From positions 50,961 to 114,960 of the IMG/VR virus record IMGVR_UViG_3300042882_000899: 64,000 nucleotides of DNA; one strand, written 5' to 3'. Source of the DNA: a virus. A program made the translations under genes and the position numbers. Of this stretch, positions 1-64,000 are shown piece by piece. A model generated the notes under the pieces. The model had not been told where the DNA came from. It was given only the letters and a program-made list of their open reading frames with translations, and ran no database searches. Numbering within the stretch: the stretch's first letter is position 1; the number at the start of each line of letters is the position of its first letter.

Positions 1-181
1 TATCTTTCATGTAATTATCTTGAAAATCTAGTAACGCCTCATTGTAAGCAATTGGGTCACAATCTTTTAAGATTTGGGAGGGATAGAAAACAGCGTTACC
101 CATTTCATAGACGGGATAACAATCATCAAGCATTTCATCAAATAATTGTTTAATCGCAAAAGTAATTTCGAAATCTAGCAT
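1..181 (-). CDS. Hypothetical early protein, 3' end truncated by window (MLDFEITFAIKQLFDEMLDDCYP...)
   Basis: Manual translation; ATG at 181 overlaps the TAA of the upstream gene (TAATG) and follows an AAGGA SD; open to the window edge. Confidence 0.7.
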   Translation of the reverse strand, partial: MLDFEITFAIKQLFDEMLDDCYPVYEMGNAVFYPSQILKDCDPIAYNEALLDFQDNYMKD

Positions 182-342
182 TAGTTAGTTTCCTTATCTT
201 TTAGAATGTTAAGAATAATTTGTAATTGTTCAACAGAAAGAAGTGCTTGAGCACAACCCCATGTAAATGCTAAATCCATTTCTTGATAATGTTTTTTAGC
301 AAGTGTATTTATTTCTTGCGTTAATTCGAAATTAGTTTTCAT
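181..342 (-). CDS. Hypothetical early protein, 53 aa (MKTNFELTQEINTL...)
   Basis: Manual translation; translationally coupled at both ends (ATGA and TAATG overlaps). Confidence 0.7.
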   Translation of the reverse strand: MKTNFELTQEINTLAKKHYQEMDLAFTWGCAQALLSVEQLQIILNILKDKETN

Positions 343-515
343 TTAGATACATACCAATCTGTCCACATAGGAAGTTGCTCAGGGTCACTATCATAGTAGT
401 AACGCTCAATGTTTTGTTCACAATCCATACAGAAAGTGTATTGCTCATCTCCGATTTCTGAGATAGCGGATTTCATAGGGTTATGTTCTTTACATAGCGT
501 GTTTAGTGTAGTCAT
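339..515 (-). CDS. Small Cys-containing hypothetical protein (MTTLNTLCKEHNP...CMDC)
   Basis: Track ORF 339..572 re-started at ATG 515, which follows SD GAAAGGTGG and the promoter at 550-625. Confidence 0.7.
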   Translation of the reverse strand: MTTLNTLCKEHNPMKSAISEIGDEQYTFCMDCEQNIERYYYDSDPEQLPMWTDWYVSK

Positions 516-549
516 TTGAGACCACCTTTCTTTTTGTTTGTATGTCGCT

Positions 550-625
550 ATTGTAGCAGGGGGGTCTGACATTTTGACCTGTTTCTCGGGCGTGTCGCAA
601 AACTATTTTTGTGATAAAAATCACA
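550..625 (-). promoter_or_regulatory. Compound early promoter 1: CRP-type palindrome + GACAC box + TGTCAG + extended -10
   Basis: TGTGA-TAAAAA-TCACA 610-625; minus-strand CGACACGCC 597-589; TGTCAG 571-566; TGC-TACAAT with -10 at 555-550. Confidence 0.75.
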
Positions 626-637
626 TAAATCCTGGGG

Positions 638-669
638 TTTTCCACAGATGCCCGTAAGCCTGTGGATAA
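638..669. promoter_or_regulatory. Inverted pair of DnaA boxes
   Basis: TTTTCCACA 638-646 (1 mismatch) and TGTGGATAA 661-669 (perfect TTATCCACA on the minus strand). Confidence 0.55.
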
Positions 670-671
670 CT

Positions 672-689
672 CCCGCAAGTACTTGCGGG
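672..689. repeat. Perfect 18-bp palindrome CCCGCAAGTACTTGCGGG
   Basis: Read directly from the sequence; GC-rich in an AT-rich genome. Confidence 0.85.
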
Positions 690-724
690 CCAGCTTGATA
701 ATGTCAAGCCGACACGCCGTTAGG

Positions 725-847
725 CTAGTGTGACTCTTGCCACAATTCACGCATCTCTGCCATGAAGTCATGGTAGGCGATCCTCGCCATGTATAGGGCG
801 GGAATAGCAATGGCTAATTGTACTAGTGTAGTAAGTAGTCTATTCAT
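725..847 (-). CDS. Small putative membrane protein, 40 aa (MNRLLTTLVQLAIAIPALYMARIAYHDF...)
   Basis: Manual translation; ATGA overlap with upstream gene; hydrophobic N-terminal helix; stop adjoins a near-consensus CRP site (729-744). Confidence 0.6.
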   Translation of the reverse strand: MNRLLTTLVQLAIAIPALYMARIAYHDFMAEMRELWQESH

Positions 848-1017
848 AGTGTAGCAACCGCCTTTATGTCCATTACATTAGCAGTAAACTTTTTACTCTT
901 TCCTAATTCGCTCTCATTAAGAGCATTGATTAGATTATCAATAGCCTTTACATCATGAGCAACATTATCGATTGAGATTAGTTTAGAGCCTTGCCAAATT
1001 GAGTAAGTGATAGTCAT
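844..1017 (-). CDS. Hypothetical early protein (MTITYSIWQG...)
   Basis: ORF track, re-started at ATG 1017 just after the upstream stop. Confidence 0.7.
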   Translation of the reverse strand: MTITYSIWQGSKLISIDNVAHDVKAIDNLINALNESELGKSKKFTANVMDIKAVATL

Positions 1018-1019
1018 TA

Positions 1020-1208
1020 TTAGTTCTCCCATGTTAGTGCGTATAGTTTTGCTAGTGCTTCATCATCTTCATCATCAAAGTCATCAAAGTCAAGCGCTGG
1101 CGCTTCATCTAGTTCATCATCAAGGTGACGATAGGCGTCTGATACATCTGATTGGATAGTGTCCCACTTAGAGACGGAATTATTTTCGTATGAGTATGCG
1201 TATGACAT
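1020..1208 (-). CDS. Small acidic hypothetical early protein
   Basis: ORF track; SD AAGGAG; very Asp/Glu-rich C-terminal half. Confidence 0.7.
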   Translation of the reverse strand: MSYAYSYENNSVSKWDTIQSDVSDAYRHLDDELDEAPALDFDDFDDEDDEALAKLYALTWEN

Positions 1209-1321
1209 TATTTATTCATCTCCTTAGCGATAGCCTCTGACTTAGTTAGTGCCTCTAGGGCGATTGCTAGGGAGGCAAGGCGTTGCGCCTCTACCATTTG
1301 CTTGTATTCATCTAGGTTCAT
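1208..1321 (-). CDS. Hypothetical early protein, 37 aa (MNLDEYKQMVEAQRLASL...)
   Basis: Manual translation; SD GAAAGAAGGT; TAATG overlap with the next gene. Confidence 0.65.
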   Translation of the reverse strand: MNLDEYKQMVEAQRLASLAIALEALTKSEAIAKEMNK

Positions 1322-1353
1322 TTATGACCTTCTTTCGTTGTTGTTATTCTGTA

Positions 1354-1418
1354 ATTGTAGCGTATGGGTCTGACAAATTGGGGAGGTTGGCTAGTGTGTC
1401 GGTGTGATACTAGTCACA
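1354..1418 (-). promoter_or_regulatory. Compound early promoter 2
   Basis: TGTGA-TACTAG-TCACA 1403-1418; GACAC 1400-1396; TTTGTCAGACCC; TACAAT 1359-1354. Confidence 0.75.
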
Positions 1419-1586
1419 CTCTCCACATGGGCATTGAGGAAACTCTCGCTCTTGCTTTATGCGGTTAGCGAGTCGCTCTACCTTTAGGTATGTATCAGCG
1501 GAGGCACCTCGGAAAGATACTACCTTTCCTTCAGCGATAAGGTGAGCAGCCTTAGCAATCTTTTGCTCTAGTGTTAGTGAAGTCAT
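1410..1586 (-). CDS. Hypothetical early protein, 58 aa, ending CPCGECD
   Basis: Manual translation MTSLTLEQKIAKAAHLIAEGK...; SD GAAAGGAAG. Confidence 0.7.
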   Translation of the reverse strand: MTSLTLEQKIAKAAHLIAEGKVVSFRGASADTYLKVERLANRIKQEREFPQCPCGECD

Positions 1587-1618
1587 TATTTAACTTCCTT
1601 TCTTTTTGTTATACCTTA

Positions 1619-1694
1619 AGCATAGCATGGGGGACTGACAAATTGACGCAAATCTCGGGCGTGTCGCAAAAAAACCTTTGTGATTAGCATCACA
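1619..1694 (-). promoter_or_regulatory. Compound early promoter 3
   Basis: TGTGA-TTAGCA-TCACA 1679-1694; CGACACGCC 1666-1658; TTTGTCAG; TGC-TATGCT with -10 at 1624-1619; 19-bp identity with promoter 1 (TCTCGGGCGTGTCGCAAAA). Confidence 0.75.
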
Positions 1695-1845
1695 CTCACG
1701 CTCAAGGCTCAAATAATTATGGGCGCACTATCCAAAATGTCCGTTTTGTCTAGGATGTGTATCATACATGTAAAAAATATATTAACATTTTTAGAAATCC
1801 TAAAAAGCAGTCGACTGGAATATAATGCGGTGGTACAATAGAAAC

Positions 1846-2586
1846 ATGGAAGATAAAACCTACAAAGAAGCTAACGATATATTCGGAGACAATCAAATAT
1901 TGTTTATGAATCACGGGTTTTGTCCAGTATCAGAAGATATACAGGATCTTGAATTTAAACATCAGGTAGAGTTATATAATCAAGCTATTAAAGAAATAGA
2001 TTTAGATGACAAAGTAGTTTTAGAAATTGGTTGCGGAAGAGGCGGGGGATCAAAATGGATTTCAAGCAAACACAATGTGCCTACATATCATGCTTGCGAT
2101 ATATCTGAAGAAAATATAAACTTTTGTAATAAAACAAATACTAATAATAATATAATATACTCAATTATGGATTCTCAAAATTTACAATATCCAGATGATT
2201 TCTTTGATCTTGTAATATGCGTAGAGTCTTCTCACAATTATAAAAACATGGAACTATTTTTTGAGAACGTAAGACGTGTGTTGAAAAAAACTGGTCAACT
2301 GGTTTTATTAGATAACTATGTTCTTGGAGAGGAAGCAATCCAAAATAAGCTGATGTCTATAGATAGCGTAAAAGGGTCGGCAGTAGGATTTAATGTTTTA
2401 GAATATGTCGACATTACTGAAAATGTAAAAGCATCCTGTAAAGAAGATATCGAATTAATAGACAATTGGGTTTCTGACATAAACGCAGCGGAAAAATTAA
2501 AGTCTATATCTTCTGGTTCATACAAAAGATATGAAAATAACCGCTGGGCCTATTTTAAATTTAAATTTGGTATGATAGATCTATGA
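1846..2586 (+). CDS. Class I SAM-dependent methyltransferase
   Basis: Motif I VLEIGCGRGGG, ACDIS, FDLVICVESSH, RVLKKTG; ATG 1846 lies 6 nt after TGGTACAAT (leaderless-type start). Confidence 0.9.
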   Translation: MEDKTYKEANDIFGDNQILFMNHGFCPVSEDIQDLEFKHQVELYNQAIKEIDLDDKVVLEIGCGRGGGSKWISSKHNVPTYHACDISEENINFCNKTNTNNNIIYSIMDSQNLQYPDDFFDLVICVESSHNYKNMELFFENVRRVLKKTGQLVLLDNYVLGEEAIQNKLMSIDSVKGSAVGFNVLEYVDITENVKASCKEDIELIDNWVSDINAAEKLKSISSGSYKRYENNRWAYFKFKFGMIDL

Positions 2587-2693
2587 CATGTTCATTTTGC
2601 GATAAATACGCATATACAAGTATAATAGATAACCGCGGGGTTAAATATCGACTTTGCGAAGTACATGTCAAAAAAATTAGCACAACTTCTTGA
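2583..2693 (+). CDS. Micro zinc-finger-like protein, 36 aa (CSFC...CEVH)
   Basis: Manual translation; ATGA overlap with the methyltransferase stop. Confidence 0.5.
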   Translation: MTCSFCDKYAYTSIIDNRGVKYRLCEVHVKKISTTS

Positions 2694-2719
2694 CTTCGAT
2701 AAAAGTTAAATGCTACACT
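2690..2719 (+). promoter_or_regulatory. Sigma70/SigA-type promoter
   Basis: TTGACT-N18-TACACT with TG extension. Confidence 0.5.
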
Positions 2720-2904
2720 TAGTTTGCTTTGTGGGGGGCTTACCCTGAAACTCAATATGTACCAGATAGTATCTGAGAATATATGTTCCAGGAATTGCTT
2801 TCTCTATCTTTCCAAAAAGAAAAAATTTGGGGGGTAGGGGGGCTTTCCTAAAATCTAATATCCCCAGATAAATCTATAAATACAAACAGAAAAGAAGGTG
2901 TATA

Positions 2905-3588
2905 GTGGATAATGGAATAGTCGACAAAGACAAAAACGTATACTTTTTGCATATTGCTGGTAATGGTGGAAGAGCTTTAAAAGAATATGTTTTAAATCCA
3001 TTGTTTGGTAAGCAATCTGATATAGTAGGAAAACATAACGGGTGGTCAGATTTTATTAATGATCAAACATATGTTATTTGCATATTAAGAGATCCTGTAA
3101 AGCATGCTTGCGGATTTTATCTTCACTTTGTATATAAAGAAAAAGAAGGAACTGATGTAAAGTCCCGATTCCTTGATTACTATAGAAATACAAAGCAGCT
3201 TCACAATTTTCAATCTCAAAATATACTTGTTTCAGGACAACATTTTAATTATGGGAATGGAAAACACTTTAATGAAGATCTAGCTGATACAGACTTAGAT
3301 CTACTTAACAGTAGAATTAAAAGAATAGATCTGCTTATAAGCCAAGATATGCTCCTTAATGACATTCAGCATGTCTCTAATGTTTTGGCTGAAAATTTAG
3401 ATCTACCAACAATCAAAATTAAAGAAGTTGACAAAACAAAATATTCAAATTATATGTCACGCAACTTGTATAAATCTCTTACAGAAGAAGAAAAACAGGA
3501 AATTCAAAATTTAAATAGTATTGATTATAAAATTTATAGTCAACTAAGATTAGAAGAAATAAAAAAACGGGGAGAGTACAAAAATTAA
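2905..3588 (+). CDS. Sulfotransferase-family (Sulfotransfer_2-like) protein
   Basis: YFLHIAGNGG resembles the FLHIPKTGG 5'-PSB loop; ILRDPV resembles the 3'-PB motif; C-terminal NxxDYxxY. Confidence 0.65.
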   Translation: MDNGIVDKDKNVYFLHIAGNGGRALKEYVLNPLFGKQSDIVGKHNGWSDFINDQTYVICILRDPVKHACGFYLHFVYKEKEGTDVKSRFLDYYRNTKQLHNFQSQNILVSGQHFNYGNGKHFNEDLADTDLDLLNSRIKRIDLLISQDMLLNDIQHVSNVLAENLDLPTIKIKEVDKTKYSNYMSRNLYKSLTEEEKQEIQNLNSIDYKIYSQLRLEEIKKRGEYKN

Positions 3589-3666
3589 GACTCTATATGC
3601 CATTATCATAGTCACAGTAATGACTACTATCCTTGGCATACTATATCAGATATGGCTCTAATATTA

Positions 3667-3741
3667 GGGCCTATAGCTTAATCTGGTTAAAGCACTTGTC
3701 TTATATACAAGCGACTTTGGGTTCAAATCCCAATGGGCCTA
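3667..3741 (+). tRNA. tRNA-Ile, anticodon UAU (reads AUA); CCA not encoded
   Basis: Cloverleaf: acceptor GGGCCTA/TGGGCCT, D-arm GCTT/AAGC, anticodon stem CTTGT/ACAAG with loop CT-TAT-AT (TAT 3702-3704), T-arm TTGGG-TTCAAAT-CCCAA. Confidence 0.9.
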
Positions 3742-3771
3742 CTTGGTTTAAATAGGGAGTATAATACTTAT

Positions 3772-3921
3772 ATGTTAGCTTATGATGTTCCTCTTTCCGC
3801 CCTCCTTTTTATTCTATGGGCAGGTGTACCTGTTGAGGAATACATAAAAGGTCCGTCTCAGGAAGAAACTCTAGCTTATATTGAGATGTTGAAGAGGATA
3901 CAGGAGAATGAAAATGAGTAA
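3772..3921 (+). CDS. Small hypothetical protein (MLAYDVPLSALLFILW...)
   Basis: Track ORF re-started at ATG 3772, 6 nt after TATAAT; this avoids overlap with the tRNA. Confidence 0.55.
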   Translation: MLAYDVPLSALLFILWAGVPVEEYIKGPSQEETLAYIEMLKRIQENENE

Positions 3922-4171
3922 ATACAGTATACTTACTGGTTTAAACAAAGAGCCTGGAAAATGCGAATATTGTGATGAAGATGCCTATGTTAAGTTAACC
4001 ATAAAATTAGAAAGTGCTAAAGACCTAAATGATCCTCATAAATGCGAATCTAGATTCTGCTCTATAAGAGGTGGAGTACAATTAGAAAGCATTAAGTGGT
4101 TATGTGCTGAATGTCTAAATGAAAAGCTTCCGCACGATTTTACGCACATGGGTAAATATGTCAATCTTTAA
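3908..4171 (+). CDS. Small zinc-finger-like protein (CEYC...CAEC)
   Basis: ORF track; SD AGGAG; paired CxxC motifs. Confidence 0.65.
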   Translation: MKMSKYSILTGLNKEPGKCEYCDEDAYVKLTIKLESAKDLNDPHKCESRFCSIRGGVQLESIKWLCAECLNEKLPHDFTHMGKYVNL

Positions 4172-4227
4172 TATTGAGGTCTCTATTTTTCGGCTCACTT
4201 TTCGACGCACTTTAGGACTAATCTAAT

Positions 4228-5010
4228 ATGATAAATATTGATCAAGATATACTTTACTTAAACAATAAACTTCTTTCTAATGATAGATTTGAAAAAATTC
4301 ACGATGAAATATACATATGCAAAAAATTTTTATCTGAAGAAGAGTGCTATATTCTAGTTGAGGATGCAAAAAAAGATATTGGTGCTCAAGGTAAACAATA
4401 TACAAGCAACCTTTTGATTAATTATAAGGACAGGCTTTTGAGCTTGATTGATTTTGAGAGTCAAGGCAATATAAAAGAGAGCAATATAAACGGTGGCTGG
4501 GATAAGCTTGTCTTACGATCAGATGGTGATTCCGATAAATTCCACATAGACATATATAATTATTTAAACAAGTATATGGAATCATCACAGATACAGTTTG
4601 ATGAAAGACTTGAAAAAATTAATACTTCATTCATGTCATTTGTGATTTACTTTTCAGAAGACTTTGATGGTGGAAGTATATCTTACCCAGAATACAACTT
4701 TAAGTACAAGCCATCTATTGGAGATATGATATTGCATAATGTTCAAATTGTTCACGGTGTTGAGCCAGTTACAAGCGGCGAGAGATGGTCGTATCAAGGA
4801 TCTATAGATATGGTTAAATATATTGAAAAAGATTTATTTACTAAGTTTATCGTTGACAATGAATATTTTCAAAATAGACATGACGCTTTAAAGATGCCTA
4901 AAGAGCCAGACCATAAGATGAAGGACGATATGTTTTTTTATAGAGAAGATCAGTCCCCTCTTTTAAACAAAAGATTACTTAAGTATGTTACTCAGGAGCC
5001 ATATCTTTAA
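4228..5010 (+). CDS. 2OG-Fe(II) oxygenase
   Basis: HID, FDGGSISYP, HGVEPVTSGERWS. Confidence 0.85.
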   Translation: MINIDQDILYLNNKLLSNDRFEKIHDEIYICKKFLSEEECYILVEDAKKDIGAQGKQYTSNLLINYKDRLLSLIDFESQGNIKESNINGGWDKLVLRSDGDSDKFHIDIYNYLNKYMESSQIQFDERLEKINTSFMSFVIYFSEDFDGGSISYPEYNFKYKPSIGDMILHNVQIVHGVEPVTSGERWSYQGSIDMVKYIEKDLFTKFIVDNEYFQNRHDALKMPKEPDHKMKDDMFFYREDQSPLLNKRLLKYVTQEPYL

Positions 5011-5824
5011 AGAATTCAGCTGCAAGTTCTTTGCCTTTTAGTCCAGATTCTTGCATAGCTTTAATTTTTTCTTTAGTAAACTGAGGATTTTGTATTAAAG
5101 GCTTCATCCATTCAAGTTCATATCTTTCTGATTTGTCTCCGATTTGATTGTAGTACTCATCAGTTTTGTAATTATAAAATGTTCCTGGATTATCTTCTGC
5201 TCTTAAAACAAAGTTTGAGTATGCGTATCTTGTTCCTGATGTAACTTCTCTAACACCGTGTGCATAATCAGCAAAAGCTCCATGTATTACAACATCTCCT
5301 TCTTCTGGCTGATATTCTAGGCATGGTCCGTCAAAATTAGTTGTTTTCTTTGTGCCATCTGGATTAAAGTTTGGATAAAATACAGCACCGCCTTCAAATT
5401 TTCCAAAATACCCAACTAGGCCATAATCAATTATGCAGCATGTTTGAAAAACATCTGGCTGCGATAGAAGGTGGCATGAGTGCTTTCCTGGAGAATCTGA
5501 GTGGATAAACATTCCTCCATCGCCAGGCTTAACTTTTAAAAAGTTTCTAGATGGATGGATTACGTATTCTGGATATATAAGTTCTGATATATACTCCCAG
5601 ATATCTATAATTCCACCGATAGGATTAGTAGTTTTTTCAGCATACCAATCAATTAATGTTTCTTCGTATTGAGTTGTCATCTGAGATTCTTTTTCCAGCT
5701 GTTCTCTAACTGACTCTAATATACTTTCTGGTATTATTTTTTTAAAAACAAAAACTCCTGTTTTTGTACCATATTCATCGATTGTTGAAACAATAGTTTC
5801 ACACTCTGGTTTATCGTAAAACAT
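4988..5824 (-). CDS. 2OG-Fe(II) oxygenase
   Basis: HSD, FEGGAVFYP, HGVREVTSGTRY. Confidence 0.85.
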   Translation of the reverse strand: MFYDKPECETIVSTIDEYGTKTGVFVFKKIIPESILESVREQLEKESQMTTQYEETLIDWYAEKTTNPIGGIIDIWEYISELIYPEYVIHPSRNFLKVKPGDGGMFIHSDSPGKHSCHLLSQPDVFQTCCIIDYGLVGYFGKFEGGAVFYPNFNPDGTKKTTNFDGPCLEYQPEEGDVVIHGAFADYAHGVREVTSGTRYAYSNFVLRAEDNPGTFYNYKTDEYYNQIGDKSERYELEWMKPLIQNPQFTKEKIKAMQESGLKGKELAAEFFKDMAPE

Positions 5825-5958
5825 TACTTCCCCCTAAAAAATTTATCCATAAGTTTTTCAATTTTGCATAACCAGGATTTACATTTATGATCTTTGTAGT
5901 TATTGAAATTAGCAAAGTACGGCCTTGTAGCAACTTGCTTAAAGTGATCTCTTGCCAT
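5824..5958 (-). CDS. Small hypothetical protein, 44 aa (MARDHFKQVATRPYF...)
   Basis: Manual translation; ATG 6 nt after TGGTATAAT; TAATG overlap with the oxygenase. Confidence 0.6.
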   Translation of the reverse strand: MARDHFKQVATRPYFANFNNYKDHKCKSWLCKIEKLMDKFFRGK

Positions 5959-5981
5959 TTCTTAATTATACCACCAATAAT

Positions 5982-6006
5982 AAAAAAACCCCATTTCTGG
6001 GGTTTT
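5982..6006 (-). terminator. Intrinsic terminator
   Basis: Stem AAAACCCCA/TGGGGTTTT with 4-nt loop and a T-run on the minus strand, directly after ORF 6011..6196. Confidence 0.7.
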
Positions 6007-6010
6007 CTTA

Positions 6011-6196
6011 TTACTTCAATAAATTATTAGCTAGCAACTCATCATACACTTCTGAAAGAAGGTATTCCATTGCCACTAGGCCTTCAGAAATCTTTGCTTC
6101 AACTTCCTCTTCTGGCATTCCAGAACCTTTGCCTAGGTATCTATTTCCTTCGAGAAACTTTTCAAGCATTAACTTTATTACAGACTCTTTATCCAT
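6011..6196 (-). CDS. Hypothetical protein
   Basis: ORF track; part of an overlapping minus-strand operon. Confidence 0.7.
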   Translation of the reverse strand: MDKESVIKLMLEKFLEGNRYLGKGSGMPEEEVEAKISEGLVAMEYLLSEVYDELLANNLLK

Positions 6197-6419
6197 TTTC
6201 TTCCCTTAAGTTGTTGTAAGCTGGACTGGGACCAAGGAGGAACCCATCTTTATGATATCCTATCATTTTTTCTATTTTTTGTAAATCTTCATCTGATTTA
6301 GCAAGCATATTAGCAATTAGGACCATAATGTCATATATTCTGTGAGACATTATATAATTTACAAGTGGTAAATTGTCTTCTAGAGCATCACTTTTTTCTG
6401 GACCCGCCTCATTCAACAT
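6189..6419 (-). CDS. Hypothetical protein
   Basis: ORF track; overlaps neighbours. Confidence 0.7.
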   Translation of the reverse strand: MLNEAGPEKSDALEDNLPLVNYIMSHRIYDIMVLIANMLAKSDEDLQKIEKMIGYHKDGFLLGPSPAYNNLREENG

Positions 6420-6600
6420 CTTTAGTCTTAATTCCGTCTATTGCTTCTTGAAGAGTGCTGCCACTTTCAAGGTGGTGATTTAAATATTTAATAAATACAG
6501 AAATGGCATTGGCAGCCAAAAAATCAGTATTCATATGTATGCATGGGATATTTCTAGAAACAGCCCTAACTAAATCTTGGTCTAGATCAATTTTTTTCAT
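6409..6600 (-). CDS. Hypothetical protein
   Basis: ORF track; overlaps neighbours. Confidence 0.65.
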   Translation of the reverse strand: MKKIDLDQDLVRAVSRNIPCIHMNTDFLAANAISVFIKYLNHHLESGSTLQEAIDGIKTKDVE

Positions 6601-6796
6601 TAATTTCTTTTTCCATTCTGCTGTAAAGTGCTAGTCCTATTTGTTTTTTATAATTGCAAGCTAAACAGTATAAGAATATTTCATCTTCTGTGTTAGCATT
6701 GGCAAAAAGAAAGCCTTGGCATAATGGGCAATCCATAGATGCAACAAGGCCTTCTCTTGCAAGAGTTAAATATGTAGATACTAGCTGTATCTTAAT
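6587..6796 (-). CDS. Zinc-ribbon protein (CPLC...CLAC), 69 aa, probable ATT start
   Basis: Manual translation (I/M)KIQLVSTYLTLAREGLVASMDCPLCQG...YCLACNY; fills the operon gap; SD AAAGGGGT precedes the ATT. Confidence 0.6.
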   Translation of the reverse strand: MKIQLVSTYLTLAREGLVASMDCPLCQGFLFANANTEDEIFLYCLACNYKKQIGLALYSRMEKEINEKN

Positions 6797-6808
6797 ATTA
6801 ACCCCTTT

Positions 6809-7369
6809 CTAATTTTTAGATGGAAACTTGTCTAACCACTCTTTTGTTCGAGGAGTCAAACCTTTCCATGACGACCAATTTTGACCGCCATTGGTCATGT
6901 AATACGTTATCTCTGCGTTGATTGCTGGATCAAATAACGAATAGTTACTATCCAGTTTGAATTTTTCTTTACGATCATCACCTAGGTTGCCCAGCATGTT
7001 GATCTGAAAAATTCCATAGGAACTGTCTCCAGTTTTCCTGTTGCCGTTATAAGCCATTGGGCGTCCATTAGACTCCTTTTTAGCTACAGCCCACGCCATT
7101 TTAAGGGCGCTACCCTCAAAGCCTACAGCCTTGAGAAGTTCAACCAATTCTTTGTCCGTTAAAGATTCAGATGGTTTCCACACAGTATTGCTGAATTCCT
7201 CCAGCTTTTCCTTGTTAAGTTGTGCTTCGGTTTTTACATCTGGTTTTACAACCAGAGCAGACGCAGATTGAATTACTTCTGTTTGACCAGTAAATAAAAA
7301 CAACACTGCTACTGATATTGCAACGTAGTGATGTAGAACATCGCTAAGTTTTTCTTTTATATTCTCCAT
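6809..7369 (-). CDS. Lytic transglycosylase / lysozyme-like protein with N-terminal signal or TM segment
   Basis: AKKESNG catalytic Glu motif, SYGIFQIN, LFDPAINA, WSSW; start after GGAGG. Confidence 0.8.
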   Translation of the reverse strand: MENIKEKLSDVLHHYVAISVAVLFLFTGQTEVIQSASALVVKPDVKTEAQLNKEKLEEFSNTVWKPSESLTDKELVELLKAVGFEGSALKMAWAVAKKESNGRPMAYNGNRKTGDSSYGIFQINMLGNLGDDRKEKFKLDSNYSLFDPAINAEITYYMTNGGQNWSSWKGLTPRTKEWLDKFPSKN

Positions 7370-7581
7370 AGGCATTTCCTCCAATAGAGATAACGAGCTA
7401 TAAGAATACCATTAAAAACTTTAATCTGTCAACTTAAAAAATATTTTATTTTATTCTAGTTAACTAATAAATATGGCTATTTTTATGTATTATTTATAAA
7501 GTCTTCACTTTCGTAAGAAACTTTGATAGAATAGGACTCTATCAAATTAAATTTAACCGCTAAGCGGAGAAAAGGTCATAC

Positions 7582-9516
7582 ATGTCAAATACCATTGCAA
7601 ACCCATACGAAAATTTTATTGCTTTATCACGTTACGCTAGATGGATTCCAGAAGAGAACCGTCGTGAAACGTGGGGTGAGACGGTAGATAGATATTTTGA
7701 CTTTATGCTAAACCATCTTAGAGAAAATCACAATTACATTCCAACTGAAAAGCTTGTAGCGGAATTAAAAGACGGTGTATTCAAAAGAAACGTAATGCCC
7801 TCTATGCGCTCCGTTATGACTTCAGGAGCAGCACTAGAAAGAGATAATGTTGCAGGATACAATTGTTCATTTGTCCCAGTTGATTCTCCAAGATCTTTTG
7901 ATGAAACTATGTATATTCTTATGTGTGGAACAGGTGTTGGTTTTTCTGTTGAATACAAGTATGTTAACAAACTTCCTTCCGTTCCAGAAACATTTGAAAA
8001 ATCTACAACAGTTATTACAGTAGAAGATTCAAAGCAAGGTTGGGCAAAAGCCTACCGTGAACTTCTTGCACTGCTTTGGTCAGGACAAATTCCAGCAATT
8101 GATGTTTCAAAGGTTAGACCAGCGGGTGCACGTTTAAAAACAATGGGCGGAAGATCTTCAGGTCCTCAGCCACTAGTCAATCTTTTTGATTTTACAATTG
8201 CAAAGTTTAAAGCAGCAGCAGGCCGAAATTTAAAGCCAATTGAGGCGCATGACATTATGTGCAAGATTGGTGAAGTTGTTGTTGTTGGCGGAGTTCGCCG
8301 ATCAGCTATGATTTCTCTTTCAAACATTAACGATATTGAAATGGCTGCAGCCAAGTCAGGAAACTGGTGGGAAAACAATACACAACGTGCTCTTTCAAAT
8401 AACTCTGTAGCTTATTCTCGTAAGCCAGACATGGAGCAATTTATTGCAGAATGGAAATCACTTTATGATTCAAAATCAGGAGAGCGTGGAATATACAATG
8501 TTGCAGCAGCTCAAAAACAAGCCTCAAAGTATGGACGAAGAGATCCAGAAATTCATTATGGAACAAACCCCTGTTCAGAAATTATTTTACGCCCCTATCA
8601 ATTTTGTAATCTTTCAGAAGTCGTACTACGTGAAAGCGATACAAAGAAGGATATTGAGCGCAAAGTTGAGCTCGCAACAATCCTTGGAACATGGCAAGCA
8701 ACATTAACAGATTTTAAGTACCTTAGAAAAATCTGGAAAGACAATACAGAAGAGGAAAGACTTTTAGGGGTTTCTCTTACTGGACAATTCGGTCATAAAT
8801 TTATGTCTGGTAAAGAAGATATCATTGCCCTAGAGTCTTTTCTAATGTCTATGCGTGAAAAAGCTAGGGATACAAATAAAGAAGAGGCTGCTAAAATAGG
8901 TATTCCAGAGTCAGCAGCAATTACATGCGTAAAACCTTCTGGAACTGTTTCACAGCTTGTAGGAGTATCTTCAGGCATGCATCCTTGGCATTCACCATAT
9001 TACATTCGCACAGTTCGTGGATCCAAAGGCGACCCAATTTCTGTTTTCTTAAAAGAAGTTGGAATCCCAGTAGAAGATGATGTTATGAAACCAAATGAAA
9101 CTTATGTTTTTTCATTTCCAGTAAAAGCCCCAGAAGGTGCAATTGTAAGAAGTGATTTAACTGCATTAGATCACCTAAACACTTGGTTGGTGTATCAACG
9201 TGCATGGTGCGAGCACAAGCCGTCTATTACAGTTTCTGTAAAAGAAGACGAGTGGATGGAAGTTGGTGCGTGGGTCTACAAACACTTCGATGAAGTTTCA
9301 GGTATATCATTCTTACCTCATTCAGATCACACCTACAAACAAGCCCCTTACCAGGAGGTAACTAAAGAAGAGTACGAAACCCTTGTTGCAAAAATGCCTA
9401 AGCAAATTAGGTGGGAAGATTTATCTTTTTATGAAACAAAAGACGGAACTTCTGTAAATGCAACACTTGCATGCAGCTCTGATGGAAATTGCGAATTGGT
9501 AGATATTAGCGCATAG
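7582..9516 (+). CDS. nrdJ: Class II (adenosylcobalamin-dependent) ribonucleotide reductase, monomeric RTPR type
   Basis: YNCS, GGVRRSA, TNPCSEI, FCNLSE, TCVKPSGTVSQL, C-terminal Cys pair ACSSDGNC. Confidence 0.93.
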   Translation: MSNTIANPYENFIALSRYARWIPEENRRETWGETVDRYFDFMLNHLRENHNYIPTEKLVAELKDGVFKRNVMPSMRSVMTSGAALERDNVAGYNCSFVPVDSPRSFDETMYILMCGTGVGFSVEYKYVNKLPSVPETFEKSTTVITVEDSKQGWAKAYRELLALLWSGQIPAIDVSKVRPAGARLKTMGGRSSGPQPLVNLFDFTIAKFKAAAGRNLKPIEAHDIMCKIGEVVVVGGVRRSAMISLSNINDIEMAAAKSGNWWENNTQRALSNNSVAYSRKPDMEQFIAEWKSLYDSKSGERGIYNVAAAQKQASKYGRRDPEIHYGTNPCSEIILRPYQFCNLSEVVLRESDTKKDIERKVELATILGTWQATLTDFKYLRKIWKDNTEEERLLGVSLTGQFGHKFMSGKEDIIALESFLMSMREKARDTNKEEAAKIGIPESAAITCVKPSGTVSQLVGVSSGMHPWHSPYYIRTVRGSKGDPISVFLKEVGIPVEDDVMKPNETYVFSFPVKAPEGAIVRSDLTALDHLNTWLVYQRAWCEHKPSITVSVKEDEWMEVGAWVYKHFDEVSGISFLPHSDHTYKQAPYQEVTKEEYETLVAKMPKQIRWEDLSFYETKDGTSVNATLACSSDGNCELVDISA

Positions 9517-9586
9517 TGGTACAATAATATAATTGGGCTAAAACCCAAAATTCCTAGGCAACCCGCCTAGAAATAAGGAGGATCTA

Positions 9587-9811
9587 ATGAAACAAGATCT
9601 TAATGGAGATGGAAAGGTTACAATGCAGGAGAAGATTCTAGCAGCACTAGCAAGTTACGGACGTCATTTTCTAGGAGCAGCAATTGCCCTATACATGACT
9701 GGCAACACTAGTCCAAGAGACCTACTGTTGGGCGGATTTGCTGCCACAGCACCCGTAATTTTGAAAGCGCTCAACCCAAATGAGCCATCGTTCGGCTTCA
9801 CAAACAAGTAA
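9587..9811 (+). CDS. Putative holin / small membrane protein
   Basis: 74 aa with two hydrophobic helices; ends ALNPNEPSFG; strong SD AGGAGG. Confidence 0.55.
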   Translation: MKQDLNGDGKVTMQEKILAALASYGRHFLGAAIALYMTGNTSPRDLLLGGFAATAPVILKALNPNEPSFGFTNK

Positions 9812-9829
9812 GCAAAAATAGTCAATTAA

Positions 9830-9865
9830 GAATACTCCTGTGCTAAAATTAGTACAGGAGTATTC
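9830..9865 (+). promoter_or_regulatory. Inverted repeat enclosing an extended -10 (TGCTAAAAT) ahead of the fibre cluster
   Basis: GAATACTCCTGT...ACAGGAGTATTC 12-bp perfect arms. Confidence 0.6.
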
Positions 9866-9886
9866 CTATTTAGGAGACTATGGCAA

Positions 9887-10234
9887 ATGGCAGGACAAAA
9901 GAATTTCGAAGTAGATCAAAACGCAACATTTAGCTTTGTAGTAGAATATAAAGACGAAAGTGATAATGCCATTGATCTGAGTGGCGCATCTGCAAAAATG
10001 CAAATCCGTGATACAAAAGGCGGAACTAAATTAGCCGTCACATTAACATCACCTTCAGGCGGCATTACAATTGATGGACCAAATGGTAAATTAACTGTAA
10101 AGATGACACCAACACAAACTAGCAAAATCTTTTATCCTAAATCATCTTATGATGTAATGGTTATAGATTCTAATGGGAATAAAATAAAACTCCTTGAGGG
10201 TTTCATGACCCTAAATAGATCGGTAACTATATAA
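9887..10234 (+). CDS. Virion structural protein, beta-sandwich (BppU-N-like)
   Basis: AIDLSGASAKMQIR...YDVM...LLEG pattern typical of fibre/baseplate attachment domains. Confidence 0.6.
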   Translation: MAGQKNFEVDQNATFSFVVEYKDESDNAIDLSGASAKMQIRDTKGGTKLAVTLTSPSGGITIDGPNGKLTVKMTPTQTSKIFYPKSSYDVMVIDSNGNKIKLLEGFMTLNRSVTI

Positions 10235-10674
10235 TGGTTGAATCAGTAGTTGTCAGAGAACAAATAAATAAAATTGTAGTATCTTCTCCAGGTCCGCAAG
10301 GACCAAGAGGAAGAACAATTCTAAATGGATCTGGAGATCCTTCAGCAAATTTAGGACTCACAGGAGATTTTTATTTTGATAATCTTTCAGCAGCTTTTCA
10401 TGGACCAAAACTTTCTGATCAATCGTGGTCAGGATCTAGCAAAATATTTTTAACAAATAACACTTTAGCTTATTCATGGGAGCTTGCTCAAGTAACTGGG
10501 CCATCCCAAGGAGTTTACTCTGTTGTTATTTCTCATGGACTTGGTTATCAACCAAATGTTACAGTTAAGTCAAGTGCTGGAGATATTTTGGAAACTGGAA
10601 TAGACTACAATAGTACTAATCAAATAACACTGACTATGGCTCAACCATTTTCAGGGACAGCATACCTGTCATAA
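10234..10674 (+). CDS. Virion fibre-associated protein with short collagen-like motif
   Basis: GPQGPRG, GDFYFD, C-terminal HGLGYQPNVTV...FSGTAYLS. Confidence 0.6.
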   Translation: MVESVVVREQINKIVVSSPGPQGPRGRTILNGSGDPSANLGLTGDFYFDNLSAAFHGPKLSDQSWSGSSKIFLTNNTLAYSWELAQVTGPSQGVYSVVISHGLGYQPNVTVKSSAGDILETGIDYNSTNQITLTMAQPFSGTAYLS

Positions 10675-10685
10675 GGAGATAGCAA

Positions 10686-11966
10686 ATGGCAAGAAAATTT
10701 TTAGTTAGCGTTGATCTCAACAAGAATGAGTTGCTCAATGCTAGAATCCAAAACTTAGGCGCAGCGCCTTCAAATCCAGTATCTGGTCAAATATACTACA
10801 ACACTGGAACAAATGTTCTTTACTTCTACAATGGTACAGAGTGGACACCAGCTTCTGGTTCTACTGAAGTAATTCAAGACCTCATTGGTTCTTCTGTAAT
10901 AGGGGGAACAGGGTTAACATCAACATATGATGATGCAGCAGGAACAACAACTTTAAAATTAAATGATACATCAGTTACAACTGGATCTTATGGTTCACAA
11001 ACAAAAATTCCTACATTTACAGTAGATCAGCAAGGTAGACTAACTGCAGCTGGCGAAGTTGATGTAGCAACAGAGCTTGGAATAACTGGAGATACTGGAA
11101 CTACATCTATTTCGTTACTAACAGAAGGATTAACAGTATCTGGCGGAGAAGGAATTGATGTAGCAGTAACAAATAACACAATTACAGTTTCTGCAGAAGA
11201 TGCAACATATACAAATAAAGGCGTAGCATCATTTGATTCAACAGACTTTACAGTAACAGCAGGAGCTGTGTCCCTAAATAAAGATCCAGTAATTACTCTT
11301 TCAGGAGATGTAACTGGTTCTGCAACAATGACCAATCTTGGCGATGTAACTATTTCAACTACAATTGAGCCAAACTCTGTTGCATTGGGAACAGATACAA
11401 CTGGAAGCTATGTTTCAACAATCACTGGAACAACTGGAGAAATTACAGTATCTGGATCTGGATCAGAATCAGCGGCAGTAACAATTGGTTTGCCAGACGA
11501 TGTAACAATTGCTGGTGACTTAACAATTAATGGAAACCTCGACGTACAAGGATCTATCAACTCTATAAGCACAACAGAAGTTAATATTGTTGATAACAAA
11601 GTTGTTCTTAACACAAACGTTACTGGAGCTCCATCAGCAGATGCTGGGCTAAAAGTAAATCGTGGAACCTCAGCAGACGTAGAGCTTCTATGGAATGAAA
11701 CGGCAGACCAGTGGACATTAACAAATGATGGCACAAGCTATCATGAAATAACAAGAAAGTATAAGACTACACTAAACACATCAGCAACATCTTATACTGT
11801 AACCCATAATTTAGGTACAAAAGATACAGTAGTTTCTATATATGAAGTTGCTTCCCCATTTGCAGAAGTACTTGCAGATGTTGAGCATACATCAGATTCA
11901 GATATAACTATTAAATTTGCAGTTGCACCAACAGCTGGAGAATATAGAGTAGTTGTAATAGGGTAA
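10686..11966 (+). CDS. Fibre-like virion protein
   Basis: Thr/Gly/Ser-rich; IPTFTVDQQGRLTAA motif; AGLKVNRG...WNETADQW domain; C-terminal THNLGT domain. Confidence 0.7.
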   Translation: MARKFLVSVDLNKNELLNARIQNLGAAPSNPVSGQIYYNTGTNVLYFYNGTEWTPASGSTEVIQDLIGSSVIGGTGLTSTYDDAAGTTTLKLNDTSVTTGSYGSQTKIPTFTVDQQGRLTAAGEVDVATELGITGDTGTTSISLLTEGLTVSGGEGIDVAVTNNTITVSAEDATYTNKGVASFDSTDFTVTAGAVSLNKDPVITLSGDVTGSATMTNLGDVTISTTIEPNSVALGTDTTGSYVSTITGTTGEITVSGSGSESAAVTIGLPDDVTIAGDLTINGNLDVQGSINSISTTEVNIVDNKVVLNTNVTGAPSADAGLKVNRGTSADVELLWNETADQWTLTNDGTSYHEITRKYKTTLNTSATSYTVTHNLGTKDTVVSIYEVASPFAEVLADVEHTSDSDITIKFAVAPTAGEYRVVVIG

Positions 11967-11975
11967 GGATTTCAA

Positions 11976-12350
11976 ATGGCTAAAAAGTTTAAGTCCTTAC
12001 TCAATCTACTTACACTTACAGAAGACCCTATTGTAGGATCATCTGGAGATGTATACTTCAATGTTACAAGTAAAAATATTAAGATATACAATGGCAGTAT
12101 TTGGGTTGACTTAACACCAGCTTCTGATGATCCCGCCCCATTTTACATGCACACACATTCTTACGATGGAAATGTTCACACAGTTAACTTAAATGAAACT
12201 GTATATTTTGATAATTTAAATCAAAATGTTGGCGTTGAAGAAACGGTTCCTGCTATAATTGGCATAGACGGTGGTTCTCCAACATCATCGTATGTAGACG
12301 CAAGCTATAAGCAATTAACATTGTTGGATGGAGGCCAAATTGGCGACTAA
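11976..12350 (+). CDS. Small virion structural protein
   Basis: GDVYFN...IKIYNGSIW motif; C-terminal IDGGSPTS...LDGG. Confidence 0.6.
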   Translation: MAKKFKSLLNLLTLTEDPIVGSSGDVYFNVTSKNIKIYNGSIWVDLTPASDDPAPFYMHTHSYDGNVHTVNLNETVYFDNLNQNVGVEETVPAIIGIDGGSPTSSYVDASYKQLTLLDGGQIGD

Positions 12351-12891
12351 TTACCCTACATCAAAAGATAATCTTAGCAACCCTGCCGCAAGCGAATCAA
12401 TGGAAGGCCATGCAGAGTTGCATGGTAATGTAAATGATGCGATTGAAGCAATTGAAAACAAACTTGGTGTAAACGGATCAACAGATACAAATTCAATAGA
12501 TTACAAAGTAACTCAGCTTGAGTCATCATTAGCAATCCTTGATTCAGAAAATGCATCAGAGCTTTTAGGACTTGACGGAAACAATGATTTAACTATAGAC
12601 GGCATAGAAAACAAAACTGCTATAGATTCATTTTCAAAGACAGTATACAAAACAGCTAAATACTCACTACAGATTCATAAATCTGTTGGGAACCTAACAT
12701 CCACATCAACCATACTTTTGTTAAACGATGGAAATGATTTTTACATATCAGAATCAGATATAGTATCAAACACAGATTTATCTTTAGCTACAGTTACTTT
12801 TGAAGAAAATAACGGTATAATAAGTTTATGCGTAACTCCTGTTTCAGGATCAATAAAAGTAAGATATTTTAGAACAGCACTAAAAGCATAA
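12340..12891 (+). CDS. Virion structural protein
   Basis: TTG start after GGAGG; HxxVNDAIEAIENKLG coiled motif; C-terminal YKTAKY domain shared with the next gene. Confidence 0.65.
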   Translation: MATNYPTSKDNLSNPAASESMEGHAELHGNVNDAIEAIENKLGVNGSTDTNSIDYKVTQLESSLAILDSENASELLGLDGNNDLTIDGIENKTAIDSFSKTVYKTAKYSLQIHKSVGNLTSTSTILLLNDGNDFYISESDIVSNTDLSLATVTFEENNGIISLCVTPVSGSIKVRYFRTALKA

Positions 12892-12925
12892 AAGTATAAA
12901 AAAGCAGTAAAAGGGAGTCATATCA

Positions 12926-14503
12926 ATGGCAACAGTAAATAAAAACTTTAGAATTAAAAATGGTCTTATCGTTGAGGGTGCTACCGCTACCGTTAACGGT
13001 TTTGGTGTATTAACCAAGGCTCAGGCAGACCAAGACTACATTGTTGGTCTTATTGGTGGTACATCAACTTCAGCCAATACAGCAAATACTGTAGTAAAGC
13101 GTGACGCTAACGGAAACTTTGCCGCAGGAACAATTACTGCTACATTTGTTGGTAACCTTACTGGTGACGTAACAGGTACAGTTTCAAGTCTTTCAAACCA
13201 CGATACAGGAGACCTTGCAGAAGGAACTAACCTTTACTTTACAAATGATCGTGCAATAAGCGCAACAGCCGCATCATACGATGCAGCAGGCTCAGCAGCA
13301 TCAGCTCAGTCAGCAGCAATTACTGCAGCAGCAACAGATGCAACTACTAAGGTAGCAGCAGAAGCAGCACTTAGAGTATCAGGCGACGCAGCTTCAGTAT
13401 CAACCGCAGCAGCAGATGCAACATCTAAGGCAGATGCAGCCCAGGCAGCAGCAATCTCAGCAGCAGCAGCAGATGCAACATCTAAAGCAGATGCAGCCCA
13501 GGCAGCAGCAATCTCAGCAGCAGCAACAGACGCTACTACAAAGGCTAACGCAGCTCAGGCAGCAGCAATCTCAGCAGCAGCAACAGACGCTACTACAAAG
13601 GCTAACGCAGCACAAGCAGCAGCAATCTCAGCAGCAGCAGAAGCAGCTGGAACAGCAATTGCAACCGCAGTAGACGGTCTTGTTGACGGAGCACCAGCAC
13701 TTCTTAATACATTAAATGAATTGGCAGCAGCAATTAATGATGATGCTAATTACACAACAACTATTACAACAGCTCTAGGAACAAAAGCACCACTTGCTTC
13801 ACCAGAACTTACTGGTGTACCTACAGCACCGACTGCAGCAGCAGATACTAATACAACTCAAATTGCTACAACAGCATTTGCTAAGGCAGAAGCAGACGCA
13901 GCTCAGGCAGCAGCAGAAGCAACTGCAGCATCAGATGCAACTACTAAGGTAGCAGCAGAAGCAGCACTTAGAGTATTAGGCGACGCAGCTTCAGTATCAA
14001 CCGCAGCAGCAGATGCAACATCTAAGGCAGATGCAGCTCAAGCAGCAGCAATATCAGCAGCAGCAACTGATGCCACTACAAAGGCTAACGCAGCTCAAGC
14101 AGCAGCAGAATCCACAGCGGCAGCAGCTAATACAGCTCAGCAAAATGGAACTACATCATTTACAGCAATTAATTACAACGATGTCGCTAAGCAAGTTGCG
14201 GCAACAACTGGAAATATTGCGGTAGCAGCAGAAACAACAGCTATCTCATGGGTGGCAGCAGATTACAGAAGCGCTAAGTTTGTAGTCAAGGTAAAAAATG
14301 GTGTACATACTCAGGTCTCAGACCTAGTAGTTACCCTTGATACAGCTAACAACGTAGCAGTTTCTGAATATGGAATTACATATTCAAACGGAACAGAACT
14401 AGCTGCAGTAACAGCAGATTACTCTGGATCAGATGTAAGAATTAGAGTAACTCCAGCAAACGCTAACACAGAAGTTGTCGTTGTTGGAACATTAATTAAA
14501 TAA
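12926..14503 (+). CDS. Ala-rich coiled-coil fibre protein
   Basis: 19-aa repeats AAATDATTKANAAQAAAIS; fibre motifs APALLNTLNELAAAIND and LTGVPTAPT...TQIATTAF. Confidence 0.75.
   Translation: MATVNKNFRIKNGLIVEGATATVNGFGVLTKAQADQDYIVGLIGGTSTSANTANTVVKRDANGNFAAGTITATFVGNLTGDVTGTVSSLSNHDTGDLAEGTNLYFTNDRAISATAASYDAAGSAASAQSAAITAAATDATTKVAAEAALRVSGDAASVSTAAADATSKADAAQAAAISAAAADATSKADAAQAAAISAAATDATTKANAAQAAAISAAATDATTKANAAQAAAISAAAEAAGTAIATAVDGLVDGAPALLNTLNELAAAINDDANYTTTITTALGTKAPLASPELTGVPTAPTAAADTNTTQIATTAFAKAEADAAQAAAEATAASDATTKVAAEAALRVLGDAASVSTAAADATSKADAAQAAAISAAATDATTKANAAQAAAESTAAAANTAQQNGTTSFTAINYNDVAKQVAATTGNIAVAAETTAISWVAADYRSAKFVVKVKNGVHTQVSDLVVTLDTANNVAVSEYGITYSNGTELAAVTADYSGSDVRIRVTPANANTEVVVVGTLIK
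13315..14110 (+). repeat. Intragenic 57-nt tandem repeats and a duplicated block
   Basis: GCA-rich units; the block ...GATGCAACTACTAAGGTAGCAGCAGAAGCAGCACTTAGAGTAT... occurs near 13337 and 13934. Confidence 0.8.
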
Positions 14504-14572
14504 TTAAATAAGAAGGTTATGGGGTTCCTTTTAAAAACCCCACCAAAACACTTAGGGGATATGTGAACTTAA

Positions 14573-14938
14573 ATGGCAACAGAGAATAAGAATTTTAAAG
14601 TAAAGAACGGACTCAATGTAGCAGGTACTGCCACATTTGAGTCTAACGTTGTTTTAGGAGAAACACCCCTTAGATTTGATACAACAACAAATAAGCTTCA
14701 AATTCAGCTAAATGGAACATGGGTTCCAATAGCTTTTAATTCAGAAATTCCAGATCCATCCACTCAAATTGGGTTTATGGATATTGGCTTGGCTATAGAC
14801 TATAATGGTCAGCCAATATATACGCTTCAAGCAAATGGAGTCAGCCCTGCTGGAACAAGCAAGTTTGTAGATGGCGGATCTCCAACATCAACAGATGCAG
14901 ATATCTCAATAATATTTGATTCTGGAGTTATATCTTAA
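14573..14938 (+). CDS. Small virion structural protein
   Basis: N-terminus MATENKNFKVKNGL is paralogous to the 12926 protein; C-terminal VDGGSPTS. Confidence 0.65.
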   Translation: MATENKNFKVKNGLNVAGTATFESNVVLGETPLRFDTTTNKLQIQLNGTWVPIAFNSEIPDPSTQIGFMDIGLAIDYNGQPIYTLQANGVSPAGTSKFVDGGSPTSTDADISIIFDSGVIS

Positions 14939-14991
14939 AGCAATAAATGATACAATAAGCAGTATAAATAAAATATATAAGGGGTAATAAA

Positions 14992-17895
14992 ATGGCAACA
15001 GTAAGATTGCAGTTAAGAAGAGGCACAGCTTCACAATGGACCTCAGCAAATCCAATTTTGGCAGCAGGAGAGCTTGGAGTTGAGTCAGATACTAACCTCT
15101 TTAAGTTTGGTAACGGTTCAACAACTTGGACAGCTCTAGCTTATGCAAATAACTCAGATGTAGCGATTGGTGAAATCTCCCAAGACGCAATTAATAATGC
15201 CCTATCTATGGGCGCAGGTCTTTCAAAGACGTATGATGACGGCGCAAATACAATTACAATTACAGTAGATTCAACAATTGCAACAAAAACATACGCAGAT
15301 GATGCTGTTACAGCACATCAAAATGATACAACATCTGTACACGGAATAACTAACACAGAAGATATTGTGTACTTGACAGGCGCTCAAACCCTTAGCGGAA
15401 AAACACTTTCTAACGTTGTATTGAGTGGAACACCTACAGCTCCTACTCAAGCTGCAAACGATAACTCTACTAAAATTGCAACAACAGAATATGTGCAAAC
15501 AGAGCTTGCTGATCTTATAGGCACAGCCCCAGCTTTGCTAGATACACTTGGCGAATTGTCAGACGCACTTAACGATAATGAAAACTATGCAGCAGCAATG
15601 ACATCAACAATCACAGGTATCAACAACAGCTTGGCAACTAAATTACCTACAACAGATTTTACCGCACACCTTACTGATACAACAGATGTCCATGGAATTT
15701 CAGACACAGCAAATCTAGTTTATACATCTGACTCAAGACTTTCAGATAACAGAACTCCAGTAAATGGATCTGTAGTAGCAGCATCAATGGCAACAGATTC
15801 AATAACAACACAAAGCATTACAGATGCCGCCGTAACAGGACAAAAAATTGCAGACGATGCAGTAACTGCAGCTAAAATTGCTGCTTCAGCAGTTGGAACT
15901 TCAGAGATTGCAGACGATGCAGTAACTGCAGATAAGATTGCCACAGGGTCAGTTGGTTCTTCAGAGATTGCATCAAATGCTGTCGGTTCAGACCACATTG
16001 CAGCATCTGCAGTTGGAACTTCAGAGATTGCAGACGATGCAGTAACTGCAGATAAAATTGCTGCCTCAGCAGTTGGAACTTCAGAGATTGCAGATTATGC
16101 AGTAACTGCAACTAAGATTGCCACAGGGTCAGTTGGTTCTTCAGAGATTGCATCAAATGCTGTCGGTTCAGACCACATTGCAGCATCTGCAGTTGGAACT
16201 TCAGAGATTGCAGACCTAAATATTACAACAGCAAAGATTAACGATTCAGCAGTTACAGAAGGCAAAATTGCAGGACTGGCAGTTACAGAAGGCAAAATTG
16301 CAGATGGCTCAGTATCTACTGTTAAAATTGCAGATTCTGCAGTAACTTCAGGGAAAATTGCAAACGGAACAATTGTTGATGCAGACATAAATGCAACAGC
16401 AGCAATTGCAATAACAAAAATTGACGGGCTTGGAACATCACTTGATTCTAAGTTAGCTTCATCAACTGCAGCTTCAACATACGCTCCAATTGCTAGCCCA
16501 ACATTTACTGGAACAGTTTCTGGTGTTACTAAATCTCACGTAGGTCTTGGAAATGTTGATAACACAGCAGATGCAGATAAGCCAGTTTCAACAGCTACAC
16601 AAACTGCACTTGATCTAAAGTCACCACTTGCTTCACCAACATTTACGGGTACTGTAACAACAGGACATGTTCTACCAGCAACAGACATTACATTTGACTT
16701 AGGCTCCCCTACTAAAATGTGGAGAGATATTTATGTCGGACCAGGATCCCTGTACGTTAACGGACAAAAAGTTCTTCAAACTGACGCAGGTGACGTTGTC
16801 ATTACTGCCGACGCTAATGAAAACTTGGCATTAAGAACTAGCGGAAGTGGTAACATTGAACTAGATCCAACAGGTGCTGGTACTGTAAGTATAAAAGGAC
16901 CAATGGTTATTGAGGCATCAGCTAACATAACAAGCGCAGATGGCAACGGAATTAACTTTGGAAGCACAGTTAATGTTGATGCCATTACAAGCAAAACCTT
17001 AAATACAGACTTATCGCTATCAGGAAATGGTACAGGAAAAGTTTACCTTAATGATAACGCAGAAGTAAATGGAAACCTTGTTGTTGGTGGAAACCTAACA
17101 GTAAGCGGAACAACTACAACTGTTAACAGCGAAACAATTTCTTTAGCTGACAACATTATTGACTTAAACAGCAACTTTACTACTGGAACTCCAACAGAGA
17201 ATGCAGGAATAAAAATTAAGCGTGGAGATTCTTCTGATGTTCAAATACGTTGGAATGAATCTACTGATAAGTGGGAGTTTACAAATGACGGAACAAACTA
17301 TTATTCAGTAGCAGGTCTTGAATCACCAACATTTACAGGTACTGTATCTGGTGTTACAAAGACAATGGTAGGTCTTGGAAATGTTGATAACACAGCAGAC
17401 ACAGCCAAGCCAGTTTCAACAGCTACACAAACTGCACTTGATGCAAAACTTGCTTCTGCAACAGCAGCAACAACTTATGCGCCAATTGCTTCACCAACTT
17501 TTACTGGAACAGTAACAGTTGCTGCAGCAGGAGTGGCATTTACAGATAAGACACAGACAAAGGCTGGCGTACCATCACTTACAACAATTGGAACAACTGT
17601 TTCGTCAAACACTACACTTGATCTACTTGGAACAGACGCAGCAGTTCGGGATTCATTAATTCCACTGTCTGGTGCAGTAAATATTAACTTTGAAGCAACA
17701 GGAAATGCAAAGTATTCAATCGGCTCTTCAATAAGCTTCTATCAGTCTTCAAGTACTGGTGCAAATATAACTGGAACTGGTGGAATAACAGTTCTTTCAA
17801 CTCCAGGCGCAACATTAAGAGCACTAAATTCATCAGTAACAGCAACAAAAATTGCAGCTACAACCTGGTTGTTAGCTGGAGACTTGAAGGCATAA
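14992..17895 (+). CDS. Long fibre protein with Mtd-N / hyaluronidase-N-type N-terminal domain
   Basis: QLRRGTASQWTSANPILAAGELGVESDT...GNGSTTW; 10-aa repeats (VTADKIADDA); VGLGNVDNT repeats; SPTFTGTV repeats. Confidence 0.8.
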   Translation: MATVRLQLRRGTASQWTSANPILAAGELGVESDTNLFKFGNGSTTWTALAYANNSDVAIGEISQDAINNALSMGAGLSKTYDDGANTITITVDSTIATKTYADDAVTAHQNDTTSVHGITNTEDIVYLTGAQTLSGKTLSNVVLSGTPTAPTQAANDNSTKIATTEYVQTELADLIGTAPALLDTLGELSDALNDNENYAAAMTSTITGINNSLATKLPTTDFTAHLTDTTDVHGISDTANLVYTSDSRLSDNRTPVNGSVVAASMATDSITTQSITDAAVTGQKIADDAVTAAKIAASAVGTSEIADDAVTADKIATGSVGSSEIASNAVGSDHIAASAVGTSEIADDAVTADKIAASAVGTSEIADYAVTATKIATGSVGSSEIASNAVGSDHIAASAVGTSEIADLNITTAKINDSAVTEGKIAGLAVTEGKIADGSVSTVKIADSAVTSGKIANGTIVDADINATAAIAITKIDGLGTSLDSKLASSTAASTYAPIASPTFTGTVSGVTKSHVGLGNVDNTADADKPVSTATQTALDLKSPLASPTFTGTVTTGHVLPATDITFDLGSPTKMWRDIYVGPGSLYVNGQKVLQTDAGDVVITADANENLALRTSGSGNIELDPTGAGTVSIKGPMVIEASANITSADGNGINFGSTVNVDAITSKTLNTDLSLSGNGTGKVYLNDNAEVNGNLVVGGNLTVSGTTTTVNSETISLADNIIDLNSNFTTGTPTENAGIKIKRGDSSDVQIRWNESTDKWEFTNDGTNYYSVAGLESPTFTGTVSGVTKTMVGLGNVDNTADTAKPVSTATQTALDAKLASATAATTYAPIASPTFTGTVTVAAAGVAFTDKTQTKAGVPSLTTIGTTVSSNTTLDLLGTDAAVRDSLIPLSGAVNINFEATGNAKYSIGSSISFYQSSSTGANITGTGGITVLSTPGATLRALNSSVTATKIAATTWLLAGDLKA
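15850..16220 (+). repeat. 30-nt (10-aa) imperfect repeats with larger duplications
   Basis: TCAGAGATTGCA recurs at a 60-nt period (15901, 15961, 16021, 16081, 16141, 16201). Confidence 0.85.
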
Positions 17896-17917
17896 TTAAG
17901 GGAAATAGGAGAATAAA

Positions 17918-18814
17918 ATGTCAAAAAATATAGGAAGAAGATCTTCCGCACAAGATAACTTTATTGGACCAAATCCAGTAACAAATGTTACAGCATCAGA
18001 CTACTTAAATGGAGCTAATAACCAAAGAGCTTTTAATGATGGTGCAATTAGCGTTTCATGGTCAGCTCCAGTAGGAGGTAATACTCCTACTGGCTACAAG
18101 GTATATGAAGCTGGTGTTCTAAAAGCAACAGTCCCATTTGGAACAAACACAGCTTTGATAACTGGGTTAGGTTCAAATACATCTCACACATATTCAGTTT
18201 CATCTTATGACTCCTATTTAGACAATTCATCAAATGCAGTTGCGGCAAATGCAGCAACTGCTACAACAGTTCCAGGCACACCAGCCAACCCAACAGCAAC
18301 AGCTGGTGTTGATTTAGACACAATTGCGTGGGTTGTTCCAGCAAATGGTGGAAAAGTCATTATCGATATTTATATTGAATCGAATGAGCCAACGCCAAAA
18401 AATAAAACTGTTACAACAGATGCCAATGGAAGCACAACTATTGCAAATGAAGCAAATACAGCACAGGCCTACAAGGTAAGAGCAAGAAATGCTAACGGTT
18501 CAGGAGCCTTTTCAGGATTCTCTAATACTGTTACTACTCAAGCACCTTCATTCTTTAGCCCACCGTTCTTCCCACCTGGCTTCTTTAGCCCACCGTTCTT
18601 CCCACCTGGCTTCTTTAGCCCACCGTTCTTCCCACCTGGCTTCTTTAGCCCACCGTTCTTCCCACCAGTATTCTTTAGCCCACCATTCTTTCCACCTGGC
18701 TTCTTTAGCCCACCGTTCTTCCCACCTGGCTTCTTTAGCCCACCGTTCTTCCCACCTGGCTTCTTTAGCCCACCAGGATTTGGTGGCGGAGGCTGGAACT
18801 TGAGAGCTTACTAA
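17918..18814 (+). CDS. Fibronectin type III domain protein with C-terminal Pro/Phe tandem repeat
   Basis: Two Fn3-like domains (VSWSAP..GG..PTGYKV; PANGG...YKVRARNANGSGAFS), then (FFSPPFFPPG)7 and FGGGGWNLRAY. Confidence 0.8.
   Translation: MSKNIGRRSSAQDNFIGPNPVTNVTASDYLNGANNQRAFNDGAISVSWSAPVGGNTPTGYKVYEAGVLKATVPFGTNTALITGLGSNTSHTYSVSSYDSYLDNSSNAVAANAATATTVPGTPANPTATAGVDLDTIAWVVPANGGKVIIDIYIESNEPTPKNKTVTTDANGSTTIANEANTAQAYKVRARNANGSGAFSGFSNTVTTQAPSFFSPPFFPPGFFSPPFFPPGFFSPPFFPPGFFSPPFFPPVFFSPPFFPPGFFSPPFFPPGFFSPPFFPPGFFSPPGFGGGGWNLRAY
18551..18774 (+). repeat. 30-nt tandem repeat x7.5 (TTCTTTAGCCCACCGTTCTTCCCACCTGGC)
   Basis: Read directly; near-identical units, no spacers. Confidence 0.95.
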
Positions 18815-18844
18815 TATGAAAAAAACTATAAATGAGGTATATCT

Positions 18845-19249
18845 ATGAGTAAAAATTATGCAATCTTGTCTTTAGGTAAAGTTATTGATAAGATAGAAGT
18901 AGAAAACGTAGAAGAAGATGCAAATAGAGTAGACAGATTTTCTGAAATATTCAACTCTAATTTCTTCTGCAAGGATATAACTGATCACAAGAAAGTAAAG
19001 CTAAACTCAATATGGGATGGCCAAGCATTTTCTGAATCGGATGAGGAAAGAAAAGAGGTTGCACCATATTCAGTAGCCTTTGTTTCTGACAATATAATCA
19101 AAGCAGTTGTTAGAGTGTATACAGCAAAAAGGTATAACCTCTATAAAGAAGCAGAGGTCAATGGGGTTTCTGCAATTGATGTTACCGACATGGATGTTAC
19201 AGCTATAAAAACTGGAATGTCATGGGACGGTACCTCTTTTACAGAATAG
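18845..19249 (+). CDS. Hypothetical protein with duplicated WDGxxF domain (possible fibre-assembly chaperone/adaptor)
   Basis: Two similar halves ending IWDGQAFSE and SWDGTSFTE. Confidence 0.6.
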   Translation: MSKNYAILSLGKVIDKIEVENVEEDANRVDRFSEIFNSNFFCKDITDHKKVKLNSIWDGQAFSESDEERKEVAPYSVAFVSDNIIKAVVRVYTAKRYNLYKEAEVNGVSAIDVTDMDVTAIKTGMSWDGTSFTE

Positions 19250-19261
19250 GAAGTCCTAACA

Positions 19262-19957
19262 TTGAGTAAAGATATTTTAAAGCATGAAATATCTCCTGGT
19301 CTATGGGTTTATAAAAATCAAATAGATAAAAGCATTATTGATGACGTCGAAGGCTTTTTGTCTCAGTACGAAGAAGACTTTGAGTGGCGTGAAGCTACTG
19401 TTGGATATGATGTAAAAGTTCCTTCGTATAGAGACTGCGTAGATTTTAAAATACAAAAACATGAAATGCCAAATATGCCAAAAAGCAGAAAAGATCTAAA
19501 TGATATTTGGCAAAAAGCATACGATATGCAAATTGATGCTGTTAAAGATTACTGCAAGGTTTACAATATTGACATGCAGTATTGGGAAGCCATGAACTTT
19601 ATTAAGTATGGCGAAGGCCAGCATTTCCAAGAGCACTCAGATCATGGATTCTCATACATAGCAACAGTTTCATTAGTGTCTTATCCAAATGATAACTACG
19701 AAGGCGGGGAGCTATATTTCCCTAAACTTAACTTAACAATAACTCCAGAGGCTGGAGATATTGTTATATTCCCATCAACATATTTATTCTCACACAGAGC
19801 AATGCCAGTTAAATCAGGAGTCAAGTATTCAATCGTAACAATGCTGGACTATAATGATAATACACATAACCAAGAGTTTGATATTCTTAGAATGAAAAGG
19901 ACTAATTCTGCTTCTGCAAGAGAAAGTGCAAAAAGTGGAAATAATAAAAGCCTATAA
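19262..19957 (+). CDS. Prolyl 4-hydroxylase-like 2OG-Fe(II) oxygenase
   Basis: KYGEGQHFQEHSD, YEGGELYFP, HRAMPVKSGVKYS. Confidence 0.9.
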   Translation: MSKDILKHEISPGLWVYKNQIDKSIIDDVEGFLSQYEEDFEWREATVGYDVKVPSYRDCVDFKIQKHEMPNMPKSRKDLNDIWQKAYDMQIDAVKDYCKVYNIDMQYWEAMNFIKYGEGQHFQEHSDHGFSYIATVSLVSYPNDNYEGGELYFPKLNLTITPEAGDIVIFPSTYLFSHRAMPVKSGVKYSIVTMLDYNDNTHNQEFDILRMKRTNSASARESAKSGNNKSL

Positions 19958-20651
19958 AACTAAAGAAGGATATTCTGAGCTAAACACACTGCCAGTAAAA
20001 AGAGACTGGATGGATGCAACTTGGCAAAAGCATGCCTACCATTGTTTCCCAGTAACTTTAACAAATACAATGGGGTGGTACTTAAGTTTTCCAGAAGATA
20101 TAACATTTATTTGGGACGGAGTTTCAAATTTTGATCCTTCTCATGTAAAGATATTATCTGGAGAAAAGTATGCGTATTCTGGTAGAGCAAATGGAACAAT
20201 AAGCTTTAATACAGGCATAAAGTTTAAAACTGAAAAAGATGTAACTCTATTAACTATGCCAGCACCTAATTTTTTTATTGATGGTGCTTCATGTTTTACA
20301 ACATTAATTAGCACATCATTTTTTAGAGCTGACTTGCCAGTAGCATGGATGATTACTTCTCCTAATAAAAAAATTACTATTCCTGCAGGCCACCCCATAT
20401 GCTCAATAATTCCAGTAAAATTAAATGATCTTAATAATTCTGAGATTAGAATTGAAAAAGAGCCAGAGGATGAAGTAGTTTCTCAAAAAGAGTTATACGA
20501 ATATTCTATGGCAATTAATGAGATAAATAAAAAATTTAGTTGGTCTGATTTTTACAGAAATGGGATTGACCACAAAGGCAACGATCTTGGCCAACATGAT
20601 GTAAAGTCTTTAAAGCTAAAAGTCATACAGGAATCTCCTGGTGATATTTAA
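19926..20651 (+). CDS. DUF6065-like protein
   Basis: RDWMD...HAYHCFPV..TN.MGW motif recalled for this family; embedded among oxygenase genes. Confidence 0.6.
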   Translation: MQKVEIIKAYKTKEGYSELNTLPVKRDWMDATWQKHAYHCFPVTLTNTMGWYLSFPEDITFIWDGVSNFDPSHVKILSGEKYAYSGRANGTISFNTGIKFKTEKDVTLLTMPAPNFFIDGASCFTTLISTSFFRADLPVAWMITSPNKKITIPAGHPICSIIPVKLNDLNNSEIRIEKEPEDEVVSQKELYEYSMAINEINKKFSWSDFYRNGIDHKGNDLGQHDVKSLKLKVIQESPGDI

Positions 20652-20675
20652 TATGAAATATGGTATATTATAGAT

Positions 20676-21422
20676 ATGGAAATAGTTAATAAAGGAATTA
20701 TGGGCGGAGGAAGAGCCCCTATATCAATAACGCCATCTGGATTCTTTGGCGACTCAATTGATAATATTGTTGAGCTGGAAAATTTTATAACGGAAGAAGA
20801 GCAGCAGAGACTTATTAATTTTGCACTAACTAATAAAATCTGGGATAAAACTGAGACTCATGTCGATGAAGACGGTCTCGTCCTTTATGACGCAAATATT
20901 TGGGAAGATAGAGTTTGCACTGCAGACTCATTAAAAAGATCTGACCCAGGAATAATTGATTTGTTATGGGATATGATTGATAGACTAAAAGTAGAAGTTG
21001 ATAAATTTTTTGATGTTAATGTTCAAGCCACTGGGCCAGCAATTGTTAGGTGGCCAGTTGGAGCAAGACAAGAACCTCACGCAGACAAAGAGTTTCATAC
21101 TGGAGAAGAAGAAGGAAGACCAAATGATTTTCCTTATTATGACATAGCTGGACTATTTTATTTTGACGATAATTATGAAGGTGGAGAGCTATATTTTCCA
21201 AGACATGGTATTGAATTTAAGCCAAAGCCTAGGGCAGCTTATTTTTTCCCAGGAGATAAATATTATGCTCATGGCGTTAGACCAGTAAAGTCTGGAAATA
21301 GATTCACTGCCCCATTTTTTTGGACGATTGTAAAGCATACTGGAGAAAAACAACCTCCGCAAGATTATTCAGATCAGTTTAAGTCGCCATCATGGCAAAA
21401 GCTTTATGGAGATAGGGGTTAA
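20676..21422 (+). CDS. 2OG-Fe(II) oxygenase
   Basis: QEPHADK, YEGGELYFP, HGVRPVKSGNRFT; ATG 6 nt after TGGTATATT. Confidence 0.9.
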   Translation: MEIVNKGIMGGGRAPISITPSGFFGDSIDNIVELENFITEEEQQRLINFALTNKIWDKTETHVDEDGLVLYDANIWEDRVCTADSLKRSDPGIIDLLWDMIDRLKVEVDKFFDVNVQATGPAIVRWPVGARQEPHADKEFHTGEEEGRPNDFPYYDIAGLFYFDDNYEGGELYFPRHGIEFKPKPRAAYFFPGDKYYAHGVRPVKSGNRFTAPFFWTIVKHTGEKQPPQDYSDQFKSPSWQKLYGDRG

Positions 21423-21425
21423 AAA

Positions 21426-22271
21426 ATGCATAGTTTAAATATAGTTGACGATATAGATTCTTTAGACTGGACAGAGTTGCTTCCAGGTGTAATACTTTAT
21501 AGAGGAATGTTAAAGGATCCAGACCTCGCATATAATATAATGATGCGCTCAGAATCTTCAGAAGAAAGTAATTTTTTTCAACAATGGACACCATGGGCTC
21601 AATACGGAACTTACACACAGGCTAAAGAACAGCCTATGATTGAGTTAGCAGAAAAAAATGAAATTTTTAATGAAGAAAAAGCACTATATGAAGAAATTGC
21701 AAATTCTTACGATAAGGCAATATCGCATTATTTTAAACATACTGGAATTGAAATTCCAGAAGGCGCAAGGTATAGCGGACAGTCTTGGTGTAAGTATTTC
21801 AACTTGATTGACACATTAAAAAATAAAATGACAATGCAGTATCATACTGATTTTATTATTTCTCAAAAAGATATGCCTGGGGAAAAATTCCATACAACCT
21901 GCACTTTTTATATTAATGACAACTATAATGGTGGCGATATAGAGTTTTTTGTAGACGGTAAGTTTGTAAACCATAAACCATCTGCTGGAGACCTGCTAGT
22001 ATTCCCATCAGGAGAACCTTTTTATCATGGGGTAAAAACAATACCAGATGGCAATAAGTTCTTTATCAGAAACTTTGTAATGTTTGATTATGATGGCTCT
22101 AAAGAGTGGCTAGCAAATCAAAAGAGATATGGCGCATATAAGTGGGCAAAGCAAGAAATTGAAAGAATTGCAAATGACGATCCAAGAAATATGATCTATA
22201 TAAGAGATAACGAAGTTATATCTTATGAAGAAATTATGGACATAAAGATTGACGGGGGAATATACAATTGA
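21426..22271 (+). CDS. 2OG-Fe(II) oxygenase (P4H-like)
   Basis: HTD, YINDNYNGGDIEF, HGVKTIPDGNKFF. Confidence 0.88.
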   Translation: MHSLNIVDDIDSLDWTELLPGVILYRGMLKDPDLAYNIMMRSESSEESNFFQQWTPWAQYGTYTQAKEQPMIELAEKNEIFNEEKALYEEIANSYDKAISHYFKHTGIEIPEGARYSGQSWCKYFNLIDTLKNKMTMQYHTDFIISQKDMPGEKFHTTCTFYINDNYNGGDIEFFVDGKFVNHKPSAGDLLVFPSGEPFYHGVKTIPDGNKFFIRNFVMFDYDGSKEWLANQKRYGAYKWAKQEIERIANDDPRNMIYIRDNEVISYEEIMDIKIDGGIYN

Positions 22272-23047
22272 ACCTAATTAAAGTTAGAGACAATGAGCAC
22301 CCAGTATATTTATACGAAGAGTTTTTGACTAAAGAGGAGTGCGCTGGAATTATTAAGATGTTTAATAATCTTATAGCCAGCGGAGATTTTGAATGGCACC
22401 CAATCTCTTTTTATGAGTCATATGCTTATAACATGCCTAACCAGTTAACAGATGACAAGAATAAGCTATCTCAATGGTATGCAGATGCTGGTCTGCCAGA
22501 CAATTTCCTGGACGATCTAGAGGAAAAGTTTAAAAATGCAGCTCGTGAAATCATAGGGGGGGAAGCATATAAAATAAGTTTTCATAGTCAAAAATGGATA
22601 CCTGGAGCTTATGCAGCTTTTCATTCAGATAACAGCTATGACGGTAAGCCAAGCGCATTTGAAAGAAGTAGATACGCAGGATTCCTTTATTTAAACGATG
22701 ACTTTGACGGCGGTGAGCTTAATTTTAAAAACTTTGATTTGAGCGTTAAGCCAAAAACAGGAATGTTTGCTATTTTTGATGGAGGTCATGAGAATACCCA
22801 TGAGGTTACTCCAGTATTTAAAAGCGACAGATACACTGTCGGATCATTCTGGGATGATCGGTCAGAGGAAGATTACCCACAAGAAACTAGAGACAGATGG
22901 GCAGAAGAAATTGAAGAGACTAGAAAAAAGCAAAAAGTAGAGCAAGAAGAGTGGAAAGAAATACGAGATAGCGGAAAAAGAAGAACACCAGATGGCAGAG
23001 AATACGATGCAGTCTTAGCAGAAAGCGGAGAAGTCGATGGAGATTAA
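22268..23047 (+). CDS. 2OG-Fe(II) oxygenase
   Basis: HSDN, YLNDDFDGGELNF, HEVTPVFKSDRYT. Confidence 0.9.
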   Translation: MNLIKVRDNEHPVYLYEEFLTKEECAGIIKMFNNLIASGDFEWHPISFYESYAYNMPNQLTDDKNKLSQWYADAGLPDNFLDDLEEKFKNAAREIIGGEAYKISFHSQKWIPGAYAAFHSDNSYDGKPSAFERSRYAGFLYLNDDFDGGELNFKNFDLSVKPKTGMFAIFDGGHENTHEVTPVFKSDRYTVGSFWDDRSEEDYPQETRDRWAEEIEETRKKQKVEQEEWKEIRDSGKRRTPDGREYDAVLAESGEVDGD

Positions 23048-23729
23048 AGAAGTTCAACCAAGATCAATGTACACAATGTTTGATATTGTTTACCACGATA
23101 GAGGGATTGTGTATTTTGAAAATGTTATTAGCTATCCTCAAAAGCTTTTAGATACGATTGAAGATCTTGATGCAAATCCAAAATCTCATGCTGGAATACC
23201 TAAATGGAATGCTTGGGGAGCAAGCAACGATGAAAAATATGGTTATGGAATTCAAAAGTTTATAGACACATCAAAAAGGTATTTGAACTCGGATGACGAT
23301 TTTCTAAACAAGCAAGTACTTTATGTTGTAAACAGCTTAATTATGGCACCAGAAATGTGTGCAAAAAGATATGCCGAAATTATGCGTAGAGATGCATCTA
23401 ATATTCAAAAGATAGACAGTACGCCAGAACAGGTTAAAATGGGGCTAGACTATATTAAGGTAGCAAAGTACGATACAGGCAAGGGGATGGGGCCACACTG
23501 CGATGCAGAAGATCCATCTGGTACTGGCGAAAATCTGAAGTACTCCCTTGTTTGCTACCTTAATGATGACTACGAAGGTGGAGAAATTTACTTTAAAAAC
23601 CAAGATATTAAGATTAAGCCAAAGGCTGGAAGCTTGGTATTATTCCCTTCAGTTCACCCGTACCTACATGAATCTTTACCTGTTACAAAAGGTAACAAGA
23701 TTATGTTTACGACTCACTGGATGGTTTAG
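23037..23729 (+). CDS. 2OG-Fe(II) oxygenase (P4H-like)
   Basis: MGPHCD, YLNDDYEGGEIYF, HESLPVTKGNK. Confidence 0.9.
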   Translation: MEIKEVQPRSMYTMFDIVYHDRGIVYFENVISYPQKLLDTIEDLDANPKSHAGIPKWNAWGASNDEKYGYGIQKFIDTSKRYLNSDDDFLNKQVLYVVNSLIMAPEMCAKRYAEIMRRDASNIQKIDSTPEQVKMGLDYIKVAKYDTGKGMGPHCDAEDPSGTGENLKYSLVCYLNDDYEGGEIYFKNQDIKIKPKAGSLVLFPSVHPYLHESLPVTKGNKIMFTTHWMV

Positions 23730-23768
23730 TCGATATCCAATAAGATGGGTATCTGATATAATTTAAAT

Positions 23769-25532
23769 ATGTCATATTACCTTTCTGCCATTAAAGACTT
23801 CCCAATAGGACTATGGAAGTTAGATGAATCATCTGGCTCAGTAGCCTATGATATTTCTGGGTGCGGAAATAATGGATTGTACGTCGGTCAAATATCTAAA
23901 TCTGGCATGCCAATTGTATCTGGTGGCACACACTCTAATAAAATAGATAGTTTAAATTATGTGCAATTCAACCTGTCAAAAGATTTTTCTGGAACTATTG
24001 GCACAGGAGGATTTGCAACAGATTCAACATACGATAATGACTTTACATTAGAAGCATGGATACACCCCAAAACATTAACTGCACTAACTCCAATACTGGC
24101 AGACTCTAGTGGCATAGGATTATATTGGGATAAAGGAAATGCTGTATTTAAATTAGAAAATGAACGAATTGATTATTCAGTAATAAACCCAAACAGAGTT
24201 ATTCACCTTGTTGGAATATATTCAGTTAACTCAATGAGCTTATATGTTGATGGCGCTTTGGTAGCATCCAAACCTGTATCTATTAAGTTTACAAATACTA
24301 GCGTAACATTATCTTCTGGGCCATGTGCATCTGGAGAGCATTTTATAATTGATTGTCCAGCCGTATACAGATATTCGTTGTCGGAAAGATCAATCCTTTC
24401 GCATTATAATAATTTATTTCTTAATAATGACGAGCAAGTTTCTGTTCCAGAGTTAGGAGAATTATTTAGGGCGGGAGAAAGATATCAAAGCGTAGAAACA
24501 AAATATGTATACCCAGCTCAAGTTTCGTGGGACACTCTTATATATGACAATGAAAATCTTTCTTACAACAAAAATAATAATAGTGTTTATTTAAATTCAG
24601 GATTTACATCTGGTGAATTTATTGAGGATATGGTTCTAAATGTTACTAAAGACTACATGTCGTCAAAAATTGATTGGGTTTCTTCTAATGGCGTATCAAT
24701 ATATGTTTCTGAATCTTCAGAAAATGGACCATGGGTTTTGTGTACAAATGGATCTTCTATCCCAGGATTTACGCAAGGATCTGCTTTTTCTAATTCAAAA
24801 GTTTTATATTTTAAAGTTCTATTTCAGTCCACAAATTCAGATGTATATATCCCAGAACTATACTCATTAAAAATTTATTTCTATTCTGAAAAAAAGATGT
24901 TTGCACATAATGGTGGTGGCTTTCTTGCAACATCACAACCTGCAACAGGATCTATATGGGACATTGACATAGCAAATGAACCTTATCAGGTCAGGCTAAG
25001 AAGTAGCACAAACGGAATAAGACCAAAATCCTCAGCTTTCTTTGTTAACTCTTTAAATGAAAATCGTAATATCGAAATGATATTTACTCCAAAATCTCTA
25101 TCCAGTGGTCACCTAATGTTTAATAAAACGGGATCAGTTGAGACGGCATTATCTTGGGCGGCAGGCGGAGCAATAGCAAAATCTAACATTAGCAATATAT
25201 ATATTAATGGCCAAGATGCCTCATCCGCTACCAACATATCATCATATTTATATATAGATGAGCCTAACTATATATTAATAAAAACCTCTAGTGCTATTAG
25301 TGGAGAAATTTGGTTTAATGGCAAGCAGCTTCTAGGAGTAAGATCAGGCGTATTGGATGATAATTTATACCAAAACTTAGCCTTGTACACAAATCCATCA
25401 ATTAGTCACCAGGAGCATTATGACTTATATATTGGCAAACCTGCTTCTATTGCTGAAGGATCGTCGATGGCAATGACAGAAGAGTCCGTATCCACATATT
25501 CTAGAGACAGAGTAGTGCTTCAAATCATATAG
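23769..25532 (+). CDS. LamG / concanavalin A-like domain virion protein
   Basis: WKLDESSGSVAYDISG, FTLEAWI, HLVGIY...LYVDG; ATG 6 nt after TGATATAAT. Confidence 0.75.
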   Translation: MSYYLSAIKDFPIGLWKLDESSGSVAYDISGCGNNGLYVGQISKSGMPIVSGGTHSNKIDSLNYVQFNLSKDFSGTIGTGGFATDSTYDNDFTLEAWIHPKTLTALTPILADSSGIGLYWDKGNAVFKLENERIDYSVINPNRVIHLVGIYSVNSMSLYVDGALVASKPVSIKFTNTSVTLSSGPCASGEHFIIDCPAVYRYSLSERSILSHYNNLFLNNDEQVSVPELGELFRAGERYQSVETKYVYPAQVSWDTLIYDNENLSYNKNNNSVYLNSGFTSGEFIEDMVLNVTKDYMSSKIDWVSSNGVSIYVSESSENGPWVLCTNGSSIPGFTQGSAFSNSKVLYFKVLFQSTNSDVYIPELYSLKIYFYSEKKMFAHNGGGFLATSQPATGSIWDIDIANEPYQVRLRSSTNGIRPKSSAFFVNSLNENRNIEMIFTPKSLSSGHLMFNKTGSVETALSWAAGGAIAKSNISNIYINGQDASSATNISSYLYIDEPNYILIKTSSAISGEIWFNGKQLLGVRSGVLDDNLYQNLALYTNPSISHQEHYDLYIGKPASIAEGSSMAMTEESVSTYSRDRVVLQII

Positions 25533-25595
25533 TTTTGTCAGACTGAGTGACAAAAAGCTGGACTTGTAGACACAAAGATGGTAAAATAATTAACT

Positions 25596-25940
25596 ATGGA
25601 CATAAAAAGAATTAATGCTCAAATGAAATCTGGCGATACCAGGTTAGGAGTCTATGTCTGGGAGATGCCAGATGGAAGATGGGTCGGAGACGAAGACAAC
25701 AACTTCCTATCAATAGCATCAATGATTGGTAATAAAGAAAGAATTGCTCTGTTAGCATCAGCAGTTGCTCACTATGGAATTGATGTCGGCCAGCCTAAGT
25801 TTATTGAAGGAAGCAGGCAGATTGACGATGAAGAATTTGAATATCAAAAGCAAAGACTTAGATGGGGACTCACTCCAGATCCTTTGGATATAAGTGTTCA
25901 CAAAGAAGAAATGGCTAAACTGAATGGTGGTAAAAAATGA
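25596..25940 (+). CDS. Hypothetical protein upstream of portal
   Basis: ORF track; ATGA-coupled to the portal gene. Confidence 0.75.
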   Translation: MDIKRINAQMKSGDTRLGVYVWEMPDGRWVGDEDNNFLSIASMIGNKERIALLASAVAHYGIDVGQPKFIEGSRQIDDEEFEYQKQRLRWGLTPDPLDISVHKEEMAKLNGGKK

Positions 25941-27517
25941 TTGAGTACGATGAAGACACTGTTATGAATAACATAGAGGTTTCTAACGTGGCAGACTGGA
26001 TGAGATTTAACAATCCAACTACTCAGAAATCAGATGACGCATTTGATGTAGAGGGCGAAGACATTTTAAAGCTTTCTGGTCTAGGTGCCTCATTTAGAAG
26101 AAAAGTTTCCAGAGATCTTCAGAAATCTTTTGTAGGAAAAGATGGAGCAGTAAGCCAGCAGCTTCAGCATCAGCAAGCAGTTAGTGGCTATGCCACATTT
26201 GATCTAATTCAACCAGAATATAATTTAGATTATTTATCAACAATTTACGAAATTTCTCCATACAACTATGCTGCTATAAATGCAAAGGTGGCAAACATTG
26301 TTGGCCTAGGATTTGATTTTGTTGAATCAAGAAAAACGACTGATGCACTTGATGAAATTAGTGATGAGAAGCAATTAGAAAGAGCCCGAAAGAAGTTAAA
26401 TAGAATTAAACAAGATTTAAACAAGTGGCTTGAAGATTGCAATGAAGACGAAACTTTTAAAGAAACACTTATAAAGTTCTACACTGATATAGAGGCTACT
26501 GGTAATGGCTACCTAGAGGTCGGTAGAACGACAACTGGCAAGATAGGATACATCGGACACATCCCTTCAAAGACAATGCGTGTAAGGCGCCTTAGAGACG
26601 GTTTTATCCAGCTTCTTTATGGCAAGGCTGTTTTCTTTAGAAACTTCGGGGACACAGAAACAGTAAACCCTATAGCAGGTCAAGAAGATAGGCCTAATGA
26701 AATTATTCATTTAAAAAAGTACACGCCAAAGAATAATTATTATGGAATTCCAGATATTATTGCTGCCCAGAATGCTATGGCTGGTAACGAGTTTGCTGGC
26801 AAGTACAACCTGGACTACTTTGAAAACAAGGCAGTGCCTAGATACATTATTACGGTAAAGGGAGCAAAACTTTCTCCAGAATCTGAAAGAAAGCTGCTTG
26901 AGTTTTTCCAGGTGGGACTAAAGGGAAAAAACCACAGATCTCTGTATATACCACTTCCACCAGACTCACCAGACTCAAAGACTGAGTTTAAGATGGAGCC
27001 AATTGAGGCTGGCTCACAAGAGTCTTCATTTAACATTTATCGTCAATCAAATAGAGACGAAATTCTAATGGCACATAGAGTTCCAATTAATAAAATTGGC
27101 ACACCAGCAGGCATTAATTTGGCTGCAGCCAGAGACGCAGATAAGACATTTAAAGAGCAGGTATGTCGTCCAGCTCAGGAAAACCTAGAAAAGAAATTAA
27201 ATAAAATAATTCAAGAAATGACTGATGCCATGGAGCTTAAGTTTAATGAATTAAGCTTGACAGATGCAGACACTCAGTCTAAGATAGATGAAAGATATCT
27301 TAGATTCCAGGTAATTACTCCAAATGAAATTAGAGTAAGAATGGGAATGGTTCCACGAGAAGGTGGGGATGTCCCAGTAGACCTTGCAGCACAGGCAGCC
27401 GAAATTAAGGCTCAGGCTACTCAAAGTAGAACCCGTGACCAAGAAAGATCAGCAAATTCCCCAGATAAATCTGGGGAGGGCAGAAATGCAAAGGGAGATG
27501 GAAGACAAGTCAACTAG
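25937..27517 (+). CDS. Portal protein
   Basis: GNGYLEV, NEIIHLK...YYGIP, YFENKAVP, AHRVP, ITPNEIR motifs of HK97/PBSX-like portals. Confidence 0.92.
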   Translation: MIEYDEDTVMNNIEVSNVADWMRFNNPTTQKSDDAFDVEGEDILKLSGLGASFRRKVSRDLQKSFVGKDGAVSQQLQHQQAVSGYATFDLIQPEYNLDYLSTIYEISPYNYAAINAKVANIVGLGFDFVESRKTTDALDEISDEKQLERARKKLNRIKQDLNKWLEDCNEDETFKETLIKFYTDIEATGNGYLEVGRTTTGKIGYIGHIPSKTMRVRRLRDGFIQLLYGKAVFFRNFGDTETVNPIAGQEDRPNEIIHLKKYTPKNNYYGIPDIIAAQNAMAGNEFAGKYNLDYFENKAVPRYIITVKGAKLSPESERKLLEFFQVGLKGKNHRSLYIPLPPDSPDSKTEFKMEPIEAGSQESSFNIYRQSNRDEILMAHRVPINKIGTPAGINLAAARDADKTFKEQVCRPAQENLEKKLNKIIQEMTDAMELKFNELSLTDADTQSKIDERYLRFQVITPNEIRVRMGMVPREGGDVPVDLAAQAAEIKAQATQSRTRDQERSANSPDKSGEGRNAKGDGRQVN

Positions 27518-27535
27518 TCCTACTCAACTAGTTAT

Positions 27536-27564
27536 TTGCCTTTTGATACAATAATCTCTATAAT
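27536..27564 (+). promoter_or_regulatory. Promoter for the head genes
   Basis: TTGCCT-N17-TATAAT; same TTTGCCTTTT context as at 33165. Confidence 0.7.
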
Positions 27565-27573
27565 ATATAACAT

Positions 27574-28893
27574 ATGATCATAGAAAAGTCACATTGGTCC
27601 TCTAATGGAAATGCTATTAATTTATCAGTTCCATTTACAAAGGTCAATAGAGAAAAAAGAACAGTCTCAGGATTCGCTACACTAGATAACCTGGATCAGA
27701 CTGGTGACGTCGTTACGCAAGAAGCTTCAATGAAAGCATTCGAAAGCTTCAGAGGAAATCTAAGAGAGATGCATCAGCCACTTGCAGTTGGCAAGGTTGC
27801 ATCATTCCGTCCAGAAACTTTTTACGATCCAACAACAAAAGAATTTTACAACGGAGTTTACGTTGATGCATACATTTCAAAGGGCGCACAGGATACCTGG
27901 GAGAAAGTTCTAGATGGAACTCTAACTGGATTTTCAATCGGCGGAAAGATTCTTGAATCAGATAACGAAGTAAACAAATCAACTGGAGCATCTGTAAGAT
28001 TTATTAAAGACTATGCACTAGTAGAACTATCAATCGTTGATTCACCAGCAAATGAACTATGTAACATTTTATCTATTGAAAAAGTAAACGGACAAATGAT
28101 TTTTAAAGGCATCGCAGCAGATGTCAAAATGGAAAATATTTTTTATTGTGCAGATAGCGATTCTGTTTTTATGTCAACAGAATCAGAATACTTGTCTCCA
28201 GTTACTGGAAAGAAAACAGAACTTATTGGATGGGTTGAATCTAACGACGTAAACAAAGCAAAAGAAATAGAGAAGATTCTTGATTCACGTAGATCAAGAT
28301 TGCAAACATTGCCTGACAACACAAATATAAATATGGCAATTGCAGAAGGAGGAAATGAAGTGGAAAAGCTTAATGTAACAGAAGCAACTCCAGTAGTAGA
28401 AGAAGCAGTAGCTCCAGAAGCACCTGCAGAAATTATTGAAGAAGTTGCCCCAGTAGAACAAGAGTCTGCTGAAGTTGTAGCTGAAGAAACTTCTGCCGAA
28501 GTTCTGGAAAAATCAGCAGAACTAACAACTCAGGAATCACCTGACTTTGTTAAAATGCTAGGCGACCTTAAGGGTTTCTTCTCAGAGACTTTGGAAAAGG
28601 CCTCTGAGGCAAACGCTGCTCAGGTTTCAACAATCAAGGAGACAGTCGAAGCTTTTAGCAAGAATGTCGATTTGAGAATTTCAGAATTAGCAGAAAAGCA
28701 CACAGAACTCTCAACAGCAGTTGATTCAATCAAGTCCATAATGGACACAGTTGAAAAAAGAGTAGACGCAGTAGAATCAGACACTGCAATCAAGAAGTCC
28801 TCTGACCTTGGCGGGTCAGCGGGAGTAACAACAATCAAAAAATCAAAATGGAACGGCACTTTCCTCGGTTCCGTTAGCGAATTAACAAAATAA
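27574..28893 (+). CDS. Prohead protease with C-terminal scaffold region
   Basis: VSGFATLDNLDQTGD, REMH, GFSIGG, ELSIVDSPAN (HK97 protease); acidic coiled-coil C-terminal third. Confidence 0.88.
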   Translation: MIIEKSHWSSNGNAINLSVPFTKVNREKRTVSGFATLDNLDQTGDVVTQEASMKAFESFRGNLREMHQPLAVGKVASFRPETFYDPTTKEFYNGVYVDAYISKGAQDTWEKVLDGTLTGFSIGGKILESDNEVNKSTGASVRFIKDYALVELSIVDSPANELCNILSIEKVNGQMIFKGIAADVKMENIFYCADSDSVFMSTESEYLSPVTGKKTELIGWVESNDVNKAKEIEKILDSRRSRLQTLPDNTNINMAIAEGGNEVEKLNVTEATPVVEEAVAPEAPAEIIEEVAPVEQESAEVVAEETSAEVLEKSAELTTQESPDFVKMLGDLKGFFSETLEKASEANAAQVSTIKETVEAFSKNVDLRISELAEKHTELSTAVDSIKSIMDTVEKRVDAVESDTAIKKSSDLGGSAGVTTIKKSKWNGTFLGSVSELTK

Positions 28894-28911
28894 GGGTATG
28901 GTGAAAAACTA

Positions 28912-29961
28912 ATGAGTAATGAACTATTAGCAAAAGCAGCTGAAGCAGGCACAACACTAACAGGTGGAATGACTGGCGCAGCAAACCCTACCGACGGAAT
29001 TCACGTAGGTTCCGAGGGTAAGGGAGGCTTGCTCAATCCTGAGCAATCCGCAAGATTCCTTGATTACATGTTCGATGCAACAGTAATCGGTAAAGTAGCA
29101 CGTACAGTTCGAATGAGAGCTGACACTACAGAGATTGATCGTATTGGCGTTGGCGAGAAGCTTATGAAGCTTGCAGCTGAAGCAGAGAACACTGGCTCAA
29201 ATGCAGCCGTACAGTTCTCAAAGATTTCTCTCACAACAAAGAAGCTTCGTCTAGATTGGGAGCTTTCAACTGAGTCTCTAGAAGACAACATTGAAGGTGC
29301 AGATCTAGAAGATCACATTGCAAGACTTATGGCGACACAAGCTGGTAACGACCTTGAGGACGTAGTTCTTAACGGTAACACAGCTCTAACTGGAGATGCA
29401 CTTTATAAGTCATTCGACGGTGTTGTTAAGATTGCAAAGGCAAACGGCCACGTAGTAGCTGGAGCGGGCGCAGTAATTTCCCGTGAAATCTTCAACAAGG
29501 CTCTTAAGGCAATGCCACGTAAGTACAAGCAGCGTCGTCCAGACCTACGCTTCCTTGCAGGCTCAAACCTAATTCAAGACTACTTGTACTCAACATCACA
29601 GAACATCCAGAACGTCAACCCACAAGATATTGCTTCAAGCATTATCCGTGGTGACCAGGGTGGTCTAGGTGGTCCAGCAGGGTATGTAGCTCCATTCGCA
29701 TTTGGTATTCCAATTGTTGAAGTTCCGCTACTAAAAGAAACTCAGACTGGTTCATATGCAACACCAACAGGAGATCATGGAGACGTTCACTTGACATTCC
29801 CTAATAACGTAGTTATTGGTATCAAGCGTGACGTAACTGTTTACCGATTCTTCTGGCCAAAGAAGGACTCAATCGAATATACAATGTATACTCGTGTTGG
29901 AACCCAAATTGAGCAGGCAGATGCATGGGTAGTCGTTAAAGACGTTAAGGTTGCTTCTTAA
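28912..29961 (+). CDS. Major capsid protein (HK97 fold)
   Basis: GGLLNPEQSARFLD, ESLEDNIEG, NGNT...FDG; position after protease; strongly biased codon usage; followed by a terminator. Confidence 0.92.
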   Translation: MSNELLAKAAEAGTTLTGGMTGAANPTDGIHVGSEGKGGLLNPEQSARFLDYMFDATVIGKVARTVRMRADTTEIDRIGVGEKLMKLAAEAENTGSNAAVQFSKISLTTKKLRLDWELSTESLEDNIEGADLEDHIARLMATQAGNDLEDVVLNGNTALTGDALYKSFDGVVKIAKANGHVVAGAGAVISREIFNKALKAMPRKYKQRRPDLRFLAGSNLIQDYLYSTSQNIQNVNPQDIASSIIRGDQGGLGGPAGYVAPFAFGIPIVEVPLLKETQTGSYATPTGDHGDVHLTFPNNVVIGIKRDVTVYRFFWPKKDSIEYTMYTRVGTQIEQADAWVVVKDVKVAS

Positions 29962-29983
29962 TTAAATAAGAAATAACTTGCTG

Positions 29984-30020
29984 GAAAGGCCCCCAATTAA
30001 TTTTGGGGGCTTTTCATTTT
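29984..30020 (+). terminator. Intrinsic terminator after MCP
   Basis: GCCCCCAA...TTGGGGGC stem followed by TTTTCATTTT. Confidence 0.85.
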
Positions 30021-30064
30021 AATTTTCTAGTGCTATAATTTATATACATACCAAAGGAGTATAT

Positions 30065-30463
30065 ATGTCATTTGACACACTTAAGGTCAAGGATCTAAAG
30101 ACATTAGCAGCAAACTTTGCAGTTGATGTCGATGGACTAAAAAATAAAGCAGATGTAATTGCAGCACTTGCAGAAGAAGGGGTTACTTGGTCAGTTTATC
30201 AAGGAACACTAAAAAATATTGAAAGTGCAAAAGAAGATGCAGATGAGATTCTTCCTAGACTGGATCCAAATCAAAAACTTGATGAAGATATGATTCTAGT
30301 AAAGATGGATAGACCAAATGCTAGATACGATGCCCTAGGCTTCACATTTACAAGAGATCATCCATTTGTAGCAATGAAGCCCGATGTGGCTCAAGAAATT
30401 TTTGATAAGGAGGAAGGGTTTAGATTAGCTACCCCTAGAGAAGTACAGGAGTACTATAACTAA
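30065..30463 (+). CDS. Hypothetical head-associated protein
   Basis: LKVKDLKTLA...KADVIAAL (Rho-N/HeH-like) N-terminus; own TGCTATAAT promoter and AGGAG SD. Confidence 0.65.
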   Translation: MSFDTLKVKDLKTLAANFAVDVDGLKNKADVIAALAEEGVTWSVYQGTLKNIESAKEDADEILPRLDPNQKLDEDMILVKMDRPNARYDALGFTFTRDHPFVAMKPDVAQEIFDKEEGFRLATPREVQEYYN

Positions 30464-30472
30464 GCCTAACAA

Positions 30473-31456
30473 ATGGCAGAGATATATGTAAACACAAGCA
30501 CACCCGCAACAACAAAGATTTACGTGAAGGGTGAAGCTGTAACACCTAGCTCTCCAGTAACTGTCAAAGTTTATGACATAACTGGTGACCCAGTCATATC
30601 TCCACCAATTAATCCAGCATCAATACTTACAACTCTTACGGCGGAACAAAGCGAAGTCGATACAGGCTCTTACGTAGTTTATTTACCACTATCCTACACA
30701 GCAAGAACAAGAAAGTTTAAGCTAGTATGGGAATGGCAATATGAAAGTGTTGCATATTCTAACACTACAATGCTTGATATCGTAACTCCTTATGTGGATA
30801 TGCAAGAGGCTGCACAAGAAATGGGATTAGGTTCAGATTCAAATGATCCAAACCATAAAACATATCAAGAACTTAAGCTTGCTGAAAGATATGCAAGAAA
30901 TATAATTGATGGTTATACTGGTCAAAAGTTTTTCCTACATGATGATTATTTTTCTTCAGTAGGAAATGATTCTGACACTATGCCTCTTACTAAAAAAGTA
31001 AATAGACTTCACACCCTTCACGCAAATGATCAGCTACTTGTTGATAATTTAAATGAAGTCAATAACCTTGGGCTTACCATAGATATCACTACAAGCGGTT
31101 TTGGGCTAAAGGTAAACATAGCATCTATTTTAGATAACGATGTTTATATAGCTAACGGAATGGTGCCTCCGTCAATTCACGACTCTTCTCCAGATATATT
31201 TAGAAGGTCTAAGAATTATAAGGTCTACGCCAGATTTGGTTGGGAGTATGTTCCAAATGAGGTTCGTGATGCAGCTGTAGAAATAATGAAGATGTACTTT
31301 GCAAAGGATCGTGTTTGGAAAGACAGGTACGTTAAAAAGGTTTCCACAACAGATTGGGACTTTGAGTATTCTTCAGAAGCATTTAGCGGAACTGGCTCTT
31401 CATACGCAGACAAGCTACTTGCAGACTATGTAATAACACAAATGGTTCTGGTGTAA
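30473..31456 (+). CDS. Head-tail adaptor / connector protein
   Basis: ARNIIDGYTGQKF and FGWEYVPNEVRDAA motifs; synteny. Confidence 0.7.
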   Translation: MAEIYVNTSTPATTKIYVKGEAVTPSSPVTVKVYDITGDPVISPPINPASILTTLTAEQSEVDTGSYVVYLPLSYTARTRKFKLVWEWQYESVAYSNTTMLDIVTPYVDMQEAAQEMGLGSDSNDPNHKTYQELKLAERYARNIIDGYTGQKFFLHDDYFSSVGNDSDTMPLTKKVNRLHTLHANDQLLVDNLNEVNNLGLTIDITTSGFGLKVNIASILDNDVYIANGMVPPSIHDSSPDIFRRSKNYKVYARFGWEYVPNEVRDAAVEIMKMYFAKDRVWKDRYVKKVSTTDWDFEYSSEAFSGTGSSYADKLLADYVITQMVLV

Positions 31457-31881
31457 TGTTTGATTTAGTAGATGGCCTTATGACCATGAAGATGGATGTG
31501 TATAGACAAACTGAGCAGCAGGATAAAGATACTGGGGCAATGATAAGAGAGTTTTCTTTTATAAAAACAATTGATTGCTATGCTAGAGGAGTAATTACCG
31601 AAAGCAGAAACAGGTCTAATGATAGCCAGAAGTTTTCAAATAAATATTCAAACAACCAATACATAGAGGCTAGAACATCTGACAGATTAACTGCAAGAGA
31701 TAAGGTTAAGAATATCCGAGATGTAAATGGAAAGCCTATCTGGTATGAGCTAAACTATCCAAGCGATACAGATACAGTTTTTGATGTCGTAGGAACCACA
31801 CCAATCTCAGACCCATTTGGAAATGTTGTAGGTTACAACTCTTCATTACAAAGAGCGGAGAATCAACAAATTGGCATCTGA
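31456..31881 (+). CDS. Head closure / stopper protein
   Basis: Size and synteny. Confidence 0.55.
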   Translation: MFDLVDGLMTMKMDVYRQTEQQDKDTGAMIREFSFIKTIDCYARGVITESRNRSNDSQKFSNKYSNNQYIEARTSDRLTARDKVKNIRDVNGKPIWYELNYPSDTDTVFDVVGTTPISDPFGNVVGYNSSLQRAENQQIGI

Positions 31882-32662
31882 AGTTTTAGCAATTAAAGCA
31901 GCAAGCGGATTAGTTAACCTTATGGCTAATAAGCCAGTAAGTGGTGCAATAAGAGATAGTACAGTTGCACAAATATCTGCTGCATTGTTTTATAAAACAA
32001 ATGTCATGGCCAAGCTTGCAGAAAATCCTCAATTTCAATCGGCATTTAGAAATGTAATCTTTGATCAACTTCAAGTTGATTTTGGAGACTATGTAGATGC
32101 TAAGGCAAGAACAGCACCTAAATCTTTTCACCATGTTTATGAGTGGGGTAGAATAGGCGACGATCAGGCAAGATTATTTAAACTAAAGCAGCTCCCAGCC
32201 GATGGACTTTCTCTAAAAGTTAATTATGAACTAACGGACTCCAAATCTTTTGTTCCTTCTGAAAACTCTAACAATAAACATGTGTTTGTCAAGAAAGCTT
32301 CGATTATGGAAGAAGGCAAGACAGTAGTTATTGCCCCAAGGTTTTCTGAAAGACTCGTATTTGATATTGATGGATACACAATATTTATGCCAAAGGGAGA
32401 ATCTGTTACTGTTAAAAAGCCAGGCGGAGCTGCAACTAAAAATGCATTCTTTGCACAATACAGATACTTCTTTACTGGGCAGCTAGTTAATATGTCTATA
32501 AAAAAATCGGGATTCCAAAGACTATTTAATTCATCATTGTCTAGAGCATTAGGTGTACCAGCACAAGTTAAATCAGTTAAATATAGCTTCTCTCCAAATC
32601 AATTGGCAAATGAAGCAGAAATTGCAACATCAGCAGCATTTGCGAGGTTAGTAAATGGCTAA
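31871..32662 (+). CDS. Neck / tail completion protein
   Basis: Synteny; HHVYEW motif; TTG start. Confidence 0.5.
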   Translation: MASEVLAIKAASGLVNLMANKPVSGAIRDSTVAQISAALFYKTNVMAKLAENPQFQSAFRNVIFDQLQVDFGDYVDAKARTAPKSFHHVYEWGRIGDDQARLFKLKQLPADGLSLKVNYELTDSKSFVPSENSNNKHVFVKKASIMEEGKTVVIAPRFSERLVFDIDGYTIFMPKGESVTVKKPGGAATKNAFFAQYRYFFTGQLVNMSIKKSGFQRLFNSSLSRALGVPAQVKSVKYSFSPNQLANEAEIATSAAFARLVNG

Positions 32663-33164
32663 TTATAAACTAGATGCAATGTTTGAAATAAGAAAGTTCT
32701 TATGGAATAGACTTACATGGCTTGGCATATTTAATGAAGAAGATTATTATTCAGACAATCTAAATGAGACACTTGTACCGATTGTCCCAGTACAGCAACA
32801 GCCAGAAATGAATCAGTTCCTTAGCGGAAAGAAGCATATAGTCTATGACAAGGTTGGAATGTCATATGAGAACAACTGGATGATATGCTGCGAGCAGATC
32901 CTTCTTACCCTATATTCACCAGACTTGCTAGATATTGTTGAGATACGAAACTTCCTTACAGACGAATTTAGAAGAATGGATGAGTCTGCCAGAGATGTGA
33001 ATAAATGGGCGGGGCTATCAGATAAATTCAAGTTCCATAGTATCCATATAGCAGATATATCATCTACAGCCCCATCAGAAGAAATACAGGGCTTCTATGC
33101 AGCAGATGTAATATTAGAAGTAAAGTATTCAAGAATAACAGATGGACAAGGCAGATTTTCCTAA
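32655..33164 (+). CDS. Tail terminator-like protein
   Basis: Size and position immediately before the tail tube gene. Confidence 0.5.
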   Translation: MANYKLDAMFEIRKFLWNRLTWLGIFNEEDYYSDNLNETLVPIVPVQQQPEMNQFLSGKKHIVYDKVGMSYENNWMICCEQILLTLYSPDLLDIVEIRNFLTDEFRRMDESARDVNKWAGLSDKFKFHSIHIADISSTAPSEEIQGFYAADVILEVKYSRITDGQGRFS

Positions 33165-33165
33165 T

Positions 33166-33194
33166 TTGCCTTTTATACCCTAGTAGAGTAAAAT
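33166..33194 (+). promoter_or_regulatory. Promoter for the major tail protein
   Basis: TTGCCT-N17-TAAAAT. Confidence 0.7.
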
Positions 33195-33267
33195 TAGACT
33201 AGAGGAAAGGGCCTAGCCAGCCACATATATATATATCAATTTCATGAAATCAGGAGGCAATACAATT

Positions 33268-34029
33268 ATGGCATATCAAAATACAGGAGACGCCCGCAAC
33301 ATTCTTGTTGGAGCATCACCACTATTTTTGTCAGTAGAAGATTCAACAGTTTCTGGTTATGATTCAAGCATGGATGCAGGCGAAGCAAACGCTTTTGTTG
33401 CATCAAAGAATCGTTTCGTACCAGCATTCTCATCGGGAGAGTCTTACACTACAACACTAAACAAGGTTCTAACAACAACAGGTGCTACACAGACAGCAAC
33501 GCCTACAGAAAGCACACCAGCAATTGGTGGAGCTTACCGTAACGTTGGTTACACAAATAACGGTCTTCAGATCAGCTACCAGCCAACATTTGACTCGGTA
33601 ACTGTAGATCAGTTGCTAGATACAGCTAAGCTGTTTAAGTCTGCGATGATGGTTCAAATTTCAACAGAAATGGCAGAAGGTACTCTAGAGAACGTTCTTG
33701 CAGTATTTGGTCAAAAGGGATCAACTCTTACATCATCAGGAACTGGCGCAACAGCAGTCGACACACTAGGTTTGGAAGCAGGTGCACTTGGTGCAGCTCC
33801 AACAGAGCGTCAGCTAATTGCAGTTGGACAGGCTCCAACTTCAGAAGCATCAGCAACTGAGCGTGTATACTATGCACGTCGTGTTTTGTCTGTTGAACAG
33901 TCACAGTTCTCTTTGGCTCGTACAGCAGCAACTACATTCCCAGTAACATTCCGCTTGCTACCATCAGGTGACGCAGCGCATGCTGGTTCAGAGTACGGTA
34001 AGATTATTGACCGTGTTCTAACAGTTTAA
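33268..34029 (+). CDS. Major tail (tube) protein
   Basis: NILVGA, VGYTNNGLQISYQP, VDQLLD, FPVTFRLLP; ATG after AGGAGG; followed by a terminator. Confidence 0.85.
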   Translation: MAYQNTGDARNILVGASPLFLSVEDSTVSGYDSSMDAGEANAFVASKNRFVPAFSSGESYTTTLNKVLTTTGATQTATPTESTPAIGGAYRNVGYTNNGLQISYQPTFDSVTVDQLLDTAKLFKSAMMVQISTEMAEGTLENVLAVFGQKGSTLTSSGTGATAVDTLGLEAGALGAAPTERQLIAVGQAPTSEASATERVYYARRVLSVEQSQFSLARTAATTFPVTFRLLPSGDAAHAGSEYGKIIDRVLTV

Positions 34030-34049
34030 TTATATTAATAATTAATATC

Positions 34050-34076
34050 AAAGCCCCCAAGAAATTGGGGGCTTTG
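34050..34076 (+). terminator. Intrinsic terminator after the tail tube gene
   Basis: AAAGCCCCCAA-GAAA-TTGGGGGCTTT. Confidence 0.85.
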
Positions 34077-34136
34077 CTGTTGTACCCGTATAATGGTTAT
34101 GCTATAATAATTTAGACGATCCTTAAGGAGGATAAA

Positions 34137-34469
34137 TTGGCAAGTACAGTATATGATGTAGAAGAGATTGAACTACAAAGCGGAGCTAAAGTAAAGCTCA
34201 AGCCATTATCAATCAAGCAACTACGAAAGTTTATGGAAGTAATTAAGAAAGTGCAAGACGCAGAAGACGAGACAGCAACACTCGGTATTCTTGTTGAGGC
34301 ATGCGGAGTAGCACTAGAGACTCAGCTACCAGATCTCGTTGCAGATCTCGACAAGCTTGAAGATGCACTGGACGTTCCAACAATTAACAGAATCCTTGAA
34401 GTTTGCGGAGGAATTAAGATGGACGACCCAAACCTAATAGCGGCAGCGGTACTGGCTGGTCAGAACTAG
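34137..34469 (+). CDS. Tail assembly chaperone (gpG equivalent)
   Basis: Between tail tube and TMP; TTG start after AGGAGG; slippery site near the end. Confidence 0.85.
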   Translation: MASTVYDVEEIELQSGAKVKLKPLSIKQLRKFMEVIKKVQDAEDETATLGILVEACGVALETQLPDLVADLDKLEDALDVPTINRILEVCGGIKMDDPNLIAAAVLAGQN

Positions 34470-34807
34470 ATTTAGCCGCTTTAGAGGGACAAGTTTTTCT
34501 TTTAGGACATTGGAAGAATTACGAAGATTTAGAAGAAAATTTATCAATGCCAGAATTGATTCAGACCCTAACAGCGATGAATCAAAAAGAACATAACCAG
34601 AGAAAGTTTGCAGCATCACTAAAAGGAATCCAATTAGATGATGATGCAGAAGAAGAAAAAGAAAAAGGTTCTACCTTTGAAGATATCCAAAGAAGAGCTC
34701 TTGGGATTAAAGCATCAGCAGATGATGTTGTTAGTTTACAAGGACCCTTCGCAGCACAAGCTGGATTTGGAATTGGCGCAGGGTTAGGATACTCTAGGAG
34801 TAATTAG
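34137..34807 (+). CDS. Tail assembly chaperone gpGT produced by -1 frameshift (about 223 aa)
   Basis: C CCA AAC heptamer at 34427-34433; the -1 frame is open from there through track ORF 34547..34807. Confidence 0.8.
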
Positions 34808-37800
34808 TGGCTGACGAACAAATTGTAACCTCCATAGTCGCCAAAGCCGACTTGTCTAGCCTTGTGTCTGAAGTACACAGGGCTAGTGCTAGTCTTCAGC
34901 AACTCCAAAGAGAATTACTTGCTTCCAACAAGGCAATTTCTTCTTCAACAAAATTAGCAAACAATTTATTTAGAGACACACTAACTGGAAGCGGACAATT
35001 CTCCAGCCACTTTGTAAACCTTAATTCAGATGTTGATAAGTTCGGTAAGAATTTAGATGCAGGCAGATTAAAGCTTAAAAACTATTTCCAAACTTTTAGA
35101 GAGCATGCTACTACTCAAAAGGGAATGATCAGAGAACTTGCCAAAGAGCAAGTTATGCTTCAAAACTCAGTCCTGCAACCTTTAGGCAGAAATGCTCAAG
35201 GTTTAATGCAGTACAACGTCATGATCCCAAGAGGATTAGATGCTGTAAAGAATAGCGCACAGCTAGCTCGTATGGAACTGCAAATAATGAATCGTGCACT
35301 ATCTGAAGGAGCAGGATCTTTAATTAACTGGGGTAAGAATACTCAGTGGGCAGGTCGTCAGCTTACAGTTGGTCTTACAGTACCATTAACAATGTTTGGT
35401 GCCGCAGCTTCAAAAGCTTTTAGAGAAGCAGACCAAGAGCTCGTAAGACTTACAAAGGTTTATGGTGGACTAGCAGCAACATCTGCAACAGATTTAAAAG
35501 CAATTAGAGAAGAAGTTATTCAGACAGCAAAGTCTTTATCTCAAACAATGGGTGCTTCTTTTAAAGATACAATTGCTTTAGGTGCAGATATTGCAGCAAC
35601 TGGAAAGATGGGTAACGAGCTGCTTGGCTCAATAGAAGAAACAACAAGACTATCTATTCTTGGTGAAGTAGACAGACAAGATGCAATGAAGGCTACACTT
35701 TCAATTCAAACAGCATTTAAGCAGAACACAGAACAACTTACAGAATCAATTAACTTCCTTAACGCAGTTGAAAACCAGACATCTACAACTCTTAACGATT
35801 TAGTAGAAGCTATTCCAAAAGCTGGTCCAGTTATACAGCAACTAGGCGGAAGCATTGAAGACCTAGCTCTCTATATGACAGCAATGAGAGAGGGTGGTAT
35901 TAATGCATCTGAAGGAGCAAACGCATTAAAGTCAGGACTTGCTTCTTTAATTAACCCAACAAAGCAAACAGTTGGAATCATGTCAGACTTCGGTATAGAT
36001 GTAATGGGAATGGTTGCCAAAAATACTGGAAACACAACTGGCATGTTGATGGATCTACAAACTGCTCTTAATAAGCTAGACCCATTGAGTAAAGCAAGAG
36101 CGCTAGAGCAAATGTTTGGAAAGTTCCAGTTTGCAAGAATGAGCGCACTGCTCAATAACCTTGGAAAAGAAGGAAGCCAGACGCTTCAGGTTATGGATTT
36201 AATGAAAGCAAGTACTTCAGATTTGGCTGGTATTGCAGAGCGAGAATTAGGAATGATTACAGAATCTGCATCTGGTAAATACAGAAAGGCTATGGAAAGC
36301 CTAAAGGCAGAGCTAGCAAGCGTAGGAGAAGAGTTCCTCGGTATAGGAACTAAGATTCTAAATGCAGCATCAAAGATTCTGAATTTCTTTACTGAGTTGC
36401 CAACACCAATTAAAAAAGCTCTTACATTTATGGCAGGATTCACAGCATTAGTTGGTCCACTTATTATGTTAACTGGTGTGCTTGCAAACTTCTTCGGCTA
36501 TATAACAAAGGGAATAGTCCAGCTTAGATCTTTCTTTATGAGAGCAAACGGATGGAAAATGCTCACCCCAGAAATTATTGCTGCTCAAAAAGCAGCAGAG
36601 ATGGTTGAGAATGCGTTCTATTCAGATGCAGCAGCAGCTCAAGTTTTACACAACGCATTACAAAAGCTTGTTTTAGATTATCAAAACCTGCAAGCAGCTT
36701 CAATGAAAAATGCAGTTCCTGTAAACCCAGGAGTTAGCACAGTTGATGGAAATGCAGTTGTTGCAGCTGGAAGAAGATTCGTAGACCCTAACGATCCGTA
36801 TGTAGGAGATCCTAATACTAGAGCAATGTCTCACATTAGACCAAGAGATATAAATAACCCAGCAACTATATTTGGCGGGGTACCAGGAGCTATTCCAGTT
36901 AATAGAGGAATATCAAGAACTCCACAAATGTACATGCATGATAGACTTCCAAATATTGAAGGTCTAACAAGCGTTAAGGGGATATCCACAGGAATTGTTC
37001 CAGGAGAAGCAGCTAAGTTCCACGCATTAATGGCAACACTTGGAATGCAAACTGAGCAAGAAGTTGCTACATTAAAGAAGACTATTGCTATGGGCGGAAC
37101 AGTAAGTAGAGAGCTATTAGATACATTTGATGACATACTTCCTATAACTCAAAGATTTGCAAATAGCGCAGCAGAGCAATCTGCATTAATTGTGCAACAA
37201 ATGAGAAATGCTGAAATTACTGTAGACCAAGCAAAGGCAAGAATACTTGCACTAAATGCACAGATAGAAGCAGAAATGGGATCTGCTGTAAGTGCATATG
37301 CAGTAGGCAGAGGACGTACATTAGATTTAACAAAAGCTCCAATGATGAATCAACCAGTTGTTGATGCAAATGGACAATTTACATTAAGAGATTTATATAA
37401 GAAAGAATCCAACAGGGCAGTCATGGAAGAGTTTGGAAGAGTTCGTGGAGTAAGAACATTTGGAGCTCCTTACAGCATTCAGACAACAAGAATGCCTAAG
37501 TTCAATGATGGTGGAGGAGTTGAGTCCTTTGGTCCAGGAAAGACAATGGTATCTGGACCATCTTCAATTAACTATGACGACAGGCTTGGTAGCGTTCCAA
37601 TCGGAGGTTATGTACTAAATCAGTCTGCTTCAATGGACCCAGCGAATGCCCCACTCGTTGAAATGGCTGCAGCTACATATGAAGACGGCGGAAAGATAAC
37701 AGCAGCACTTACTCCACGGGAAGTAGTGTTTGGTCCTAAGATTCAAAGAATGCCTGAGCTGTATGCAGCAGTAGATGCAGCAAATAGCGGATATAGTTTT

Positions 37801-40800
37801 GGCGGTCAGATTATGAGAGGCACATATGGATATGGAAGAGACAGCGTTCTATCAATATGGGCAAAGCTAGTTAACTCTAAAGATTATCCAGTTGTAATTA
37901 AATCAGCAACAGTTGCTTCTGATGCTGCTATATTATCACAGCTTACTGGCATGGATATTAAAGATGCCACAAAGAGAGTTTCTTCAGATTATGATGAAGC
38001 AACAGAGTACGCTAAAAAGGCAGCAAATAAAAATGGAACAAGAAAAACAGAAGAGTTTGTAAAAGCAAGAACAGCCCAGCTTATTAGATTAAGCAAAGAG
38101 TACCCAGGTGCAAATTTAATTTTAGATCAATATTCAAGCAAAAATAAGTACAATCAAAGTGCAAAAGCAGCTGGTATGAAAGCTATAGCTCCTGAAACAT
38201 ATGCAGGAACAATGAGAGCTGTAGTTAAGGATTTAATAGATGATGGAGTTTTAACTCCAGCACAAGCAAAGAAAGTTTTTGGAATTTTAGGAGGAGTAAC
38301 AGATACGTACGATCCAATTTCTAAATCTCACACCATGACTGCACAAAGAAGTGCTTCAATATTCAAGCCAGGCGAATTACAAGCCCTACTTGTTAAAGAA
38401 GGAATGTCAAAAGCAGAAGCAGCAAAATTTGCCGATGTCACTGGAGTTAGATCAAATAATTTTGTTGGTCAGTCGACTGGGCTTGCAAAATCATTTAACA
38501 CTATGGGAAGATGGCTAGAGGTATCAACTGATGGAACTTTTAGAGATGAAGTTTCACCATTTCAAGACGAAGCAAAGGGCAACTTTATATCAGGAATTAA
38601 AAAACTTAAAACTAAGTTGGGAATTACAGGCCCCACAACAATGAAGGAAATTATTAAACAGCTAACATTGATGAGAATGAAATCTGCATCGGGCTTTAAT
38701 TCTAAAATGGTTACAACATTGCGTGGAAAGCTGTCACACATATCGTTTGCAAAACCAGCACTAGGCCCACTTGCTGGAGAATTTAATATGGGCGGAATGA
38801 TTCCAGGTGGATCTATATCTAGAAATAGAAAAAACTACGGAAATCCTGCTCAGTTAATAAAGCTTTTAGCTGCAGATAAGCAGCTAAAGATTTTAGCAAA
38901 AGCTAGAGAATTAAGCTCAAGAGCCCACCTAGGCAAGTTTGCTGATACACCAGTAACTGAATATGGACATCAAATTTCACCTAGCTCTGGTATGAGTTAT
39001 CCTATACCTGGCGTATCTGGATTGTATAAAGTTGATAAGAAAAAAGTTTTCGTTAAAGGCGTAGATCATGAAGTAGTTGCAACACATGAGCCAATCGGAA
39101 CCAGAATTGCAAGAGATCTTTTCGGAATAGAGGCTCCAGTTCAAACAGCTAGAACAGTTGTCAACCCGTTAGATCCAAAAAGAAAAAGCAAGCTGCTTGC
39201 ACTAGAATCAGACTATGATCCACGATTTGCAAACACTAATGTGCCATGGGATGAAGACACGATAATTAGACAGCTTGCTAATTCTCTTCTACTCAACAAT
39301 AAAGACTTATCTAGAGGTAACGTATACGGTAATTTTAACCCAGATGTTGGAAATGCTGGAGTGTTTAAAAAAGCATCTGGAAACACAGCACTTGCAGAAG
39401 CCCATGAAATGAACTCTATGGAAAAGCAAGCAATGATTAATTTACTTGCTGTTAAAGGTGGAGCAAGAAAAGACTTTGCACGTGATACAGCCCCAATAAT
39501 TGCTAAAATGAGCCCAAAAAAATATGGTCGAAAAATGAAAAAGGTGTTAGAGGATGCTCGTCCAAAATTATTACAACTAATAAATGATCTACCTGTAGAT
39601 CTTAGACCACCTTACCAAGCAATGCTCAAAAGATTGGATGATGGAATAGATGTTGATTGGAGTAAGTATCATGCTGTACATTCTAATCCAAAATATCTTA
39701 ATGCTGGAGGGCCAGTTGGTGGAGGACCAATAAAATCAGGAAGACGTGCCTATGGTCGAAAAGACGGGTCACGTAGACCAGGAAACCCTGCCGCCAGAGC
39801 TTCCTGGGAGGCAGAACAACGTGCACAAAGAGAAAGAGATGCAGCAGCAGAAAGATCTAGAGCTTCATCTCGTCAAATTACTGGCCAGCAGGCCTTAACA
39901 AGCGGGCTAGGAAGAGAAGCGGTAAGAACAGGAACAACAAGCTTCTATAATCCTGGGCAAGTAATGGTTAACAATATGCTTGACCCATTTAAAAATTCAG
40001 CAGCAATGAAAGCTCAGTACTTATCAGCAGCTTTTAGATCTATGGGAAATTCAATTAAAGTAGACTCTATGCAGCTAGCAAAAGCCATAGATATAAATGC
40101 AAGGGTTATTACTCAGTCTATAAAGAATACTGCTGCATCTATGAGCAGTGCTGTAAGATCAGCTGCTACATCAACATTAAATTTTGCCAAGAGAGCACAA
40201 AACGCAATCATAAGAGAGCAAAATGCATTTGCAGCAGCTAGATATCCTGTTGGACAAGCACCAGCACAAGGATTCTTTGGCCCAGGTTTTGTTGGAAATT
40301 ATAAGGACATGGGCGATGGTATTCAGTCTAGAAAAGTAGGAACTCTCGGAATGAGAAGAACAGAGTACCTTGTTGATGGAACCAGCATGACTGCAAAGCA
40401 AGCAGCAGCAGCAGGAGTAGTAATACCAAGACGAGCAAACGGTATGAGCATGGGCTCTCAAATGGGAATTGGTATGGCTGGCTCTATGGGCGGAATGGCA
40501 TTGATGAACCAGGAAAAAGTTTTGGGAATGAGTGGAATGCAGGCTGGAATGGGATTAATGGCTGCAACTTCAATCCTTCCAATGCTTCCATGGGCCAAGG
40601 TAGGTACTGGAATAAAATCTGCTGGAACTGCCTTAAAGGGATTTTCATTGACAATGGGAGGGTTAGCAAAATTTGGAGCAATGCTTGCAAGATTTGCTAA
40701 GGGCTTTGGATTAATAGGAGCAGCAATTACCGTTGCAAGTGCTGCATTCAAGATATACAAGGATTATAAGGATGCTCAGCAAGACGCCTCTATGGGTCTT

Positions 40801-43212
40801 TCTATGACAGCAAAAGCTGCAGAGCAAGCTGGAGTAAAATATTTTAATCTTCAGGAAACAATGCAAGGCTACATAGATAAGCAAAAGCTTGTCGCAGCAG
40901 CAGCAAAGGGATCAGAAAATAGCTCTATCGGAATGCCTGGTCTTCCTCAGTCTATAGAAGATATGAAGAAGGCAAAAGAAGAAGGCAAGGGCTTAAAGGA
41001 TCTTATTGAATCTATAAATAGATCAACCAGCACACAAGAAACACAAAGGCTTGTATCAAATCAAAAAGCTCAGTATATAGCAGCTGGAATGAGCATAGAG
41101 GAAGCAAATAAAAAGATATACGGTGCCTTAGCTAATAGCGATAAGGCGTCCCAAGCATATACAATGCTTGCAAATACAGAATTTGGATCAATTATAGATA
41201 AAGCTTCTGCAGCAGAATTTTCTGTTGGTAACCTTGTAAATACTTTAAATAAAGGCCCAGGAACAGCTGATTGGTACAAAGAAGTAGGCAATGGCTTTGA
41301 AGGTCTTATAAATGTTTTCTCTAACGCTACCACTTCATTGGTCGGAACTAAGGACGAGCTTGGAAATGTTATAGATGAGTATGAGGCTTATCAGATAGTT
41401 ATGTCAAAGGCAGAAGCAAATAATCCTGGAATGAATAAGGAAATTGGCGCAGATGCATACAGCAATCTTGAAAGAACACAGCCCCTACTGGCATCGATCA
41501 CAAATCAAACAGATAGTATAAAAGGTATTTTAGCAAAATGGAAACTTTTTACCTCTGGTATCAATGTAGATTTAAGTAAAATTGATTCAACACTAGCAAT
41601 AAAGCTAGCTGGATTTACTTCAGCAATTGGAACAGGAATTGCCGAATTAACTAAAGCTGCTGACAATTCAACAACATATGGAAAAACTGGGGCAGCATTA
41701 TCTAAATTACAAAAAACAATTGCCGCAACTTCTGCAGCCGCCCAAAGAGCAAATGCAGCTTCTCAAAGAAGCGCACAGGAAGAGCTAAAGGCAATTGCAA
41801 AAAAGATCAAGCTTATAGAGGAAGAAAAAAATAAAAAGCTAGAAGCATTAAGAGCAACCCAAGATGCTTCCAACTATGCATTAGAGCTACAGAAGCTACA
41901 AATTGAATATGCTGATGCAGTATCTCGTGGAGATACAGCTGCGGCAGCATCGGCAAGACTAAGCATTGATCAGCTTACTTCAAATAGACAGAGCGATCTT
42001 GCGGCTAAGGCAATTGAAGATGCTGCCAATAAGGCAAAAGCACCTTTAGAAAAAGACGCAGAAAGAATTCAAGATCGTCAAGATAAAAAGAATATTTCTT
42101 TCCAAAATGCTACAGATAATTCTGCAGTAGCTGGAGAAATAATGACAACCATTACTGGGTTTCAAACAAAGTATAATGATTTAACAACTAGAGCAATTAA
42201 CGCAAAGCTTCTTCCTGATAAAGAAAGAGCAGCAGAAGAAGCAAAGATTGTTACAGAACTTGTAGCTCTTATTAAAGAAATACAGAAAGCTGGATCTGGG
42301 AATACTACATCTGCAAAAACAATAAGAGACGCATTTGGCACCTATTTTGACAAAGACGGTAAGCCTATGTCCCCAGGAACCACTACATCAGGATCGCCAA
42401 TAGGATTTGATAAAAATGGTAAGCCTATATTGTCAAGTACTACGACGCCAAGTAAGGGAGTCACAGACGCATTTCAAAAAGACTTAGCTGCAGTAGAAAA
42501 GCTGGCAACATCAATTACTGGAGGAGTAACATTAAAAAATCTTCGTGACGATGTTGTAAGAGCTTTGGGTGGATACAAGTCAACAGCACCAAAGGGTACA
42601 GTAGAATTTGGAAAAGATACAGTTCAGCAAGGAAAAGGCAAAAATGCAATAGAGGCTGCTAAAAATGCAAGATCTTCTGGGTCTTCAAAGATGGTAAGTA
42701 TTAATGATGTTGTATGGTATAGATTCAGCTGGAATGGTAAAGACTACATAAGTAATGATTCTGGAACAGAAGTTTACTCTTGGGATGATCAGAAAAAAAC
42801 TAAGGGTGCTAGGGTTAAAATGGCTGACGGAGGAATGGTTAAACATTTTGGTCCTGGTGGAGGAGTTTACGGTCCAGGAACTGGAACTTCTGACTCTATA
42901 CCAGCTATGCTATCAAATGGAGAATATGTAATTAGAGCTGCATCAGTTCAGGCAGTAGGAGTTCCTATGCTAGATAAGATAAATAAGCTAGCAGGAGGAG
43001 GCATGGTTAGTTATGACATACCTAAGTATTCAGGTGGAGGCAGAGTGAGATTTGCAGATGGAGGCCTTGCTTCCTCTTCAAGTTCATTGTATAATATTAA
43101 TGTACAGCTAAACGGAACCAACTTGACAGCAGATGACGTTGCAGCTTCAATTCATAAAGAAATGAGACTTAGAGAAATGGCTTCTGGCGTAAATAGAAGG
43201 GTTGGTGGATAA
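34807..43212 (+). CDS. Tape measure protein, 2801 aa, with inserted domains including a kinase-like fold
   Basis: N-terminal TMP core (GANALKSGLASLINP), hydrophobic Gly/Ala segments, C-terminal GPGTGTSDSIPAMLSNGEYV motif; position after the chaperones. Confidence 0.92.
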   Translation: MADEQIVTSIVAKADLSSLVSEVHRASASLQQLQRELLASNKAISSSTKLANNLFRDTLTGSGQFSSHFVNLNSDVDKFGKNLDAGRLKLKNYFQTFREHATTQKGMIRELAKEQVMLQNSVLQPLGRNAQGLMQYNVMIPRGLDAVKNSAQLARMELQIMNRALSEGAGSLINWGKNTQWAGRQLTVGLTVPLTMFGAAASKAFREADQELVRLTKVYGGLAATSATDLKAIREEVIQTAKSLSQTMGASFKDTIALGADIAATGKMGNELLGSIEETTRLSILGEVDRQDAMKATLSIQTAFKQNTEQLTESINFLNAVENQTSTTLNDLVEAIPKAGPVIQQLGGSIEDLALYMTAMREGGINASEGANALKSGLASLINPTKQTVGIMSDFGIDVMGMVAKNTGNTTGMLMDLQTALNKLDPLSKARALEQMFGKFQFARMSALLNNLGKEGSQTLQVMDLMKASTSDLAGIAERELGMITESASGKYRKAMESLKAELASVGEEFLGIGTKILNAASKILNFFTELPTPIKKALTFMAGFTALVGPLIMLTGVLANFFGYITKGIVQLRSFFMRANGWKMLTPEIIAAQKAAEMVENAFYSDAAAAQVLHNALQKLVLDYQNLQAASMKNAVPVNPGVSTVDGNAVVAAGRRFVDPNDPYVGDPNTRAMSHIRPRDINNPATIFGGVPGAIPVNRGISRTPQMYMHDRLPNIEGLTSVKGISTGIVPGEAAKFHALMATLGMQTEQEVATLKKTIAMGGTVSRELLDTFDDILPITQRFANSAAEQSALIVQQMRNAEITVDQAKARILALNAQIEAEMGSAVSAYAVGRGRTLDLTKAPMMNQPVVDANGQFTLRDLYKKESNRAVMEEFGRVRGVRTFGAPYSIQTTRMPKFNDGGGVESFGPGKTMVSGPSSINYDDRLGSVPIGGYVLNQSASMDPANAPLVEMAAATYEDGGKITAALTPREVVFGPKIQRMPELYAAVDAANSGYSFGGQIMRGTYGYGRDSVLSIWAKLVNSKDYPVVIKSATVASDAAILSQLTGMDIKDATKRVSSDYDEATEYAKKAANKNGTRKTEEFVKARTAQLIRLSKEYPGANLILDQYSSKNKYNQSAKAAGMKAIAPETYAGTMRAVVKDLIDDGVLTPAQAKKVFGILGGVTDTYDPISKSHTMTAQRSASIFKPGELQALLVKEGMSKAEAAKFADVTGVRSNNFVGQSTGLAKSFNTMGRWLEVSTDGTFRDEVSPFQDEAKGNFISGIKKLKTKLGITGPTTMKEIIKQLTLMRMKSASGFNSKMVTTLRGKLSHISFAKPALGPLAGEFNMGGMIPGGSISRNRKNYGNPAQLIKLLAADKQLKILAKARELSSRAHLGKFADTPVTEYGHQISPSSGMSYPIPGVSGLYKVDKKKVFVKGVDHEVVATHEPIGTRIARDLFGIEAPVQTARTVVNPLDPKRKSKLLALESDYDPRFANTNVPWDEDTIIRQLANSLLLNNKDLSRGNVYGNFNPDVGNAGVFKKASGNTALAEAHEMNSMEKQAMINLLAVKGGARKDFARDTAPIIAKMSPKKYGRKMKKVLEDARPKLLQLINDLPVDLRPPYQAMLKRLDDGIDVDWSKYHAVHSNPKYLNAGGPVGGGPIKSGRRAYGRKDGSRRPGNPAARASWEAEQRAQRERDAAAERSRASSRQITGQQALTSGLGREAVRTGTTSFYNPGQVMVNNMLDPFKNSAAMKAQYLSAAFRSMGNSIKVDSMQLAKAIDINARVITQSIKNTAASMSSAVRSAATSTLNFAKRAQNAIIREQNAFAAARYPVGQAPAQGFFGPGFVGNYKDMGDGIQSRKVGTLGMRRTEYLVDGTSMTAKQAAAAGVVIPRRANGMSMGSQMGIGMAGSMGGMALMNQEKVLGMSGMQAGMGLMAATSILPMLPWAKVGTGIKSAGTALKGFSLTMGGLAKFGAMLARFAKGFGLIGAAITVASAAFKIYKDYKDAQQDASMGLSMTAKAAEQAGVKYFNLQETMQGYIDKQKLVAAAAKGSENSSIGMPGLPQSIEDMKKAKEEGKGLKDLIESINRSTSTQETQRLVSNQKAQYIAAGMSIEEANKKIYGALANSDKASQAYTMLANTEFGSIIDKASAAEFSVGNLVNTLNKGPGTADWYKEVGNGFEGLINVFSNATTSLVGTKDELGNVIDEYEAYQIVMSKAEANNPGMNKEIGADAYSNLERTQPLLASITNQTDSIKGILAKWKLFTSGINVDLSKIDSTLAIKLAGFTSAIGTGIAELTKAADNSTTYGKTGAALSKLQKTIAATSAAAQRANAASQRSAQEELKAIAKKIKLIEEEKNKKLEALRATQDASNYALELQKLQIEYADAVSRGDTAAAASARLSIDQLTSNRQSDLAAKAIEDAANKAKAPLEKDAERIQDRQDKKNISFQNATDNSAVAGEIMTTITGFQTKYNDLTTRAINAKLLPDKERAAEEAKIVTELVALIKEIQKAGSGNTTSAKTIRDAFGTYFDKDGKPMSPGTTTSGSPIGFDKNGKPILSSTTTPSKGVTDAFQKDLAAVEKLATSITGGVTLKNLRDDVVRALGGYKSTAPKGTVEFGKDTVQQGKGKNAIEAAKNARSSGSSKMVSINDVVWYRFSWNGKDYISNDSGTEVYSWDDQKKTKGARVKMADGGMVKHFGPGGGVYGPGTGTSDSIPAMLSNGEYVIRAASVQAVGVPMLDKINKLAGGGMVSYDIPKYSGGGRVRFADGGLASSSSSLYNINVQLNGTNLTADDVAASIHKEMRLREMASGVNRRVGG

Positions 43213-43802
43213 TGAGCTTTCAAAATTTATCAAAAGGCTCAATACTTTACATAGAAGCACTAGACCCATTTGCAATTGATCCAGCAACAAACTCATTCAA
43301 TTATAAAGGCGAAACAGTTGTTGCACCTGGTAATACATATACTGCATCCACAGCAACTACAAATGGTTTATCGCTATCAAGCGCAAACTCTTTAAGATTT
43401 AGAAGACTTACAGAACACAACAGATTACCACTTTCTTTGAATACAGAAAGAATTGAGTCTAGCCAAAGAATGGCAAACGGAGCTCTTAGAAAATATTTTA
43501 TTGCAGATAAGCTAAATCTGAATGTCTCATGGGAAATGATACCTTCGTTTAGAAATGAAACAGTAGATGGAGCATGGGGAGCAGAAGACATAAAGAATTT
43601 TTATGAAAGTGCTGCAGGTCGTGGTCCTTTTAGAATTAAAATTAATCCAACAGTTTTTTCTACTTCTTTAGTTGAGCAGTCAGATGGGGCATTGGCAGAT
43701 GACTATACATATACTATGGCATTTACTTCATGCGATTTCTCTATTATAAAAAGAGGTCTGCAGCCATTTTGGAGCGTCAATATATCCCTGGAGCAGGTAT
43801 GA
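43212..43802 (+). CDS. Distal tail (Dit-like) protein
   Basis: Position after TMP; RMANGALRKY motif. Confidence 0.65.
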   Translation: MSFQNLSKGSILYIEALDPFAIDPATNSFNYKGETVVAPGNTYTASTATTNGLSLSSANSLRFRRLTEHNRLPLSLNTERIESSQRMANGALRKYFIADKLNLNVSWEMIPSFRNETVDGAWGAEDIKNFYESAAGRGPFRIKINPTVFSTSLVEQSDGALADDYTYTMAFTSCDFSIIKRGLQPFWSVNISLEQV

Positions 43803-46800
43803 TATCTGTATCTACTGCAACGAGTGATCTTTTAAAAAAGGGATACGCCTTATCAACTTCTGCGGGGGCGACGCTAGAATATAATCTTAACTCTATGGTA
43901 GAGCATATATCTGCAAAAACAAATCCAGAGAGTATATCTAATCCTTATTCAAATGCTTTTAAGAAGCTATTTCCAATAGACACGATATATAAACCATTTA
44001 GGCCACTATCCCCAGGTATTAAATATTTAGTTAATACAATAGGCAATACAGATACCCCTTCAAATTCTTTTGAAAGACCAAGAGATCTTGATATGGGAAC
44101 AAAGCCTAGACTTTATTATCCTGGGCCAGATATGGTTTACAAATACTGGCTTGCCCCTAAAAATACGAATATTGATATTTCTTTAGAGTATTTTTCAGAT
44201 GAAGCAAAAACTACTGCTAAATTAATACCATCTAATAAAATAGTAGCCAGATTTGAAACTAGCCACGACACACCGACATTTTGGACTATATCTGCTGTTA
44301 AGCAGGATAACACTTTAATAACAGTTTCTGGTACCTCATTAAATTCAAGCGGGGAAGCAGTAATACATTTTAATGGTACTTCATGGTCAACAACTGAGCC
44401 ATCTACATATACTACAACTCAGTATATTAAAAAGGTTTCATTGCAAGCAGTTAACTCAAATACTGGAAAGTTAATAGGTGTCATAGAGCTTGTTCCAAAA
44501 TGGGTTCTGCCTGTAGACTCAGACATAGTATCATTTTCTGTGAATAAAGAAACAACTGCAGATGATAGCTCAATTGTTCCAGTTGGCATAATTACAGCGA
44601 ACTACTTGACTCTTTCTCTTATGAAGCCTCATACAACATCAAGATCTATTGTTGAATACAACACAAAAAATGCAATAGATAATACAAAAATTTATCTTTT
44701 TAAGAACACAATAGTTAAGCCACATGTAAACATTGGAAATGGAACAACATCTGAAAAAGCCCCCCAAGGCATATTCTATGTAAATTCATGGAACCTATCA
44801 GAGTTTGGAGATGCAACAGTAGAGGCAACAGATGCAGCAAAGATATTGCAGGACACACTTTGCCCACAGCTGCTAGTTCAGGATGCTCCAGTAACTTCTA
44901 TTATTAAAAGAGTTTTAGACTCAGTTGGATTTTCTACTTATAAAATTAATGTTAAAAAGGTTGATGGTAAAGTTGAAGACGACTCAATCCCATCATTAGC
45001 ATACTGGTGGTCTGAAGGAGATAAGACTGTGTGGGATGTTCTGCAGGAACTCTGTAGAGATATTCAAATGAATGCTTTTGTCGATGAGTACAACGTGCTT
45101 AATTTTTACAGCAGAAACTTTATATATGACACATCGGCACAAACTAAATGGGTATTTACTAGTGAAGAAATAAAAACTGGATCAGTTGTAGATTATGTCC
45201 CAAACATAATAAGCCTATCTTCCAGAGAAATTTTTTCTGCTAACCAGGTTAGAGTCAGATATTCAACAGCATTTGTTTCAACTAATCAGCAATCATCTCA
45301 ACCACTATGGACGTCTCCTGAGTCTTTTTTGGGAGCTGGAGCGTTAGCCACAGACATAAATGATGACACTGAAATTTTTCAGCTAAATCCAAACACTATA
45401 AACTCTGCAAGACCAGATAAAGTTTTAGATCAGTTTAGTGGATATGTTTTAATTAATGGGGAAATTATTGAATATGATGGCTTATGGTATCAGTATGTTC
45501 CATTATCTGGAGGGGCTCCAAGCAGAGTTCTCATAAAGAATCAGTCAGACATTTGGAAGTATTCAGCTTTGTCAAAGCCAGGTTATAAAAACTTTTACCC
45601 AACTGGAGAATATAATATAAAAACAAGAGGCGCTCTATCTACTCCAAAATCAGATCATAAAAAAGCATTAGATTCCTATATAAATAAATCTGGAGAGTCT
45701 GACCCAAACAAGTTTAATCTTTATAACATCACTTTAGCTACACCAGATACCGCAAAGTTAAAAGCTGGCGTAGGACAGATATCTTCTCCTGCACAGCCAG
45801 CTGGAGAGACTGTACAAAAAAGCTTCCTTGCCATATCAAACTTAGATAAAGATAAAAAAACATTTGATATAGCAGTCAAATCATTTAATTCGATAGATAC
45901 GTCTAAAGCTTTTTTTGCATGCGGCACTAGAATGTTTTTTGATAGTCAGCTCAATACCCCAGAGCAGGTTGGCGGAGTTGGATTTTGCCTGGACTCTACT
46001 GGAAAGAATGGTTACTACCTTTTAGTTAGAACAACAGCGTTTGCTGGTTTACAAAAGGATATAATGATAGTTAAGGTTAGAAATAATAAACTTACTGTTT
46101 TAAAAGATAGCCAACAGACTTCTACAAAAACACTAGCTGGTATTTATGCTGGGAGCTCTTACAATATAGATGTTTTAGTAAAGAGAGAGTCGATGGCAGG
46201 TAACACATTTAAAAACACTATCACTGTATTTATTAATGGATTTAAAATAACCGCAATTGATGCTGGTTCTGATTCTGTAAATGAATATATACCACCTACA
46301 ACAATTACTAAAAATGTAGGTTTGCATTGCGGGCAAGGCGTATCCTATTTTGAATATGTTTATGCAAAAAGCATAGACGAGGCGGAGTATAAAGAAAAAA
46401 GTTTAAATAAGGCTTACCAATATAACGGAGTATATTCAGACGACACAGTATCAATGCTTTATGGAGATATTATTTATAATGATGGGAATACTACCGTAGA
46501 CCAGAGTGGTAGCATAATTGAGTTTGGAACTGTAGCTAGAGAGATTAGAAAAGTAAAAGATTCTTATGATGAAAATAGACCAGCGGTCCCAATTCAGTTT
46601 AGAACTTCTATGAATAAATATGCCACTATCTTGGATCAAAGACTACAGCCTTTTACTGCAGAAGCGTATGTACTAAACAATACATCAACCTCAGTTATAC
46701 TTCACGATAATAACTACACAAGCTTTTACGTCCTTGGAAACTCTATTCAAAGGTCTGGAATTATTGATTACGATACAGACCAATCAAATGATTCAGAGAA

Positions 46801-47071
46801 TAAGGAGTCTGTAATTTTTGACTCATCATGGATTCAGTCAGAAGAAGATGCAAAATCTTTGGCAGAGTGGATTAAATCAAACAGCTTAAACAAAGGCAGA
46901 TTTGTTGATTTGAGGGTATTTGGAAATCCAGTATTATCTGCTGGAGATATTGTAAGTATAAATTATCCTATTTTAGGCATGTCTCCTAGTGATACTAAGT
47001 ATATAATAACAAGGTGCTCTTTAGAGTATTCGGAAGGAGTAAGTACCTCAATTTCGTGTAGAGCTATCTAA
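43799..47071 (+). CDS. Tail tip / baseplate hub protein
   Basis: ATGA-coupled start at 43799; GIFYVNSW, WDVLQELC..FVDEY, WIQSEEDAKSLAEW...GNPVLSAGDIV. Confidence 0.75.
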   Translation: MISVSTATSDLLKKGYALSTSAGATLEYNLNSMVEHISAKTNPESISNPYSNAFKKLFPIDTIYKPFRPLSPGIKYLVNTIGNTDTPSNSFERPRDLDMGTKPRLYYPGPDMVYKYWLAPKNTNIDISLEYFSDEAKTTAKLIPSNKIVARFETSHDTPTFWTISAVKQDNTLITVSGTSLNSSGEAVIHFNGTSWSTTEPSTYTTTQYIKKVSLQAVNSNTGKLIGVIELVPKWVLPVDSDIVSFSVNKETTADDSSIVPVGIITANYLTLSLMKPHTTSRSIVEYNTKNAIDNTKIYLFKNTIVKPHVNIGNGTTSEKAPQGIFYVNSWNLSEFGDATVEATDAAKILQDTLCPQLLVQDAPVTSIIKRVLDSVGFSTYKINVKKVDGKVEDDSIPSLAYWWSEGDKTVWDVLQELCRDIQMNAFVDEYNVLNFYSRNFIYDTSAQTKWVFTSEEIKTGSVVDYVPNIISLSSREIFSANQVRVRYSTAFVSTNQQSSQPLWTSPESFLGAGALATDINDDTEIFQLNPNTINSARPDKVLDQFSGYVLINGEIIEYDGLWYQYVPLSGGAPSRVLIKNQSDIWKYSALSKPGYKNFYPTGEYNIKTRGALSTPKSDHKKALDSYINKSGESDPNKFNLYNITLATPDTAKLKAGVGQISSPAQPAGETVQKSFLAISNLDKDKKTFDIAVKSFNSIDTSKAFFACGTRMFFDSQLNTPEQVGGVGFCLDSTGKNGYYLLVRTTAFAGLQKDIMIVKVRNNKLTVLKDSQQTSTKTLAGIYAGSSYNIDVLVKRESMAGNTFKNTITVFINGFKITAIDAGSDSVNEYIPPTTITKNVGLHCGQGVSYFEYVYAKSIDEAEYKEKSLNKAYQYNGVYSDDTVSMLYGDIIYNDGNTTVDQSGSIIEFGTVAREIRKVKDSYDENRPAVPIQFRTSMNKYATILDQRLQPFTAEAYVLNNTSTSVILHDNNYTSFYVLGNSIQRSGIIDYDTDQSNDSENKESVIFDSSWIQSEEDAKSLAEWIKSNSLNKGRFVDLRVFGNPVLSAGDIVSINYPILGMSPSDTKYIITRCSLEYSEGVSTSISCRAI

Positions 47072-47094
47072 TAACGTAATGGTATAATAAATAA

Positions 47095-47436
47095 ATGGGA
47101 ATTGAAGTAGGAAAGATACCAGTCATATTTGATGACGACCCACGCCTTGCCGCAGTCTGGAAGGGTGAGTCTGGTTTTGTTAGAACATCATCTGGGTCCT
47201 TTCCATTTTCACAATCTTCCTCTGGCGAGAATGACGGTGGAGACGATCCAGGAAATCCTAGCGGCAAAAGACCTCAGCTAAGTGATATTGTTTTAAAAGG
47301 ATTTGAGCTATATGAGGATGCTTCTGGAATGCAAAGAGCAAAAGCAAAATTTAGAATTTATAATTCAAGCGAAGAGCAAATAGATGGATTCCTTTACGCT
47401 ATAACTATTTCGGATACACAGGGAGGAAGATCTTGA
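47095..47436 (+). CDS. Minor tail protein (hypothetical)
   Basis: ORF track; ATG 6 nt after TGGTATAAT. Confidence 0.65.
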   Translation: MGIEVGKIPVIFDDDPRLAAVWKGESGFVRTSSGSFPFSQSSSGENDGGDDPGNPSGKRPQLSDIVLKGFELYEDASGMQRAKAKFRIYNSSEEQIDGFLYAITISDTQGGRS

Positions 47437-48293
47437 TAACTAAATTTGGTAAAAGATTCCTTTCTAATTTTGTTGCAGGCAATTCTTCATTTTCTTCAAA
47501 AGAAATGGCTCTTGGAATTGCAACAGAAACAGAGTATCCAGTGTTAGATACAAACTCAAGACTTGGATTTGAATTTTATAGAGTTCCAATTAGACAGGGC
47601 GGAATAGATATAGACTCTTCTGTTTCACCAGTAAAGTATACAATTATATACTCAGCTACAATTCCTACTAATATAGCAGGTAAGATAAATGAGATTGGAA
47701 TATACTCTGGACAATCATATTCTAGAAATCTTTATGAAAGCAAATTTATATCTAATTTTGAATTGCCATATGAGTGGAGCCCAGAGCCAACATTAGATCA
47801 ATCTGATTATAGAGTTGGAGATAGCTCTTTAATATTTACATCAAATGGGACGGCAGCAAGAGAGTATACATATTCTCTTAATAGCATAGACATATCTGGA
47901 TACAATCCATCTGACACACTATCATTTTCATACAAGGCAAATGACGCAAACCTATCTTCATTGAAAGTTAGGATGTATAGTTCAAATACTGATTATATAG
48001 AGTTCACATTTACTGGACACTCTGTTGGCAATAACATTAGATCAGTTAATATGTCCACAGGAGTTTCATCTGGTACATTTAACCCACAAAGTGTTGTTAA
48101 GCTGGGTATACTCGTTACACCAACTTCTGCACAAACATCAGTGTCTATGGACGGATTAAGAATTAATGATGAAGACACGTTTGATCCAGAGTATGGATTG
48201 ATTGCAAGATCGGTACTTGATTCAACAATGATTAAGGTAATTGGTAGAGAAGCAGCTATTGAATTTAAACTAGACCTATCGTTTGGAGACTAA
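47433..48293 (+). CDS. Minor tail / baseplate protein
   Basis: MITKFGKRF...ALGI...INEIGIY pattern of fibre-attachment proteins. Confidence 0.65.
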   Translation: MITKFGKRFLSNFVAGNSSFSSKEMALGIATETEYPVLDTNSRLGFEFYRVPIRQGGIDIDSSVSPVKYTIIYSATIPTNIAGKINEIGIYSGQSYSRNLYESKFISNFELPYEWSPEPTLDQSDYRVGDSSLIFTSNGTAAREYTYSLNSIDISGYNPSDTLSFSYKANDANLSSLKVRMYSSNTDYIEFTFTGHSVGNNIRSVNMSTGVSSGTFNPQSVVKLGILVTPTSAQTSVSMDGLRINDEDTFDPEYGLIARSVLDSTMIKVIGREAAIEFKLDLSFGD

Positions 48294-48294
48294 A

Positions 48295-51200
48295 ATGTCT
48301 GAACGGTATGAAGATCTAGGAATTACTCAGAGTCAAGACGGAGACTACTGGGACGTAGTCATACCAGACCTAGATTGCAGTACCAACTACGCATTGCAAG
48401 CTGCCTGGATTTTTAGCGATAAATCTTTAGGTACTAGCGAATTTTCTGATAGATTTAATTTCACAACCCCAGGACCATCTAGAGTTTGTCCAGCAAACGT
48501 TGCGGCAACTTGGGATGCAAAAGCTGGATTAAATGTAACGTGGCAAAAAAATGATACAAGGGTTAAGAACTATGTAATTAACTTACAAGCAGGTGGATAC
48601 ACTAGATCCTACTTAGTACCAGCTACTTCAGCACAAACAAACTACTCTTGGGTTCTAACTAGAGAAAATAATATATTTCAGTTTGGTGGAACATTTAGAA
48701 CATCATTTACTTCTTTTTCGATTCAAAGTGTTTACGGAGACGGCAGCTCAGATCAGTGCCCAGTAACAGTAGAGCCATTTGTAGATCTTGTATGTACCCA
48801 TGCGATACTAGACGCATCATGGAATGTTGTTAGTCAAAATAATGGAATATTGGTTTCTTGGCAGGATAGCGGAACGGCTTATGGAACTTACCGTGAAACT
48901 AGAGTTTATGTCTCTGAAAACAACAATCCGTATTCATGGGAACTTAAGTATACTGGAATAGGACCCGCATCCATCACACTTGATACGCTGGCTACAGTGT
49001 ATGTTAAGCTAAACCATCTTTCATATTCAGATTGTGAGTCTTTAAGCTCAAGCGTAAAAGAGGCAAAAGCATTTGACCCATTTGAGTTTGACGATACTCC
49101 TCCAGACCCAATTGTAAATCCTTCTGTTGCATGGAGTGGCTCAGACCTAATAGTTTCATTTTCAATGCCAGCTACAAACATACCGACATACGTTAAGTTT
49201 CATTTAACTTCATTAGGACAAACTGAGTATTTTGAAAAAACAATTTCTGGAGTGTCTGCAGGAGCTTCAACATCCGTAAAGATTAGTAGAGAAGAAATGA
49301 TAGAAGGATTTGGCTTTAGTCCATTATCATTTACTGGGGGGTACGCAACAGATTTAGATATTTACAGAAATGAAAATTTTACTCAAGTAAGCATATCTGG
49401 AATATCAGCTATAGTAAAACCAAATCTGCTACAGGGAATTACAACTACTATATCCGTAACTGGTTTATCTAATGGATATGTTGTCTCATCAAACTTAAAC
49501 GCAAAAGCTACTGGAATAAAAGTTTATCAAAGCTCTACGCAAAACGGAACCTACACCCTTGTAGCATCGTCCAACTCAAGCCCAGTTATTGTTTATGATG
49601 AAACAAATGCTGGCAACACTGTTTGGGTACAAGCTCAATGGACTTCAGAAAATGGCAACGCAGATATGTCAGTACCTGCTTCTGTTTTAATAATAGATGT
49701 TGCCTCACTATCCTTAATTGAAAATCCAGTTAAAATAAAAACAGATGGCTCTATATTTGCTGGAACCTTAGATTCAAACGATGAACCAGTTTTAACTGGC
49801 GCAAGAATGCTTATAAACAAACGAGGTTTATTTTTATACGATTCAAATGATACAAATGGAACAAATCCAACAACTCAAATAATTGGTGAAGAGAATGGAA
49901 TCACTGCAACATTTATTACAAAGAAAGCTAAAATAGCTAATTGGATAATATCTGAGAACAAGTTTGAGAATGTTTTAACTTCATCTACAAATACCTTTAC
50001 TGGAATTTCACCATCTGGAACCTATGCATTTTGGGCTGGAGCTGGAGTAGCTGGCGGATACTCACTAAATGCAAACGAAGATGCAAAATTTTCTGTAACA
50101 AAAGAAGGTGCTGTAACTGCAAGGAATATAAAGGTTCTTGGCGGACAGATATCTGTAGGGTCTAAATTTAGTGTAGACACACAAGGAAAAGTTGTAGCAA
50201 CAGATGCGGACCTATCTGGAGAAATTAAAGCAGCATCTGGAATACTTGGAAATTTAGCAATTGGCGGAACCATAAATGGAGTATCATATAGTGGACAACT
50301 TCTCATTGATGCTGGAAATGGATCTAAGGTAGAAATTGGAAAGTATACAAGTGGTGAAATAAACAATCCTTTAGTAGGATTTTCTGGAATACAAATTACT
50401 GGAGCAAACCAAAAGTACGTACAGCTTGATCCAGTTAGTGGAATTATTGCAAATAAAGGAACTATAGCTGGATGGACAATTGATAATACTTCAATAAACA
50501 AAGCTGGTAATGTCGGTCTGTTTGCAACAACAACCCCCACAGATGTTGCAATTTGGGCTGGAGGATCTAGAACAGTTAGTCCTAATTTTTCTGTTACCTA
50601 TGCTGGAAAAATGGTTGCAAGGGATGCCGTTCTTCGTGGAATGGTTCAGGCAGGAGAGGGCGGATTTGGAATATTAGAAGTTGATTCTACAACAGCAACT
50701 GGGTATAAAGTTTCTAACGGATGGACAATTGATTCTGCAAAAATAAAATCTACAAATACTTCTTCTCAAATAACTCTTGACGGACTTCAGGGTTCTATAG
50801 TTGGTGGAAACATTGTTGGCTCAAATCACTATTTTATGAGTCCATCTGCATGGACAACTGCTTATCCTGGGGAAGGAAGCGGTAACCCAGGAAATGTTGA
50901 CTATATATCTTCATCTGGTAATTTTAGACTTGCTAATGGAAAGCTAACATATGATGGAGATTCATTTAAGGTCCAAACAGATTTAGTTGCATCTAATATA
51001 TTTTTAGGTACGGCAGAAAGTTTTTCAAATGATTATATATTGGGAAAAAATACTACCATAGGTGGAGTTACAAAAAATGTTGGAAGCTTTAGCCTAGCAG
51101 GCGGAATGATGACTTATTCAAGTAATATTTTTCAAATAAATCAATCGAGAAACCCTAATTTTAAAATTTATTTAAATGTTGGTAATAATTTTGATGGCAC

Positions 51201-51381
51201 ATTTGGAGATCCAACAGTAGTTCAAGATGTTGAAACTGGAGAGCTTACAAGAGGAAGGTCTTTTTTTTACGGAGGAAATAATTACCCAGGAAGTACTACG
51301 GATAGAATACAGCATGCAGATGGAGATCAAGGCGGAGGCGCCTTCGTTAAGGGCGACATATGGTTAAGTAGGAAAGCATAA
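48295..51381 (+). CDS. Tail fibre / minor tail protein with Fn3-like domains
   Basis: Beta-rich N-terminal half; repeated IAGWTI and AKFSVT..G motifs; ends KGDIWL; ATG after GGAG. Confidence 0.7.
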   Translation: MSERYEDLGITQSQDGDYWDVVIPDLDCSTNYALQAAWIFSDKSLGTSEFSDRFNFTTPGPSRVCPANVAATWDAKAGLNVTWQKNDTRVKNYVINLQAGGYTRSYLVPATSAQTNYSWVLTRENNIFQFGGTFRTSFTSFSIQSVYGDGSSDQCPVTVEPFVDLVCTHAILDASWNVVSQNNGILVSWQDSGTAYGTYRETRVYVSENNNPYSWELKYTGIGPASITLDTLATVYVKLNHLSYSDCESLSSSVKEAKAFDPFEFDDTPPDPIVNPSVAWSGSDLIVSFSMPATNIPTYVKFHLTSLGQTEYFEKTISGVSAGASTSVKISREEMIEGFGFSPLSFTGGYATDLDIYRNENFTQVSISGISAIVKPNLLQGITTTISVTGLSNGYVVSSNLNAKATGIKVYQSSTQNGTYTLVASSNSSPVIVYDETNAGNTVWVQAQWTSENGNADMSVPASVLIIDVASLSLIENPVKIKTDGSIFAGTLDSNDEPVLTGARMLINKRGLFLYDSNDTNGTNPTTQIIGEENGITATFITKKAKIANWIISENKFENVLTSSTNTFTGISPSGTYAFWAGAGVAGGYSLNANEDAKFSVTKEGAVTARNIKVLGGQISVGSKFSVDTQGKVVATDADLSGEIKAASGILGNLAIGGTINGVSYSGQLLIDAGNGSKVEIGKYTSGEINNPLVGFSGIQITGANQKYVQLDPVSGIIANKGTIAGWTIDNTSINKAGNVGLFATTTPTDVAIWAGGSRTVSPNFSVTYAGKMVARDAVLRGMVQAGEGGFGILEVDSTTATGYKVSNGWTIDSAKIKSTNTSSQITLDGLQGSIVGGNIVGSNHYFMSPSAWTTAYPGEGSGNPGNVDYISSSGNFRLANGKLTYDGDSFKVQTDLVASNIFLGTAESFSNDYILGKNTTIGGVTKNVGSFSLAGGMMTYSSNIFQINQSRNPNFKIYLNVGNNFDGTFGDPTVVQDVETGELTRGRSFFYGGNNYPGSTTDRIQHADGDQGGGAFVKGDIWLSRKA

Positions 51382-54300
51382 ATGAGCTGGTGGAGAAAGT
51401 CAAATTTAGATGATGCTGGCAATCTTGATGGCTGGATAAAAATAAGAAGCATATGGAGAAAGACTAATATCGGTGATGCTGGCTCAACAGATGGCTGGCT
51501 AAAAATAAAAAGTGCCTGGAGATTTCAAGGGCTAAATGATTTAGGTGCTGGCATATGGTATAAAATTTTTGGATCTGAATCTCCTTATCCAAAAGAAAAC
51601 CCAAAACTTATATTTGTTTCTACGGATTCAAGCACATCTGAAACAGAATGTACTCAGCAAGACAAAATGTATGTTACAAGAGGCAAATGGTATGAAGAAC
51701 CAATATCATTTTTAATTAAAATACAAAAGTCTATAATTACAAATTGGGATGCACCAACAACATTAATTAGCCAAGAGCTTGAGTATTTAGAGTATAAGGA
51801 TTCAGATTATTTAGATGAAGTTCCTAAACTAGTTGCAGATAGACCAACAATAACACTAGATGACATTAAAAATAAAATAGGCTTTAGGGCACAAGTTGCA
51901 GCTGGTCAAGATGCTAATCCAACAGCAGATGACTACCTACTTGCAACCTCATGGTATCCAAGTGCTACAGGAATTTTCCCAAGACTTAATTTTGGGTTTA
52001 CTACATACAGCACTGGTGATCAAATAGTTGAAGATGAAACTCTAAGTATGCCAGAGTTTAAAATATTTGGATTTAAGTGGCAGTATTTAACATCATCTGC
52101 TGCATCATATCCAAATGGACAATACTTCCCGTCATCTAGAACTGATGAGTTTATTGGAAAGCAAATAATAGAGTTAACTGATTTTTATGGAACAAGAATT
52201 GGCGCATTGCAAAACGTAGATGTGTTGCCAAACCATCAGTATTCTGGAACCATATCTTACACCCAAGCTATGATAGATTCCAATGAAGATTACATAATAA
52301 ACGTCTATGCATTTGCAAAAGATTATTATTATAATGCTAGCAATTCTTTAGAGTCCCACTTAAATGATATGAATGAGACTCAAAGGATTGCGTCATATGT
52401 GTTTGTACCACCAAGAGAAATAGAAGACCCAGAAATTACTATATCTAATAGAACAAAAAGTTCTGTGGATATAAATTGGTATTCCCCAGATGCAGAAAGG
52501 TATAAAGTTGAATTAATAGATTCAATTACAGCAGATTCTTTGGGGGGATACCCAAAACTTTCAACTGAAGATGTTTCTGCCAGCCCTTTCGGTTTAACTG
52601 AAAATAGACTATATACTGTTTCAGTAACCGCACTTGCTGGAGAAAATGATAAATACAAAAGCGAGAGAGTCTCTAAAAGTTTTAGAACATTAAAAACTGG
52701 AATAGCCGCAGAGTTAGGAGTTCCTTACGATATAACTTCAACTGGATATAAGGTAAATATAGAAAATTGGAGTACAATAAGTTCATTTGATATAACCGTT
52801 TCCGCAACATTTGGGACAGCGTCAAGGTCTTCTGACGTTATATCTGTTACCAATGTTCCAGCAAATTCTAATTCATGTTTAACTGCTACAACTTCTAAAA
52901 TTGATAATGTAGATTTAACAGCCGTTTCATATGATTTTGCAGAGTCTTCTCCTGTATGTATAGTTATCGGAGGAACTTGGTATTGCTTAAATTTTGTTCC
53001 TGGCGGAGGGTGTTCTAAATCTATAGAACCTTATGACAAAACTTTAAGCGGTTCTGGATTTTCTATTAATTGTTCACAAACAGATCAATGCTGCCCATCT
53101 GTAGTTTTAGAGCCAAAAGTTTACACAGAATGGGTAATTGGATTGTGTACAGTTGCACCCGCAGATCCTCAAAGACCAAGAACTAGAACATGGACTCAGA
53201 TACAAAAAACAACTTCTCAAAATTGCGTTGTTACTAACGTAGAGCTATCTGGATCAGAAACAGAATATATTGATTGTTGTGTTCCAACATCCACACTTGG
53301 GGCTAAGACTTATGGGACACCAAATGATTGGGGTACATGCAATTTAAATACTGGACAAATCGGAAGAACGGTTCCGTGGACAGCAACAAGAACTAATTTT
53401 ACTAGAGACTGTACTACAACTACGACAGAAGAAAGCGGGCTTGAAGTTCAGTATAAAGATTGCTGCACTGCCAGCTCATCTTTAGGAACTAAAACTTATA
53501 GCGACTGGTCTCCATATGGCTCATGTATTCAAGGAGAGAGAGCGAGCTATAGAACTTGGACAGCTATTCAAACAAACAATACAATTAATTGTACTACTAC
53601 AACTAACGAAGTTAATGGAACAGAGTATAGGTACACCTCATGTTGTACTGCTGGCTGCACACTAGGAACAAAAACTTATGGAGATTGGTCTGCTTATGGA
53701 TCATGTGTTCAGGGGGAGAGAAGAAGACAAAGATCCTGGACAGCAATAAATACGTGTATAGATTCAAGCTGCAATATAATTTCTCAAAATGAATTAAATA
53801 GCGTTGAGTATGAGTATACATCATGCTGCGTACAGTCCTGTACTACTGGAGCTAAGACATACGGAGCCTGGACAGCATACGGTAGCTGTATACAAGGTCA
53901 ACGTGCCAGATCAAGAAGCTGGACAGCAACTGAATCATGTTTTACGACAAGTTGCACTAATACAACTGAAACAATTAGCGGTACCGATTTTGAGTATACT
54001 TCATGCTGTGTCCCAAGCAGCACTACTGGCACGAAAACTTACAGTGCTTGGTCTGCATACGGAAACTGTATCCAAGGAGAAAGGGCTCGATATAGAACTT
54101 GGACAGCCATACAAACCAATATTGATTCTAGTTGCAATAGCACAACCACAGAAGTTAACGGAACAGAATATGAGTACACTTCATGTTGTACTGCTGGTTG
54201 TACTACTGGTACAAAAGATTATAGCGCATGGGGATCATGGGGGTCTTGCAGTCAAGGGGAGCAAGCTAGAATTAGAACATGGACTGCGATTGAGACATGT

Positions 54301-55080
54301 ATAAACTCAAGTTGCAATACTTTGTCTACTAGGGAAGTCAGTGGATTTGAAATAGAGTATAGAGGCTGTACCACCATCAATACGATTAACACCATCAATA
54401 CGATTAACACCATCAATACGATTAACACCATCAATACGATTAACACCATCAATACAGTTAATACCGTTAACACAGTTAATACCGTTAACACGGTTAATAC
54501 CGTTAACACAGTTAATACCGTTAACACAGTTAATACCGTTAACACAGTTAATACCGTTAACACAGTTAATACCGTTAACACAGTTAATACGGGAGGTGGA
54601 GGCTGCCACGTATTTGGAACAAGAATCCAGATGGCAGACGGATCATTTAAGAATATTGAAGATTTATATATTGGTGATGAGGTCATGGCAGCTGACATAC
54701 CAGGCTTGGGAGACAAAGAAACCGACATAAACAATTTATCATTATGGTCATCTGAAGATATTTCTGGAACATCTAAAACTACAGCTAATGTTACAAATGT
54801 TGTTATTAGATCTTATGGACAGCACTATGTGATAAATGATACAATTAAAATAACTTACGAGCATATTATTCCAGCAAAACAAAATAATTTATGGAAGTTT
54901 ATTAAAGTTGAAGATTTAAATGTTGGGGACGTAATTGTAGATGAAAACTTGAGTAATGTAATAGTTGTCTCAAAAATTTTAGTTGAAGAGACAGTTGAAA
55001 CAGTTTCAATTGATATTGAAAATAAAGACATATATTTTGTTGAGGGCTTAATGGCTCACAACAACAGTGAGAAAGCTTAA
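51382..55080 (+). CDS. Fibre-like protein with Fn3, 7 thrombospondin-type-1-like Cys repeats, (T-I/V-N)24 and C-terminal Hint domain
   Basis: N-terminal W..IKS.WR repeats; Fn3-like region; WSAYGSCxQGERxRxRTW repeats; GGGG-CHVFGTRIQMADG...IEDLYIGD...YFVEGLMAHN. Confidence 0.85.
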   Translation: MSWWRKSNLDDAGNLDGWIKIRSIWRKTNIGDAGSTDGWLKIKSAWRFQGLNDLGAGIWYKIFGSESPYPKENPKLIFVSTDSSTSETECTQQDKMYVTRGKWYEEPISFLIKIQKSIITNWDAPTTLISQELEYLEYKDSDYLDEVPKLVADRPTITLDDIKNKIGFRAQVAAGQDANPTADDYLLATSWYPSATGIFPRLNFGFTTYSTGDQIVEDETLSMPEFKIFGFKWQYLTSSAASYPNGQYFPSSRTDEFIGKQIIELTDFYGTRIGALQNVDVLPNHQYSGTISYTQAMIDSNEDYIINVYAFAKDYYYNASNSLESHLNDMNETQRIASYVFVPPREIEDPEITISNRTKSSVDINWYSPDAERYKVELIDSITADSLGGYPKLSTEDVSASPFGLTENRLYTVSVTALAGENDKYKSERVSKSFRTLKTGIAAELGVPYDITSTGYKVNIENWSTISSFDITVSATFGTASRSSDVISVTNVPANSNSCLTATTSKIDNVDLTAVSYDFAESSPVCIVIGGTWYCLNFVPGGGCSKSIEPYDKTLSGSGFSINCSQTDQCCPSVVLEPKVYTEWVIGLCTVAPADPQRPRTRTWTQIQKTTSQNCVVTNVELSGSETEYIDCCVPTSTLGAKTYGTPNDWGTCNLNTGQIGRTVPWTATRTNFTRDCTTTTTEESGLEVQYKDCCTASSSLGTKTYSDWSPYGSCIQGERASYRTWTAIQTNNTINCTTTTNEVNGTEYRYTSCCTAGCTLGTKTYGDWSAYGSCVQGERRRQRSWTAINTCIDSSCNIISQNELNSVEYEYTSCCVQSCTTGAKTYGAWTAYGSCIQGQRARSRSWTATESCFTTSCTNTTETISGTDFEYTSCCVPSSTTGTKTYSAWSAYGNCIQGERARYRTWTAIQTNIDSSCNSTTTEVNGTEYEYTSCCTAGCTTGTKDYSAWGSWGSCSQGEQARIRTWTAIETCINSSCNTLSTREVSGFEIEYRGCTTINTINTINTINTINTINTINTINTINTVNTVNTVNTVNTVNTVNTVNTVNTVNTVNTVNTVNTVNTVNTVNTGGGGCHVFGTRIQMADGSFKNIEDLYIGDEVMAADIPGLGDKETDINNLSLWSSEDISGTSKTTANVTNVVIRSYGQHYVINDTIKITYEHIIPAKQNNLWKFIKVEDLNVGDVIVDENLSNVIVVSKILVEETVETVSIDIENKDIYFVEGLMAHNNSEKA
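53089..54369 (+). repeat. Seven 60-62-aa Cys-rich (TSP1-like) repeats
   Basis: Units begin at CC dipeptides at 53089, 53275, 53461, 53641, 53824, 54004, 54184. Confidence 0.85.
54373..54588 (+). repeat. 9-nt tandem repeats encoding (TIN)9(TVN)15
   Basis: 18-nt units ACCATCAATACGATTAAC, then ACAGTTAATACCGTTAAC. Confidence 0.95.
54604..55062 (+). other. Hint (intein-like, BIL-type) autoprocessing domain, 153 aa
   Basis: Cys1 in block A (CHVFGT), block B TYEH, terminal His-Asn; no endonuclease; only NSEKA follows. Confidence 0.85.
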
Positions 55081-55091
55081 GGAGAATTTAA

Positions 55092-55673
55092 TTGAAAGTA
55101 GAAGACCTAGGAAATAAAATATTTATGTATAAAGATGTTGTCGGTAGCAGCTTAGACGTCCTTTCCGAGCTTAATAAAATATTTTCTGAATACAATCAAG
55201 ATTATAAGGAATCAACAATGAATAATAAAGATTATGACGATTCACTGCGTTCGTGCACTGTTTTTTCATTGTATGTAGGTTTACAGGATGGTCCTGAATA
55301 CTCTAATGCAAAGAGGGTACTTAATAAAAAAATAGATATAGCGCTATCTAAATGCATACTTCATTTTGTAAAATCAACTGATATTAAAATAAAAGAAAGA
55401 GAGCCGTGGGAAATATTGAGGTACGAGAAAACCCAGAAAGTAACATGGCACTGTGACGACGGAGAAGTTCACCCATCTAAAGTATCTTTTGTTTATTACA
55501 TCAACGACGACTATGAAGGCGGAGAAATTCAATTTAAAGACAAGGCTTATAGTATACCCATAAAGCCAAAAAAAGACAGCTTGATAGTATTCCCATCAAG
55601 CTTAGAATATATTCATAGAGTTTTACCAGTATCAAACGGAGTGAAATATTCAATAATATCATTTGGAAAATAG
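55092..55673 (+). CDS. Prolyl 4-hydroxylase-like 2OG-Fe(II) oxygenase
   Basis: LRYEKTQKVTWHCD, YINDDYEGGEIQF, HRVLPVSNGVKYS. Confidence 0.9.
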   Translation: MKVEDLGNKIFMYKDVVGSSLDVLSELNKIFSEYNQDYKESTMNNKDYDDSLRSCTVFSLYVGLQDGPEYSNAKRVLNKKIDIALSKCILHFVKSTDIKIKEREPWEILRYEKTQKVTWHCDDGEVHPSKVSFVYYINDDYEGGEIQFKDKAYSIPIKPKKDSLIVFPSSLEYIHRVLPVSNGVKYSIISFGK

Positions 55674-55732
55674 ACTTTATGATAGACAGAATTTATAATA
55701 AATGATATGATTTCATACATTAAGGAGATACT

Positions 55733-55969
55733 ATGAATAAGTCTGAAATGGGTGGAAGCACCTATATGGTTTTGGTAAATGGAGAATACGCTGGTTGGTT
55801 TAATATTGCTGGTCCAGGAACTGATCTTCTTAGGGCTGGTCTTTCTAGCAATCCCACTTTAGTTGATATGGCAGATGTAGATATAGATTTGCCAAACCTT
55901 CCAAAAGCGGGCGCAGACTATTACTGGGATGGCGAATCTTTTGAATTGAGGTCTTCTGATGGCCAGTAA
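55733..55969 (+). CDS. Small WDGxxF-domain protein (similar to the halves of the 18845 protein)
   Basis: LVNGE...LSSNPTLVD...YYWDGESF. Confidence 0.65.
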   Translation: MNKSEMGGSTYMVLVNGEYAGWFNIAGPGTDLLRAGLSSNPTLVDMADVDIDLPNLPKAGADYYWDGESFELRSSDGQ

Positions 55970-56195
55970 GTGGGATCAGGTTAAAAAGCTGGTAAATTCA
56001 AATGAAGTAAAGCCATGGGATTTTTTAAACCCAAATACGGAATACTCTTCAGAAGAAGAGTCTAATTCTAGATACTCGTTGTGTAAGGCATGCCCTAAAT
56101 TTAATGACGGGGTTAAAACCTGTCAAGAATGCGGTTGCTTTATGCCAGCAAAAACAAAGCTTAAGGGCGCAACTTGCCCTATAGGCAAATGGTAA
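55959..56195 (+). CDS. Small Cys-rich protein (DUF6171-like)
   Basis: R..LCKACP...CQECGCFMPAKTKL..ATCPIGKW. Confidence 0.7.
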   Translation: MASKWDQVKKLVNSNEVKPWDFLNPNTEYSSEEESNSRYSLCKACPKFNDGVKTCQECGCFMPAKTKLKGATCPIGKW

Positions 56196-56229
56196 TGGTA
56201 TAATAATATAATAAACATGGAGGCACAAA

Positions 56230-56451
56230 ATGGCAGAATACGAATTAACTAATGAAGAAAAAAGCTCAATTATTGAATCTCACCTAAGAACATTGGGTTA
56301 TTCAAAGTACAACCTTGAGATAAATCTTATGGAAGAAGAGTCAGCAACGGCTCCAGCAGCAGATGCGATTGCATCTGTTAATGCACAGATTACTTCAGTA
56401 AATAAAAAAATAGCAGCTCTTGTCGAAGAGCTCGCTTCTCTATCAGAATAA
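56230..56451 (+). CDS. Small coiled-coil protein
   Basis: ORF track; TGGTATAAT promoter and GGAGG SD. Confidence 0.7.
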   Translation: MAEYELTNEEKSSIIESHLRTLGYSKYNLEINLMEEESATAPAADAIASVNAQITSVNKKIAALVEELASLSE

Positions 56452-56462
56452 GTTAGGTTAAT

Positions 56463-56651
56463 ATGTCTTCTAGGGAAGAATTGATTATAACTGCGTTGCA
56501 GGAAAGAATTGGACAAATGGCGGCAAATCATGAGCTGCAGGTTGCAGTTCTTAGGGCTGAGCTCACAACTTTTGCAAATGAAAAAGAAGAAAAAGAAAAA
56601 GCTATTGCCGAATACTCTAATTCTATAGAGTCAAAAGTGGGGGAAATTTAA
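56463..56651 (+). CDS. Small coiled-coil protein
   Basis: ORF track. Confidence 0.65.
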   Translation: MSSREELIITALQERIGQMAANHELQVAVLRAELTTFANEKEEKEKAIAEYSNSIESKVGEI

Positions 56652-57074
56652 TTGACTGTTGTATTCCAAGACGGTGAGCCAGTAGACCCAAAGAAGCTAC
56701 AGGATCTACAAACTCAAATCGATGCTATTCAGCTAAAGACAGACGAGTCATATAACTTAAGCACAAGCACAGCCAACAGCGTAACACAGCTTGCAGTTAT
56801 GCATTTAAAAGCTGGGGTTGTAACATTTGAAAATGGTCTTACTGGTGGTAAAGTAAACTCAATAGAAATTGATTTAGGTTGGGGAGCAGACTATGAAGTG
56901 GCATATGTTGTTGCAACACCAAGGCTCCAAGATCCAAAAACAAATAATATTAGATGGTCACTTTCTGGAAATATGGCTGCAACTAAGCTTAATGTTTACG
57001 CTGAAAAAACTATTAACGGAGCAATTAACTTTCATTGGATGAGTGCTGGTAAAAAGGTTGTTTCTGGTTCATAA
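56652..57074 (+). CDS. Hypothetical virion protein (possible fibre C-terminal-type beta domain)
   Basis: FQDGEPVDPKKL N-terminus; VVATP...FHWMSAG C-terminus. Confidence 0.6.
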   Translation: MTVVFQDGEPVDPKKLQDLQTQIDAIQLKTDESYNLSTSTANSVTQLAVMHLKAGVVTFENGLTGGKVNSIEIDLGWGADYEVAYVVATPRLQDPKTNNIRWSLSGNMAATKLNVYAEKTINGAINFHWMSAGKKVVSGS

Positions 57075-57081
57075 CAAGGTG

Positions 57082-57109
57082 TTGACAACCTAAAGTAATA
57101 TGTTACAAT
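57082..57109 (+). promoter_or_regulatory. Promoter for the replication operon
   Basis: TTGACA-N16-TACAAT with TG extension. Confidence 0.65.
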
Positions 57110-57121
57110 TACTATAACATT

Positions 57122-57143
57122 AAGCCACGATATCGTGGCTTTT
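57122..57143 (+). terminator. Perfect 20-bp palindrome, terminator or operator
   Basis: AAGCCACGATATCGTGGCTT followed by TT. Confidence 0.55.
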
Positions 57144-57162
57144 ATATATATTAAGGGTTTTA

Positions 57163-57963
57163 ATGAGCAACGATTTAAAATGGATGATTTCATCTGATCA
57201 GCAGTTTCCATATCAGGACGATAAAATGATTGCACTTTGGTTTAAGGTAATGAAATGGTTTAAGCCAGATGTCGTTGACTACCTTGGTGATACAGATGAT
57301 CAGGCATGCTATAGCAAATACACTGAAGGAAAATCAGCAGAGTTTCTAAACTACCATAAGAATGATAGTAAAGATCTTATTGTCCCAATGATGCGCCATG
57401 AAGCAAAAGGCGCAAGAGATTTTTATGCAAAGACTAGGGAAATGCTTCCAGATGCACAGCTATTCTCAGCGCTTGGAAACCACGATGTTAGAATTTTTAA
57501 TTATGTGGATGCAAAGCTTCCAGAATATATTTCAGAAGTTACCCCAGAAGCTCTGTGGGGATTAGACTCGTTAGGATATGAGTATATTCATTACAATGAA
57601 TTGCCAAAGCGACGCTTTGGGGATATTCACGTTCACCATGGTCTTTCAATTGCATCAACTGGATCTGTTCGTAAAGATATGGAAGACCTTCAGGTTTCAT
57701 TGATAAGAGGCCACTCTCATAGAATTGCTTCACACTTAGTCACATATGAGCTTAGAAATAATGGCGAAGGAGAAACACTTCGTGGATATGAGCTTGGGCA
57801 CATGTGTGATGAAAAGGGTCCAGGAATGAAATATATGCAGCACCATGATTGGCAAAAAGGATTTGCTATTGCACATATTGTAAATGATTATCCACATATT
57901 CAAATGATCCATGTGGCACCAGATTACTCATGTGTTGTTGATGGGAAGCTATTTACGCTATGA
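57163..57963 (+). CDS. Calcineurin-like metallophosphoesterase
   Basis: SDQQFP, LGDTDD, GNHD, HHG, GHSHR motifs. Confidence 0.85.
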   Translation: MSNDLKWMISSDQQFPYQDDKMIALWFKVMKWFKPDVVDYLGDTDDQACYSKYTEGKSAEFLNYHKNDSKDLIVPMMRHEAKGARDFYAKTREMLPDAQLFSALGNHDVRIFNYVDAKLPEYISEVTPEALWGLDSLGYEYIHYNELPKRRFGDIHVHHGLSIASTGSVRKDMEDLQVSLIRGHSHRIASHLVTYELRNNGEGETLRGYELGHMCDEKGPGMKYMQHHDWQKGFAIAHIVNDYPHIQMIHVAPDYSCVVDGKLFTL

Positions 57964-58148
57964 TGAAATGTAATAAATGCCAGGGTAGAGTTTTTGTAGA
58001 TAGAGTATTTTCTCAAAAATTACACGTAGAGCTTTTCTGCATGATGTGCGGTAAAAGATGGATGATCAATAAGGATACGAGTGCATTAGGTAAATGGATA
58101 GAAAAAAGAGAAAACAGTCAGCTAAAAGCATTCGGTATTTCTTCTTAA
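57960..58148 (+). CDS. Zinc-ribbon protein
   Basis: CNKCQG...FCMMCG. Confidence 0.75.
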   Translation: MMKCNKCQGRVFVDRVFSQKLHVELFCMMCGKRWMINKDTSALGKWIEKRENSQLKAFGISS

Positions 58149-58576
58149 ATAACAAGATACATAAAGTATTAAGTCATTCAAGATCTAAAGACCAAATAGT
58201 TGCTTGGTGTTACCCAGATAAAAAAAGGTTGCTTTATTCTTATTCTCAAGTTTTAAAAACTATGGAAAATGCATATTCAACTAAGCAGGTAGCACAGATG
58301 CTTGGAAAGCATAAGGTTACAATAGAAGATTATATTTTGGACGGGAAGATAAGGTATCCTCAAAAGGTATATCCTATAGGTAATCCAGATAGCACATGGT
58401 ACAAATTTATGTATAGTGAATCAGACATAATGGAAATTCATGAATTTATATTAGAATCAGGATACTCCAACAATATGCCTTCAAGAAATGAGATGAAAGC
58501 TCTTCTCAAACATAACACTATATTGTATACTAAGACCACTGAAGGAAAATTTGTACCAGTATGGAGAGCAGAGTAA
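58094..58576 (+). CDS. Helix-turn-helix (MerR/excisionase-like) DNA-binding protein
   Basis: YSTKQVAQMLGKHKVTIEDYILDGKI...YSESDI. Confidence 0.7.
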   Translation: MDRKKRKQSAKSIRYFFLNNKIHKVLSHSRSKDQIVAWCYPDKKRLLYSYSQVLKTMENAYSTKQVAQMLGKHKVTIEDYILDGKIRYPQKVYPIGNPDSTWYKFMYSESDIMEIHEFILESGYSNNMPSRNEMKALLKHNTILYTKTTEGKFVPVWRAE

Positions 58577-58683
58577 TGTCTAGCAGAGTAGTGGTTTGTG
58601 ATATATGCAAAAAAGAAATAGAATTACGTTGGGGTATTTTTGCCCATGACAGTTTAAGTAGACATAGAAAGGCTGAGCACTAA
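58576..58683 (+). CDS. Micro C2H2-like zinc finger, 35 aa
   Basis: Manual translation MSSRVVVCDICKKEIELRWGIFAHDSLSRHRKAEH; TAATG overlaps at both ends. Confidence 0.65.
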   Translation: MSSRVVVCDICKKEIELRWGIFAHDSLSRHRKAEH

Positions 58684-58892
58684 TGGAAAAAGGAACTCAA
58701 GTTAGAGTAGACTTGTCTTTTACACGCAACCTTGGAAATTTTGAAAGCATTAAGATTGGCATCGGTGTCGACGACTTTGTTCGAGAGGGTGAAACAGTTG
58801 ATGCCGCAGCAGATCGAGTATACAAGTTTGTTGAAGATAAGCTTATTCAAAAGACTCAAGAGGTAGAAGAGGAATTGCGTGGCAGTAAATAA
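58683..58892 (+). CDS. Hypothetical protein
   Basis: ORF track; TRNLGNFESIKI motif; coupled. Confidence 0.75.
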   Translation: MEKGTQVRVDLSFTRNLGNFESIKIGIGVDDFVREGETVDAAADRVYKFVEDKLIQKTQEVEEELRGSK

Positions 58893-59196
58893 AGAGCCTT
58901 ATATCCTACTTTCCCTATATTCAAATTTATATGAGGGCATGTATAACACCAAGCCAACAATAAATCGATATAAGGAAAAGTGGGCTATGCAAGATGTTAT
59001 AGACAGCATAGGTTTTGATAGATCTAAGGATGTTTTATATTACTACTTTAAGACTGGGAAAAATAGGCACCCATTAAATTTCTTTTATAACAACTTTGAA
59101 AGAATAGAAGATATGATGATGCAGATTAAAGAAGATAAAGCTAACAGAAGCCGTCTGTTGCAGGAAACAAAAAAGATGATTGAGGGTAACGAATGA
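58879..59196 (+). CDS. Hypothetical protein upstream of the helicase
   Basis: ORF track; GTG start; coupled to the helicase. Confidence 0.7.
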   Translation: MAVNKEPYILLSLYSNLYEGMYNTKPTINRYKEKWAMQDVIDSIGFDRSKDVLYYYFKTGKNRHPLNFFYNNFERIEDMMMQIKEDKANRSRLLQETKKMIEGNE

Positions 59197-60443
59197 ATAC
59201 AGAAGCCGAGCTAATCTCAGCGGTATGCAAGAATAAAGACATAAGCACCATACTTGCAGATAACTCAGACGATTTGTTTGTGTCCCATAAAGATATTTGG
59301 GAAGGCCTTAAGTCTTACTACTATAAGTTTAGAGCGGTTCCAGAAGCTGGAATCCTGCAAGACAAATTTAAAGACTTCGAGCCAGTTGAAACTAAAGGAG
59401 AGACTGGGTACTATCTAGATAAGCTTAAAAATGAATTTGTTGGCAATAAGCTAAAAACAATTCTTCTGCAAGCTGGCTCATCATTAAAAGAAGATGCTCC
59501 GTCCAGAGTTCTTGGGACTATGCAATCTCAGCTTGCAACATTAAGTAGATACACAAACAATGTTAAAGATTTGGATATTACCGATTTAGATTCAGCAGAA
59601 AGACATTATGAGTCAGTAAGAACCAGATCTTTGGCTATGGGCGGTAGCCCAGGAATCCTAACTGGATTTGAGGCTATAGATAAAGCCTACCCAACAGGAA
59701 TGGCCCCAGGACATCTTATCGTCGCTATTGGCTGGCCAGGCCGTGGTAAGACATGGTTCACGTCCTACCTTGCATGCAAAGCATGGGAGCAGGGGTTCAA
59801 GCCAATGATTGTTTCTCTCGAAATGGCTCCAGAAAACATGAGAGATAGAATCTATACAATGCTTGGCTCTGGCTTGTTTAGAGCAAGCGATTTGTCTAAG
59901 GGTGACATTAATATTGATGATTTTAAAACATGGGGAAAGAAAAAAACAGAAGGTAAGAATAGCTTTATTCTAGTTTCCAATGAGGGTGCAGGAGAGGTTA
60001 CGCCTGCAACTATTCAAGGAAAGATTGACCAGCATAAGCCAGACTTAGTTATTCTTGATTATCATCAGCTGTTTAATGATAATAAGCGAAGTAATTCTGA
60101 AGTAGAAAGAAATAGAAATATTTCAAGAGACTTTAAGTTGCTAGCGGTAACTAATGGAATTCCGATTATTGATATCACTGCTGCTACAGCAGATGATATT
60201 TCTGATCAAAAAGAACCTCCAATGATGAGCCAAGTTGCTTGGTCCAAGGCTATTGAGTATGATGCTGACATGGCTATTGCTATTCATAAACATGCCAATA
60301 CTGATTTAATTGAGGTGGTGTCTAGAAAGAATAGACATGGACACGACTTCAGATTCTTCCTTGATTGGGATATCAATAGAGGAGTTATTACACCAATATA
60401 TGAAGATCTTCCAGAGTTGAGCAATGACTCATCGAAAAATTAA
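59193..60443 (+). CDS. dnaB: DnaB-like replicative helicase
   Basis: Walker A GWPGRGKT, SLEM, VILDY, IEYDAD, KNRHG. Confidence 0.93.
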   Translation: MNTEAELISAVCKNKDISTILADNSDDLFVSHKDIWEGLKSYYYKFRAVPEAGILQDKFKDFEPVETKGETGYYLDKLKNEFVGNKLKTILLQAGSSLKEDAPSRVLGTMQSQLATLSRYTNNVKDLDITDLDSAERHYESVRTRSLAMGGSPGILTGFEAIDKAYPTGMAPGHLIVAIGWPGRGKTWFTSYLACKAWEQGFKPMIVSLEMAPENMRDRIYTMLGSGLFRASDLSKGDINIDDFKTWGKKKTEGKNSFILVSNEGAGEVTPATIQGKIDQHKPDLVILDYHQLFNDNKRSNSEVERNRNISRDFKLLAVTNGIPIIDITAATADDISDQKEPPMMSQVAWSKAIEYDADMAIAIHKHANTDLIEVVSRKNRHGHDFRFFLDWDINRGVITPIYEDLPELSNDSSKN

Positions 60444-60723
60444 AAGATTTCAAATTGAAGTACAGTTTCATGACGATTCTCAAATAATAAGCTTAAGACC
60501 ACAGTACGAAAATCTTTTAACACAAGACATGAGGGGTAAAGGGTACGTAAGGGTTCTTGACATAGACCCAGCCTTTTCGGTAGAATTTACTGGAGAAACC
60601 TGGAGGTTCTTAATGAGCATTCATGGAATTTATGTAGGAAAGAAGAAGGCATGGCAATTCGAGGGTATAACTCAAGGCAAGCTAATAGCTCGGAGTACAC
60701 CCCTGCTCATATTAAATCCATAG
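60424..60723 (+). CDS. Hypothetical protein
   Basis: ORF track between helicase and primase. Confidence 0.7.
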   Translation: MTHRKIKRFQIEVQFHDDSQIISLRPQYENLLTQDMRGKGYVRVLDIDPAFSVEFTGETWRFLMSIHGIYVGKKKAWQFEGITQGKLIARSTPLLILNP

Positions 60724-61640
60724 TACAAAGTCTTGGAATAGATATGGTGGGTGAAACATCAAATGATTACCTAGCGTACTGCCCATTTCATTCGAATAGA
60801 CATACTTCAAGTTTTAGTATTAGTAAAACAAAAGGTGCCTACATATGCTTTAACCCTTCATGCGGTGAAGCTGGAACCCTTAGCGATTTAGTTAAGAGGA
60901 TTCTAAATAAAAATGAATTCCAATCTTTAAGGTATATCGAGTCTAAGCAGTCTGAAGCTTTAGAAAATTTTGATGAGTCTTTAAAAGACATGCTAGAAGA
61001 CAAGCCAGACTTCGTTGAGTTTTCAAAAGACACATTGGTAAGCCTGCATAATGGTTTACTTAATAATGATAAAGCTAAGCAGTATTTAGAATCTCGTGGA
61101 ATTAATTCAGAATCAATTGAATATTTTTCATTAGGATATTCAGACAATATGGACATGATAACTGTTCCAGTTCATAGTCCAGATGGAACTCCAGTTGGTG
61201 TTGTTGGCAGATCTATATCTGATAAAAGATTTAAAAATAGTAAAGACCTTCCAAGAAGCAAAACAATGTTTAATATACATCGTGCAAAGAAAATTGGGGA
61301 CAGAGTTATTGTCGTAGAGTCCAGCTTTGATGCAATTCGTGTTCACCAAGCAGGATTTCCAAACGTTGTTGCTACTTTAGGTGGCCACATATCTGGGGAT
61401 AACTTGGGTCTACTAAATAGGTATTTTAATACGGTGCTTATTATGACAGATGCAGATAAGGCTGGAAGAGATTTAGGCTCATCAATTGCTTATAAATTAA
61501 GTAATAAAAACATCTTGTGGGCATCGCATTCTTATGGTAGAATATATCCAGAGGGTGTAAAAGATGCAGGTGATATGTCTGATGAAGATATTAAAGCCTG
61601 TATAACAAATGCCATATCTAATTTTGAATATCGAACTTAA
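60651..61640 (+). CDS. dnaG: DNA primase (CHC2 zinc finger + TOPRIM)
   Basis: CPFH...CFNPSC, YLESRGI, VVESSFDA, TDADKAG, KDAGDM. Confidence 0.92.
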   Translation: MAIRGYNSRQANSSEYTPAHIKSIVQSLGIDMVGETSNDYLAYCPFHSNRHTSSFSISKTKGAYICFNPSCGEAGTLSDLVKRILNKNEFQSLRYIESKQSEALENFDESLKDMLEDKPDFVEFSKDTLVSLHNGLLNNDKAKQYLESRGINSESIEYFSLGYSDNMDMITVPVHSPDGTPVGVVGRSISDKRFKNSKDLPRSKTMFNIHRAKKIGDRVIVVESSFDAIRVHQAGFPNVVATLGGHISGDNLGLLNRYFNTVLIMTDADKAGRDLGSSIAYKLSNKNILWASHSYGRIYPEGVKDAGDMSDEDIKACITNAISNFEYRT

Positions 61641-61692
61641 AAAATACGTGGTTACAAACGGATATATACCGTTACATACATAAGGAGAAAAA

Positions 61693-62367
61693 ATGGGAAT
61701 AGTAAAAGGTTTGTCAGGAATGACAAAGGCAATGGACAAGGTTACATACACAAGTTCAGAAGATAGCAAGGCAAAGTGGTTAAAGATTGAAGATGGGGAA
61801 GCAGTAAAGATTCGCTTCCTGCAGGAACTTGATCCAGATTCACCACACTATAATGAAAAAATGGGTTGCGGATTTTTTGCAATTGAACACACGAACCCTA
61901 AAGATTATCGCCGTAAGGCACTAGACACAATGGAAGATGAAGGCCGTGACTGGGCTCAAGAGCAGCATCGCAAGGATCCAAAGGCTGGTTGGGGTGCAAG
62001 AAAACGCCTATACATTAATGTTCTAGTTGATGACGGAAAGACTGAGCCATATGTAGCAATTCTTTCTCAAGGCGTAAGCGGTAAAACAATTACACCAACA
62101 CTAATTGAATATGCAAACGAAATGGGAAGCATCACAAACCTAATGTGGCGTGTAAAGCGTAGTGGTCTTAAGACAGACACAAGCTACACAATTATCCCAC
62201 TTGCTAAAGATGAGAAGCCATTTGATTTCTCTGCTGTAGAGCTATTTGATCTAGAGAAGACAGCCGTCAGAAGCGTACCATACGCAGAGCAAGAAGCTTT
62301 CTATACTGGAGAATCAGCTCCAGAAGAAAGAGAATCTTCTTCAACAAGCAGCAGCGTAGACTGGTAG
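61693..62367 (+). CDS. Single-stranded DNA-binding protein
   Basis: GEAVKIRFL, KRSG...DTSY; acidic Ser-rich tail ending VDW; position in the replication block. Confidence 0.7.
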   Translation: MGIVKGLSGMTKAMDKVTYTSSEDSKAKWLKIEDGEAVKIRFLQELDPDSPHYNEKMGCGFFAIEHTNPKDYRRKALDTMEDEGRDWAQEQHRKDPKAGWGARKRLYINVLVDDGKTEPYVAILSQGVSGKTITPTLIEYANEMGSITNLMWRVKRSGLKTDTSYTIIPLAKDEKPFDFSAVELFDLEKTAVRSVPYAEQEAFYTGESAPEERESSSTSSSVDW

Positions 62368-62376
62368 TATTAAATA

Positions 62377-62417
62377 GTGGAGGCGGTATTGACCGCCTCC
62401 ACATTATTTAGTAGAAT
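62377..62417 (+). promoter_or_regulatory. Hairpin (terminator-like) overlapping a TTGACC-N17-TAGAAT promoter
   Basis: GTGGAGGCGGT-ATTG-ACCGCCTCCAC; -35 at 62389-62394, -10 at 62412-62417, ATG 6 nt later. Confidence 0.7.
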
Positions 62418-62423
62418 AACACA

Positions 62424-62630
62424 ATGAGAACATACGAGATACCAGACCCATTTGAAACTTTTGTTTCCAATAAGTATAAAAACTACACGGGCGCCTTGTA
62501 TGATTTTTTTGCCAGAGAATGGCACATGAAATGCGGGTGTTGCAAAGAAGATTTATACGCACCAACAAAAAAGATATTAACTAAAATTAGATTATATCAT
62601 ACTAGGAATGAATGCTGTGGTGGTTACTAA
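62424..62630 (+). CDS. Small Cys-rich hypothetical protein
   Basis: ORF track; CGCC...H...CC; TAATG-coupled to dnaE. Confidence 0.7.
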   Translation: MRTYEIPDPFETFVSNKYKNYTGALYDFFAREWHMKCGCCKEDLYAPTKKILTKIRLYHTRNECCGGY

Positions 62631-64000
62631 TGAGCTTTACGCACTTACATGTTCACTCGTATTACTCTCTTATGGACGGACTAAACTCTCCAGAAGAGTT
62701 GTGTCAAGCAGCATTAGATGCAGGGCAAACAGCAATTGCCATAACAGATCATGGAACACTGTCTTCTCATCGTGATATGCAGATCGCAGCAAAGAAGCTT
62801 GGCATAAAGCCGATACTTGGAGTAGAAGCTTACATATCACCAACAGATAGATTTGATAGATCTTCTAAAACAGATAAATCTATTCAGGCGTATAATCATA
62901 TTATTCTTTTGGCTAAGAATAAAAAGGGCTTAGAGAATATAAACACCCTGCAAGAGCTTGCATGGACAGAAGGTTTTTATCATAAGCCACGTATTGATAG
63001 AGAGGTGCTTAAGGAATATGCGGAAGGTATTATTATACTCTCTGGATGCCTTAATGGTCTTATCTCTAAGGCTATCGAAAAAGGCGAGTTCTCTGAAGCT
63101 AAACTTATTCTCAAAGACTTTCAAAAAACTTTCGGTAAAGATTTTTATATTGAGGTACAGTCTCACAATCCAGAAGAAATAAATTCAAAGCTGCTTGAAT
63201 TGGCAGATGAACTTAAAATTAAGGCGGTGGCAACAGGTGATGCCCACTTTGCTAAAGAAGAAGATAGAGTCTTAGAAGAAGCAATGCTTATTTTATCTAC
63301 ATCTCCTAAATCAGATAAAGATGCAGACTTTGAAATGTCTAGACAAATGCCAGATATGCTAGATAGATTTAACTATCTATATCCAGACCGCAAGATATCA
63401 TTTGCTGACTATAATTTATTTATCCAAAGTAGGTCTGAAATTGAGGCGGACTTTAATAAAGCAGGTATTACTCGTACAGATATATATGATAATACAATGG
63501 AAATTGCTGATAAGATTGAAGAATATGACTTCAATAGGGGATTAGATCTGCTCCCTATCCCAAAGACCAATGCTGACAAGAAACTGTCTGATATGGCCTT
63601 AGAAGGCCTTAAAAGACTATCTCTGGACAAAGATCAGGTCTACTTAGATAGAATTGCAGAAGAGTTATCTATAATTAAAGATAAGTCGTTTGCATCATAT
63701 TTCCTAGTTGTAGCCGATATGATTACATGGGCTAAGTCAAATAATATTATGGTTGGTCCTGGCCGTGGTTCTGCTGCAGGCTCATTAGTTTGTTATGCTC
63801 TTGGAATTACAGATGTAGATCCCATTAAGTATGACCTTCTATTCTTCCGCTTTATTAATCCAGAAAGAAATGATTTTCCAGATATCGATACAGACTTTGA
63901 GGATCGTCGTCGTAAAGAGGTTAAAGATTATTTAAAGAAGAAGTTCAAGCACGTTGCGTCTATTTCTACATTCACTTACTTTAAAGATAAGGGTGTTATT
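62630..64000 (+). CDS. dnaE: DNA polymerase III alpha subunit (family C), truncated by window end
   Basis: Manual translation: MSFTHLHVHSYYSLMDG (PHP), AITDHG, KPILGVEAY, ATGDAH, GPGRGSAAGSLVCYALGIT, RFINPERNDFPDIDTDF. Confidence 0.95.
   Translation, partial: MSFTHLHVHSYYSLMDGLNSPEELCQAALDAGQTAIAITDHGTLSSHRDMQIAAKKLGIKPILGVEAYISPTDRFDRSSKTDKSIQAYNHIILLAKNKKGLENINTLQELAWTEGFYHKPRIDREVLKEYAEGIIILSGCLNGLISKAIEKGEFSEAKLILKDFQKTFGKDFYIEVQSHNPEEINSKLLELADELKIKAVATGDAHFAKEEDRVLEEAMLILSTSPKSDKDADFEMSRQMPDMLDRFNYLYPDRKISFADYNLFIQSRSEIEADFNKAGITRTDIYDNTMEIADKIEEYDFNRGLDLLPIPKTNADKKLSDMALEGLKRLSLDKDQVYLDRIAEELSIIKDKSFASYFLVVADMITWAKSNNIMVGPGRGSAAGSLVCYALGITDVDPIKYDLLFFRFINPERNDFPDIDTDFEDRRRKEVKDYLKKKFKHVASISTFTYFKDKGVI

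Follow-up and report, generated by a model that had tools for sequence, protein, structure and literature searches.

Is the phenylalanine- and proline-rich tail of a phage fibre-region protein a substrate of the oxygenases encoded beside it? The question arises from a 64,000 nt stretch of a viral genome (IMG/VR record IMGVR_UViG_3300042882_000899, positions 50,961 to 114,960; hereafter the window), in which a first-pass annotation, made from the sequence alone, had noticed such a tail followed by a run of prolyl-hydroxylase-like genes. Hydroxylation of the tail by the adjoining enzymes is the best reading we can offer, although a tentative one. The features concerned are collected in Table 1.

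Table 1. Features of the window that bear on the repeat-tailed protein and the oxygenases (positions are those of the window)
Position	Strand	Feature	Basis
12926..17895	+	Upstream fibre block: 525-aa Ala-rich repeat protein, 121-aa protein, 967-aa Mtd_N tail-fibre protein	ORFs, Pfam, PHROG
17918..18814	+	Fn3 protein with C-terminal Phe/Pro repeat tail, 298 aa	Pfam fn3, translation, homologues
18551..18774	+	Tandem repeat encoding (FFSPPFFPPG)n	Tandem Repeats Finder
18845..19249	+	WDGxxF protein, 134 aa, motifs WDGQAF and WDGTSF	Translation
19262..19957	+	O1, P4H-like 2OG-Fe(II) oxygenase, H125 D127 H178 K188	PF13640 E 1.6e-13
19926..20651	+	DUF6065 protein	PF19541 E 4e-32
20676..21422	+	O2, P4H-like oxygenase, H135 D137 H199 R209	PF13640
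21426..22271	+	O3, P4H-like oxygenase, H140 D142 H201 K211	PF13640
22268..23047	+	O4, P4H-like oxygenase, H119 D121 H178 R188	PF13640
23037..23729	+	O5, P4H-like oxygenase, H154 D156 H211 K221	PF13640 E 6.7e-15
23769..25532	+	Laminin_G_3 (ConA-like) protein, 587 aa, closing the module before a small gene and the portal	Pfam
51382..55080	+	Tail-region protein, 1232 aa, ending (TIN)9(TVN)15-TGGGG-Cys...AHNN (Hint-like)	Translation
55092..55673	+	O6, sixth P4H-like oxygenase, Lys type	PF13640 E 2.7e-15
55733..56195	+	Downstream of O6: WDGESF protein (78 aa) and Cys-rich DUF6171 protein (78 aa)	ORFs; DUF6171 E 1.8e-6

The candidate substrate is as it had first been described, an Fn3 protein carrying (FFSPPFFPPG)7 and then GGGG: its domain matches Pfam fn3 (E 1.7e-5; 25.4 bits, cut-off 25), and the C-terminal part of the translation reads QAPS-(FFSPPFFPPG)x7, then FFSPPGFGGGGWNLRAY, the fourth of the seven units having V as its last residue and the tail closing (FFSPPFFPPG)x7-FFSPPGFGGGG-WNLRAY. 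Tandem Repeats Finder places the underlying repeat far beyond chance (30-bp period, 7.5 copies, 94% matches, score 413), and the Fn3 domain upstream fixes its reading frame, as do relatives where that frame continues into a further domain. A search for homologues returned 160, with an aromatic/Pro tail on every one inspected, and other virion proteins of the relatives end in the same kind of tail.

The fibre-cluster context also stands, the gene at 14992..17895 having a Mtd_N domain and numerous tail-fibre matches in PHROG, and nearly all related loci have homologues of the upstream block 5' of the tail gene. The genes 3' of the tail gene are tightly spaced and lie on the + strand throughout; no terminator-like site was found in the intergenic DNA from the fibre genes to the cassette, which we count in favour of the tail as substrate. 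RNA-library contigs of relatives span 18745-23528, one of them joining the end of the tail gene, the WDG gene, O1 and the DUF6065 gene (a weak hint). The WDGxxF protein reported right after the Fn3 protein is present with two such motifs; Pfam and PHROG searches with it gave no match, Caudo_TAP is among its nearest named Atlas clusters (0.77, a lead only), and it may be a putative fibre-assembly-type helper. Proteins of this type are confined to the sub-clade whose tail proteins are short-tailed and of the FFSPPFFPPG type. At the other end of the module the relatives keep the position of the Laminin_G_3 gene, downstream of which the portal gene starts at 25937.

All five oxygenases of the cassette exceed the PF13640 gathering threshold, and each has the intact HxD...H triad first read from the translations (O1 HSD...H...GVKY; O2 HAD...H...GNRF; O3 HTD...H...GNKF; O4 HSD...H...SDRY; O5 HCD...H...GNKI). 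All of the 68-80 distinct orthologues of each paralogue keep the triad and a basic residue (O1 n=80, O2 n=78, O4 n=73), and therefore O1-O5 are all predicted to be maintained as active enzymes. The lysine at the 2OG position to which the first-pass annotation drew attention is present in three of the five (O1, O3, O5) but is no strict marker, O5 orthologues being divided between 45 with Arg and 29 with Lys. In an alignment of all 11 paralogues of the genome, the C-terminal extension of O3 is common to three oxygenases beside RecA. The prolyl-hydroxylase-like nature of the enzymes is upheld by sequence and by model: their nearest solved sequences are the B. anthracis and PBCV-1 P4Hs (O5 matches PDB entries 3itq, 5hv0 and 5c5t), and the AF2 model of O1 (pLDDT 85), whose top Foldseek matches are Cr-P4H with a (Ser-Pro)5 peptide, PBCV-1 vCPH, PPHD, PHD2 and BaP4H, resembles protein prolyl hydroxylases best.

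Two of these neighbours come with known Pro-rich substrates. Foldseek ranks Chlamydomonas Cr-P4H (PDB 3gze) first among the matches of the O1 model (E 5e-11), a likeness of overall fold at ~16% sequence identity and a TM-score of ~0.6, and the Lys at the 2OG position of O1, O3 and O5 is a further point in common. Cr-P4H acts on Ser-Pro-rich, extensin-type cell-wall proteins of extended, polyproline-II-type conformation, and the window tail offers SPP and PPG; extensin substrates, however, are hydrophilic and glycosylated, whereas Phe makes up 40% of the window tail and its module is without a glycosyltransferase. The P4H of PBCV-1 hydroxylates Pro-Ala-Pro-Lys repeats, and that virus encodes Pro-rich repeats (PMC3634087). 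The enzyme, A085R (vCPH, PDB 5c5t), is likewise a virus-encoded, monomeric, PF13640-type P4H and a top neighbour of O1 and O5, but it is the single enzyme of a eukaryotic giant virus, with charged PAPK repeats and no fusion to a fibre-region Fn3 protein; the window belongs to a bacteriophage with five or six conserved paralogues plus DUF6065, of predicted activity, in a family whose tail is aromatic (FFxPP) and often has a Hint domain after it.

A DUF6065-like gene does accompany the oxygenases, although it lies between O1 and O2 and not, as previously placed, after the five. Its product has an invariant Cys40, and the best structural matches of its AF2 model (pLDDT 86) are dUTPases (Z 11), the top 23 all falling in the dUTPase/dCTP deaminase superfamily. 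The modelled fold is dUTPase-like; obvious dUTPase motifs were not seen in the sequence. In other organisms DUF6065 is fused to PF13640, to Cupin_8/JmjC oxygenases and to a sulfotransferase. Because of its fusions to both oxygenase types we regard the cassette as one functional unit, in which DUF6065 is likely the partner of the oxygenases.

The relatives compared are >200 related IMG/VR loci, all from one family of uncultured lake siphophages whose hosts are probably Actinobacteria; the portal is 58-60% identical to that of Streptomyces BE-cluster phages. Among them the cassette O1-DUF6065-O2-O3-O4-O5 comprises five separately conserved oxygenase orthologue groups, and in all related loci that are long enough this cassette follows the tail gene in fixed order, down to ~35% identity of the Fn3 part. 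Most of this co-occurrence is explained by shared descent, the loci all coming from a single phage family that has kept its gene order. Covariation of oxygenases with tail, suggested as a test at first reading, is seen in part: the Fn3 tree has Pro-poor, FG-type tails at two points, and the canonical cassette is missing at both, but a close relative (L015) combines the full cassette with a tail of just 2.5 repeat units. The modules of L057 and L067 resemble each other, and the two co-losses with FG tails are possibly a single event spread by recombination.

Some relatives have Sulfotransfer_2 and Asp_Arg_Hydrox genes between the tail gene and O1, and the sulfotransferase agrees with a hydroxylate-then-decorate pathway; the window's own module contains neither a sulfotransferase nor a glycosyltransferase gene. 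The relatives' Sulfotransfer_2 and Asp_Arg_Hydrox genes fit a hydroxylate-then-sulfate scheme that has been published, as a prediction only, for operons in which collagen-like or phage tail-collar proteins accompany a beta-hydroxylase, a phytanoyl-CoA hydroxylase and a sulfotransferase (PMC2938197). These bacterial operons likewise set oxygenases beside a repetitive surface or fibre protein as proposed substrate, but their substrates are collagen-like or rich in Gly and not of the FFxPP kind.

What is established is the anatomy, the class of the enzymes and their intact active sites, the adjacency throughout the family and the DUF6065-oxygenase fusions elsewhere; from these we infer the following. 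The window's copy of the module would supply a fibre-region Fn3 protein ending in a flexible, Pro-rich polymer of FFxPP-type units, with the five oxygenases and their DUF6065 partner made late in infection, alongside the virion proteins. The enzymes would hydroxylate tail prolines, which stand in SPP and PPG contexts like those of extensin and collagen substrates, each paralogue perhaps taking different positions, and similar tails on other virion proteins might be hydroxylated too. Hydroxylation could alter the stiffness or stickiness of the fibre appendage and, in some relatives, ready the tail for sulfation. The further proposals of Phe hydroxylation, glycosylation and cross-linking are not supported, and the likeness to a RiPP core fails on definition, because this copy has no leader, recognition element or release protease. 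New here are the continuation of the Fn3 protein's tail into a Hint-like domain in relatives, the other virion proteins that such a tail caps there, the predicted dUTPase-like fold of DUF6065 with its fusions, the relatives' sulfotransferase and Asp/Asn-hydroxylase-like gene, and the match of the O1 model to prolyl hydroxylases. If the tail is the target, the oxygenase genes of aquatic phages, long a puzzle, would gain a role that can be tested.

PF13640 enzymes have other targets, including EF-Tu, ribosomal proteins and small molecules, which counts against the tail as substrate. It is conceivable, if rather unlikely, that the oxygenase genes are accessory, with a host-directed or metabolic role, and that the interval from fibre genes to portal simply tolerates them; their products would act on EF-Tu, ribosomal proteins, nucleic acids, 2OG levels or a peptide-like secondary metabolite. 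Dispersal of the 11 PF13640 genes over the genome, six beyond O1-O5 and three of them between RecA and SSB, would suit this, as would the EF-Tu hydroxylase PPHD among the structural neighbours of O1 and the nucleotide-enzyme (dUTPase) fold of DUF6065, although the latter shows no obvious dUTPase motifs and is fused to protein-type hydroxylases. The Streptomyces phage StarPlatinum, an outgroup, is without the whole module, as an accessory island would predict; its 578-aa unannotated gene before the portal is likened to the 587-aa Laminin_G_3 protein by position alone. Morons, however, usually turn over faster than a cassette that keeps the same five orthologue groups, in fixed order and beside the same structural gene, across deep divergence, and whose enzyme set shifts where the tail type shifts.

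Among isolates the nearest homologues come from cyanophages, in which some of these genes adjoin UvsX, and roles in DNA repair or 2OG drawdown have been assigned to cyanophage paralogues (PMC3037559). The tandem dioxygenase array of Syn9 (gp41-gp54) was proposed by Iyer, Abhiman, de Souza and Aravind in 2010 to act in secondary-metabolite synthesis (PMC2938197). In that unrelated myophage, too, a dioxygenase array and a dUTPase-fold protein stand just downstream of fibre and fibre-assembly genes, which we count in favour of the tail reading, and an hhalign comparison of gp43 with DUF6065 (probability 43%, E 2.5e-4) is only suggestive of homology. The Syn9 array differs in its two tryptophan halogenases, its JmjC/MINA member and fibre-region proteins without a Pro/Phe tail; the window oxygenases are PF13640 only, and neither the window cassette nor the related genes that were scanned include a tryptophan halogenase, which speaks against the metabolic role.

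The window holds a second such neighbourhood, O6 lying directly 3' of a tail-region protein with a Pro-free TIN/TVN repeat. Because of this arrangement and the three genes at RecA-SSB, the PF13640 family is not tied to Pro/Phe tails, and the earlier word 'dedicated' for the substrate is weakened. The O6 arrangement would also suit a battery that modifies other virion proteins, the Pro/Phe-tailed protein being a mere neighbour in the structural module: candidates are the upstream Ala-rich and Mtd_N fibres, the downstream LamG protein and the relatives' collagen-like fibre with S74 chaperone. The cassette does sit inside a fibre-to-portal block, a collagen-like plus Peptidase_S74 gene stands between O5 and LamG in about half of the relatives, and in Syn9, too, the array comes after fibre genes lacking Pro/Phe tails. 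We nevertheless think this unlikely: the invariable neighbour is the tail protein and no other fibre, the cassette is complete here though the collagen-like gene is absent, and GXY runs are short in the relatives, this genome having none of at least 5 triplets.

An unmodified low-complexity spacer or sticky anchor, slippage-driven in length, unrelated to the enzymes and in relatives a linker to a self-cleaving Hint domain, would fit the 94% identity of the repeat DNA, a copy number of 1.5 to >8 in relatives whose aligned parts share 84-96% identity (compatible with loose constraint), the FFxPP tail of the L142 orthologue where the window's 1232-aa protein has TIN/TVN (as interchangeable linkers would) and the FG-type variants, presumably akin to cohesive FG repeats (a lead only), but it is improbable, as tail type, Phe/Pro composition and the C-terminal GGGxxxxRxY motif are kept across the family of Fn3 proteins and the change of enzyme set with tail type is left unexplained.

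In about half of the relatives the tail runs on into a Hint/intein-like domain. As in the Hint or bacterial intein-like (BIL) autoprocessing domains with which surface proteins may end, a Cys-start/HN-end domain follows a repeat and Gly run in these Fn3-protein relatives and in the window's 1232-aa protein, an assignment backed by sub-threshold Hint_2, Intein_splicing and Hom_end_hint matches (the last, for the 1232-aa protein, at E 4.6e-4). Unlike them, several of the relatives' putative domains are Cys-less or HN-less, and the window Fn3 protein has no Hint domain, ending GGGG-WNLRAY. The WDGESF protein after O6 is weakly similar to the WDGxxF protein of the first locus (E 0.038 over 27 residues).

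The gene for the Fn3 tail protein is the last of a block of fibre-like genes; the one before it matches Mtd_N and tail-fibre PHROGs. The window spans bases 50961-114960 of an IMG/VR virus record that is 114,960 bp long and 96% complete. In translation the C-terminus of the tail protein reads QAPS, then seven units of FFSPPFFPPG (the fourth ending in V), then FFSPPGFGGGGWNLRAY, the window copy ending 11 residues past the repeat in GGGGWNLRAY. The remaining genes of the module follow on the same strand, separated by 3-30 bp or overlapping slightly: a protein with WDGxxF motifs (WDG), and a cassette of five PF13640 oxygenases (O1 to O5) and a DUF6065 gene. This anatomy is real, conserved and common. 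Translations and Pfam matches agree with the first-pass annotation, which had described a repeat-tailed Fn3 protein, a WDGxxF gene and five intact oxygenases; it had also rightly set the oxygenases and the DUF6065 gene beside the tail gene, but had placed DUF6065 3' of all five, whereas it actually lies between O1 and O2. Promoter and terminator scans revealed no operon-delimiting site above shuffled expectation. The first fibre-like gene has a DNA tandem repeat of its own (57-bp unit, four copies, Ala-rich AAQAAAISAAA...), and 60- and 180-bp units in the third encode SEIADDAVTADKIA-type repeats; a very long tape-measure-type ORF is also present.

Features of the repeat-tail and oxygenase module and of related genes elsewhere in the genome
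Feature	Coordinates	Strand	Description
Fibre-like gene	12926..14503		5' of tail protein
Fibre-like gene	14573..14938		5' of tail protein
Fibre-like gene	14992..17895		5' of tail protein
Repeats in fibre gene	15847..16215		60- and 180-bp units
Tail protein	17918..18814	+	fn3 (Pfam), 298 aa
Tandem DNA repeat of tail	18551..18774	+	period 30, 7.5 copies, 94% matches, score 413
WDG	directly 3' of tail gene	+	134 aa, two WDGxxF motifs
O1	19262..19957	+	PF13640
DUF6065 gene	19926..20651	+	PF19541
O2	20676..21422	+	PF13640
O3	21426..22271	+	PF13640
O4	22268..23047	+	PF13640
O5	23037..23729	+	PF13640
Laminin_G_3 protein	23769..25532	+	followed by a small gene, then portal
Portal	25937..27517
Tape-measure-type ORF	34807..43212		2801 aa
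Repeat-Hint protein	51382..55080		1232 aa, tail region
O6	55092..55673		directly after the 1232-aa protein
Three tandem oxygenases	G000:C1 3741..6893		PF13640, 337-362 aa, outside the window

Lake and other freshwater metagenomes from at least 10 studies contain nearly identical DNA. Contigs from relatives (90-95% identical) in two freshwater RNA libraries cover 18745-23528, one of them, 1.6 kb long, spanning the end of the tail gene, WDG, O1 and DUF6065; these contigs are at most a hint of expression, DNA carry-over being possible, and stretches they leave uncovered carry no information. Megablast and tblastn searches of 50,697 isolated phage records with the region, the tail protein and DUF6065 gave no match, and relatives were found there only for the portal and O1.

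More than 200 related loci were fetched from IMG/VR. With each oxygenase assigned to its best window paralogue, this ancient cassette keeps the order O1-DUF6065-O2-O3-O4-O5 in most loci. Occasional departures are additional copies, a second DUF6065-like gene or a missing O3. The tail protein precedes the cassette wherever upstream DNA is present, and vice versa, and the proposed association of repeat-tail protein with oxygenase cluster holds as reciprocal adjacency in relatives with enough DNA. The interval between tail gene and O1 is occupied by small genes specific to sub-clades: WDG in the short-tailed FFSPPFFPPG-type clade, as in the window; a Sulfotransfer_2 and an Asp_Arg_Hydrox-like gene in another (L080, L111, L062 and others; Sulfotransfer_2 matched in 13 of 13 members, E down to 6e-8), whose tail proteins end in a Cys...VVHNK Hint (intein-like) domain; and other small gene pairs in further sub-clades. 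Because these pairs differ between sub-clades, the accessory genes seem to track the type of tail ending. After O5, a collagen-like fibre with a Peptidase_S74 chaperone occurs in many relatives; the window lacks it. A collagen-like protein was rejected as a substrate in this genome, which has no GXY run of at least five triplets.

Scanning IMG/VR with a DNA pattern for FFxPPxFFxPPxFFxPP returned at least 120 stretches, from which 74 newly fetched loci were analysed. In nearly all of them, homologues of the fibre or tail-protein genes of this family are present, and the rest are short fragments. The related loci all have these fibre genes in common, and no independent phage lineage with an FFxPP tail was found among the pattern-scan matches listed, which leaves nothing independent to count. 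Portal identity to Streptomyces BE-cluster siphophages such as StarPlatinum is 58-60%. In StarPlatinum, no fibre, tail-protein or oxygenase gene lies between the ribonucleotide reductase gene and the portal.

The one contrast inside the family is a Pro-poor (FG-type) tail, found in two places on the Fn3-part tree, each with good support. Both groups are without the canonical O1-DUF6065 cassette and keep one or two oxygenases, compared with five or six. Covariation of the oxygenase set with tail composition, which had been proposed as a check, runs in the expected direction in two of two pairs, too few for a test, and the two FG modules resemble each other and may have a single origin spread by recombination. 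The genes that replace the cassette in FG-type relatives (cluster c8, 190-240 aa) have no Pfam match and no PDB profile match, and hhalign to the oxygenase profile gives 5.6%; a resemblance to 2OG-FeII_Oxy_5 would be tentative.

All of O1 to O5, together with O6 (a sixth P4H-like oxygenase), exceed the PF13640 gathering cut-off of 27 bits, with scores of 30-58. O1 to O5 possess the HxD...H iron triad and, about 10 positions past the second His, a basic residue; the residue at this position binds the C5 carboxylate of 2OG. The triad is invariant across 68-80 distinct orthologues of each paralogue, and the basic residue does not vary in O1, O2 and O4 and shows one Lys-to-Arg exception in O3. Three of the five window copies had been said to have Lys there, as is the case (O1, O3, O5; Arg in O2 and O4). 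Lys at this position is used by C-P4H, Cr-P4H and vCPH. Since O5 orthologues vary (Arg in 45 of 74, Lys in 29), the position is unreliable as a marker of P4H subgroup. The solved structures nearest in sequence to O1 and O5 are the Bacillus anthracis and PBCV-1 P4Hs (E 1e-5 to 1e-8). O1, the sole oxygenase modelled (AlphaFold, 31 sequences, pLDDT 85), is predicted to form a double-stranded beta-helix whose listed top Foldseek matches are nearly all protein prolyl hydroxylases, with E down to 5e-11 and TM-scores of about 0.6 (including 3gze, 2jig, 5c5t, 4iw3, PHD2 and 5hv0): Chlamydomonas P4H with a (Ser-Pro)5 peptide, PBCV-1 vCPH, Pseudomonas PPHD with EF-Tu, PHD2, BaP4H and human C-P4H-II. Because both the sequence neighbours and these fold matches are prolyl hydroxylases, 'prolyl-hydroxylase-like' is a fair name, and the enzyme class originally assigned holds. 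That five paralogues with intact active sites are each conserved suits a process of several steps or sites better than it does redundancy.

The DUF6065 gene matches PF19541 with E 4.4e-32 (111.9 bits, cut-off 26.6). Its model (pLDDT 86) has a predicted dUTPase-like fold, with VIA-align Z of 11.2-8.5 against numerous dUTPases; every one of the top 23 rows is a member of the dUTPase/dCTP deaminase superfamily, the next falling to Z 4, and the Foldseek E is 2e-4. Identity to dUTPases is 9-16%, and by eye the family invariants (R26, W28, Y38, C40, P42, N47, D58 and others) show no visible match to the five dUTPase motifs. Among 1413 family representatives recovered by profile search, four different proteins fuse DUF6065 to PF13640; an Allosphingosinicella MAG encodes a fusion with a Cupin_8/JmjC hydroxylase, and a further fusion is with an Stf0 sulfotransferase. 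Such fusions are an argument for DUF6065 acting together with oxygenases and for the cassette being one functional unit. A literature search on DUF6065 found nothing. Four DUF6065 matches about 50% identical (L285-L288) lie on contigs, one of 78 kb, in Bacteroidota-labelled MAGs. That label disagrees with the host to which the Streptomyces-phage similarity of the portal points, most likely a freshwater actinobacterium; composition-based binning has probably misplaced phage contigs here, and hence the matches are uninformative on bacterial context or host.

A search of the protein collection gave 160 homologues of the tail protein, and every relative with a full sequence has an aromatic/Pro tract, built from FFxPP in 5-, 6- or 10-residue units, from FFPPFFPFFP-type units or, in one sub-clade, from FGFTPFG-type units. 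About half run on into an extra domain of about 150 residues that starts C[IL]xEDT, often ends VVHNK and has sub-threshold Hint_2 and Intein_splicing matches; the repeat precedes it in all Hint-bearing relatives. A Hint-like domain, which would have about 140 residues with an N-terminal Cys/Ser nucleophile and a C-terminal HN, is absent from the window protein, which, like the other half of relatives, has a short conserved end motif, GGGxxxxRxY. In relatives, FFxPP tracts also cap other putative virion proteins, e.g. 800-aa Cys-rich proteins and the L142 orthologue of the window's 1232-aa protein. A literature search on FFAPP/FFSPP-type repeats found nothing. In the relative L147 (1253-2382) the Fn3 ORF shifts to the +1 frame (SLAHQDSLLHH...) and a separate 62-aa ORF holds the FFxPP units, which could reflect assembly error or slippage inside the repeat.

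The best-supported mechanism, which we advance tentatively, is that a late-expressed battery of P4H-like enzymes with its DUF6065 partner would hydroxylate prolines in the Phe/Pro tail as well as in tails of a similar kind that other virion proteins bear. A viral precedent for repeat hydroxylation is the PBCV-1 P4H, which acts on Pro-Ala-Pro-Lys repeats (PMC3634087). Of the initial interpretation, the enzyme class and the association with the tail survive; a 'dedicated' substrate, a RiPP-like pathway, Phe hydroxylation and glycosylation do not. The genome has 11 PF13640 genes, three of them between RecA and SSB, a relative (L015) keeps the whole cassette with a tail of only 2.5 repeat units, and O6 comes after a Pro-free repeat, all of which count against a dedicated substrate. 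Nor is the system a RiPP by definition: the repeat forms the C-terminal end of a folded Fn3 protein, and the module has no leader and no protease gene, although it may work like substrate-adjacent tailoring.

A host-directed or metabolic role for the oxygenases is the leading alternative, and an unlikely one. The three tandem oxygenases outside the window, which sit 3' of a PolIII-alpha fragment and are flanked by RecA (2282..3286) and SSB (6958..7350), have a C-terminal extension in common with cassette O3, and in cyanophages such as P-SSM4 an oxygenase adjoins UvsX; two more PF13640 genes occur elsewhere in the genome. The 1232-aa protein preceding O6 ends (TIN)9(TVN)15-TGGGG-Cys...AHNN, a Pro-free repeat with a Hint-like domain, and its L142 orthologue has FFxPP units in place of TIN/TVN; a WDGESF protein and a DUF6171 Cys-rich protein come after O6. 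This mini-module's gene order supports a rule of repeat-tailed protein, then oxygenase, though not proline as the sole target. Besides an Fn3 domain, the 1232-aa protein (51382..56195 region) contains roughly eight Cys-rich repeats of thrombospondin-like pattern, e.g. SAWSAYGSC.

That the enzymes instead target other virion proteins we consider rather improbable: it is the Phe/Pro-tailed protein that adjoins the cassette. That the tail is an unmodified spacer is no more probable. A varying repeat length would suit a spacer: proteins that match the window's at 84-96% identity in the aligned part have anywhere from 1.5 to more than 8 units.

Many paralogues of 2OG-Fe(II) oxygenases occur in the genomes of aquatic phages, cyanophages in particular. 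Guesses at what they do go back to 2007-2010 (DNA repair, 2OG drawdown, secondary metabolites), and to our knowledge none has been demonstrated. Multiple such genes were reported in 14 of 16 cyanomyophages, with 2OG-related or DNA-repair roles proposed (Sullivan et al. 2010, PMC3037559), and secondary-metabolite synthesis was proposed for the array of Syn9 (Iyer et al. 2010, PMC2938197). Like the Syn9-type array (PMC2938197), the cassette combines several distinct tandem 2OG dioxygenases, here five separate orthologue groups, with a protein of predicted dUTPase fold and a conserved Cys (invariant Cys40 of DUF6065). Syn9's array, too, lies just downstream of its own fibre and fibre-assembly genes, and its gp43 aligns with the DUF6065 profile at an hhalign probability of 43% (E 2.5e-4). 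Unlike Syn9, which has the gp41 and gp42 halogenases, 18845..23729 has only PF13640 and DUF6065 matches in Pfam, with no Trp halogenase and no JmjC/MINA, and no Pro/Phe tail was found in Syn9 fibre-region proteins. Different low-complexity proteins do sit by the Syn9 dioxygenase array: gp36 (L289, 8856..9806; 316 aa, almost all Gly runs) lies between it and the fibre genes, and gp38 and gp39 have Gly_rich_2 domains. Collagen-like and tail-collar proteins beside bacterial hydroxylase-sulfotransferase operons were proposed to be hydroxylated, then sulfated (Iyer et al. 2010, PMC2938197).

Taken jointly, these features could describe a new kind of virion-appendage maturation pathway, a reading we think improbable as a whole. 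Position-specific hydroxylases would turn the aromatic/Pro polymer of fibre-region proteins into a hydroxylated adhesive, assisted by a dUTPase-fold adaptor and with sulfation added in some relatives; in Hint-bearing relatives the domain after the polymer would form a thioester, cleaving the protein or ligating the polymer covalently to another virion protein or the host envelope. Were this true, orphan 2OG oxygenases of aquatic phages would generally be virion-decorating enzymes, not metabolic genes. The module offers a concrete and cheaply testable hypothesis, comprising a defined peptide, (FFSPPFFPPG)n, five enzymes and one helper protein, with natural controls in Pro-poor-tail relatives that have a different enzyme set and in the same-genome Pro-free repeat-Hint protein with its own oxygenase. 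Confirmation would provide the first hydroxyproline-type modification of a bacteriophage virion protein, move genes often filed as auxiliary metabolic to structural maturation, and give a function to DUF6065 (more than 1400 representatives, with bacterial oxygenase fusions). Elsewhere in the genome, outside the window (L167/L168), a 694-aa protein at G000:C1 19319..21403 has a long (PTPEPTDE)n linker, which could equally be a candidate hydroxylase substrate.

Follow-up and report, generated by a model that had tools for sequence, protein, structure and literature searches.

A giant tape measure protein (TMP) encoded by an uncultured phage carries, in the middle of its sequence, what is probably an intact kinase of the protein-kinase-like (PKL) fold (residues ~1375–1628), predicted to be active. 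The domain lies in a stretch of 64,000 nucleotides, one strand, which we call the window and which covers positions 50,961–114,960 of the IMG/VR virus record IMGVR_UViG_3300042882_000899 (114,960 bp, completeness rated 96%). Since the predicted fold comes with all of its catalytic residues, a kinase made beforehand may enter the host with this phage. On balance we favour the view that this pre-made enzyme is delivered together with the TMP.

Two features of the genome bear on the identity of that host. The portal protein shows 58–60% identity to its counterparts in Stanwilliamsviridae phages of Streptomyces, StarPlatinum being one, and there is synteny with StarPlatinum across the tail module. 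The genome also encodes WhiB, with a Pfam match above the cut-off; when the same model was run against 14 control genomes, that of the actinobacterium Corynebacterium glutamicum was the only one matched. Together, the WhiB gene and the likeness to Streptomyces phages make an actinobacterium the likely host, which backs the guess made in an earlier note on this DNA. The low G+C content of the genome (~38%) further suggests a low-GC host lineage.

The earlier note had placed a kinase-like domain inside the TMP, at positions 38830–39700 of the window. This span translates as residues 1342–1632 of the ORF at 34807..43212, and the homology core (38929–39690) falls within it. The ORF has the two marks of a TP901-type TMP. 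It matches PF10145 and TIGR01760 (3.7e-26 for the latter), as well as PHROG tape measure families at values down to 8e-116, and it occupies the expected place among its neighbours: the genes for portal, protease, capsid, adaptor and Ig-domain tail proteins and a small ORF at the chaperone position come before it, and the gene for a minor tail protein comes after it. Residues 55–597 are 32% identical to the StarPlatinum TMP. A Kyte-Doolittle scan with a 19-residue window located two hydrophobic regions, one on either side of the kinase. The first is found at the same location in relatives, and the hydropathy peak of the second covers residues 1963–1981. Coordinates of all features are collected in Table 1.

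Table 1 Features of the tape measure gene, its kinase domain and its neighbours (positions in the window; aa, residues of the TMP).
Feature	Position	Strand	Basis
Small ORF in tail assembly chaperone position	34137..34469	+	phrog_10504; StarPlatinum has its annotated chaperone at this position
TMP gene (P0001), 2801 aa	34807..43212	+	Single uninterrupted ORF; Pfam, TIGR01760, PHROG
PhageMin_Tail core of TMP, aa 239-438	35521..36120	+	Pfam PF10145, 6.6e-28
Hydrophobic segment 1, aa 537-567, N-terminal to kinase	36415..36507	+	Kyte-Doolittle maximum 1.94
Variable module upstream of kinase, mostly helical, aa ~1000-1320	37804..38766	+	Without known fold
Upstream delimiter peptide FNMGGMIPGGSISRNRKNYG, aa 1325-1346	38779..38844	+	Flank comparison; only one such motif in P0298
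Protein-kinase-like domain core, aa ~1375-1628	38929..39690	+	Common core of homologue matches
Gly-rich loop GVSGLYK, aa 1402-1408	39010..39030	+	G1405 252/252, Y1407 248/252; start of model strand 46-50
Lys1417, equivalent of beta3 ATP-binding lysine (VFVK, from aa 1414)	39055..39057	+	252/252; model strand 53-60
Glu1428, equivalent of helix-C glutamate (ATHEPIG, from aa 1425)	39088..39090	+	255/255; model helix 63-80
Catalytic loop D1500-L-S-R-G-N1505 (D-x4-N)	39304..39321	+	D 261/262, N 260/260; loop after model helix 124-136
D1513-V-G, DFG-equivalent metal-binding Asp	39343..39351	+	D1513 260/260, G1515 256/260
Downstream delimiter peptide LNAGGPVGGGPIKSGRRAYG, aa 1630-1651	39694..39759	+	Flank comparison
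Gly/Met-rich hydrophobic region 2, aa ~1860-1981, C-terminal to kinase	40384..40749	+	Sequence reading; hydropathy
Minor tail protein, 1,113 aa, 3' of TMP gene	43730..47071	+	phrog_10359, 4e-83

We predicted the structure of residues 1360–1640 with AlphaFold2, using a 40-sequence alignment and no templates. The resulting model (pLDDT 90.9, pTM 0.89) is a two-lobed kinase fold: an N-lobe beta sheet with helix C is followed by a helical C-lobe (model residues ~179–273, pLDDT 80–99). The residues that define PKL enzymes are in place, with the beta3 Lys and helix-C Glu in the first lobe, then D-x4-N after the first C-lobe helix (helix E, 124–136) and the metal-binding Asp downstream, its D-V-G directly after the catalytic loop. 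From these secondary-structure positions, we infer that the five catalytic residues would cluster in space.

Structural comparisons point in the same direction. A Foldseek search of the PDB returned kinases only, with CtkA of Helicobacter pylori at the top (probability 0.98, E 6e-3), and all of the best 50 structural neighbours were protein-kinase-like enzymes, so the fold expected in the earlier note was recovered when the check was run. When the top 1,000 Foldseek chains were re-aligned, the highest value went to CotH (11.9; rmsd 3.8 Å over 213 residues), followed on the same scale by CtkA (10.9), MavQ (10.1), PI4KII (9.8), LepB (9.0) and HipT (8.9). A feature search of the ESM Atlas gave viral clusters without names as the nearest, and PI3_PI4_kinase, LepB_N, HipA_2 and actin-fragmin kinase as the nearest named ones. 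On the strength of the model, then, the domain appears to belong to the 'atypical' branch of the fold, with CotH, CtkA/HipA, MavQ, PI4KII and LepB as its neighbours. The earlier note had called it an atypical kinase similar to HipA, CtkA and PI3/PI4 kinases; this label describes the structural neighbourhood well, even though CotH ranks first and none of the named families has a sequence model that matches.

Related folds may also occur in other virion proteins. A Foldseek search of BFVD matched a phage protein annotated as 'PI3/4-kinase catalytic domain' at E 3e-5, a protein with the annotation HK97-type portal, and uncharacterized proteins of the Gordonia phages GodonK and Sixama. It also matched annotated ADP-ribosyltransferases, from an uncultured phage and from Mycobacterium phage Onyinye. 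These model-based matches suggest that similar folds are present in other large phage or virion proteins, several of them from actinophages and including portal fusions.

To follow the catalytic residues through the family, the domains of 265 homologues, 27–100% identical, were aligned to an HMM. G1405, K1417, E1428, N1505 and D1513 are invariant across the alignment, and D1500 differs once. Each motif quoted in the earlier note was found at its stated residue (GVSGLYK, VFVK and the alphaC Glu stretch as in Table 1; NNKDLSRGN from residue 1497; PDVG from residue 1512), and its prediction that the Lys, Glu, Asp and Asn residues are conserved in homologues was borne out, the single D1500 change apart. 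Pseudokinases normally lack at least one member of the Lys/Glu/Asp/Asn/Asp set. Given the invariance of these residues in homologues, we reject both a pseudokinase and a chance coincidence of motifs. On the other hand, the spacing from the Asn to the following Asp, eight residues here, seems shorter than in familiar kinases.

At the level of sequence, the domain stands apart from every family we compared it with. A Pfam scan of the whole TMP and of three sub-regions at E<=10 gave no family match to the kinase domain (residues 1292–1681 were empty), and no NCBIfam model detected it. Against PDB sequences, neither phmmer nor a profile search matched it, the only returns being the TMP GG motif of 8zdo and noise. 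Individual models gave the same result: at E<=10 there was no match in the genome to CotH (PF08757) or to HipA_2 (PF20613), nor to HipA_C or HipA (PF07804) in the full Pfam scan, and none in the genome or the TMP to PI3_PI4_kinase (PF00454). When PF00454 was run against 40 homologues, one gave E 0.008, with a score under the 27.1-bit cut-off. Since the domain escapes every sequence model of Pfam, NCBIfam and the PDB, it represents, judged by these models, an undescribed sequence family within the atypical branch of kinases, set apart from CotH, HipA and the PI3/PI4 kinases.

The family is large and closely tied to TMPs. Among the giant proteins of a 5.8-billion-protein set we found 157 matches to the domain, and an exhaustive search, clustered at 50% identity, gave at least 158 clusters; the members occur almost only inside giant TMPs of uncultured phages. 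Homologues that seemed to be free-standing kinases (P0208, P0221, P0265 and others) proved to be fragments on short contigs, those bearing the three named being 956–7,504 bases long. In 50,697 GenBank phage records, tblastn with the domain and with its most divergent member (P0265) gave no match in the kinase region, the P0265 matches being confined to TMP linker regions. No cellular or prophage carriers were found in 185,579 species genomes searched with a single peptide pattern, a screen of low sensitivity. We also found no description of a kinase in a TMP in the literature.

How is the kinase built into the ruler? Both of its flanks carry a delimiter of about 22 residues with the pattern FNxGG...YG. 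Across the family, the N-x-G-G motif was present in 46% of upstream and 54% of downstream flanks, compared with 7% of random 75-residue control windows taken from the same proteins. One relative (P0298, 2,477 aa) provides what looks like the empty site: it aligns to residues 1–1345 of the TMP and then to 1625–2799, so that it lacks exactly the cassette (residues ~1346–1624), and its junction retains one delimiter, FNLGGPIGGG...NYG. Among the 120 closest N-terminal relatives of the TMP, the kinase is absent from five, which are 74–76% identical, and present in all those at least 86% identical. The TMP of StarPlatinum, the closest cultured relative, is 2,102 residues long; it shares only the N-terminal ~550 residues, at 32% identity, and has no kinase.

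Identities along the proteins are mosaic as well. P0080 and P0085 are 99% identical to the TMP over residues 150–640 but 55–56% identical in the kinase, and P0003 has an N-terminal identity of 88% with a kinase identity of 97%. The position of the kinase also varies among TMPs, mostly lying near residue 700–800 or 1300–1400 and rarely beyond 2,000. The absence of the cassette from relatives, its variable position and the mosaic identities argue, from sequence comparison, that the kinase is optional accessory cargo, exchanged by recombination, and that it is no structural element of the ruler.

We propose the following sequence of events. The TMP would fill the tail lumen and be the first component out at infection. 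Its two hydrophobic regions (Table 1) would then insert in the host membrane, which would expose the stretch between them, kinase included, to the ATP-containing cytoplasm. There the kinase would phosphorylate a host protein or a membrane lipid, ahead of all phage gene expression. Access to the cytoplasm is implied by the chemistry itself: muralytic domains inserted in TMPs (M23, CHAP, LysM, tail lysozyme) are likewise enzymatic domains inside the ruler, and relatives of the kinase TMP have CHAP, LysM, OmpA or M23 alongside the kinase, but those inserts act on the wall without ATP, whereas a kinase needs it.

The arrangement of domains in relatives is mostly consistent with this topology. The C-terminus of a TMP is generally held to exit the tail first. 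In relatives with wall-acting domains, CHAP and LysM lie at ~2790–2980, and OmpA and CHAP at ~2830–3150, all of them C-terminal of the second hydrophobic region; one divergent TMP has M23 at 2198–2291. The kinase itself usually has one hydrophobic region on each side. On a simple reading, the C-terminal part would meet the wall, with the hydrophobic regions crossing the membrane and the intervening loop on the cytoplasmic side, where ATP is available. Two relatives (P0257 and P0227) have the kinase after both hydrophobic regions, contrary to a simple loop topology. A folded domain of ~30 kDa, in three or more copies, may also be a misfit for a tail lumen of ~4 nm, in which case it would travel unfolded and then refold.

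Known systems provide precedents for parts of this proposal. The TMP of Thermus phage P23-45 (gp96) bears a virion RNA polymerase that transcribes the pre-early genes (PMC10770324), so an enzyme fused to a TMP can act in the cytoplasm. Like our proposed kinase, it is part of a giant TMP and works in the cytoplasm before phage gene expression; it differs in being N-terminal, in having experimentally demonstrated activity, and in belonging to another lineage and host, whereas the kinase is a predicted internal cassette. In Streptomyces contractile particles, the functional domains of the TMP-like effector Sle1 are exchangeable (PMC13277306). Kinase domains have themselves been described in virion-delivered 'polyvalent proteins' of phages and plasmids, mainly from (pro)phages of Verrucomicrobia-Chlamydia and Bacteroidetes (Iyer et al. 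2017; PMC5512222), a paper in which tape measure proteins do not occur. These too are fused to proteins that, by prediction, accompany the DNA into the host, but they are reported to have lost the whole C-terminal subdomain, whereas the modelled domain of the TMP has a full helical C-lobe.

The structural neighbours, in turn, differ from the phage domain in sequence and setting. CotH of the Bacillus spore coat (PDB 5jd9/5jda), the closest at 11% identity, is a free-standing cellular protein of spore-coat assembly; the phage domain is an internal TMP cassette. CtkA and the HipA/HipT toxin kinases are structural neighbours as well, but share no HipA_2 or other Pfam match with it. The antitoxin context of HipA-type kinases, a HipB or HipS partner, is absent, and the phage domain sits inside the TMP ORF in a tail gene module. 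MavQ and LepB of Legionella, PI4KII alpha and beta, and PI3K/PI4KIII resemble it in structure only, PF00454 finding no match in the TMP.

The proximity to CotH raises an alternative, since CotH phosphorylates spore-coat proteins while a protein shell assembles. The kinase could similarly act in the producing cell, before or during tail assembly, on the TMP, other tail proteins or host factors, in which case it would be in the virion only incidentally. We regard this as improbable, even though it would give the best structural match a functional counterpart. An enzyme that acts late needs no fusion in the middle of the ruler, and since otherwise similar TMPs do without the cassette, assembly as such does not depend on it. 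Moreover, fusion with virion proteins that are ejected is the accepted hallmark of delivered effectors (PMC5512222; PMC10770324). It is the dispensability of the cassette, together with the P23-45 precedent, that makes an injected effector the more plausible reading.

A variant of the injected-effector reading concerns the substrate. The enzyme could be a lipid kinase instead of a protein kinase: anchored by the flanking hydrophobic segments to the inner face of the membrane, it would act on phosphatidylinositol or a related inositol lipid at the entry site. Phosphatidylinositol lipids are characteristic of actinobacterial membranes. We consider this variant, too, unlikely: the protein kinases CotH and CtkA have equal or higher structural scores, PF00454 does not match the TMP, and the data identify no lipid-binding loop. 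Its most specific form, in which the hydrophobic regions of the TMP thread the membrane and the cytoplasmic loop is a phosphoinositide kinase that remodels the membrane locally at the entry site, is slightly more doubtful still. If true, a lipid kinase delivered by a phage virion would be without a described precedent, and so would phosphoinositide signalling in a bacterial infection. Quite improbable is a kinase fold put to other chemistry (AMPylation, ATPase activity or small-molecule phosphorylation) or serving as a non-catalytic nucleotide-binding domain or structural plug, because the five residues of the Lys/Glu/Asp/Asn/Asp set are invariant in the 265 sequences, small-molecule kinases fall far below CotH and CtkA in structural score, and a structural role is hard to square with P0298, from which the cassette is cleanly missing.

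Wall-degrading domains are known from TMPs, as is, in one case, an RNA polymerase. With at least 158 clusters and no database model to detect it, a description of the kinase family would annotate hundreds of proteins that are now labelled only as TMPs. The cassette design, bounded by delimiters, could guide the engineering of phage tails for cargo delivery. If the kinase is indeed delivered with the TMP, a conserved kinase in the middle of the ruler would imply that central parts of TMPs reach the cytoplasm, that TMPs are modular carriers with defined swap points, and that a large group of abundant uncultured phages, probably lake actinophages, modifies host proteins or lipids before expressing any gene of its own.

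A peptide of about 22 residues, with the pattern (F/L)-N-x-G-G-x-(I/V)-x-G-G ... Y-G, recurs in the tape measure protein, and two copies flank the kinase-like domain. The relative P0298, which lacks the kinase cassette, carries a single copy at the empty site. This peptide marks off modules within the tape measure protein. When PDB sequences were searched, a related GG motif was aligned with gp16 of 8zdo, a solved tape measure protein. The delimiter may serve as a joint for recombination, as a hinge or as a site of processing.

Across backbones that elsewhere share 88–99% identity, the module of about 320 residues directly upstream of the kinase ranges from 27% to 88% identity, and some backbones lack it. 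It looks like a second exchangeable cassette.

Features in and around the tape measure module, and in P0265
Feature	Location	Strand	Remarks
Delimiter copies flanking kinase	window 38779-38844 and 39694-39759
Peptides resembling delimiter	window near 37500-37800 and 42820-43070
Upstream module	window 37804-38766		no known fold
587-aa ORF	window 23769-25532		large-terminase position
WhiB-family gene (locus L022)	whole record, G000:C1:23939-24112	+	upstream of window; 45.4 bits, above cut-off
P0265 kinase domain	aa 13-282
P0265 HAD-type phosphatase domain	aa 436-570		C-terminal to kinase; Acid_phosphat_B, 1.2e-6

The most divergent homologue of the kinase domain, P0265, is a fragment encoded on a metagenome contig of 2,427 bases. 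The linker that joins its kinase to a phosphatase domain matches tape measure proteins of Gordonia and Mycobacterium phages. P0265 is a piece of a tape measure protein that holds a kinase plus phosphatase pair.

Various other extra domains were found among the tape measure relatives P0011, P0077, P0257, P0301 and P0302 (CHAP, LysM, OmpA, M23 and the tail lysozyme PF18013). Tape measure proteins in the group range from about 2,500 to 4,600 residues in length; clearly, ruler function alone does not set tape measure length in these phages.

Two genes outside the tape measure protein were also noted. One codes for a member of the WhiB family, which marks actinobacteria as well as the phages that infect them. 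The only match of the 587-aa ORF was phrog_11584, a PHROG with no assigned function, and the ORF's counterpart in Streptomyces phage StarPlatinum, the closest cultured relative, is gene 47, annotated as 'hypothetical'.

A Foldseek search of BFVD points to kinase-like folds resembling the tape measure kinase domain in other large phage proteins (E 5e-5 to 1e-2): A0A6J5S481, A0A6J5PWC9, A0A6B9L6W7 (Mycobacterium phage Onyinye), A0A4D6E245 (Gordonia phage GodonK) and A0A5Q2F0H9 (Gordonia phage Sixama). One of the five is annotated as an HK97-type portal and two as ADP-ribosyltransferases; the Gordonia phage proteins are uncharacterized. These proteins could supply cultured systems for the study of virion-borne kinases.

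Follow-up and report, generated by a model that had tools for sequence, protein, structure and literature searches.

A repeat, a glycine run and an intein-like domain at the end of a phage tail-fibre gene: a candidate portable module with an adjoining oxygenase gene

Why should a phage tail fibre end in a low-complexity repeat and an autoprocessing domain, and be followed directly by an oxygenase gene? The question is raised by a gene in the 64,000-nucleotide stretch of DNA analysed here (the window), whose source is an uncultured freshwater actinobacterial siphophage; signs of an actinobacterial host are WhiB in the genome, PASTA partners and Streptomyces-phage-like tail proteins. The gene (51382..55080, + strand) is the final one of the tail module and encodes a distal tail-fibre precursor of 1232 amino acids. 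Minor tail protein genes lie upstream (43730-51381), the product of 43730-47071 matching the phrog_10359 minor tail protein and minor tail proteins of Streptomyces phages, and fibre homologues with 62–87% identity are found in the related viral contigs L021-L030. Residues 351-430 (52432..52671, +) form an Fn3-like domain whose Pfam fn3 match (E 8.4e-5) is, at 23.1 bits, slightly below the 25-bit cut-off. Further along, the translation contains about eight Cys/Trp-rich modules of about 60 residues each (53059..54366, +) with the pattern CC..C..G.K.Y..W..[YW]G.C.QGE..R.R.WTA, underlain by DNA direct repeats at 180-nt spacing. These modules matched no Pfam family, TSP_1 included, and the fibre had no Pfam match to Peptidase_S74.

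The initial annotation had read the C-terminus of this 1232-residue product as (TIN)9(TVN)15-T-GGGG followed by a Hint domain, and translation and repeat analysis agree. The tract occupies residues 998-1069 (54373..54588, +) and its DNA consists of two 18-bp arrays detected by TRF (54372-54455 with 100% matches and 54454-54590 with 98%), each unit made up of two synonymous triplets. This tripeptide repeat is slippage-prone; its length ranges from 11 to 31 units among relatives, and the fibres of L006 and L010 differ solely in 8 TIN units. The junction that follows, Thr-Gly-Gly-Gly-Gly (residues 1070-1074; 54589..54603, +), is the predicted end of the N-extein, with Gly1074-Cys1075 as the scissile bond predicted from the sequence. 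Cys1 is preceded by GGGG or GGGGG in most relatives and in 26 of 79 terminal-Hint representatives, while LGGG, KGK, GPG, AGL or GG are found at other junctions, and GGGG is thus not universal.

The 158 residues from Cys1075 onwards comprise the Hint domain (residues 1075-1227; 54604..55062, +), ending in His-Asn, and a five-residue tail. Pfam matches to this domain fall below threshold. Its presence after GGGG, as initially annotated, is nevertheless confirmed by a profile match to the bacterial intein-like (BIL) domain 2lwy (E 1.7e-5), by an AF2 model with a pLDDT of 91.4 and by Foldseek, which returned 2lwy as best match (E 7e-9) followed by the BUBL BIL2 structures 6y75/6tmm (E about 1e-7). 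BIL domains ranked above inteins and Hedgehog, with 1AT0 at rank 14, and by profile and fold the domain is closest to the A-type BIL domains. In alignments the catalytic set is complete (Cys1075, Thr1158-x-x-His1161, Asp1216 and His1226-Asn1227); across the aligned Hint domains Cys1 is invariant and TxxH, Asp142 and His-Asn are conserved. The domain probably cuts itself out of the fibre, and what had been used as a mere end marker is probably the core of the mechanism.

After translation, the BIL domain would form a thioester at Gly1074-Cys1075, Asn1227 would cyclise and the domain would leave; self-excision by this route is quite likely. The mature fibre would then end in (TVN)15-T-GGGG, either free or rejoined to the five-residue C-extein Asn-Ser-Glu-Lys-Ala (55063..55077, +). 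Rejoining could proceed through the alpha-amine of the tail, the route of A-type BIL splicing, or through Lys1231, in the manner of Tetrahymena BUBL BIL2. The +1 residue of this tail is a non-nucleophile and Lys1231 is present; among HN-type tails, lysine occurs in 74 of 81 against 12 ± 2.7 expected, and Cys, Ser or Thr at +1 in only 5. Ligation rather than hydrolysis as the main outcome is conceivable, and we suggest it with some reserve. It is improbable that the Gly4-Cys thioester is instead resolved in trans, by an amine or hydroxyl of another molecule (an adjacent fibre chain, a further virion protein or part of the host envelope, for instance), so that the tip becomes covalently anchored or cross-linked; the oxygenase might then make the acceptor hydroxyl. 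A reaction in cis is suggested by the lysine that nearly every such protein has in its own short tail, a free virion is unlikely to store a Hint thioester because such thioesters do not last long, and the acceptor is hypothetical. Against these objections stand the use by Hedgehog of a hydroxyl on the same thioester, the resemblance of the glycine run ahead of the cysteine to the C-terminus of a ubiquitin-like protein, and the place among the best structural matches of BUBL BIL2, an ATP-independent domain that joins a C-terminal Gly-Gly to lysines (PMC8616854).

Eleven nucleotides downstream of the fibre gene lies the gene for a P4H-like 2OG/Fe(II) oxygenase of 193 amino acids (55092..55673, +; PF13640, E 2.7e-15; phrog_61), placed there correctly by the initial annotation. 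The residues His120, Asp122, His175 and Lys185 are present. The start codon is TTG and the Shine-Dalgarno sequence AAGGAG overlaps the stop codon of the fibre gene; one base is common to both genes in L002 and L004. Judged from the sequence, the oxygenase gene is translationally coupled to the fibre gene. Matches to solved P4H-type structures are weak, the best being PiuC (E 0.04), then PHD2 and LH3. Proline is the usual PF13640 substrate. The TIN/TVN tract is free of proline, and hydroxylation of side chains in the repeat tail by this enzyme, for which the initial annotation named Asn, Ile or Val as possible targets, is put forward tentatively, at slightly less than an even chance.

The module recurs in related viral contigs, where a short-period repeat, a glycine run and a BIL domain, followed directly by an oxygenase gene, were found in at least nine lineages; one more family carries a glycosyltransferase in that position instead. 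It sits on unrelated N-terminal proteins and therefore behaves as a mobile module. In L026/P0047, a PASTA protein, the N-terminus is unrelated while Hint and oxygenase are 74% and 67% identical to those of the window; the corresponding values in L050, again with an unrelated N-terminus, are 39% and 44%. Three lineages were recovered by a search seeded with the Hint domain alone, and each of them has an oxygenase gene immediately downstream; in L016/L017 and L066 the oxygenase lies within three genes. Oxygenase orthologues come after all T-I-[DN] repeat-BIL modules. The oxygenases of T-I-[DN] cassettes score 168–302 bits and those of PPVYSN/YYNPYSNPPP cassettes 46 bits, despite the higher BIL identity of the latter; by these scores oxygenase similarity follows repeat type more than BIL similarity. 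The expected enrichment of repeat proteins beside oxygenases was also recovered, a repeat ORF lying just upstream in 5 of 15 array families against 7.6% expected (p 0.004). The compared lineages are related phages, and the conserved adjacency is therefore partly shared ancestry.

A rival account would see in the BIL domain no more than a removable cap, a self-cleaving aid to folding or assembly that is functionally analogous to the intramolecular chaperone at the C-terminus of endosialidase and of T5 fibres, with the repeat as a slippage-prone spacer and the oxygenase hitch-hiking in a hypervariable locus while acting on a host or metabolic substrate. About twelve PF13640 genes are present in the genome, many distant from repeat proteins and several within regions for replication or packaging, which in this phage weakens adjacency taken by itself as evidence. 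In the largest family of oxygenase arrays (46 arrays) no repeat protein lies close by, and the absence of proline from the tract fits the same account. So do the Hint-less repeat tails, which exist at both loci discussed here (locus 1 of the window, L014 and L015) and make the BIL domain dispensable for some fibres. The adjacent oxygenase is missing from the P0070 family (L118-L120; repeat-GGGG-BIL) and likewise from repeat-free terminal-Hint fibre proteins (L121-L125, L133). We nevertheless regard this account as unlikely, given that the oxygenase gene keeps its place directly after the module when the N-terminal protein is a different, unrelated one, that its clade follows repeat type and that it appears translationally coupled to the fibre; moreover, the conserved His-Asn and lysine tail would be superfluous for plain N-terminal cleavage. 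The same slot is occupied in relatives by protein glycosyltransferases (PF11397 in L118, GT61 in L050), which fits the repeat tail as a substrate for modification.

The apposition of a repetitive tract rich in T, V, I and N to a tailoring oxygenase also recalls proteusin-type peptides, in which Val and Asn residues are hydroxylated, and the repeat could be imagined as the core of a RiPP-like precursor, which the oxygenase would modify and the Hint domain, as protease, would set free as a small product. This is very improbable: the tract ends a 1000-residue structural fibre conserved with tail genes, its N-terminal side has neither cleavage site nor protease, and the module also occurs fused to wall-binding PASTA domains.

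A resemblance in organisation to a second locus of the window (17.9-23.7 kb, locus 1) had been proposed. It holds in that both repeat tracts end in GGGG, and fails in that locus 1 has neither a Hint domain nor a Cys-rich gene. Its Fn3 protein (17918..18814, +) ends in (FFSPPFFPPG)7 and the terminal ...GFGGGGWNLRAY, and is the same kind of tail as that of the fibre in a Hint-less form. In L017 the homologous protein shares this N-terminus and carries both an FFAPPG repeat and a Hint domain; the two loci are therefore of one kind. Downstream lie a 134-residue protein with two halves each ending in WDGxxF (18845..19249, +) and a block conserved in L018-L020 (19262..23729), assigned by Pfam to five PF13640 oxygenases (19262-19957, 20676-21422, 21426-22271, 22268-23047 and 23037-23729, all +) and one DUF6065 gene (19926-20651, +).

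The WDGESF protein of 78 residues (55733..55969, +) is present as first described, but the role then given to it, as part of a general cassette in which adjacent oxygenases modify a variable low-complexity tail, must be withdrawn. The recurrent link between such tails and adjacent P4H-like oxygenases stands; the WDGxxF family is lineage-restricted, found only in close relatives and independent of Hint and oxygenase, being present in L014 and L015 where both are absent. The supposed likeness to the halves of 18845-19249 does not extend beyond some 13 residues round WDGxxF (BLASTP E 0.038), profile comparison of the two proteins was negative to weak (hhalign probability 8–22%) and jackhmmer found no link between them; the halves of the 134-residue protein match each other over 24 residues (hhalign E 1.9e-4, probability 48%). 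The 78-residue protein matched nothing in Pfam or PHROG, and all of its 26 homologues share at least 63% identity. Its AF2 model (pLDDT 79) had no significant match in fold comparison, and weak leads pointed to tail-fibre-assembly proteins. This lineage-specific protein, encoded downstream of the fibre, may have a role in assembly, for which the chances are nearly even. The CxxC/CxxCGC protein reported after it is indeed there (78 residues; 55959..56195, +), with the pattern CxxC...CxxCGC...CPxGKW, and is a DUF6171 protein (PF19668, 28.7 bits, narrowly above the 27-bit cut-off; phrog_13558) with viral Atlas clusters. Zinc-ribbon-like, it often accompanies the repeat-BIL module, also in distant contexts (L016/17, L032-38, L047, L066 and L120).

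On balance we lean towards reading the fibre C-terminus as a portable module of tripeptide repeat, Gly4 hinge and A-type BIL domain with a coupled oxygenase, in which self-excision would be followed by tailoring. The module anatomy, the Hint fold, the intact catalytic residues, the unrelated N-termini and the oxygenase adjacent in most lineages found are observed. A gene of collagen-hydroxylase type travels with the module between unrelated proteins, so that chemical tailoring of fibre tips by phages is possible; if all steps are true, the tip would be chemically tailored and variable in length.

No paper on a fibre-terminal repeat-Gly-BIL module coupled to a 2OG oxygenase was found in the literature, and known systems resemble it in part. 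Endosialidase and T5 pb1 carry a C-terminal intramolecular chaperone (Peptidase_S74) that removes itself after its job, and are thus alike in having a self-removing C-terminal domain on a phage fibre; the fold is unrelated, and a Ser-Lys dyad takes the place of Hint thioester and Asn cyclisation. Hedgehog/Hog (1AT0) likewise has the Hint fold, at the C-terminus of its precursor and with a Gly/Cys scissile junction, whereas the phage domain retains His-Asn and a C-extein, has no sterol-recognition region and is less similar to Hedgehog than to BILs. The prolyl 4-hydroxylase of chlorovirus PBCV-1 acts on the virus's own proline-rich repeats. It too is a virus-encoded P4H-family oxygenase paired with short-period repeats, and the Pro/Phe tract of locus 1 fits this comparison well; the proline-free TIN/TVN tract, the weak P4H structure match, the bacterial host and the attached BIL domain set the phage system apart. 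PF11397 is the family of the Skp1 Hyp-GlcNAc transferase, in a pathway that includes the Skp1 prolyl hydroxylase. The relatives with a PF11397 GlcNAc transferase or GT61 beside the repeat-BIL protein recall this pairing and by analogy suggest that a protein tail may be hydroxylated and then glycosylated, unlike the window cassette, among whose neighbouring genes no glycosyltransferase was seen.

The BUBL BIL2 domain of Tetrahymena thermophila forms an isopeptide with a Lys epsilon-amine without ATP (PMC8616854). The BUBL1-locus BIL2 (6Y75/6TMM) is the second-best fold match and has a glycine-ended N-extein, and the phage tails nearly always contain lysine. Identity is about 21%, the phage N-extein is a repeat fibre and not a ubiquitin-like domain, and its C-extein is a five-residue peptide where that of BUBL BIL2 is a folded domain; the lysine route in the phage is suggested by analogy. 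The best match in both sequence profile and fold is the A-type BIL of Clostridium thermocellum (2LWY), with which the phage domain has in common a mini-Hint of about 150 residues, Cys1, TxxH, a C-terminal His-Asn without a C+1 nucleophile, and occurrence in variable proteins of the surface or the extracellular space instead of in conserved enzymes. What distinguishes the phage domain from the A-type BIL is its position at the extreme fibre C-terminus, with five residues after it and a repeat and glycine run before it, and its genetic coupling to a 2OG oxygenase.

The open reading frame at 51382-55080, which closes the tail module, encodes a 1232-aa fibre whose residues 998-1069 form the tract (TIN)9(TVN)15, followed by Thr-Gly4 and, directly after this, by a 158-residue Hint domain that opens at Cys1075. 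At the DNA level the tract is composed of 18-bp units of two synonymous triplets, which are 98-100% identical among themselves. Its length ranges from 11 to 31 units among relatives, and the fibres of two related loci, L006 and L010, differ solely by eight TIN units; since the lengths differ and this gap amounts to whole units, the tract changes by slippage, with many lengths tolerated. Antisense and out-of-frame ORFs over the repeat, such as 54252-54734 on the minus strand, were dismissed as artefacts of the repeat. At its N-terminus (51391-51512) the fibre opens with a 21-aa unit (W.RK.N..DAGN.DGW.KI.S.WR) that occurs twice, and the body (53059-54366) holds about eight Cys/Trp-rich modules of about 60 aa each, in which the pattern W..W..C.QGE..R.R.W recalls thrombospondin type-1 repeats. 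These modules had no Pfam match as TSP1-type repeats, and that identity was not adopted.

Pfam Hint models matched the C-terminal domain at sub-threshold scores only. A profile built from its relatives matched the bacterial intein-like (BIL) domain 2lwy of C. thermocellum with an E-value of 1.7e-5, and this structure was also the best Foldseek match (E 7.3e-9, TM 0.71/0.81) of an AF2 model of the domain (pLDDT 91.4, pTM 0.86). BIL2 of the Tetrahymena BUBL1 locus was likewise among the best matches, with inteins and Hedgehog behind; 55 PDB matches had E-values of 1e-3 or lower, and those listed were Hint proteins throughout. The catalytic set is complete, comprising Cys1075, Thr1158-x-x-His1161, Asp1216 and His1226-Asn1227. 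The Cys1 nucleophile is kept in all 15 aligned domains and absent from one distant relative, L066. In block B (Thr1158-Tyr-Glu-His1161) the threonine, position 84 of the Hint alignment A5, is at least 90% conserved there and replaced in the L016/L017/L053 type, while His-Asn is invariant in A5 and is followed in the fibre by Asn. The distant cassette member that lacks Cys1 (L066:2-1270) has a (GAF/SAF)n repeat before its Hint-like domain and is separated from the oxygenase by a DUF6171 gene.

Only five residues, NSEKA, follow the domain, and their first, the C+1 position, is Asn. As this is not a nucleophile, the fibre domain counts as an A-type BIL rather than an intein. A canonical intein, which would be inserted at a conserved site of a housekeeping protein, is further contradicted by the terminal position with a five-residue C-extein and by a length of only 158 aa, with no homing endonuclease. 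A pre-toxin HINT of polymorphic toxins (PF07591) would have a toxin domain behind it; this reading was rejected, as nothing other than NSEKA follows and the PF07591 match reaches 17.1 bits against a cut-off of 27.7. A Hedgehog/Hog Hint would lack the C-terminal His-Asn and have an adduct-recognition region behind its Hint core, whereas here His-Asn is present and only five residues stand beyond it. BIL domains have been described for about twenty years, and no clear biological role is known for them.

The initial annotation had proposed a general cassette in which a variable repeat tail and a Hint domain are accompanied by an oxygenase, a WDGxxF protein and a Cys-rich protein. To survey such neighbourhoods, loci were seeded by the WDG protein (L002-L017), by the Hint profile (L021-L038) and by the oxygenase (L039-L117), and annotated with our own HMMs. 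Among these loci, each distinct Hint protein carries a short-period repeat immediately before the domain; the junction is Gly-rich, in most cases GGGG(G)/C[HF]V[FV]GT, and the next gene is an oxygenase, save for two intervening genes in L016 and L017 and one in L066. The repeats are of many types (TIN/TVN/TID, PPVVxNTD, PPVY[SD]N, YYNPYSNPPPYDNT, IDT, ATPP, FFAPPG and PTPPDFT), and the three features were present in all three lineages recovered with nothing but the Hint profile, namely window-type fibres, L026 and L032-L038. The N-terminal parts are unrelated, being the 1232-aa fibre, PASTA proteins or other proteins of 300-500 aa; Hint and oxygenase are 74% and 67% identical to those of the window in L026, and 39% and 44% in L050. 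This similarity behind unrelated N-termini indicates that repeat, Gly run, BIL and oxygenase move as a unit. In one 1532-aa fibre (L047:385-4983) a PFFPYFPPFF tract and a TIN tract both precede GGGGG-Cys-BIL, so repeat types can be combined in one tail.

Oxygenase adjacency was checked prospectively in more distant families through the relatives of the Hint proteins P0070 and P0120. The P0070 family (L118-L120) has the layout PASTA-(FSVFSF)n-GGGG-BIL without an adjacent oxygenase, and the relatives found with P0120 have neither repeat nor adjacent oxygenase. Nor does an oxygenase stand next to the terminal-Hint proteins that lack a repeat (L121-L125, L133). Seen from the oxygenase side, 5 of 15 families of oxygenase arrays have a repeat ORF at most three genes upstream, where 7.6% would be expected (p 0.004); no repeat lies beside the largest family, with 46 arrays. 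The sequence features noted at the fibre locus are real, and the proposed cassette holds for the most part as regards repeat, Gly run, BIL and oxygenase, which recur together on unrelated N-termini; the WDG protein is not a part of it. The proposed mechanism is plausible. Our literature searches found no paper on Hint/BIL domains at phage fibre ends and none on phage P4H-fibre pairs.

The fibre locus and that at 17.9-23.7 kb had been taken for two copies of one module. At the latter, an Fn3 protein (17918-18814) ending in (FFSPPFFPPG)7 ...GFGGGGWNLRAY precedes a 134-aa protein, five PF13640 oxygenases and a DUF6065 gene; with neither a Hint domain nor a Cys-rich gene, this locus is, in the present genome, a variant that lacks Hint rather than a further copy. 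A homologue of its Fn3 protein in a more distant phage (L017) has an FFAPPG repeat, then SFKGK/C, a Hint domain and an oxygenase. In L026 a PASTA-repeat-Hint protein and an oxygenase lie just upstream of fibre genes resembling window 12926-14938 (MATVNKNFRIKNG...), which is the fibre-gene neighbourhood of the 17.9-23.7 kb locus as well. By the Hint-bearing Fn3 homologue and the placement in L026, the two loci are separate sites of a single kind of module. The gene of a 587-aa Laminin_G_3/concanavalin-like protein (23769-25532), which is kept in L018-L020, separates the oxygenase block from the portal-side genes.

Behind the oxygenase gene of the fibre locus come the 78-aa WDGESF protein (55733-55969; WDG78) and then the Cys-rich DUF6171 protein (55959-56195). 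The WDG78 family comprises 26 proteins with identities of 63% or more, all from close relatives of the phage, and it is present behind fibres that have neither Hint nor oxygenase (L014, L015). We read WDG78 as a lineage-specific fibre accessory and not as a cassette part. Nor did the presumed homology to the 134-aa WDGxxF protein of the other locus (18845-19249; WDG134) hold in profile comparison, as hhalign gave probabilities of 8%, 4% and 22% over 12-13 columns and jackhmmer kept the families apart, though the profiles are shallow (Neff ~1.8) and may miss a distant homology. By BLASTP, hhalign and jackhmmer alike, alignment of the two was confined to the motif. Neither protein had a match in Pfam or PHROGs, even at an E-value of 5, and fold searches with the WDG78 model (pLDDT 79) in PDB (Foldseek), BFVD and VIA-wide gave nothing significant. 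The best BFVD E-value was 0.23, with several tail-fibre-assembly proteins at 1.7-5, the Atlas feature score was 0.80, and VIA Z reached at most 2.8. Weak as they are, such leads recur and hint at a tail fibre assembly protein (Caudo_TAP or Caudo_TAP_N). The Cys-rich protein matched DUF6171 (PF19668) at 28.7 bits against a cut-off of 27, the L032 copy at 33.8 bits; its Atlas clusters are viral (score 0.95), and it recurs beside cassettes in distant contexts.

Several lines indicate an actinobacterial host. A WhiB-family protein is encoded elsewhere in the phage genome (G000:C1:23939-24112), outside the window, and in relatives the module is fused to PASTA wall-binding domains; together these make such a host likely on sequence grounds. 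Minor tail proteins of Streptomyces siphophages are about 25% identical to the tail genes of the phage, which include a minor tail protein (phrog_10359) at 43730-47071 and two more large tail proteins between it and the fibre gene. The GC content is 35-40%. Scanning prokaryote genomes with the Hint profile gave no relative, and hence no prophage and no direct host link, and megablast of the region against GenBank phages gave no match. The window comprises bases 50961-114960 of the 114,960-bp IMG/VR record, the completeness of which is estimated at 96%. A further short-period repeat, (AFLAG)n, is seen on the apparent minus strand at L136:755-1018 (genome ~29755-30018), outside the window.

Among the "auxiliary" genes of aquatic phages that still lack an explanation, those for P4H-like 2OG oxygenases rank with the commonest, and this 115-kb phage alone has about 12 PF13640 genes. 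Those in the window are at 5210-5398 (minus), 19262-23729 and 55092-55673 and the others lie outside it; several are in the replication and packaging regions, including three of 337-362 aa in the former and one just before a terminase-like 596-aa gene. The product of 55092-55673 matches PF13640 at 57.5 bits (cut-off 27), and its iron triad and 2OG-binding residue (His120, Asp122, His175 and Lys185) are conserved in orthologues. It is too distant from solved structures, with weak matches only (PiuC, PHD2, LH3), for a substrate to be inferred from them. Its gene is translationally coupled to that of the fibre, the AAGGAG ribosome-binding site overlapping the fibre stop codon. An orthologue of the enzyme is present in every T-I-[DN] cassette (168-302 bits), L050 included despite a BIL identity of only 39%; in PPVYSN/YYNPYSNPPP cassettes the BILs are 41-48% identical and the oxygenase is distant (46 bits). 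Oxygenase similarity may follow repeat type more than BIL similarity, which, with a single discordance behind it, is only suggestive. Other enzymes found beside a repeat-BIL gene are a PF11397 GlcNAc transferase (L118:5915-6868), a GT61-cupin fusion (L050:3309-4922) and an NAD-dependent sugar epimerase (L016:10708-11664). PF11397 is the family of the Skp1 hydroxyproline GlcNAc transferase, and these neighbours in relatives hint that the tail is glycosylated. From the translational coupling, the tracking of repeat type and the glycosyltransferases in the same slot, we infer that the oxygenase may act on the repeat. The TIN/TVN tract has no Pro, which counts against such action; prolines do occur in other parts of the fibre and in relatives' repeats. 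In its fixed pairing with P4H-like oxygenases, the defined repeat tail is a candidate substrate open to direct tests, and the pairing suggests that at least some phage 2OG oxygenases decorate virions instead of reprogramming the metabolism of the host. Fibre tips that vary in length and carry post-translational modifications would add a new axis to variation in host range.

The BIL domain itself belongs to a large family. An HMM search over 1.84 billion representative proteins gave 10,675 representatives matching the Hint HMM at E-values of 1e-3 or lower. Among the best 150 of these the domain was C-terminal in 79, often after a Pro/aromatic low-complexity tract, and 26 of the 79 had a run of at least three Gly at the junction. 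Many metagenomic proteins (P0048, P0057, P0089, P0114 and others) have two to five tandem BIL domains with HN-K-(G)n-C junctions; in P0048 two BIL domains stand at the N-terminus of a fibre-like protein. Tails were analysed in the 81 terminal His-Asn BIL proteins among P0047-P0197. The median tail after His-Asn was 7 residues, Lys was found in 74 of the 81 tails (12 +/- 2.7 expected), and C+1 was Cys, Ser or Thr in only five, Lys being commonest at this position (17 cases). Such a large family of terminal BILs with Lys tails puts BIL chemistry within reach of a simple expression experiment.

With Cys1/TxxH as well as His-Asn intact, the BIL domain of the fibre would be expected to react at each end. 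The likeliest outcome would be self-excision, leaving ...(TVN)15-T-GGGG, an end that could possibly be re-joined to NSEKA via Lys1231 or the alpha-amine of NSEKA. Hint-less homologues terminate in a Gly run and 4-6 residues (GGGGWNLRAY, GGGGQIPV), which is the layout expected of the spliced product. We consider it possible, though rather doubtful, that the BIL is a built-in ATP-free ligase that passes a Gly4-Cys thioester to the conserved tail Lys, or to a Lys or hydroxyl in trans, giving an isopeptide-capped or cross-linked tip, with hydroxylation of the repeat by a dedicated, repeat-matched oxygenase in addition. If true, a bacterial virus particle would combine conjugation chemistry of the ubiquitin-like kind with collagen-like tailoring, and the many orphan phage 2OG oxygenases would gain a concrete substrate class. 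Ligation to Lys is known from BIL2 of BUBL, which joins the C-terminus of its N-extein to lysine as an isopeptide without ATP (PMC8616854). With BUBL BIL2 among the best fold matches of the fibre BIL, the Lys of NSEKA is a possible analogous acceptor.
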